From: an uncultured bacterium
GTDB taxonomy: Bacteria > Actinomycetota > Actinomycetes > Mycobacteriales > CAJCIY01
Assembly (NCBI GenBank): GCA_964247525.1
Contig: CAXTUZ010000020.1
Coordinates: 1-19,024, forward strand
Length of the DNA stretch: 19,024 bases
Reading direction: 5' to 3'
How positions within the stretch are numbered: position 1 is the first letter of the stretch; the number at the start of each line of letters is the position of its first letter. The notes under the pieces are model-generated. The model worked only from the letters and a program-made list of their open reading frames with translations, made no database searches and was not told the DNA's origin. The position numbers and the translations under genes are program-made. Below are positions 1 to 19,024 of this stretch, piece after piece.

Positions 1-1
1 G

Positions 2-502
2 ACCCCGGGTGATCGCGTCGAGCATGCAGCCGTGGCGGGGCCGGCCGAAGCAGCGGCGATGGCTGAACTGGGCTTGCTGGTCGTGACCCAGCCCTCGCTC
101 GTCGCACGGCGCGGGGCTTCGTACGCGAGCGACGTCGAACCTGCCGATCGCGAGGACCTGTGGCCCTACGCGTCCCTGCTGGGCCAGGGCGTACCGGTCG
201 TCTGCTCCTCGGACGCGCCGTACGGTGATCTCGATCCCTGGGCCACCATCCGAGCCGCACGCGACCGGGCCACCCCCGGCGGGGTCGTCGTGGGGACGGC
301 GGAGCGGGTATCTGCGGCGACCGCCCTGCATTCCATGCTGAGCGATCCGCGCGCGCCGGGGGGGCCGGCGCGCCGAGTCGTTCCCGGCGCCGAGGGCAGC
401 CTCGTCGTGCTCCGGACGAGCCTCGACGAGGCGCGGGCCGAGCCGGACGCGGACCTCGTCCGGCACACCTTCTGCGCGGGTCGCCTGACTGCTAGCGTCT
501 GA
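2..502 (+). CDS. Amidohydrolase-family protein, C-terminal part (5' end lies outside window)
   Basis: Frame is open from position 2 with no upstream stop. The C-terminal region (…VVCSSDAPYGDLDPW…) resembles the metal-dependent amidohydrolase C-terminus. Stop TGA at 500-502. Confidence 0.55.
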   Translation, partial: TPGDRVEHAAVAGPAEAAAMAELGLLVVTQPSLVARRGASYASDVEPADREDLWPYASLLGQGVPVVCSSDAPYGDLDPWATIRAARDRATPGGVVVGTAERVSAATALHSMLSDPRAPGGPARRVVPGAEGSLVVLRTSLDEARAEPDADLVRHTFCAGRLTASV

Positions 503-554
503 CGGCCAACGCAGACTCCGGCCGCCATGCGCCGCTGCACGGAAGGGGACACCG

Positions 555-2018
555 ATGGCGGTGACCGAAGCGCCCGTGGAGATCCTCCCGCAGGCGGCGC
601 TGCTGATCGGTGATCAGCACATCACCGACAGCACCGGCGGTCCGTACGACCACATCTACGCCGCGAACGGCAAGGTCACCGCGACCCTCCCGCTCGCCGG
701 AGCATCCGAGGTGGATGCGGCTGTCGCGGCGGCACGGGCGGCACTTCCGTCGTGGAAGGGGATGCGGGCCGACGCCCGCCGCCGGTTGCTTCTCGCCGTG
801 GCCACCCTGCTCCGGGAGCACCACGAAGAGTTCGGGAAGATCGCCGTGATCGACAACGGCGCGCCGATCGCGGGAGCGGCACTGTCACCGAACACCGCCG
901 CGGACATGTGGGAGTACAACGCGGGGTGGGCCGACAAGATCGGTGGCGAGGTCGTCCCGACGTGGCGCGCCCCGGCGCTCGACTACACGCTGGAAGAACC
1001 GTTCGGCGTGGTCGCGATCATCTTCCCGTGGAACGGCCCGCTGGTGTCGCTCGGGCTTTCCCTCGGGCCGGCGCTCGCCGCCGGGAACACGATCGTGCTG
1101 AAGCCACCGGAGCTCGCGCCCTGGATCGCGCTCCGGATGGGCCAGCTGTTCCTCGAGGCGGGTTTCCCACCGGGCGTCGTCAACGTGATCCCCGGCGGCC
1201 CGGAGGGTGGTGCGGCCCTCGTTCGCCATCCCGGTGTCGACAAGATCCATTTCACCGGGAGCGGCGCGACCGCCGCCCACATCCTCGCCGGAGCGCAGGA
1301 GAACCTCACCCCGGTCGGTCTCGAGTTGGGTGGCAAGAGCGCCAACCTGATCTTCGCGGACGCCGACCTGCCGCGCGCCGTCGCGCAGGCGATTCGCGCG
1401 GTCACGATCATGTCCGGTCAGGGCTGCATCAACGGGACCCGCGTGCTCGTGGAGTCCGCGGTGTACGACGAGGTCGTTGCTCTCGCGACGCAGTCGCTGG
1501 CCGCGGTGAAGATGGGCGATCCGTTCGACCCCGGCACGGTGATGGGCCCTGTTGTCAACGAGGCGGCCGCGAACCGGATCGTCGGCATGATCGAGAAGGC
1601 CAAGGAGTCCAGTGCCCGGCTCGTCCTCGGCGGCACGCGCTCCGGCGGCGACCTGGCCGACGGGTACTTCATCGAGCCGACCGTGTTCGCCGACGTCGAC
1701 AACGGCGACTACATCGCGCAGAACGAGGTGTTCGGCCCGGTTCTCGCGCTCATGAAGTTCGATACCGAGGAGCAGGCGATCGCGCTCGCGAACGACACCC
1801 CGTTCGGCCTCGCCGCGTACGTCTCGTGCAACGACCTCGCCAAGACCCACCGCGTGGCCGCCGCGCTCGAGGCAGGCAACATCTGGGTCAACGGTTTCGC
1901 CGGGCTCATGTCCTCGGCTCCGTTCGGTGGCATCAAGCAGAGCGGAGTCGGCCGCCTCGGTGGCCGGGAGGGAATTCGCGAGTTCACCCGACCGAAGAAC
2001 ATCTGGATCGCGCTCTGA
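555..2018 (+). CDS. NAD(P)-dependent aldehyde dehydrogenase
   Basis: 487 aa. ALDH hallmarks: ELGGKSANLIF glutamate-active-site motif, GQGCINGTRVLV catalytic Cys, FTGSGATA. RBS GAAGGGGA precedes the ATG at 555. Confidence 0.9.
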   Translation: MAVTEAPVEILPQAALLIGDQHITDSTGGPYDHIYAANGKVTATLPLAGASEVDAAVAAARAALPSWKGMRADARRRLLLAVATLLREHHEEFGKIAVIDNGAPIAGAALSPNTAADMWEYNAGWADKIGGEVVPTWRAPALDYTLEEPFGVVAIIFPWNGPLVSLGLSLGPALAAGNTIVLKPPELAPWIALRMGQLFLEAGFPPGVVNVIPGGPEGGAALVRHPGVDKIHFTGSGATAAHILAGAQENLTPVGLELGGKSANLIFADADLPRAVAQAIRAVTIMSGQGCINGTRVLVESAVYDEVVALATQSLAAVKMGDPFDPGTVMGPVVNEAAANRIVGMIEKAKESSARLVLGGTRSGGDLADGYFIEPTVFADVDNGDYIAQNEVFGPVLALMKFDTEEQAIALANDTPFGLAAYVSCNDLAKTHRVAAALEAGNIWVNGFAGLMSSAPFGGIKQSGVGRLGGREGIREFTRPKNIWIAL

Positions 2019-2053
2019 CGACCCGGTCCGGCGGCACGAGCAAGGGAGGATCC

Positions 2054-4516
<2,463 letters not shown>

Positions 4517-4639
4517 CCCGGTGTACTTGCGCCCGCCGCGGCGCGGTTCGATGATGGCGGGCGCGTGTACATCCGGCTCGTGCCGCACGTCGCGCATCTC
4601 GTCACGCTCGCGCGCACTGCGCGTACCGAGGGAGAACAC

Positions 4640-4906
4640 ATGGTCGCCGCACACGTCGTCGAGTCGGCCTTGGACGTCCTGCGCCCCGGTCTGGCCGCCG
4701 ACGGTTTCGACCTGCGCGCCGGCACACAACGAGGCGCGGGCGTCGTCGAAGTGGTTCTCGAAGCAAAGCCCGATGCGTGCCTCGACTGCCTGGTTCCCGA
4801 CGATCTGTTGGTCCAAATCCTCGACGAGGCCATCCGTTCGCAGGACTCCTCCTTGGGACGCGTCGATCTGGTCAAGCAAGGATTCGACGCCGTGGAAGCG
4901 CACTAG
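4640..4906 (+). CDS. Small Nfu/NifU-C-terminal-like protein with CxxC motif
   Basis: 88 aa. The …ADGFDL…GVVEVVLEAKPDACLDCLVPDDLLVQILDEAI… pattern resembles the Nfu scaffold domain (…ADGGDVEL…VVKVRLQGACGSC…). Strong RBS GAGGGAGA 5 nt before the ATG at 4640. The upstream GTG start at 4565 is less likely. Confidence 0.55.
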   Translation: MVAAHVVESALDVLRPGLAADGFDLRAGTQRGAGVVEVVLEAKPDACLDCLVPDDLLVQILDEAIRSQDSSLGRVDLVKQGFDAVEAH

Positions 4907-4923
4907 CCACAAGGAAGGTCGGC

Positions 4924-5499
4924 ATGAACATGCACCGCACATCGGAGACCTACAAAGTACTCGCGCCGACCGGTTCGACCGAGCCGGCGAAGGTTCAGGC
5001 GGCGCCGCTGGGTGACCTGAACGGCAAGAGAATCATCGAGTTGTGGGATTACCTGTTCGGCGGCGACGCGATGCTCGAGATCATCAACGCCGAGCTCCGC
5101 TCCCGATTCCCGTCGGTCGACATCGTCGAGTACACCGAGGTCGGCAACATTCACGGCGTCGACGAGCTCGATGTGGTCGAGACGATCCCCGGCATCCTCA
5201 GTGACAAGGAGTGCGACGGGGCGATAGTCCTCGTAGCGGCTTGAGGCAGCTGTACGGCCGCCGTGTTGCGGTCCAGTGCAATTGTCGAACGGTCCGGGGT
5301 TCGCGCCGTACCTGTTGTCGCAACGAGCTTCATGGGTCAGGCCAAAGCGATCGCACGACTCGAAGGGTTCCCCGACATCGCCATGGCCGAGTACCCGGGC
5401 CACCCCGCGGCCGATGATGCCGAGGTGACCAGAGCCAAGCTGATCGACGGCGTGATTCCGGCGATCGTCGCAGCCTTGTCCGGACCTGACTATGAGTGA
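4924..5499 (+). CDS. Candidate selenoprotein, 'UGSC'-motif family; in-frame TGA at 5242-5244 recoded as selenocysteine
   Basis: RBS AAGGAAGG is followed by ATG at 4924. The frame is open to a single TGA at 5242-5244, immediately followed by GGC AGC TGT (G-S-C), and then stays open for 84 more codons to TGA at 5497-5499. Track ORFs 4777..5244 and 5263..5499 are in the same frame. Local peptide reads …DGAIVLVAA-U-GSCTAAVLRS…. The next gene starts inside its last 8 nt, indicating a real, translated 3' part. Confidence 0.65.
5242..5244 (+). other. In-frame UGA, putative selenocysteine codon (recoding site)
   Basis: Only stop codon in 576 nt of a continuous, coding-like frame. It sits in an A-A-U-G-S-C context; Cys-containing relatives would be expected to read CGSC. 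Confidence 0.6.
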
Positions 5500-6709
5500 G
5501 GTGGACGCGCACCTAGGCGATATCGCGTTCGAAGGAACATTTGCGCAGGTGCAAGAACACTTCCTTGCCAAAGGCTGGTCCGACGGGCTGCCGGTAGTTC
5601 CGCCGACGGCGGAGGCGGTCGGCGCTTTTCTTGCTTTTACCGACCTTGCAGCCGATGACACGTTGGGAATGATCCGCCCGTCCCGAGCCCAGGTCACGCT
5701 CACGTCGGTCGCGGTGAACGGGGTCATGGCCGGGTGCCGGCCGGAATACATGCCGATTCTTGTCGCGATCGCTCGTATCCTCGTCGACCCTGAGTTCTGG
5801 ACGAAGGACGCGGGCGCGACCCCGGGCATGGAGCCGATCGTCGTCGTCAGCGGGCCGCTGATCGAGGCCCTGGAGTTCAACTATCTGCAAGGCGTGCTGC
5901 GGATCGGGCGCCAGGCGAACGCATCGATCGGGCGCTTCACCCGGCTGTTCATGCGGAACGTGGCCGAGCTGCGGATACCGCCGGGGAACACCGACAAAGG
6001 TGCGATCGGCATGAACTTCCACGTGGCCCTGCCGGAGAACGAGGCCGCCGTACGAGCCTTGGGATGGCCCACCTTCGGCGACGAACACGGCTGCCCGCCG
6101 GGGGCAAATCTCGTCACGATTCTCGGGCTCCTGTGTTCCACCGCGCCGATCTACACGGCGGGTGAGGATCCCAAGGTTCATCTCGACAAGATCGCCCTGT
6201 TCCTCGGCGACCTGTCGGCGTCGTGGGTCGGAGTGTCGTTGTTGTTTCCCGGTCACTGGCATCCGCTGCTCGTGCTCAGTCCGCAGACGGCCCGCATTCT
6301 CGCAGCGGGTGGATACGACAAGCCGGCAATTCGGCGGTACCTCCACGAGAAGGTGTGGATCTCTCCCCGGAAGCTCGTGGATTACTGGGCGACGGGCGAG
6401 CGCGGGCCGGATGTGTTCGTACCGGAGCCCAATTTCTCCGGAGCGAACAGGGAGGCGTTGGCGGCGGCGTTTCCGGGTCTGCAGGAAGCACTCTCGGCGG
6501 ACGTACTCAGCGAAGAAGCCACGGTGCCGGTGTTCCCCTGGCCCGAGCAGATCGAGATCGTCCTCGCGGGGGAACCGCGCTATCACCAGTCCCGCGGATA
6601 TCTCACGAACCATCGGTTCGGGACGCCGGTGAGCCAGGTGGTCGAGCTGCCCCAACGATGGGACGAGCTCTTCGCGGACGCCCTGACCCGGTGGGCTGCG
6701 CTGGCCTGA
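5492..6709 (+). CDS. Hypothetical protein (405 aa), translationally coupled to the candidate selenoprotein
   Basis: ATG at 5492 overlaps the upstream stop by 8 nt (ATGAGTGA). Coding-like throughout (…GWSDGLPVVPPTAEAVGAF…, …GANLVTILGLLCSTAPIYTAGEDPK…). I cannot assign it to a family from sequence alone. The antisense ORF 5513..6655 is a shadow. Confidence 0.7.
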   Translation: MSEVDAHLGDIAFEGTFAQVQEHFLAKGWSDGLPVVPPTAEAVGAFLAFTDLAADDTLGMIRPSRAQVTLTSVAVNGVMAGCRPEYMPILVAIARILVDPEFWTKDAGATPGMEPIVVVSGPLIEALEFNYLQGVLRIGRQANASIGRFTRLFMRNVAELRIPPGNTDKGAIGMNFHVALPENEAAVRALGWPTFGDEHGCPPGANLVTILGLLCSTAPIYTAGEDPKVHLDKIALFLGDLSASWVGVSLLFPGHWHPLLVLSPQTARILAAGGYDKPAIRRYLHEKVWISPRKLVDYWATGERGPDVFVPEPNFSGANREALAAAFPGLQEALSADVLSEEATVPVFPWPEQIEIVLAGEPRYHQSRGYLTNHRFGTPVSQVVELPQRWDELFADALTRWAALA

Positions 6710-6842
6710 GGGTCAGAGCTTCGAGCGCCGTCACTCCGCGGGTAGCTCTGCGCGTCGCTGGTCCCGAATGCGCCGTGTCGCTGGCCGCCGCCACCGGCTG
6801 ACACGACGTTACGCTGCGATGACGCGCCTGAAGGAGACACCG

Positions 6843-8036
6843 ATGACCTGGAATCGCGACAGTACGGCGATCGTCGGCATCGGGTCGACAGACTTCTCGC
6901 GGAACTCCGGTCGAAGCGAGCTGAGGCTCGCGGTCGAGGCGAGCGGCGCGGCGCTCGAGGACGCCGGCATCGATGTTCGGAGCGTCGACGGCATCGTCCG
7001 CTGCGAGGCCGATCGGGTGTGGCACAACGACCTGGCTGAAGCGCTGGGAATCCCGAATCTCACCTATTGGGGCGCGTGCGGGCCGGGCGGCGTGTCGCCG
7101 GCGGGGCAGATCGCGCAGGCGGTCGGCGCGATCTGCAGTGGGCAGGCCTCGGTCGTCCTGTGCATCCGGGCCCTCAACGGCTACTCCGATCTCCGGATCG
7201 GGAGCATGACCAAGACAGCCGGCCCGATCACTGCCGGCGGTAACGGCAGCTACGACGAGTTCTACGCGCCGTACGGATTCGGCGGCGCTCCGGCCGCGGC
7301 GTACGCCATGGCGGCGCGGCGCCACATGATCGAGTACGGGACCACCGAGGAGCAGCTCGGCCGGATCGCCCTCGTTTGTCGGGAGAACGCGAACCGCAAT
7401 CCGCGGGCCCAGATGTACGAGCGGCGGATGACGATGGCGGACTACCTCGACAGCCCCAAGGTCGCCACTCCGCTCAAGCGCTTCGACTGCTGCCTTCAGA
7501 CGGACGGCGCCTGCGCGGTTGTGGTGACGAGCGCCGAGCGTGCTCGCGACTCGGCCCGGACGCCCGCGTACATTCGGGCAGTCGCCATGGGCAGCGGACC
7601 GCGCCCTGGTTTCGGCATGATCGACACGGTGCTGGCGCGCGAGAGCATCACCTCGTGGCCCTCGCGCTTCGCCGCCCGGACCCTCTACGAGCGGGCTGGT
7701 CTCGGTCCCGCCGATATCGATGTGGCGCAACTCTACGATTGCTTCACGATCACGGTCCTGATCCAGATCGAGGACTACGGATTCTGCGCGAAGGGCGACG
7801 GCGGTCCGTTCGTTGAGAGCGGCGCTATCGCCCGCGACGGCAGCATTCCCATCAACACCGCCGGCGGTCAGCTGTCCGAGGGCTACATCCCGGGCATGAA
7901 CGCGATCGTGGAAGGCGTCCGCCAGATCCGCGGGACATCCACCACCCAGATCGCCGGCGCACAGACGTGCCTCGTCACCTCCGGTACCCCACCGCCCACC
8001 GGCGCCATGATCCTGGTCGGGGAGGGAGCACGGTGA
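6843..8036 (+). CDS. Thiolase-like lipid-transfer protein (Ltp / SCP-x-type thiolase family)
   Basis: RBS AAGGAGA precedes the ATG at 6843. Thiolase-fold signatures: IVGIGSTDFSRNSGRSE, ALVCRENANRNPRAQ, C-terminal NTAGGQLSEGYIPGMNAIVEGVRQIRG. Confidence 0.85.
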   Translation: MTWNRDSTAIVGIGSTDFSRNSGRSELRLAVEASGAALEDAGIDVRSVDGIVRCEADRVWHNDLAEALGIPNLTYWGACGPGGVSPAGQIAQAVGAICSGQASVVLCIRALNGYSDLRIGSMTKTAGPITAGGNGSYDEFYAPYGFGGAPAAAYAMAARRHMIEYGTTEEQLGRIALVCRENANRNPRAQMYERRMTMADYLDSPKVATPLKRFDCCLQTDGACAVVVTSAERARDSARTPAYIRAVAMGSGPRPGFGMIDTVLARESITSWPSRFAARTLYERAGLGPADIDVAQLYDCFTITVLIQIEDYGFCAKGDGGPFVESGAIARDGSIPINTAGGQLSEGYIPGMNAIVEGVRQIRGTSTTQIAGAQTCLVTSGTPPPTGAMILVGEGAR

Positions 8037-8434
8037 ACCTGGTCGTACCGGCCACCGACTGGCCCGAGACCGCGGGCTTCTTCTCCGCGGCCGCGCAGGG
8101 ACAGCTCGCCGTGCGCGCCTGCCGCACCTGCGGGCGCCTGCTGCACCTGCCACGGAGCATCTGCTCGGAGTGCGGGAGCGCCGACCTCGAGTGGCGGCAG
8201 GTGTCCGGACGCGCGCATCTCTACTCCTGGACGACGATCTACCTCCGTCATCCTTCCTTCGCCTCACCCTTCACGATGGTGTTGGTCGAACTCGACGACG
8301 CTCCCGGTGTTCGGCTGGTGGGCCGACTTCCGGGCGAACCGCCGCTCGAGGTGGGAATGCCGATGCAGGCCTGGTTCGAGATGCTCGAGGGCGGGGCTAT
8401 GTTGCCGCAATTCGCCCCGGTCGGAAGGGACTGA
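8033..8434 (+). CDS. Zn-ribbon/OB-fold protein (DUF35 family), partner of the Ltp thiolase-like protein
   Basis: GTG start overlaps the Ltp stop (GTGA). Zn-ribbon CRTCGRLLHLPRSICSECGS is followed by an OB-fold region (HLYSWTTIYL…MVLVELDD…VRLVGRL). This is the typical Ltp-DUF35 gene pair. Confidence 0.8.
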   Translation: MNLVVPATDWPETAGFFSAAAQGQLAVRACRTCGRLLHLPRSICSECGSADLEWRQVSGRAHLYSWTTIYLRHPSFASPFTMVLVELDDAPGVRLVGRLPGEPPLEVGMPMQAWFEMLEGGAMLPQFAPVGRD

Positions 8435-8441
8435 CATAGCA

Positions 8442-9899
8442 GTGCTCGCCGCGCCGACTCACGTGTTGCCACGCGCCGCGTTGCTGATCGGGGATCAGCG
8501 GCTGACCGACACGAGTGCGGGCTGGTACGACCACATCTACGCCGCGAACGGCAAGGTCACCGCCTCGGTCCCGCTTGCCGGAGCCCGGGAGGTCGACCTC
8601 GCGGTGCGGGCCGCTCGCTCTGCGCTTCCTGCGTGGCGGGCGCTGCCGGCGGGAACCAGGCGGAGCCTGCTGCTTCGGCTGGCCACGCTGTTGCGCGAGC
8701 GCCGGAGCGACTTTGCGACGGTCTTCGTCATCGACAACGGCGCGCCGCTCGCGGCGGCGAAAGGGACCCCCGCGCGGACCGCTGACCTGTTCGAGTATCA
8801 CGCCGGGTGGGCCGACAAGATCAGCGGGGAAGTAGTCCCGGCGTGGCCGAGGCCTGCCTTGGACTACACAACGCGTGAGCCCTTCGGTGTCGTGGCGATC
8901 ATGTCGCCCTGGAACGGACCGCTGCTGTCGCTGGGAACGCGGGTGGCGCCGGCGCTCGCTGCCGGCAACACGGTGGTCCTCAAGCCTTCGGAGATCGCGC
9001 CGTGGAGCGCCCTCGCGTTGGGAGAGCTGTGTGGTGAGGCGGGCTTCCCACCCGGCGTCGTGAACGTGATTCCGAGTGGTCCCGAGGGCGGCGCGGCGCT
9101 CGTACGACATCGGGGCGTGGACAAGGTCCACTTCACCGGCAGCGGGGCGACGGCGAAGCACGTCCTGGCCGGCGCGCGGGAGAACCTCACTCCGGTGGGC
9201 CTGGAGCTGGGCGGGAAGAGTGCGAACGTGATCTTCGGGGACGCCGATCTCCCCCGGGCGGTTTCGCAGGCCATCAGCGCGGTCACGGTCCTGTCCGGCC
9301 AGGCCTGTATCAGTGGAAGCCGGGTGCTGGTCGAGGCATCCGTCTACGACGAGGTGGTCGCCATGACCGCGGATGCGCTTGCCGCCAAGAAGATGGGCGA
9401 TCCGCTCGATCCGAGCACGGTGATGGGCCCGGTGGTCAATCAGACCGCAGTGGATCGAATTCTCAGCATGATCGACCGTGCCAAAGGCTCGTCCGCGCGG
9501 CTCGTCCTCGGCGGGGAACGACTCGGCGGCGACCTTTCCGACGGCTACTTCGTCGCGCCGACGATCTTTGCTGACGTCGACAACCACGACGACCTTGCCC
9601 GGCACGAGGTGTTCGGCCCGGTGCTCTCGATGCTCCGGTTCGAGACCGAGGCCGAGGCGGTGGCAATCGCGAACGACACTTCGTACGGGCTCGCCGGTTA
9701 TCTCTGGACCAACGATCTCCAGCGTGCCCATCGGGTCGCCGCGGCGCTGGAGACCGGCATCATCTGGGTCAACGGATTCGACGGAATTCCGGCGGGCGCG
9801 CCGTTCGGGGGCGTCAAGCAGAGCGGGCACGGACGGCTCGGCGGCATCGACGCGATCCGCGAGTTCAGTTACGTCAAGAACGTCTGGATCGGTCTCTGA
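8442..9899 (+). CDS. NAD(P)-dependent aldehyde dehydrogenase (paralog of 555..2018)
   Basis: Collinear and roughly 65-70% identical to the first ALDH by eye (LLIGDQ…YDHIYAANGKVTA…PLAGA; ELGGKSANVIF; GQACISGSRVLV). Start is assigned to the GTG at 8442 after RBS GGAAGGGA; the GTG/TTG codons at 8463-8466 are alternatives. Confidence 0.85.
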   Translation: MLAAPTHVLPRAALLIGDQRLTDTSAGWYDHIYAANGKVTASVPLAGAREVDLAVRAARSALPAWRALPAGTRRSLLLRLATLLRERRSDFATVFVIDNGAPLAAAKGTPARTADLFEYHAGWADKISGEVVPAWPRPALDYTTREPFGVVAIMSPWNGPLLSLGTRVAPALAAGNTVVLKPSEIAPWSALALGELCGEAGFPPGVVNVIPSGPEGGAALVRHRGVDKVHFTGSGATAKHVLAGARENLTPVGLELGGKSANVIFGDADLPRAVSQAISAVTVLSGQACISGSRVLVEASVYDEVVAMTADALAAKKMGDPLDPSTVMGPVVNQTAVDRILSMIDRAKGSSARLVLGGERLGGDLSDGYFVAPTIFADVDNHDDLARHEVFGPVLSMLRFETEAEAVAIANDTSYGLAGYLWTNDLQRAHRVAAALETGIIWVNGFDGIPAGAPFGGVKQSGHGRLGGIDAIREFSYVKNVWIGL

Positions 9900-9908
9900 A
9901 CACGGGTT

Positions 9909-10568
9909 TCAGCACACGAGGGCGACGGCGAAGCCGTCCCAGCCCTTGCTTCCCACGGTCTGCAGCGCGGTGCCATCGAGGCGCGGATCGGTGGCGATGA
10001 GGTCGAGAGCCGCACGCGTGCCCAGGACGTCGGCGTCCCCGCCGACACCGTCGAGCACTCTGCCGTCGCGAACGACGTTGTCGACGACGATGACGCTGCC
10101 CGGGTGGGTGAGCGTTATCGCATGGGTGACGTACTGCGCGTTGTTGCGTTTGTCCGCGTCGATGAAGACCAGGTCGTACGGGTCGGTGCCGGCGAGCTGG
10201 GGCAGCAGGTCGAGGGCTGCGCCCACCTTGATGTCGACGATGTCGCCGAGGCCGGCGCTGATGATCGAGGACCTGGCCACGGCGGCGTGGGCCGGATCGA
10301 TCTCGAGGGTGGTCAGGAGCCCCTCGGCGGGCAGGGCCCGGGCGAGCCAGATCGAGCTGTAACCGCCGAGCGTTCCGACCTCGAGAATCCTGCGCGCCCG
10401 CAGCATCTTCGCCAGCAGGTGCAGGAACTTTCCCTGGGTCGGCGACACCGCGATGGGAGGGAGACCGGCATGCGTCGCGGCCGCGAGCGCTCCTGCGAGC
10501 GCCGCGTCGTCCGGGGCGAGCAGTCCACTCAGATAGTCGTCGACCTCGTCCCACGATTGCGGTGACAT
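9909..10568 (-). CDS. Class I SAM-dependent O-methyltransferase (family 3, caffeoyl-CoA OMT-like)
   Basis: LEVGTLGGYSSIWLA and VFIDADKRNN motifs. ATG (MSPQSWDE…) at 10568 with GGAGG ~10 nt upstream. The TTG at 10595 in the track is less likely. Confidence 0.85.
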   Translation of the reverse strand: MSPQSWDEVDDYLSGLLAPDDAALAGALAAATHAGLPPIAVSPTQGKFLHLLAKMLRARRILEVGTLGGYSSIWLARALPAEGLLTTLEIDPAHAAVARSSIISAGLGDIVDIKVGAALDLLPQLAGTDPYDLVFIDADKRNNAQYVTHAITLTHPGSVIVVDNVVRDGRVLDGVGGDADVLGTRAALDLIATDPRLDGTALQTVGSKGWDGFAVALVC

Positions 10569-10600
10569 GGCGGTCGAGCCTCCAGAGCGCGGCAACGGGC

Positions 10601-10632
10601 GAACAGGAAAATCTTAGACGTATGTTGAGCGG
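10601..10632. promoter_or_regulatory. AT-rich divergent intergenic region; candidate promoter(s)
   Basis: GAACAGGAAAATCTTAGACGTATGTTGAG is a conspicuous AT-rich island in a ~68% GC background, lying between divergent gene starts. A TATGTT (-10-like TANNNT) sits 7 nt upstream of the GTG at 10633, so the mRNA may be leaderless. Confidence 0.3.
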
Positions 10633-11112
10633 GTGCTTCCGAGTGAGGCGGCGCCAGAGGATGCCTGGTACGCCGCACCGAGCCCGGGACTGCGGGCCGA
10701 CCAGCTGCGCGCACTCGGTCTCGTGCTCGCGGTCGCCTGTTTGCTCCTCGGTTCGGGTGCGGCGTTGACCGGTGCGTTGCTCTCTGACCGCCACCCGCTT
10801 TCGATCGTCGGTTACGCCGTCTCGGCGCTGGCGGCGGTCGGCAGCGCACTTCTTGCGCGATCGCCGGGTCGACGCCCGGTGATGGGCCAAGCAAGCGCAC
10901 CCGCGCCGGACGGGACGGACCTCGGTCGTGACCTGCTGCGACTGCATCCCGTGCTTGCGCCGTGGGCGATCATCGGCGTTGCCGCCGGACTCGGGGTTCT
11001 GATCGCGGGGGCGGCGACGCAAGGCTCGTCCGAGCCCGGCCCGATCGGCCCGACCCGGATCTGTCTCGCCGGGGCGGCGTGCCCCACTCCGTCACTGACG
11101 AGTTCCCCTTGA
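10633..11112 (+). CDS. Hypothetical small membrane protein (two predicted TM helices)
   Basis: GTG start. Hydrophobic stretches ALGLVLAVACLLLGSGAALTGALL and APWAIIGVAAGLGVLIAGAA. No recognisable family. Confidence 0.4.
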   Translation: MLPSEAAPEDAWYAAPSPGLRADQLRALGLVLAVACLLLGSGAALTGALLSDRHPLSIVGYAVSALAAVGSALLARSPGRRPVMGQASAPAPDGTDLGRDLLRLHPVLAPWAIIGVAAGLGVLIAGAATQGSSEPGPIGPTRICLAGAACPTPSLTSSP

Positions 11113-11154
11113 CCGGCAAACACGGCAGACTGTGCCTCTCACGAGGAGGATCGA

Positions 11155-11376
11155 ATGGGATTTCTGGACAAGGCGCTCAAGAGCGGCAGGGATGCGGCGC
11201 AGGGCGCGGCGGTCAAGGCGAAAACGTTCGCCGCCGAGCACACCGATCAAGTGAAAGGCGCGATCGACAAAGCCGAAGGTCTTGCCGACAAGGCGACCAA
11301 GGGTAAGTACACGGACAAGATCGAAAAGGCGGGGTCGAAAGCCGACGAGGCCGTCGACAAGTTCAAGAAGGAATAG
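11155..11376 (+). CDS. Small Lys/Ala-rich protein, 'MGFLDKA…' type (MT0933/Rv0909-antitoxin-like or CsbD-like stress protein)
   Basis: Strong RBS GAGGAGGA before the ATG. 73 aa: MGFLDKALKSGRDAAQGAAVKAKTFAAEHTDQVKGAIDKAEGLADKATKGKYTDKIEKAGSKADEAVDKFKKE. Local GC is visibly lower than in neighbouring genes. The N-terminus matches the MGFLDKAK start seen in small actinobacterial antitoxin-like proteins. Confidence 0.7.
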   Translation: MGFLDKALKSGRDAAQGAAVKAKTFAAEHTDQVKGAIDKAEGLADKATKGKYTDKIEKAGSKADEAVDKFKKE

Positions 11377-11391
11377 CCGTCCTGCGGTGAA

Positions 11392-12396
11392 TCACCGGGC
11401 GGTCAGCGAGCTGCGTCCGCAGCGCCATGCGCTCAGGACGTGTGCCTGCCAACGCTCGGCAAGGTGGATCGATGCGAGGGCTCCGAAGACGAAATCGGCT
11501 TCGAGTTCCGGGAAATCGCGCAGCAGAGGTTCGACCATCCGGTGACGAGCGATCTGCTCGTGGACCGCGTCGGCCTCGACGTGCTCGTCGTAGAACGCGG
11601 ACACATCCGGCGGGAAGCCGAGGCGTCGAAGTGCCCGCGAGATTCGGGCGGACCCCGGCGGCGAGGTAATCTCGACGACGGCGAACTGGCCGAGTGCGGC
11701 CGCGCGATGTGCCCGGTGCAGCCCGCACAACGACATGATGTTGACCTCGGCAAGCGTGACCGCGGGCGCTTGATCGAGATAGGCGCCGTACGAGGAGTCG
11801 AGCCCGAGCGACACCATGAGCTCGGCGAAGAGTTGCGAATGCATCCGAGTGGGATGACCGGCGCCGTACTCGTCGTGGACGATGGACACGAGCGCCGACT
11901 TCACCGCACCGTCCATCCGGGGGATCACCCAGGACTGCGGATCGGCTTCCTTCAGGTGGTAGAGCGAGCGGTGTGCGACGTACTCGCGCATCTGTTCGAT
12001 CGTTCCGCGACTCATCAACTCGTACGAGACGCCGTGCCCCTCGACAGGCTCCTCAAGGAGGCCGCCGAGCACCTCGTCGGCGCGCCGGCCCTCGACCGGT
12101 ACGTCCCGGCGGAGCCCGTCGATGAAGCGCCCCTCGAGTTCTGCCCTGAACGCAAGGAGTTTCGGGTTCCACTCGAGCCCGTCGTCGATGCCGGCGAACC
12201 CGCGGTAGTGCAGCTCGTAACAGACGTAGAGCGCAAGGTGCAGGTCCTCGCCGTAAGGGTCTGTGTCCGTGACCTCGGCCGGGAGTACGTCCTCGTCACC
12301 GAGAAGGAAGGCGAGCAGGCTCCGCGAGTACGGACCACGCGCTTCCGGTAACCGGGGTAGGACGCTGTGGCGGGTCGGTGCCTCGGTCACCGTCAT
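11392..12396 (-). CDS. Iron-containing redox enzyme family protein (heme-oxygenase-like diiron fold, PF14518-like)
   Basis: 334 aa, helical. The …DLHLALYVCYELHYRGFAGIDD… motif is characteristic of this family. Its ATG overlaps the upstream CDGSH stop (ATGA). Confidence 0.65.
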   Translation of the reverse strand: MTVTEAPTRHSVLPRLPEARGPYSRSLLAFLLGDEDVLPAEVTDTDPYGEDLHLALYVCYELHYRGFAGIDDGLEWNPKLLAFRAELEGRFIDGLRRDVPVEGRRADEVLGGLLEEPVEGHGVSYELMSRGTIEQMREYVAHRSLYHLKEADPQSWVIPRMDGAVKSALVSIVHDEYGAGHPTRMHSQLFAELMVSLGLDSSYGAYLDQAPAVTLAEVNIMSLCGLHRAHRAAALGQFAVVEITSPPGSARISRALRRLGFPPDVSAFYDEHVEADAVHEQIARHRMVEPLLRDFPELEADFVFGALASIHLAERWQAHVLSAWRCGRSSLTAR

Positions 12397-12608
12397 GCCG
12401 GCACCTTTCGGGCCTTGATGCGGTGGCTGGTGTCGCAGAAGGGGTAGCGCCGACTACGACGGCAGGTGCACAGAGCCACGACGGGACGGTCGGAGTGGAC
12501 GATGGTGCCGTCCGGCAACTCGATGGCGACAGGCCCGTCGATGAGAACCGGGCCTTCACGGCTGAGCCGAATCCGTACCGGAGGCTCCGGCGACACGTCC
12601 TCAGGCAC
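12393..12608 (-). CDS. CDGSH iron-sulfur domain protein
   Basis: 71 aa with C-T-C-x3-R-x-Y-P-F-C-D-T-S-H, a CDGSH-type 2Fe-2S motif (CxC…PxCDG[SA]H). The GTG start overlaps the upstream MTase stop by 8 nt. Confidence 0.75.
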   Translation of the reverse strand: MPEDVSPEPPVRIRLSREGPVLIDGPVAIELPDGTIVHSDRPVVALCTCRRSRRYPFCDTSHRIKARKVPA

Positions 12609-13302
12609 CTCGCTCCGCCACGATGAGAACGAGTTCCTCGTCGTTGCGGCCGCCGAGCAGTCCTCGCTCGCGGAGCATCGGGGCGCGCGCCCGCAGCACC
12701 GGTCCGAACGGGTTGCGCATCCGCGCCGCCACGTGCGGTCGAAGGCCCACGGTGCGCAGCTTATGCATTGTCTCGTCGACCCCGGTAACCTCGGATTGGA
12801 CGAGGGCGAGCGTGCCCGTCGCGGACAGAGCGGCCGGGGCGCCGGCGCAGATCCGGTCGATGAGTGCCCGGCCGTCGGGACCGGCGTCCCAGCAGCGGGC
12901 GGCGCGGTGGCGGGGCAGCTCGTCCGTCGGTGCCGGAACGTACGGCGGGTTGGTGATGATCACGTCGAAGAGCTGACCCCGTACCGGGGCGTAAAGATCT
13001 CCGTGATGCACTCGGATCGGACAGCCGCGACGCCTCGTGTTGACCCAGGTCGCGATAGTCGAGCGGAACGACAGGTCGACCGCGGTAACGGTCGCCGCGC
13101 CACCCTCCGCAGCGGCGATGGCAAGCGCCCCGGTCCCACTGCACAGGTCGAGCACGTGCCGATCCAGAGTCAGACCTTCGTGTCGCAGCAGTGCGGCGAC
13201 GAAGTGGGTGTCGGCTTGAGGTCGGTACACACCCGGAGGGCGCAGCAGCAATGGCACGTTGGACCCGTGCCCCGGCATCGGGTCGAGAAACCCATATGTC
13301 AC
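12601..13302 (-). CDS. HemK/PrmC-like SAM-dependent methyltransferase ('NPPY' small-domain MTase)
   Basis: LDLCSGTGALAIAAA (motif I) and VIITNPPYVP (the NPPY motif of N5-glutamine / N6-amino methyltransferases). Start is ambiguous between the GTG at 13302 and the ATG at 13278. Confidence 0.8.
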   Translation of the reverse strand: MTYGFLDPMPGHGSNVPLLLRPPGVYRPQADTHFVAALLRHEGLTLDRHVLDLCSGTGALAIAAAEGGAATVTAVDLSFRSTIATWVNTRRRGCPIRVHHGDLYAPVRGQLFDVIITNPPYVPAPTDELPRHRAARCWDAGPDGRALIDRICAGAPAALSATGTLALVQSEVTGVDETMHKLRTVGLRPHVAARMRNPFGPVLRARAPMLRERGLLGGRNDEELVLIVAERGA

Positions 13303-13347
13303 ACGGTCGTCATGAATGGCGGCGTTGCCGACAACCGGCGTTTCCGC

Positions 13348-14151
13348 TCAGGACAGTTCCGCGAGCGCCAGCACGTCATCGGGGGGAAGTACGCCGTCCA
13401 CGGAGGCGGTGACCGTCAGACCGTGCAGGGTGATGTGCCCGCCGTCATTGGTGAGGAAGGCCGTGTCCGCCGCGTCGCGACCGGTGCCGATACGGACGAG
13501 GGAGCTTCGCGGGGCGAGCAGCGTCGAGTCGATGACGTACCACGTACCGGCGATGAAGGCCTCCGCGACGGCATGGAAATCCATGGGATCCAGGCCCGGC
13601 GCATACACCGCGACGAGACGCGCCGGGAGACCCTTCGCGCGGAGAAGTGCGACGGCCAGGTGCGCGAAGTCACGGCACACGCCTCGGCCGGCGAGCAGGG
13701 TGTCGACGGCGCCGTCGGTGGGTCCGCTGCTGCCGCTCACGTAGTCCAGTTGCGTCCCGACCCACGAGGAGATGGCGGCGAGGACATCCGTCGGGTCGGT
13801 GATGTCGTGGAAAAGGCGCGACGCGAAGCCGATCATGCGGTCGGATTCGCAATAGCGGCTGGGGCGCGTATAGAGCAGCTCATCGGAGATGTCCCGCGGC
13901 GGAGGCGGTGCCGCGCCGTCGAGGCGCGCCCGGTACTCGAGATCGACCGCGCCCGGCTCGGCGTCGACGAGCCAGATCCGTCCGCCGTGCGGCGCACCGA
14001 CCGTACGAAAGGGCTGGTCGCGCCCCTCGTAGGTCACAGCGAGGTGCTCCTCGGTGCGGTAGGCCTCCGGGTGGGCGACACCGACCTGGAACGCCAGCCG
14101 CGAGGCCCCCTGCACCTCGACCGAGATGTTGACACCGACATCGCGGATCAT
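13348..14151 (-). CDS. Transglutaminase-like cysteine protease family protein
   Basis: 267 aa from ATG at 14151 (MIRDVGVN…), with GAAGGAACAGGGA upstream. Core motif GRGVCRDFAHLAVALLRAKGLPARLV (Cys nucleophile), with downstream His and Asp residues. The track's 552-aa ORF is an artefactual 5' extension across the neighbouring gene. Confidence 0.8.
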   Translation of the reverse strand: MIRDVGVNISVEVQGASRLAFQVGVAHPEAYRTEEHLAVTYEGRDQPFRTVGAPHGGRIWLVDAEPGAVDLEYRARLDGAAPPPPRDISDELLYTRPSRYCESDRMIGFASRLFHDITDPTDVLAAISSWVGTQLDYVSGSSGPTDGAVDTLLAGRGVCRDFAHLAVALLRAKGLPARLVAVYAPGLDPMDFHAVAEAFIAGTWYVIDSTLLAPRSSLVRIGTGRDAADTAFLTNDGGHITLHGLTVTASVDGVLPPDDVLALAELS

Positions 14152-14189
14152 TCCCTGTTCCTTCGTCCGGTGGCGAGTAGCCGGTGTGT

Positions 14190-15257
14190 CTACGCGAGTA
14201 CGAGTTGGCGGACCATCTCCCGACGGCTGTTGACGCCGAGCTTCACGAAGATCGACTTGAGATGGTCCTGCACAGTGTGCGGTGACAGGAACAGACTTGC
14301 AGCGATCGCGCGGGTGGCCGCGCCTTGGAGGACAAGAGCGGCCACCTCCTGCTCGCGCGGGCTCAGGCCCCGCGCCGCCAGCGCCAATGCGCTGATGTCG
14401 GCGGGGGTGGCGGCATCGATGGTGATGACGACGTCGTCGGGGCGGTCGGCCGGCGCGTCCGCCGCATCGAAGGTGGTGGCCCGGATGGTGAGCCAGGTCC
14501 CGGAACTCCCGACGGCGCGGGTCGTCGCCAGGGCCGGACTGCTCCTGGCGGTTTCGGTGGCGGCAAGCAGGCTGGTGGGAAGTGATCCGTTGTCCAGGCC
14601 GCCGAGGTCGTCGATCCGGGCACGGGCCGCCGGCGTGATGTTGAGGACCTGGTCGGCTCGGTCGACGACGATGACGGCGGGACCGCCGCCCGAGGGCGAC
14701 GTGCCGCGCGGTGCGCTGAAGATCGCGTTCCGTATCAGTTCGGCGAGTTGGCCGTGAACGGACGCCACGATCTGCGCCTCCTGCGCGGTGAACGACGGCT
14801 CCCCCGGCCCCCGGTAGAGCGCGAGCGCTCCCCAGACGAGTCCCTGCTTGCGGAAAGCCACCCGAAGTTCGTCCGTAAACCCGAAGCGCGGTGCGAGGAA
14901 GTCGCGGAAGCGTCGGCACGACTGCGGAGACCCTCCCGTATCGATGGACAGCACCCCGACCGGATCCGCACGCAACGCGATGTCGGCGAACAAGTTGATA
15001 TCCCACTGCCCGTACTCGGCGGCGGCAAAGTCCTCGTCGCCGATCTCGAGTGGAGTGGACTTGTACGCCCCGCTGATCAGTCCCGTCGAAGGATCGGTGG
15101 TGGCGAGACAGGCGAACGTGAAGGGCACCACCCGGTTGACGGCGTCCCAGACCGCAGCCGCGAGGGCCGGCATGCGGCCGCCGCGACTCGTTGCCGCCGC
15201 GAGCTCGTCAGCCAGGGAACCGCACCGCACCGTTGTCACCCGCCAATTCTGAACCAT
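14190..15257 (-). CDS. LuxR-family transcriptional regulator with N-terminal GAF-like sensor domain
   Basis: C-terminal HTH: LSPREQEVAALVLQGAATRAIAASLFLSPHTVQDHLKSIFVKLGVNSRREMV. Start is uncertain among the ATG at 15257, the TTG at 15299 and the ATG at 15173. Confidence 0.8.
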   Translation of the reverse strand: MVQNWRVTTVRCGSLADELAAATSRGGRMPALAAAVWDAVNRVVPFTFACLATTDPSTGLISGAYKSTPLEIGDEDFAAAEYGQWDINLFADIALRADPVGVLSIDTGGSPQSCRRFRDFLAPRFGFTDELRVAFRKQGLVWGALALYRGPGEPSFTAQEAQIVASVHGQLAELIRNAIFSAPRGTSPSGGGPAVIVVDRADQVLNITPAARARIDDLGGLDNGSLPTSLLAATETARSSPALATTRAVGSSGTWLTIRATTFDAADAPADRPDDVVITIDAATPADISALALAARGLSPREQEVAALVLQGAATRAIAASLFLSPHTVQDHLKSIFVKLGVNSRREMVRQLVLA

Positions 15258-15342
15258 GCGGCGGCCGGCCGCGGAAGCCGATACGCAAAGTCCCCACAAT
15301 TCTGGGATGGTCGCGGGCCGTCTCGTCCCCGACTCTCGCTAC

Positions 15343-16122
15343 ATGACAACTGACACCCACAGCCACACCACCCGATGCTGGTGGAACCCGCAGGACGCAC
15401 GATGGATGTGCGGCGAGGCAACGGGCGCGGGCGCATATCCCGAAGCCCCCCTCGCGGGAGACATCGACGCCCCGCTCGTCGATGTACGGGACATGATCGT
15501 GGTCCATACCGCTCTGCTGCGCGAGTTCCGCCTCGCGCCGTCGGCGGTCACGCGCGTCGAGGCCGGCGCGGTCCGACGGGCGGCGGTCGTCGACCGGCAC
15601 CTGGGATTCGTGTGCGACCTCTTGCACCATCACCACGCCGGCGAGGACGCCCTGCTGTGGCCCAAGGTCCGCGAACGAGTGCTTGCGGCCACGCAGATCA
15701 TCGACGACATCGAAACCCAGCACGCCCGGATCTCCACGGCTATGGAAAGCGTCACGACCGCGCGCGCCCACTGGGTGCAGGACCCGGACACCGAGAACCG
15801 GGCCGCGCTTGCCGCGGCTTTGCGCTCCCTGTACGACCAGCTCAAAGAGCATCTCGATCTCGAGGAGCGCGCAGTCCTTCCGCTGGCGGCGGTGGCGCTC
15901 ACCGACGCCGAGTGGCACGCCGTCGGCGAGGCGGCCGTCGCGTCCACGCCCAAGGCCGCGCTACCGCTGGTGTTCGGGATGTTCGCCTACGAGGGTGATC
16001 CGGCAGTATTGCGCGGCATGCTCATGGCGGCACCCGCACTGCCGCGACTACTGCTCCCGCGCATCGCACCCCGGGTCTTCGCCCGCCGTGCCACTCAGGT
16101 CCACGGAACGGCGCGGCCCTAG
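15343..16122 (+). CDS. Hemerythrin (HHE cation-binding) domain protein
   Basis: DMIVVHTALLREF, HHHHAGEDALLWP and HLDLEERAVLP are typical hemerythrin-like His/Glu ligand segments. An unusual N-terminal CWWNPQDARWMC segment is present. The start could instead be the ATG at 15307. Confidence 0.65.
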   Translation: MTTDTHSHTTRCWWNPQDARWMCGEATGAGAYPEAPLAGDIDAPLVDVRDMIVVHTALLREFRLAPSAVTRVEAGAVRRAAVVDRHLGFVCDLLHHHHAGEDALLWPKVRERVLAATQIIDDIETQHARISTAMESVTTARAHWVQDPDTENRAALAAALRSLYDQLKEHLDLEERAVLPLAAVALTDAEWHAVGEAAVASTPKAALPLVFGMFAYEGDPAVLRGMLMAAPALPRLLLPRIAPRVFARRATQVHGTARP

Positions 16123-16199
16123 TAGCGCGTTCACGGCGCCGACGCCGCTGCGCACTGCCATGATGGGTGGTAGCTGCCGCACTGTGAGGAGTCCTGAGC

Positions 16200-17417
16200 A
16201 TGTCGGAGCTTCACCTCGGTTCGACTCCGGCGTCGGCGTCCACTCCGCCGGGTACGGCCGATCACGGTGGTCTGGTGCTCGCTCCGCCCGAGGCGGTTGT
16301 CGACGTCGGCGAAGAACAGGCTGCGGGCGCGATCCCCATCGATCCGGTCAAGCTCGGCGAGCTGCAGGCGCGAGCGGCGACCTTCGCGACCGAACTCTCG
16401 GCGCTCGATCCGCGATCGCCCGAGTTCGCCGCCAAGGTCGGCACCGTCACGAGCATGGGCGATGCCGATCTGCGGGCGTCCGCGGCAGTATCCAGCCGGA
16501 TGCTCGAGCGCCCGGCTGCGGCGGCACGGAAGAACGGTGGGGATGCGCAGAGCCGATTGGCGGCAACCCTGGTCGACCTCCGCGGCACCATCGCCGAATT
16601 GGATCCCAATAGGGCCGACCTGCACGGCCCGAAGAGGGTGCTGAAGTTCCTGCCCGGCGGCGACAAGATCGAGCGCTATTTCGCCAAGTACCAGTCGGCG
16701 CAGACTCACCTGAACGTGATCATTCACGCATTGGACTCGGGGCAGGCCGAACTCCGCAAGGACAACGCCGCGATCGAGACCGAGAAGGTCAACATGTGGG
16801 CGACGATGGGCAAGCTCAGCGAGTACAACGAGCTCGCCAAGGCGTTGGACTCGGCGGTGACGGCCAAGGTGGCCGAGCTGCAAAGCGCGGACAAGGCGAC
16901 GCACGCGCAGGCATTGACGGCGGACGCCCTGTTCGCCGTCCGGCAGCGCCGCCAGGACATCATCACGCAACTGGCGGTGTCTGTTCAGGGCTACATGGCG
17001 CTCGAACTCGTTCGCAAGAACAATCTCGAACTCATCAAGGGTGTGGACCGGGCGCAGACCACGACTGTTGCGGCACTGCGTACGGCCGTCATCGTGGCTC
17101 AGGCACTCGATCGGCAGCGACTCGTCCTGGATCAGATCACAGCGCTCAACTCCACAACTGCGGACCTGATCCAATCGACGTCCGAGCAGCTCAAGACCCA
17201 AGGGGCGAACATCAATCAGCAGGCGGCATCGAGCACGATAGACGTCGCCCGACTGCAGGCCGCCTTCGACAACGTTTTCCAGACCATGGACGCGATCGAC
17301 ACGTTCCGCGCCCAGGCCGTGGACAGCATGGCGCATACCGTCGTCGCGCTGGAGGCTCAGCTCGAGCGGGCTACGCCGTACCTCGAACGCACCCGCCGCA
17401 GTGAAGACCCGCGTTAG
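16200..17417 (+). CDS. TelA-like (toxic anion resistance / KlaB family) protein, putative
   Basis: 405 aa, all-helical. RBS GAGGAG before the ATG. Overall size and character resemble the TelA family; no catalytic motifs. The assignment is tentative. Confidence 0.5.
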   Translation: MSELHLGSTPASASTPPGTADHGGLVLAPPEAVVDVGEEQAAGAIPIDPVKLGELQARAATFATELSALDPRSPEFAAKVGTVTSMGDADLRASAAVSSRMLERPAAAARKNGGDAQSRLAATLVDLRGTIAELDPNRADLHGPKRVLKFLPGGDKIERYFAKYQSAQTHLNVIIHALDSGQAELRKDNAAIETEKVNMWATMGKLSEYNELAKALDSAVTAKVAELQSADKATHAQALTADALFAVRQRRQDIITQLAVSVQGYMALELVRKNNLELIKGVDRAQTTTVAALRTAVIVAQALDRQRLVLDQITALNSTTADLIQSTSEQLKTQGANINQQAASSTIDVARLQAAFDNVFQTMDAIDTFRAQAVDSMAHTVVALEAQLERATPYLERTRRSEDPR

Positions 17418-17456
17418 CCGGCCGTCAACGGCCATTCGCACATTGGGGCGCGAGCG

Positions 17457-17696
17457 ATGAGCGGGGCAGCTGACTCACCCGTCGGTCTCGCCGGGCGAAT
17501 CGTCACCGCGACCCGCGGAGATGCCGGGTCGGGCGAAGTCGAGTTGCAGATCCGCGGCGGCACAGAGATCTTTATCGCCCGGTCGAGCGATCCGCTGCCG
17601 GTCGGGGCCGCCGTGATCGTGTTGTCGTCGTTGGGCCCGCGAACGGTTGTCGTGTTTCCCTGGGCCGACCCGCTTGACAGCATCCTCAACCTGTAG
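17457..17696 (+). CDS. Small NfeD-like OB-fold protein (flotillin-associated), putative
   Basis: 79 aa: …GRIVTATRGDAGSGEVELQIRGGTEIFIARSSDPLPVGAAVIVLSSLGPRTVVVFPW. This resembles the beta-barrel C-domain of short NfeD/YuaF proteins that are encoded immediately upstream of flotillin genes. No TM segment is visible. Confidence 0.45.
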   Translation: MSGAADSPVGLAGRIVTATRGDAGSGEVELQIRGGTEIFIARSSDPLPVGAAVIVLSSLGPRTVVVFPWADPLDSILNL

Positions 17697-17724
17697 CACC
17701 CGCCAACCAAGGAGCATGTGATTC

Positions 17725-19014
17725 ATGTTCGGATACAACGTGCCAGCACCCGACGAAGCCATGCTCATTTCCGGTGGCAAACCGAAGGATTCCGAAGCCC
17801 CGTTCAGGGTTGTGACCGGACGCGGCGCATACGTACTCCCGTTGTTTCGGAAGGTGCGGTTCATCACCTTGTCGATGTCAGAGGCCGAGGTCGAGGAAAA
17901 CTGCGTGACGAAGCAGGGCATCGCATTACGGGTGAAAGCGGTGATCGCGTTCAAGGTGGGCAATGACACCGCCTCGATCGTCAACGCGTCATTACGGTTT
18001 CTCTCCGACCAGTCGCAGATGTCTGTGCTCACCGGCAGAATCTTCTCCGGCCATCTCCGGTCCATCATCGGATCGATGACGGTCGAGGAGATCGTGACCG
18101 AGCGCCAAAAACTGGCCTCGGAGGTGCTGGACGGATCCAAAGAGGAGATGGCGAAGATCGGTCTGACGGTCGACGCCCTGCAGATTCAGTCCATCGACGA
18201 CATGGGGCTCGGGTACATCGCGGCGATGGCAGCGCCGCACAACGCCGCGATCCAGCGTGCGGCCAAAGTCTCTCAGTCGCAGGCGAATCAGGCGGCCGCC
18301 GAGGCGGAGCAGGCGTCCATGCGTGCCCAGGCGGAGTACGTGCGCCAGACCGAGGTCGTCCAGGCGCAGTACGCGGCGGACGTAGAAGCCGCAAAGTCCG
18401 CGGCGGCGGCCACTGCGGCGATGGCCGCCCAGCAGTCGGCGCGGAACCAGGCCAACTACGAGGCGGAGACCGCAGTCACCCGATCCAAGGCCGCCCAGGT
18501 CGCCGCGGAGGCAGCGCAGGAGTCGGACCGCAACCAGGCGGACTTCAGCCGCCAGACCTCGGTCGCGAAGGCTCAGTTCGCAGCCGAAACGCAAGCAGCG
18601 CAGGCGAAAGCGGACCAGTCCGGGCCATTGGCGCACGCGATCGCTCAGCAGCAGGTGATCGATGCCCAGACGGCGCTCGCGCAACAGCAGGCTGAGCTTG
18701 CCCGGCAGACGCTCGTCTCCACCGTCATCCGGCCTGCCGAGGCCGACGCGGAGCGCGTCAAGATTCTGGCCGCCGCCGACGCCGAGCGTACGAAAATCCT
18801 TGCGGAAGCGGCTCAGTCCCACAACCGGGTGGCGCTGGACCAGCAGCTCATCAATCAGCTTCCGCTGATCGTGGAGAAGGCGGCGCAAGGCTTGGCGGGT
18901 TCCAACCTTACCGTCCTCAACGGCTCGGAAGGCGTGACCGAGGTCGTCTCCTCGCTCGTAGGTCAAGGACTCGCGGTGCTGGATTCGATCAAGAAAGGCG
19001 TCGGCGGCTTGTAG
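17725..19014 (+). CDS. Flotillin / SPFH (band-7) domain protein
   Basis: RBS AAGGAG 10 nt before the ATG. SPFH domain (…RKVRFITLSMSEAEVEENCVTKQGIALRVKAVIAFKV…TVEEIVTERQKL…) is followed by a long Ala/Gln/Glu-rich coiled-coil with periodic repeats (QAEYVRQTEVVQAQYAADVEAAK… / RNQANYEAETAV… / RNQADFSRQTSVAKAQFAAETQAAQ) and a C-terminal flotillin-like tail. Confidence 0.85.
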   Translation: MFGYNVPAPDEAMLISGGKPKDSEAPFRVVTGRGAYVLPLFRKVRFITLSMSEAEVEENCVTKQGIALRVKAVIAFKVGNDTASIVNASLRFLSDQSQMSVLTGRIFSGHLRSIIGSMTVEEIVTERQKLASEVLDGSKEEMAKIGLTVDALQIQSIDDMGLGYIAAMAAPHNAAIQRAAKVSQSQANQAAAEAEQASMRAQAEYVRQTEVVQAQYAADVEAAKSAAAATAAMAAQQSARNQANYEAETAVTRSKAAQVAAEAAQESDRNQADFSRQTSVAKAQFAAETQAAQAKADQSGPLAHAIAQQQVIDAQTALAQQQAELARQTLVSTVIRPAEADAERVKILAAADAERTKILAEAAQSHNRVALDQQLINQLPLIVEKAAQGLAGSNLTVLNGSEGVTEVVSSLVGQGLAVLDSIKKGVGGL

Positions 19015-19024
19015 ACGGACCGCC

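What the first reader, a model, noticed from the sequence alone, without database searches (positions are those of the whole stretch)
5245..5320. Candidate SECIS-like structured region immediately downstream of the UGA, with locally depressed third-position GC
In the ~25 codons following the UGA, wobble positions switch from the nearly uniform G/C used elsewhere to many A/T (tgt, acg, agt, gca, att, gtc, gaa, gtt, gta, cct, gtt, gtc, gca). This is what is expected when mRNA structure is under selection on top of coding. Possible pairings: GTACGGC (5252-5258) with GCCGTAC (5305-5311), enclosing local hairpins TTGC…GCAA (5266-5280) and CGAAC…GTTCG (5286-5304) with a G-rich loop. I cannot fold RNA reliably by eye, so this is only a candidate for the bacterial SECIS that SelB requires.
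Basis: partly seen in the sequence, partly recalled or inferred. Interest (0 to 1): 0.55.

Follow-up and report, generated by a model that had tools for sequence, protein, structure and literature searches.

The report
Selenocysteine insertion hairpin after UGA

Summary
The gene at 4924-5499 (+) belongs to the known UGSC selenoprotein family (Pfam PF24696, E=1e-23). It has an in-frame TGA at 5242-5244.

The conserved element is a 6-bp hairpin: GGCCGC (5256-5261), loop CGUGUU (5262-5267), GCGGUC (5268-5273). It starts 11 nt after the UGA. In this clade it extends to an imperfect 42-nt hairpin (5245-5286).

- **Conservation:** 65 distinct Sec-type (TGA) relatives from several phyla keep this hairpin almost unchanged, silent codon positions included. 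Three pairs show compensatory changes. In the window's clade C-G became G·U through Pro->Ala plus Ala->Ser.
- **Controls:** seven Cys-type relatives encode the same peptide with other codons. A covariance model built without the window's clade hits the window only at 5242-5277 (54 bits, E=2e-14). Cys forms score 8-18 bits.
the region and function are right, the drawing is wrong. The 7-bp long-range helix and two inner hairpins are not conserved, and two of the three clash with the real stem. The low-GC3 stretch is real but lies at codons +11 to +25, 3' of the core.
- **Limits:** stability alone is no evidence, since 14% of all UGA triplets here meet the generic SECIS criteria. SelB binding and the Sec machinery were not testable.

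Verdict: a new member of a known kind, of low to moderate interest.

The parts
4924..5499 (+). UGSC-family selenoprotein gene, 191 codons when read through the UGA. The motif is U107-G-S-C110.
   Evidence: The translation is open except for one TGA. Pfam PF24696 UGSC matches residues 12-186 with E=9.8e-24. NCBIfam NF041046 scores 54.9 bits, below its cutoff of 125. The TGA aligns with Cys in full-length Cys forms. The public gene call stops at the UGA, giving P0001 of 106 aa.
5242..5244 (+). In-frame UGA, read as the selenocysteine codon.
   Evidence: TGA sits at the homologous position in 81 of 88 related loci. TGA is otherwise the ordinary stop for 10 of 15 genes in the window, including this gene's own end at 5497-5499.
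5245..5286 (+). Extended, imperfect SECIS hairpin of 42 nt, dG -18.6 kcal/mol. The lower stems are 5245-5249 with 5282-5286 and 5251-5255 with 5276-5280.
   Evidence: RNAfold. The same architecture appears in the close clade: window, L001, L004, and L003 as far as its contig reaches (it ends before the outer lower stem). The outer lower stem is paired 5 of 5 in window, L001 and L004, and 74.6% across the family. The register of the middle stem varies (51.7%).
5256..5261 (+). 5' arm of the conserved upper stem (GGCCGC).
   Evidence: RNAalifold consensus on 70 sequences. Pair counts are 98.6% paired, with 0 of 500 shuffles reaching the observed covariation.
5262..5267 (+). Apical loop CGUGUU, with G-U at loop positions 2-3. 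These are positions 22-23 counted from the U of UGA.
   Evidence: Of 64 distinct Sec forms, loop base 1 (third base of GCC) is kept in 62 and the GUG codon (loop bases 2-4) in 62. Both include silent codon positions. The loop meets the published bacterial SECIS loop rule (PMC13188914).
5268..5273 (+). 3' arm of the conserved upper stem (GCGGUC). U5272 forms the clade-specific G·U pair with G5257.
   Evidence: The C-G to G·U change occurs in window, L001, L004 and independently in L067.
5286..5303 (+). Local hairpin CGAAC / GTTCG (dG -4.8). It is clade-specific at best and is not part of the conserved element.
   Evidence: It is 59% paired across the family and 4 of 5 in L001 and L004. RNAalifold on 78 sequences finds no conserved helix 3' of the core.
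5492..6709 (+). Partner gene of 405 aa with no family match. Its start overlaps the UGSC stop (ATGAGTGA).
   Evidence: A homologue lies directly downstream of, or is fused to, the UGSC gene in 85 of 87 loci. Fusion proteins of 567-588 aa exist. There is no Pfam or NCBIfam hit.

Best explanation
The element is the bacterial SECIS of a UGSC-family selenoprotein mRNA. Its core is an 18-nt stem-loop at 5256-5273: a 6-bp stem with loop CGUGUU. It begins 11 nt after the UGA and sits on a weaker lower stem, giving the whole hairpin 5245-5286.

Inferred mechanism: when the ribosome reaches UGA 5242-5244, the apical stem-loop is bound by SelB-GTP-Sec-tRNA(Sec). This delivers selenocysteine to the A site in competition with release factor 2. 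Translation then continues through the hairpin, which itself encodes G108-V121, to the real stop at 5497-5499. The product is a 191-aa protein with a U-G-S-C redox motif.

Shown here: the hairpin, its position, its conservation and covariation, and its absence from most Cys-type relatives.

Inferred from established knowledge of bacterial Sec decoding: SelB binding and Sec insertion.
For: 1. Gene identity. The full-length Pfam UGSC match spans the UGA. U aligns with Cys in Cys forms. TGA is kept in 81 of 88 related loci from Actinomycetota, Beta-, Alpha- and Gammaproteobacteria, Chloroflexi and others.
2. Single conserved helix. RNAalifold on 70 Sec forms returns only this helix, and nothing further out to +110 nt.
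3. Pair counts. 98.6% of cells are paired against at most 50.5% for slid controls, with 9 double-change cells and 0 of 500 shuffles reaching this. Without the window's clade the figures are 96.9%, with three pairs showing double changes: G-C/A-U/G·U/C-G, C-G to G·U, and G-C to U-A.
4. Silent sites are frozen only inside the hairpin. In Sec forms the codons are CCC 55/57, GCC 63/64, GTG 63/65 and CGG 61/65. Seven Cys forms coding the same residues match these codons only 6 times in 25 (Fisher p=1e-17, not corrected for phylogeny). The flanking Gly and Ala codons use all four synonyms.
5. Leave-out test. Covariance model R1, built without the window's clade, hits the window once, at 5242-5277 (54.2 bits, E=1.8e-14). 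The next-best hit is 7.2 bits. Cys forms score 7.7-17.5 bits.
6. Published bacterial SECIS criteria (PMC13188914) are all met: 6-nt loop, 6-bp stem, G then U at loop positions 2-3, 17 nt from UGA to loop, core dG -8.5.
7. Placement. The core occupies positions 15-32 from the U of UGA. The E. coli minimal element occupies 15-31 (PMC8659212).
8. UGA is otherwise a stop codon in this window.
Against: - The window holds no selA, selB, selD or tRNA-Sec, so the host's ability to insert Sec is unverified.
- Stability alone is not above chance in this 68% G+C sequence.
- Most stem pairs are nearly invariant. Covariation rests on about five independent events in three pairs, and the shuffle control does not correct for phylogeny.
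- There is no bulged U in the 5' arm like U17 of E. coli fdhF.
- No Rfam family matches.
- One Cys-type paralogue (L084, minus strand) still keeps a SECIS-like core (38.6 bits), so the Cys/Sec contrast is not absolute.
Confidence: 0.9

Rival explanations
1. The functional SECIS is the first reader's three-helix structure: a long-range 7-bp helix (5252-5258 with 5305-5311) enclosing the hairpins TTGC/GCAA and CGAAC/GTTCG.
For: All three pairings are perfectly complementary in the window itself.
Against: Across 70 relatives the long-range helix is 48% paired, and 4 of 7 in the closest relatives L001 and L004. TTGC/GCAA is 63% paired and CGAAC/GTTCG 59%. The first two clash with the invariant core pairs. 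The structure scores -17.1 kcal/mol against -21.3 for the minimum-free-energy fold on the same segment. RNAalifold finds none of these helices.
Confidence: 0.02
2. The functional hairpin is the overlapping alternative closer to the UGA: (U/C)ACG(G) 5252-5256 pairing with CCGUG 5262-5266.
For: It is 90% compatible across the family, and RNAfold picks it in a few sequences, such as L014, L015 and L039.
Against: It has no double-sided changes, and all 500 shuffles reach the observed score. When alignment column 21 changes to A or C, this pair breaks, while the same column covaries with column 38 in the core helix. The loop would start fewer than 16 nt after the UGA, and in most relatives it has no G in its first two positions, so it fails the published criteria.
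Confidence: 0.03
3. There is no RNA function. The nucleotide conservation reflects protein constraint, codon bias or recent horizontal transfer, and the TGA is a true stop or a pseudogene lesion.
For: The peptide C-T-P/A-A-V-L-R is conserved in Cys forms too, so part of the nucleotide identity is due to coding. The public annotation ends the gene at the TGA.
Against: Cys forms encode the same residues with other codons. Flanking synonymous sites are saturated while hairpin sites are frozen. Compensatory changes are present. The reading frame, the Pfam match and the partner-gene overlap all continue past the TGA. TGA is kept in 81 loci.
Confidence: 0.02
4. The hairpin promotes read-through of UGA by something other than Sec, for example near-cognate tRNA or Cys-tRNA(Sec).
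For: Sequence alone cannot tell which residue is inserted.
Against: The UGA aligns with the first Cys of a CxxC-type motif. The family is a recognised selenoprotein family, with 255 Sec against 21 Cys forms in the GOS survey (PMC2398784). The hairpin's geometry and G-U loop match SelB-type elements.
Confidence: 0.03

Closest known systems
Bacterial SECIS consensus model (bSECISearch criteria, as summarised in PMC13188914)
   Same: It is a stem-loop inside the coding region, directly 3' of the Sec UGA. The loop is 6 nt (allowed 3-9) and the upper stem 6 bp (allowed 4-16). G then U occupy loop positions 2-3. There are 17 nt between UGA and loop (allowed 16-37). Core dG is -8.5 (required <= -7.5).
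   Different: It is far more sequence-invariant across phyla than the model requires, because it overlaps a conserved peptide (C-T-P/A-A-V-L-R). The generic criteria are weak here: 14% of all UGA triplets in this window satisfy them by chance.
Escherichia coli fdhF SECIS (40-nt hairpin; minimal 17-nt upper stem-loop at positions 15-31; U17, G23 and U24 essential; PMC8659212)
   Same: Overall size is similar (42 nt against 40). The upper stem-loop starts at position 15, 11 nt after the UGA. There is a G-U dinucleotide in the apical loop, at positions 22-23 against 23-24. The lower stem is imperfect.
   Different: There is no bulged U in the 5' arm. The loop is 6 nt, CGUGUU. There is no primary-sequence similarity. 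In the window an alternative register gives a bulged U5272 on the 3' arm instead.
UGSC family (seleno)protein, Pfam PF24696 / NCBIfam NF041046 (the 'UGSC-containing protein' of Zhang and Gladyshev, PMC1976440 and PMC2398784)
   Same: It has the U-G-S-C motif and a full-length Pfam match. Sec forms predominate over Cys forms. The downstream 'Unknown_1' partner domain is present as a separate gene.
   Different: It belongs to a divergent, rare clade (U-G-S-C-T-A-A-V-L-R-S-S) with at most 64% identity to any relative found. It scores below the NCBIfam equivalog cutoff (54.9 against 125 bits). One SECIS pair is G·U instead of C-G.
Rfam SECIS families
   Same: Same biological role.
   Different: No match at gathering threshold over the whole window, or at E<=10 over 5150-5400. 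This hairpin is not represented in Rfam 15.

Membership tests
Bacterial SECIS (consensus model, PMC13188914) | Stem-loop within the ORF, immediately 3' of an in-frame UGA that aligns with Cys in homologues | tested here: met
   UGA at 5242-5244 and hairpin at 5245-5286. U aligns with C in Cys forms.
Bacterial SECIS (consensus model, PMC13188914) | Apical loop of 3-9 nt on an upper stem of 4-16 bp | tested here: met
   Loop 5262-5267 is 6 nt and the stem is 6 bp.
Bacterial SECIS (consensus model, PMC13188914) | G in one of the first two loop positions, usually followed by G or U | tested here: met
   The loop is C-G-U-G-U-U. The GUG codon that supplies the G and U is kept in 62 of 64 distinct Sec forms.
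Bacterial SECIS (consensus model, PMC13188914) | 16-37 nt between the UGA and the apical loop | tested here: met
   17 nt, 5245-5261.
Bacterial SECIS (consensus model, PMC13188914) | Free energy <= -7.5 kcal/mol | tested here: met
   The core is -8.5 and the whole hairpin -18.6. This is not better than shuffled sequence.
Bacterial SECIS (consensus model, PMC13188914) | Structure conserved with compensatory changes in orthologous UGA-containing genes | tested here: met
   97-99% paired, three pairs with double changes, and 0 of 500 shuffles.
Bacterial SECIS (consensus model, PMC13188914) | Binds SelB and directs Sec insertion; the genome encodes selA, selB, selC and selD | not testable with these tools
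   The window is a whole 19-kb contig with no sel genes and no tRNA.
E. coli fdhF-type SECIS (PMC8659212) | Minimal upper stem-loop beginning 11 nt after the UGA | tested here: met
   The core occupies positions 15-32 counted from the U of UGA.
E. coli fdhF-type SECIS (PMC8659212) | Bulged U in the 5' arm (U17) | tested here: not met
   The 5' arm GGCCGC pairs without a bulge in the window and in the family consensus.
UGSC family (seleno)protein | Match to Pfam PF24696 above its gathering score | tested here: met
   84.8 bits against a cutoff of 25, covering residues 12-186 of 191.
UGSC family (seleno)protein | Match to the NCBIfam NF041046 equivalog above its cutoff | tested here: not met
   54.9 bits against a cutoff of 125. 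The protein is a divergent member.
UGSC family (seleno)protein | U/C-G-S-C motif at the conserved position | tested here: met
   Residues 107-110 are U-G-S-C, as in the relatives.
UGSC-gene SECIS motif (model R1, built here without the window's clade) | Significant and unique covariance-model hit at the UGA | tested here: met
   54.2 bits, E=1.8e-14 at 5242-5277. The next hit in the window scores 7.2 bits.
Rfam SECIS families | Covariance-model match | tested here: not met
   No hit at gathering threshold or at E<=10.

The most novel reading that the evidence does not exclude
The hairpin after the UGA of UGSC genes may be a distinct, unusually rigid class of bacterial SECIS: G-CCCGC-[CGUGNU]-GCGGG-C at a fixed 11-nt offset. 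It is kept almost base for base across Actinomycetota, Proteobacteria, Chloroflexi and Firmicutes, and it is absent from Rfam. It is written into the conserved peptide C-T-P-A-V-L-R-A, so that amino-acid replacements (Pro->Ala with Ala->Ser in the window's clade) have to come in RNA-compensating pairs. In high-GC hosts the A/T-rich silent sites just 3' of it may be selected to keep it folded.
Probability: 0.4. Interest if true: 0.4.

Novelty: new member of a known kind. Interest (0 to 1): 0.25.

Why it matters
- **Annotation.** The public gene call stops at the UGA (106 aa). The real product is most likely a 191-aa selenoprotein, translationally coupled to a 405-aa partner of unknown function. 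The same correction probably applies to many relatives: most of the 150 best cluster representatives listed (of 242 with E<=0.001) are only about 100-110 aa long and end where the alignment ends.
- **A usable tool.** The covariance model built here separates Sec forms (47-54 bits) from Cys forms (8-18 bits). It could be used to annotate UGSC selenoproteins, which Rfam does not cover.
- **An example of dual coding.** The same 18 nt are constrained both as peptide and as a SelB-type hairpin. Paired amino-acid changes preserve an RNA base pair.

None of this is conceptually new for selenoprotein biology.

Tried and rejected
- **Rfam.** Scans at gathering threshold over the whole window, and at E<=10 over 5150-5400, gave no match.
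- **tRNA scan.** No tRNA in the window, so no tRNA-Sec.
- **Single-sequence thermodynamics.** z-scores were +0.13 and -1.31, which is uninformative at 68% G+C.
- **Generic bSECIS criteria.** Applied to every UGA triplet in the window, they gave 14% false positives, so they were rejected as evidence on their own.
- **The search for related loci.** A 4-sequence alignment worked.
- **Metagenome scan for close relatives.** It returned only 8 loci, none above 44% identity, so the window's clade stays at four lineages: window, L001/L002, L003 and L004/L034.
- **Source record.** The look-up of P0001's contig found nothing on record. The cluster look-up gave no names or organism. The source taxon is therefore not established; it is probably Actinomycetota, judging from the nearest relative L004.
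- **Protein structure.** A PDB sequence search found nothing meaningful.
- **Alternative hairpin nearer the UGA.** It is compatible with the sequences but shows no covariation.
- **A further conserved helix 3' of the core.** None was found out to +110 nt.

Full report
**Observation**

The window has an ORF at 4924-5499 (+) interrupted by a single in-frame TGA at 5242-5244. Read through, it gives a 191-aa protein with the motif U107-G-S-C110.

- GC3 of the 25 codons after the TGA is 0.64. Upstream it is 0.86, and in neighbouring genes 0.78-0.89. Only 1.5% of 25-codon windows in the six neighbouring genes are as low.
- Resolved more finely, codons +1 to +10 have GC3 0.90. The dip (0.47) sits at codons +11 to +25, 5275-5319.
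Three of the 13 codons listed as A/T-ending actually end in G/C.
- Folding energy gives no evidence. The z-score is +0.13 for 5242-5300 and -1.31 for 5230-5330. 56 of 400 UGA triplets in the window (14%) are followed by a hairpin that meets the published generic bacterial SECIS criteria.

**What the gene is**

- Pfam PF24696 (UGSC family) matches residues 12-186, across the TGA, at E=9.8e-24.
- The NCBIfam equivalog NF041046, 'UGSC family (seleno)protein', matches at 54.9 bits, below its cutoff of 125.
- This family is a recognised selenoprotein family of unknown function. It was reported as the 'UGSC-containing protein', with 255 Sec and 21 Cys forms in the GOS survey (PMC2398784; PMC1976440; PMC13188914).
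- An exhaustive search with the N-terminal 106 aa found 242 cluster representatives. Most of the 150 listed are about 100-110 aa long and end where the alignment ends, so they are gene calls truncated at the UGA. A few are 567-588 aa Cys-form fusions with a second domain.
- The public gene call for this very contig is also truncated at 106 aa.
- TGA is the normal stop for 10 of 15 genes in the window, including this gene's own end, so any recoding must be site-specific.

**Related loci**

One scan of species-representative genomes returned 80 loci. Further contigs came from exact-protein look-ups and a metagenome scan.

- Of 88 loci with the motif, 81 have TGA at the U position and 7 have a Cys codon.
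- The hosts include Acidimicrobiia and other Actinomycetota, Beta-, Alpha- and Gammaproteobacteria, Chloroflexi, Lachnospiraceae and others.
- The nearest relatives are rare: L001/L002 at about 60% identity, L003 at 64%, and L004/L034 at 50-56%. L004/L034 come from an uncultured Actinomycetota MAG. All share U-G-S-C-T-A-A-V-L-R-S-S with the window.

**The conserved element**

The codon-anchored alignment of 70 distinct Sec forms has no gaps. RNAalifold returns one helix only: alignment columns 21-26 with 33-38, loop 27-32.

In the window this is GGCCGC (5256-5261), CGUGUU (5262-5267) and GCGGUC (5268-5273). An alignment extended to +110 nt adds no further helix.

Pair counts:
- 98.6% of cells are paired, against at most 50.5% when the 3' partners are slid by 1-3 columns. 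There are 9 double-change cells, and 0 of 500 shuffles reach the observed covariation.
- In a second alignment of 60 sequences that omits the window's clade, 96.9% are paired and three pairs carry double changes:
  - G-C / A-U / G·U / C-G at the closing pair;
  - C-G to G·U at the next pair;
  - G-C to U-A at the fifth pair (L006: GCC->UCC together with CGG->AGG).
- In the window's clade the C-G to G·U change comes from two amino-acid replacements: Pro CCC -> Ala GCC, and Ala GCN -> Ser UCN.
- A small sub-clade (L039, L047, L059, L081) keeps the same loop but has a bulged U on the 3' arm.

**Silent sites**

Within the hairpin, Sec forms use CCC 55/57, GCC 63/64, GTG 63/65 and CGG 61/65. This holds regardless of host G+C: the low-G+C loci L021, L022 and L026 keep these codons while using TTA, AAA and ATT nearby.

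The Gly codon at +1 and the Ala codon at +10, just outside the helix, use all four synonyms. The wobble base of the Thr codon is the 5' base of the closing pair, and it covaries with its partner.

Seven Cys forms coding the same residues match the 'Sec' codons only 6 times in 25. Sec forms match 242 times in 251 (Fisher p=1e-17, not corrected for phylogeny). None of the Cys forms folds into the helix.

**Leave-out test**

Covariance model R1 was built from 60 Sec forms, excluding the window's clade.

| Target | Score |
|---|---|
| Window, 5242-5277 (the only significant hit) | 54.2 bits, E=1.8e-14 |
| Next-best hit in the window | 7.2 bits |
| The window's clade-mates | 50-54 bits |
| Cys forms at the homologous site | 7.7-17.5 bits |
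| Cys-type paralogue on the minus strand of L084 | 38.6 bits |

 The L084 paralogue looks like a recent Sec-to-Cys conversion with a fossil hairpin.

**Anatomy in the window**

The core has dG -8.5 kcal/mol. It sits on two weaker stems: UGUAC 5251-5255 with GUGCA 5276-5280, and GGCAG 5245-5249 with UUGUC 5282-5286. Together they form a 42-nt hairpin of -18.6 kcal/mol that starts at the first base after the UGA.

The same architecture appears in L001, L004 and, as far as its contig reaches, L003. Across the whole family the register of the lower stems varies: the outer stem is 74.6% paired and the middle stem 51.7%.

Three A/U wobble bases of codons +11 to +13 (U5277, A5280, U5283) pair with fixed first-codon bases of the 5' arm.

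In a 161-nt context the predicted probability of the core helix is 0.75. Synonymous recoding according to local codon usage gives:
- codons +11 to +25: mean 0.17, with 8% of variants at or above native;
- codons +15 to +25 alone: mean 0.51, with 29% at or above native.

A milder dip at +11 to +25 is seen across relatives: 0.68 against about 0.79 in Sec forms, and 0.71 against about 0.75 in seven Cys forms.

- The 7-bp long-range helix is 48% paired across the family, and 4 of 7 in L001 and L004. It uses three bases of the real stem.
- TTGC/GCAA uses 5268-5269, which pair in the core helix in all 70 sequences.
- CGAAC/GTTCG is 59% paired across the family.
- The whole drawing scores -17.1 kcal/mol, against -21.3 for the minimum-free-energy fold of the same segment.

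An overlapping alternative hairpin nearer the UGA (5252-5256 with 5262-5266) is 90% compatible but shows no covariation. It breaks exactly where the core helix covaries.

**Mechanism**

By geometry the element is a standard bacterial SECIS. It meets every criterion of the published consensus (PMC13188914):
- 6-nt loop;
- 6-bp stem;
- G then U at loop positions 2-3;
- 17 nt from UGA to loop;
- dG <= -7.5.

Its upper stem-loop occupies positions 15-32 counted from the U of UGA. The E. coli fdhF minimal element occupies 15-31, with G23/U24 in the loop (PMC8659212). It lacks the 5' bulged U17 of fdhF.

The inference is that SelB-GTP-Sec-tRNA(Sec) binds the apical stem-loop and decodes the UGA as Sec. 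This follows from established knowledge of bacterial Sec decoding and is not shown here. The 19-kb contig has no sel genes or tRNA, and Rfam has no matching family.

**Context**

- The 405-aa ORF at 5492-6709 overlaps the UGSC stop (ATGAGTGA). It has a homologue directly downstream of, or fused to, the UGSC gene in 85 of 87 loci. It corresponds to the 'Unknown_1' fusion partner noted in the GOS paper and has no Pfam or NCBIfam match.
- Around the pair lie two aldehyde dehydrogenase paralogues, a tandem-fused family III CoA-transferase and a thiolase-like protein.
- Residues 96-176 show weak similarity to the Sec region of GrdB/PrdB-type selenoprotein B (E=0.002-0.07). This is a lead only.

**Verdict**

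The finding is real and the functional guess is right, but the structure is a different and simpler hairpin than the one proposed. The element is an ordinary bacterial SECIS in a known selenoprotein family, in a divergent and currently mis-annotated member.

The cross-phylum rigidity of this hairpin, its absence from Rfam and the RNA-compensating amino-acid changes are mildly interesting. Nothing here changes how Sec decoding is understood.

Noticed in passing
window 5492-6709 (+): A 405-aa ORF with no Pfam or NCBIfam match starts by overlapping the UGSC stop (ATGAGTGA). A homologue lies directly downstream of, or is fused to, the UGSC gene in 85 of 87 loci, so the two form an obligate module of unknown function. 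It corresponds to the 'Unknown_1' domain of the GOS paper.
   Followed up: partly
window 4640-4906 (+): An 88-aa ORF with a C-L-D-C motif and no family match lies just upstream of the UGSC gene. It is conserved (57-61% identity) at the same upstream position only in the nearest relative's two contigs, L004 and L034. It may be a clade-specific redox partner.
   Followed up: partly
window 4924-5241 (+); P0001: The public gene call for this contig ends at the UGA (106 aa). Most of the 150 best family representatives listed in the 1.8-billion-protein library are likewise only about 100-110 aa long, which points to systematic truncation of this selenoprotein family in annotations.
   Followed up: yes
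L084 456-491 (-); L067 1189 and 5177 (+): L084 carries two Cys-form genes. The one on the minus strand (TGC) still has a near-intact SECIS-like core (38.6 bits), which suggests a recent Sec-to-Cys switch. L067 (a Synergistaceae MAG) carries one Cys and one Sec paralogue about 4 kb apart.
   Followed up: partly
L039 4304-4339, L047 4298-4333, L059, L081: A sub-clade of Sec-form UGSC-partner fusion proteins has a variant core (GCC GCC GUG ACG CGU GCC) that folds with a bulged U on the 3' arm. Two members are cultured isolates, Streptomyces hyderabadensis JCM 17657 and Amaricoccus solimangrovi HB172011, so experiments are feasible.
   Followed up: partly
window 5209-5451 (residues 96-176 of the UGSC protein): There are weak NCBIfam matches to the Sec-containing region of glycine, sarcosine, betaine and proline reductase selenoprotein B (GrdB E=0.0024, PrdB E=0.05). 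PrdB is also listed with a UxxC motif. This may be distant homology and was not verified.
   Followed up: no
window 555-2018, 2054-4516, 6816-8036, 8448-9899 (+): The UGSC pair is embedded among two aldehyde dehydrogenase paralogues (69.5% identical), an 820-aa tandem fusion of two family III CoA-transferase domains and a thiolase-like 'lipid-transfer' protein. Family III CoA-transferase genes also lie upstream of UGSC in about 10 other loci and in L086. This hints at a role in acyl-CoA or organic-acid metabolism.
   Followed up: partly
window 5275-5319 (+): GC3 falls to 0.47 in codons +11 to +25, just 3' of the conserved core. Only the first three or four of these codons are explained by the lower stem. 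The rest of the dip has no conserved structure and remains unexplained. A milder dip is seen in relatives.
   Followed up: partly

Follow-up and report, generated by a model that had tools for sequence, protein, structure and literature searches.

The question raised by this locus is how many of its genes belong together, and what they might jointly do. Within the 19,024 nucleotides analysed here (the window, that is, the whole stretch of DNA), genes for a transglutaminase (TGase)-like protein, a methyltransferase (MTS), a CDGSH iron-sulfur protein and a diiron oxidase/oxygenase of the heme-oxygenase-like type (HDO) follow one another on the same strand, and a first-pass annotation had described them as an overlapped four-gene operon. 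All four genes and their domains were found in place, with Pfam matches (Table 1), and both of the overlaps originally quoted are present: 8 nt (GTGCCTGA, 12601-12608) between the methyltransferase and CDGSH genes, and 4 nt (ATGA, 12393-12396) between the CDGSH and HDO genes. The TGase and methyltransferase genes, in contrast, are separated by a gap of 45-69 nt (TGase stop at 13348; methyltransferase start at 13302, if GTG, or 13278, if ATG), so that the description of all four as overlapped was overstated; a further gap of 38 nt separates the upstream LuxR gene from the TGase gene. The overlap style of the last three genes recurs in independent gene calls from Nocardiopsis, Pseudonocardia and a MAG, and overlaps of 4-8 nt suggest translational coupling. 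Consensus scans of positions 11000-15600 gave no hit to a sigma-70 promoter, to an intrinsic terminator or to an Rfam element, and such scans are uninformative for an actinobacterium of 68% GC. The neighbours of the locus within the window are stress-themed, and include MT0933/CsbD-like, hemerythrin and TelA genes.

Table 1. Features of the locus, in coordinates of the window.
Feature	Position	Strand	Remarks
Locus of four open reading frames	11392-14151	-	all four on the minus strand
HDO, 334 aa	11392..12396	-	PF14518, E 1.6e-57, 194.6 bits; core gene of the conserved module
Predicted metal-ligand codons of HDO (seven)	11560..11949	-	HMM alignment to SznF; E150 11947-11949, E176 11869-11871, H186 11839-11841, E242 11671-11673, H272 11581-11583, D276 11569-11571, H279 11560-11562
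Type-4 CDGSH iron-sulfur domain protein, 71 aa	12393..12608	-	PF09360, E 5.5e-16, 59 bits
Cluster-binding motif of CDGSH protein	12423..12470	-	C47-x-C49-x8-C58-D-T-S-H62, then R63; 'CDTSH' variant of CDGSH
HemK2/MTQ2-like class I SAM-dependent N-methyltransferase	12601..13302	-	PF05175, TIGR00537; 233 aa from GTG 13302, 225 aa from ATG 13278 (start used in database entry P0121)
NPPY catalytic motif, N118-Y121 of methyltransferase	12940..12951	-	conservation of at least 97% across 78 members of the family
GGGTTT-N9-ATG before alternative methyltransferase start	13276..13293	-	weak, degenerate likeness to GGGTAC-N9-ATG leaderless promoters of SigB/SigF type
TGase-core putative cysteine protease, 267 aa	13348..14151	-	PF01841, E 1.8e-20
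LuxR-family regulator, GerE HTH, BagY/FevT-like	14190..15299	-	PF00196, NF041232; likely start ATG 15257

A genome scan identified at least 550 species with a relative of the HDO, and an examination of the best 80 of these loci demonstrated that the methyltransferase, CDGSH and HDO genes lie within 4 kb of one another in 74 of the 80 (two of the six exceptions being cut by contig ends). Among the same loci, the methyltransferase is found within 4 kb of the HDO gene in 76, and the CDGSH gene adjoins it in 75. The three genes stay linked in at least four gene orders (MTS-CDGSH-HDO; HDO-MTS-CDGSH; a convergent arrangement, with HDO facing MTS and CDGSH; and a divergent one with an inserted gene), and in every class the methyltransferase gene adjoins the CDGSH gene, coming first and usually overlapping it, while the position of the HDO gene varies. 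All-against-all clustering of open reading frames revealed no further family conserved across genera; the accessory genes that recur beside the trio encode an EgtD-like PF10017 methyltransferase (8 loci), a GCS2 ligase (4), a DAO-Rieske fusion (3) and a PGM1-type ATP-grasp enzyme (1). No precursor-peptide gene was seen, none of the recurring neighbour reading frames of at least 70 aa was precursor-like, and no core natural-product enzyme was found by Pfam scans of window reading frames of at least 150 aa or among the scanned recurring neighbour genes. The trio is genuinely a co-inherited unit across Actinomycetota, and one of three genes rather than four. A literature search found no published description of it, which agrees with the earlier statement that no function had been characterised for the set.

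The fourth gene is a lineage-specific upstream neighbour that falls outside the conserved module. In none of the best 80 loci was a homologue of the TGase detected within 10 kb of the trio, and the gene is likewise missing from the closest HDO homologue's locus, from Mycobacterium smegmatis-like contigs and from a locus encoding an HDO-CDGSH fusion; three TGase orthologues (65-72% identity) occupy three unrelated neighbourhoods, so that its adjacency to the trio is confined to this lineage. The protein carries Cys159, His193 and Asp208 in the motifs expected for a catalytic triad, and it matches PDB entry 3isr (E 2.7e-37). The initial proposal was of a single obligate system, formed by all four proteins, that modifies glutamine or an amide on a peptide or small molecule. 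It can point to the common strand, to the short gaps, to the absence of a detected terminator in the window, and to the fact that glutamine side chains are recognised by both transglutaminases and HemK enzymes; in addition, P0242, a TGase with 99% identity, and P0241, a methyltransferase that falls in the same 90% cluster, are each recorded from one Logan contig of 4655 bp, and the two contigs are presumably identical. With the TGase outside the conserved set, however, the pairing of that enzyme with a glutamine methylase loses its basis, the intergenic gap is unlike the overlaps of the trio, and the neighbourhoods lack a precursor-like gene; as a conserved system the four-gene arrangement is largely refuted, and the proposal as a whole is now very improbable. 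The LuxR regulator, earlier called GAF-LuxR, does possess an HTH of the GerE/LuxR kind, and its match to the BagY/FevT model extends over its length, but Pfam detects no GAF domain at E<=0.01; matches to it occur in only two of the best 80 loci, in each case far away from the trio, and the regulator does not share the module's conservation. In this genome, the TGase-like and LuxR genes may be transcribed together with the trio.

In an HMM alignment, residues E150, E176, H186, E242, H272, D276 and H279 of the HDO pair with E189, E215, H225, E281, H311, D315 and H318 of SznF (ligand numbering checked against PMC7848743), and none of the seven varies among 23 homologues. The six-ligand diiron motif (3 His + 3 Glu/Asp) that the first-pass annotation had proposed to look for is therefore present in full, and is extended by a seventh residue, the additional auxiliary-helix Glu of SznF, to a 3-His/4-carboxylate set; many other residues of the auxiliary helices are also invariant. 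A profile search of the PDB returned HrmI (4.7e-13), SznF (3.5e-10) and RohS (3e-7), and the top Foldseek matches of an AF2 model (pLDDT 84.4) are HrmI, SznF, FlcD and RohS, at identities of only 16-21%. The extra Glu has been linked to N-oxygenating HDOs, and is also carried by the largest, uncharacterised HDO cluster, from Streptomyces and Mycobacterium (PMC7848743); a review groups the N-oxygenase HrmI among six-ligand enzymes (PMC13108848), which means that the seventh ligand does not mark the N-oxygenases strictly. Judged by its ligands and its neighbours in structure space, the HDO is predicted to belong to the SznF-like, N-oxygenating subclass.

The three cysteines, the histidine and most of the motif of the CDGSH protein are at least 97% conserved across 78 family members, its PDB relatives include the type-4 CISD 3tbm, and a basic residue (K/R) after the motif histidine, as here, is a hallmark of that type (PMC3174974). 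Two independent natural fusions join it to the HDO, one at each HDO end: P0015, a CDGSH-HDO protein from a single 1.7-kb metagenomic contig in which the CDGSH part is truncated, and P0475, an HDO-CDGSH protein from a single 6-kb contig whose locus lacks the methyltransferase. CDGSH-HDO pairs that likewise lack a methyltransferase occur at two further loci (L001 and L020). The fusions lead us to read the CDGSH protein as the predicted dedicated [2Fe-2S] electron donor of the HDO; its adjacency to the methyltransferase gene wherever the HDO gene sits means that it could equally serve that enzyme.

The methyltransferase scores 95.5 bits against the HemK2/MTQ2 model TIGR00537 (cutoff 87), and human N6AMT1/HemK2 is the PDB entry that it matches best (E 5e-10). 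An identity as the housekeeping enzyme PrmC, raised in the first-pass annotation, was rejected: it reaches 76 bits against a cutoff of 199 for TIGR03534, and it has no N-terminal release-factor-binding domain. No prfA was found among the scanned window reading frames of at least 150 aa. The classical targets of HemK-family enzymes are proteins or nucleic acids rather than small molecules, while the substrates of characterised HDOs are amino acids, peptides or fatty acids; these precedents indicate two different substrate classes.

The regulation of the trio points to general stress. A GGGTAC-N9/10-ATG element lies upstream of the HDO gene in 25 of 29 Streptomyces-type loci (versus 1.1% of random windows), GTTT-N15-17-GGGTA-N9-11-start occupies the same position in five mycobacterial loci, and two more loci (one mycobacterial, one from Actinosynnema) carry the GGGTA -10 element but no clear GTTT; both patterns agree with published consensus sequences (PMC8346170; PMC4694148), and membership of the corresponding regulons in Streptomyces and in other mycobacteria is predicted from these conserved promoters. 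The window has no canonical GGGTAY between 11000 and 15400, and the candidate promoter of its own trio could be the GGGTTT-N9-ATG of Table 1, which is found again at one other locus (L007). The M. smegmatis orthologues are very probably MSMEG_1771, MSMEG_1772 and MSMEG_1773, an identification based on promoter 32-mers in metagenome contigs and a match in length, rather than on a reference genome. In those contigs an HDO orthologue has the published MSMEG_1773 SigF promoter 32-mer 12 nt upstream of it, and is flanked by genes for a CDGSH protein and for a methyltransferase of 222 aa; the arrangement is convergent, and identities to the window methyltransferase, CDGSH protein and HDO are 40%, 60% and 49%. 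No copy of the published MSMEG_1771 promoter was detected in these contigs, and upstream they carry an IS110-like reading frame. In a sigF mutant, expression of the three genes is lower by approximately 6 log2 units (PMC4694148), and they are induced by stress preconditioning. Annotated as 'methylase, putative' (MSMEG_1771) and 'conserved hypothetical' (the other two), they are known only as SigF expression markers, and a deletion of MSMEG_1771 was made only for a test of mycofactocin methylation, which was negative.

Comparison with known systems places each protein on familiar ground and the combination apart from it. The HDO shares its fold with the N-oxygenases HrmI/BelK, RohS and SznF, which are its best matches in sequence and structure among solved proteins (at the low identity noted above), and its ligand set, auxiliary-helix Glu included, with SznF of streptozotocin biosynthesis, whose gene is paired with that of the N-methyltransferase SznE much as in the trio. 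Unlike SznF it has no cupin domain, so that no N-nitrosation step is expected; unlike SznF, HrmI and RohS, the trio lies outside natural-product gene clusters, is stress-regulated and occurs in hundreds of species, and its HDO has a predicted dedicated partner in CDGSH. A 2026 report described MboA and MboB of mangotoxin biosynthesis as possibly the first dedicated pair of an HDO and its redox partner, the iron-sulfur protein being encoded beside the HDO and required for turnover (PMC13185094), and the same logic is proposed here for CDGSH and HDO. MboB, however, is an NAD(P)H/flavin/Fe2S2 reductase, whereas the 71-aa CDGSH protein has neither a flavin nor an NAD(P)H site and would need a further upstream reductant; MboA, moreover, is a six-ligand desaturase/acetylenase. 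Type-4 CISDs (Ralstonia RsCISD, PDB 3tbm), which predominate in Actinobacteria, share with the trio protein a single domain of approximately 70 aa with N-terminal beta strands, a 3Cys-1His motif and a basic residue after the histidine, but the trio family has CDTSH throughout in place of CDGSH, and synteny and fusions indicate a specific enzyme partner; a term search of the paper on type-4 structures and distribution (PMC3174974) found no operons, gene neighbours or methyltransferases. The methyltransferase shares the class I SAM fold and NPPY motif with HemK2/MTQ2/N6AMT1 and with PrmC/PrmB; it falls far below the cutoffs of the latter and lacks their N-terminal substrate-binding domain, and in contrast to all of these it is accompanied by CDGSH and HDO, with no Trm112-like partner seen.

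Three other readings of the trio merit consideration. The enzymes might act on a macromolecule, the HemK2-like protein methylating a glutamine, lysine or exocyclic amine of protein or RNA under stress, and the HDO hydroxylating the site or removing the methyl group, as in a writer/eraser pair, with electrons from the CDGSH protein. The methyltransferase's score, closest solved relative and conserved NPPY agree with this, as do the stress regulon, the absence of biosynthetic neighbours in most genomes, and a distribution across hundreds of species that suits a physiological rather than a specialised-metabolite function. Folded proteins and RNA are not among known HDO targets, however (the target is a tripeptide for MboA and the enzyme's own residues for CADD), the recurring accessory genes encode amino-acid or amine enzymes, and PrmC's release-factor-binding domain is missing; this reading is unlikely, though not negligible.

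Alternatively, the CDGSH protein might chiefly partner the methyltransferase, as a small metal-binding activator that renders methylation sensitive to redox state or iron, with the HDO acting independently on the methylated product. Eukaryotic and archaeal HemK2/Mtq2 enzymes do need such a partner, the zinc-binding Trm112, and the MTS-CDGSH adjacency is constant while the HDO gene moves; but both known fusions are of CDGSH with HDO, none of MTS with CDGSH was found among the 120 best methyltransferase homologues, CDGSH and HDO occur paired or fused without a nearby methyltransferase, and the CDGSH fold is unrelated to Trm112, all of which leave this improbable. A direct protective role is equally doubtful: here the HDO would consume O2, peroxide or reactive nitrogen species, the CDGSH protein would be a redox or NO sensor or donor, with an unrelated role for the methyltransferase. 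The SigF dependence and stress induction of the probable M. smegmatis genes, the SigB-type promoters in Streptomyces and the stress-themed window neighbours are consistent with protection, and such a role has been proposed for the HDO-like DtpC of Acinetobacter (PMC13232832). DtpC, however, is not closely related, the invariant seven-ligand site and auxiliary-helix residues resemble a specific substrate pocket, and the retention of the methyltransferase with the HDO (76 of 80 loci) argues for a shared substrate.

The reading preferred here, which is held to be somewhat better than an even bet, is that the HemK2-type NPPY methyltransferase, the type-4 CDGSH protein and the 3-His/4-carboxylate HDO form a stress-induced N-methylation/N-oxygenation module. 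The diferrous HDO, as its ligand set and nearest structures suggest, would activate O2 and oxygenate a nitrogen nucleophile of the substrate; a CDGSH dimer, in line with the two gene fusions and the near-universal adjacency, would dock on the HDO and re-reduce the diferric site for turnover; and the methyltransferase, with co-inheritance as the indication, may N-methylate the same substrate before or after oxygenation, following the logic of SznE and then SznF. The module as a whole would belong to the SigB/SigF-type general-stress and stationary-phase regulon, as it appears to do in M. smegmatis through the genes assigned to it there.

Relatives of the heme-oxygenase-like diiron enzyme (HDO) number in the thousands, and the closest non-self match is only 62% identical to it. 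When one genome per species was scanned, a relative was recovered in at least 550 species, and the best 80 of those loci, all from Actinomycetota (among them Streptomyces, Pseudonocardia, Nocardiopsis, Saccharopolyspora, Actinomadura, Knoellia, Mycobacterium and Mycolicibacter), were compared with the proteins of the window by tblastn. This comparison demonstrated that a trio of genes, encoding a HemK2-type methyltransferase (MTS), a small iron-sulfur protein (CDGSH) and HDO itself, lies within 4 kb in 74 of the 80 loci. Of the six exceptions, L012 and L076 are interrupted by contig ends, L020 contains only CDGSH and HDO, L045 has its CDGSH gene at a distance of 6 kb, and L067 and L072 contain HDO alone. 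The order of the genes is variable, being MTS-CDGSH-HDO, as in the window, in 31 loci (including L002-L004 from Nocardiopsis) and HDO-MTS-CDGSH in 29, mainly from Streptomyces. In 16 other complete loci the MTS gene is found on the strand opposite the HDO gene, mostly in a convergent arrangement (HDO-> <-CDGSH<-MTS; mycobacteria, Kitasatospora and Actinosynnema), with three loci that are divergent and have one gene inserted between. That the linkage of the trio has been kept through such rearrangement argues for a shared function, and is the strongest evidence presented here. Each of the three families was already known; their association is new to the literature as searched, in which no description of it was found.

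The four open reading frames named in the first-pass annotation are all present, with their domains, on the minus strand between 11392 and 14151, and its description of them as an overlapping operon stands for two of the three junctions. The MTS and CDGSH genes share GTGCCTGA at 12601-12608, and the CDGSH and HDO genes share ATGA at 12393-12396; the junction between the transglutaminase-like gene (TGase) and MTS is instead a gap of 45-69 nt, with MTS starting either at a GTG (13302) or at an ATG (13278), the latter being the start used in database entry P0121. A further gap of 38 nt separates TGase from the upstream LuxR regulator gene, the product of which had been assigned a GAF domain that Pfam and profile scans did not detect. 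Consensus scans of 11000-15600, of a kind that is uninformative for an actinobacterium of 68% GC, revealed no riboswitch, terminator, sigma-70 promoter or Rfam family, and a 91-nt stretch across the TGase/MTS gap displays no significant fold (z -0.28).

Features of the four genes in the window, and predicted metal ligands of HDO with their SznF equivalents
Feature	Position (nt)	Strand	SznF residue	Basis or role
TGase, transglutaminase core	13348-14151	-		PF01841, 73.7 bits
MTS, small class I methyltransferase	12601-13302	-		PF05175, TIGR00537
MTS NPPY motif, residues 118-121	12940-12951	-		sequence
CDGSH, 71 aa	12393-12608	-		PF09360, 59 bits
CDTSH cluster-binding motif of CDGSH protein	12423-12470	-		sequence
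HDO, 334 aa, 'iron-containing redox enzyme'	11392-12396	-		PF14518, 194.6 bits
HDO E150			E189	predicted extra Glu ligand, auxiliary helix 2
HDO E176			E215	predicted metal ligand, SznF alignment
HDO H186			H225	predicted metal ligand, SznF alignment
HDO E242			E281	predicted metal ligand, SznF alignment
HDO H272			H311	predicted metal ligand, SznF alignment
HDO D276			D315	predicted metal ligand, SznF alignment
HDO H279			H318	predicted metal ligand, SznF alignment

The TGase protein matches PDB entry 3isr (E 2.7e-37) and contains a candidate triad, assigned by motif, of C159 (GVCRDFAH), H193 (DFHAV) and D208 (VIDST). The first-pass annotation had proposed that it forms, with the trio, a four-gene system acting on glutamine; in the tblastn comparison, TGase was found beside the trio in none of the 80 loci. 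At L085, the locus of the closest HDO homologue, an unrelated gene is located in front of MTS-CDGSH-HDO, and TGase orthologues of 65-72% identity, including those of Jatrophihabitans and of two large metagenomic contigs, are surrounded by unrelated neighbours. The pairing of TGase with MTS recurs only in a near-identical relative, represented by a 99%-identical TGase (P0242) and an MTS of the same cluster (P0241) that are each recorded on a single 4655-bp Logan contig, presumably shared. The 80-locus synteny and three TGase orthologue contexts rule out a conserved four-gene system, and these contexts, together with the sole pairing in a near-identical relative, indicate that TGase is a lineage-specific neighbour outside the conserved system, which may be co-transcribed with the trio in the window organism. 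Glutamine modification by all four genes is accordingly regarded as highly improbable, and the corrected reading retains neither the TGase-like gene nor the glutamine link proposed on its account. Homologues of the LuxR regulator amounted, in the 80 loci, to two weak matches distant from the trio.

All-against-all clustering of neighbouring ORFs of at least 70 aa identified no other family common to several genera. Several accessories are restricted to particular lineages: a PF10017 EgtD-like amino-acid N-methyltransferase immediately downstream of HDO in eight loci (L002, L005, L010, L011, L015, L017, L018 and L029), a GCS2 carboxylate-amine ligase adjoining the trio in four (L006, L027, L070 and L074), a fusion of an FAD-oxidoreductase with a Rieske domain (DAO-Rieske) in three Streptomyces loci (L021, L050 and L073), and a PGM1-type ATP-grasp ligase adjoining the trio in one (L044). 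All of these correspond to amino-acid or amine chemistry, and may hint at the class of substrate. A RiPP or natural-product cluster was considered and rejected: no precursor-like or core biosynthetic family recurs across genera among those ORFs, and the trio's surroundings in the window consist of catabolic and stress genes.

The catabolic set (32-9899, plus strand) comprises an amidohydrolase fragment, two aldehyde dehydrogenases, a CoA-transferase family III protein and a thiolase-like protein, and appears unconnected with the trio. The CoA-transferase corresponds to two matched stretches within a 1254-aa ORF, part of which is probably a shadow, since it overlaps the first aldehyde dehydrogenase in another frame. 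Between 4500 and 6700 the GC content falls to 0.64-0.65, and the long ORFs at 4903-5880 (minus), 5492-6709 (plus) and 5513-6655 (minus) have no Pfam match. A PF01596 class I O-methyltransferase gene (9909-10595) is located on the same strand as the trio, 800 nt downstream of HDO, and is found beside the trio in none of the 80 related loci. Among the stress-themed genes, one for an MT0933/CsbD-like small protein (11155-11376, plus strand) is convergent with HDO; others, at 15256-16122, 16200-17417 and 17725-19014 on the plus strand, encode hemerythrin HHE (divergent from LuxR), TelA and SPFH/Band 7 proteins. A hemerythrin, MSMEG_2415, is a member of the SigF stress regulon of Mycobacterium smegmatis.

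HDOs constitute a fast-growing enzyme superfamily, to which the window protein is assigned by a single PF14518 domain (194.6 bits against a cutoff of 28.9). Its AF2 model is all-helical (pLDDT 84.4) and in Foldseek best matches HrmI, SznF, FlcD and RohS, followed by CADD and BesC, each with a probability of 1.00. A profile of 23 homologues compared with PDB sequences recovered HrmI (4.7e-13), SznF (3.5e-10) and RohS (3e-7), all of which are N-oxygenases. The six-ligand diiron motif (three His and three Glu/Asp) raised in the first-pass annotation is recognizable by alignment to SznF, the numbering having been verified by counting along the alignment to the published D185, E189 and M193. Including an additional glutamate, all seven predicted ligands are invariant in the 23 homologues. 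That glutamate, E150, falls within an invariant HLKEADP and aligns with E189 in the LSEASP of SznF; the adjoining model residues 151-180 are of low pLDDT (57-64).

Previous analyses established E189 as the seventh ligand of SznF, conserved in N-oxygenating HDOs, absent from olefin-forming ones, and represented by a glutamate of that type in approximately 25% of HDOs (McBride et al., PMC7848743). The largest cluster in the same investigators' network, of 1,780 sequences rich in non-pathogenic Streptomyces and Mycobacterium, was a predicted N-oxygenase group with the seventh ligand present, uncharacterised in 2021 (PMC7848743). The family described here is probably that cluster, and was therefore probably flagged as an N-oxygenase group already at that time; no characterised member was found in the literature. 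Because HrmI is placed among the six-ligand enzymes in a 2026 review (PMC13108848), the seventh ligand hints at N-oxygenation but is not diagnostic of it. Whereas SznF-type N-nitrosating enzymes carry a C-terminal cupin, the window HDO has none, and its homologues span 320-370 aa.

The CDGSH protein matches PF09360 well above the cutoff of 29.5 bits, and was searched for the type-4 motif C-x-C-x2-(S/T)-x3-P-x-C-D-G-(S/A/T)-H, with its three Cys and one His. The corresponding stretch, C47-T-C49-RRSRRYPF-C58-D-T-S-H62, contains all four cluster ligands, which are at least 97% conserved in 78 family members, nearly all of which have Thr in place of Gly (CDTSH, not CDGSH). As judged from its sequence, the protein is a single-domain type-4 CISD, a homodimeric type that is dominant in Actinobacteria and bears K or R after the His ligand (PMC3174974). 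By analogy to 3tbm and to mitoNEET relatives, it would form a redox-active [2Fe-2S] homodimer.

Two natural fusions, independent and of opposite orientation, connect this protein to HDO: P0015, in which CDGSH is followed by a linker and HDO, and P0475, encoded at a locus without MTS, in which a CDGSH domain is C-terminal to HDO. Eight N-terminally extended HDO homologues were rejected as fusions, having no CDGSH motif and probably mis-called starts, such that P0475 was the only further real fusion among the extended homologues. CDGSH-HDO pairs without MTS occur at L001 and L020. At the former (Pseudonocardia broussonetiae, 9107-16661) a P450 and a topoisomerase of type IB are found close to the pair, and products of the same names appear in published tables of the SigF-regulated genes MSMEG_1766-1794 of M. 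smegmatis.

Diiron turnover of the monooxygenase type requires two electrons per cycle. Little is known about the re-reduction of HDOs in vivo, and MboB, a flavin/Fe2S2 reductase, was in 2026 the only dedicated redox partner reported (PMC13185094). The fusions, the MTS-free pairs, the two-electron requirement and the precedent of MboB together suggest that CDGSH acts as a dedicated one-electron shuttle of HDO, for which the DAO-Rieske fusion of some Streptomyces loci could serve as the upstream reductase. Searches for CDGSH together with HDO or 'iron-containing redox enzyme' returned no relevant paper and no description of a CDGSH partner for any HDO, and the literature examined contained no functional assignment for bacterial CDGSH proteins.

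MTS scores 95.5 bits against the HemK2/MTQ2 model TIGR00537 (cutoff 87), its best solved relative is human N6AMT1/HemK2, and its homologues are named 'HemK2/MTQ2 family protein methyltransferase' by NCBI. The NPPY motif, which is associated with methyl transfer to nitrogen, is invariant in the family. The protein is distinct from housekeeping PrmC, as the first-pass reading needed it to be: its score against TIGR03534 is 76.4 bits (cutoff 199.1), the match begins at model position 64, and the N-terminal release-factor-binding domain is missing. PrmB and PrmC_rel_meth were also rejected, with scores far under their cutoffs. Full equivalence to HemK2/MTQ2 would imply methylation of the Gln of the release-factor GGQ motif with Trm112 as a partner; no release factor or Trm112-like gene was found in the gene calls and annotations of the window and the related loci examined. 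The MTS gene always directly precedes the CDGSH gene, wherever the HDO gene sits, and this constant adjacency would also be compatible with CDGSH serving MTS in the manner of Trm112, a role that we consider improbable.

Upstream of HDO, GGGTAC-N9(10)-ATG was found in 25 of the 29 HDO-first loci, mostly from Streptomyces, and in 1.1% of random windows of the same loci; a GNNT/GGTGAC-like -35 element is located 15-17 nt further upstream. The motif lies about 20 nt before the HDO start in loci between L016 and L080 (for example L064, L038 and L060). It matches the promoters of SigB homologues in S. coelicolor, in which transcription starts 8-10 nt after a GGGTAC/T -10 element (PMC8346170), and a leaderless transcript is therefore predicted. 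Five mycobacterial loci display GTTT-N15-17-GGGTA-N9-11-GTG/ATG before HDO, which is of the SigF consensus type (PMC4694148), and one more mycobacterial locus and that of Actinosynnema have a GGGTA -10 element at the same spacing, without a clear GTTT. In divergent Streptomyces loci, GTTT-N15-AGGTAC-N9-ATG precedes the MTS gene; the sole counterpart in the window is a degenerate GGGTTT-N9-ATG in front of the alternative MTS start. Partner-switching components of the STAS/RsbW type are of the kind that control SigF. Genes that appear from sequence to encode STAS, GAF-ANTAR-like and RsbW-like proteins lie between HDO and CDGSH-MTS at two mycobacterial loci, L071 (6982-8233) and L077 (2326-4652).

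The published 32-nucleotide SigF promoter of MSMEG_1773 (PMC5445863) has exact matches in three metagenome contigs, where it is followed 12 nt downstream by a 340-aa HDO (49% identity to that of the window) and then, in convergent orientation, by a CDGSH gene (60% identity) and an MTS gene encoding 222 aa (40% identity). On one contig the promoter 32-mers of MSMEG_1774 and MSMEG_1777 also occur, ordered as expected, and MSMEG_1771 is annotated as a 222-aa 'methylase, putative' (PMC9679996). The promoter match, the orders of genes and promoters, and the agreement in length indicate that the trio is very probably orthologous to MSMEG_1771/1772/1773. The M. smegmatis-like contigs yielded no match to the published MSMEG_1771 promoter, also when three mismatches were allowed; an IS110-like transposase ORF is located directly upstream of MTS in L090 (56-1294, minus strand) and also in L092, and its insertion may have displaced the strain's native promoter. 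A comparison of Pfam content between the M. parafortuitum locus L082 and the MSMEG_1766-1794 island was uninformative on the match, since their neighbourhoods differ.

The dependence of these three genes on SigF has been measured by others: in a sigF mutant, log2 decreases in exponential and stationary phase were 6.17 and 5.69 for MSMEG_1771, 5.91 and 6.43 for MSMEG_1772, and 5.98 and 4.09 for MSMEG_1773 (PMC4694148). Their expression increases after stress preconditioning (PMC5445863), and MSMEG_1773 protein is elevated in a pafBC mutant. A deletion strain of MSMEG_1771 exists and displays no defect in mycofactocin methylation (PMC9679996). No function for MSMEG_1771-1773 is described in the literature found.

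We lean, modestly, towards a stress-induced module of three proteins, in which HDO would N-oxygenate a nitrogen-containing substrate, CDGSH would return electrons to HDO, and MTS would N-methylate that same substrate, the direction of electron flow and the order of steps being presumed. The precedents of the MTS family point to a protein or RNA as the target, which we consider unlikely. A free amino acid, amine or short peptide is favoured by the accessory amino-acid enzymes and by the precedents among HDOs. Direct detoxification by the module is judged a poor candidate as well.

A broader reading of this three-protein module, offered tentatively and with some doubt, is that a machine for N-methylation and N-oxygenation is distributed across Actinomycetota under the control of stress sigma factors, with a CDGSH [2Fe-2S] protein as the dedicated redox partner of an HDO. 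If true, it would provide the first defined physiological role for bacterial CDGSH proteins and a function for the HDO clade that is probably the largest of those still uncharacterised, and would imply that, in stationary phase or under stress, Streptomyces, Pseudonocardia and environmental mycobacteria make a metabolite or protein mark that is both N-oxygenated and N-methylated. The rearrangement-proof synteny, the fusions in both directions, the invariant site of N-oxygenase type and the SigF/SigB control make three "hypothetical" genes directly testable, probably as MSMEG_1771-1773 in the genetically tractable M. smegmatis.
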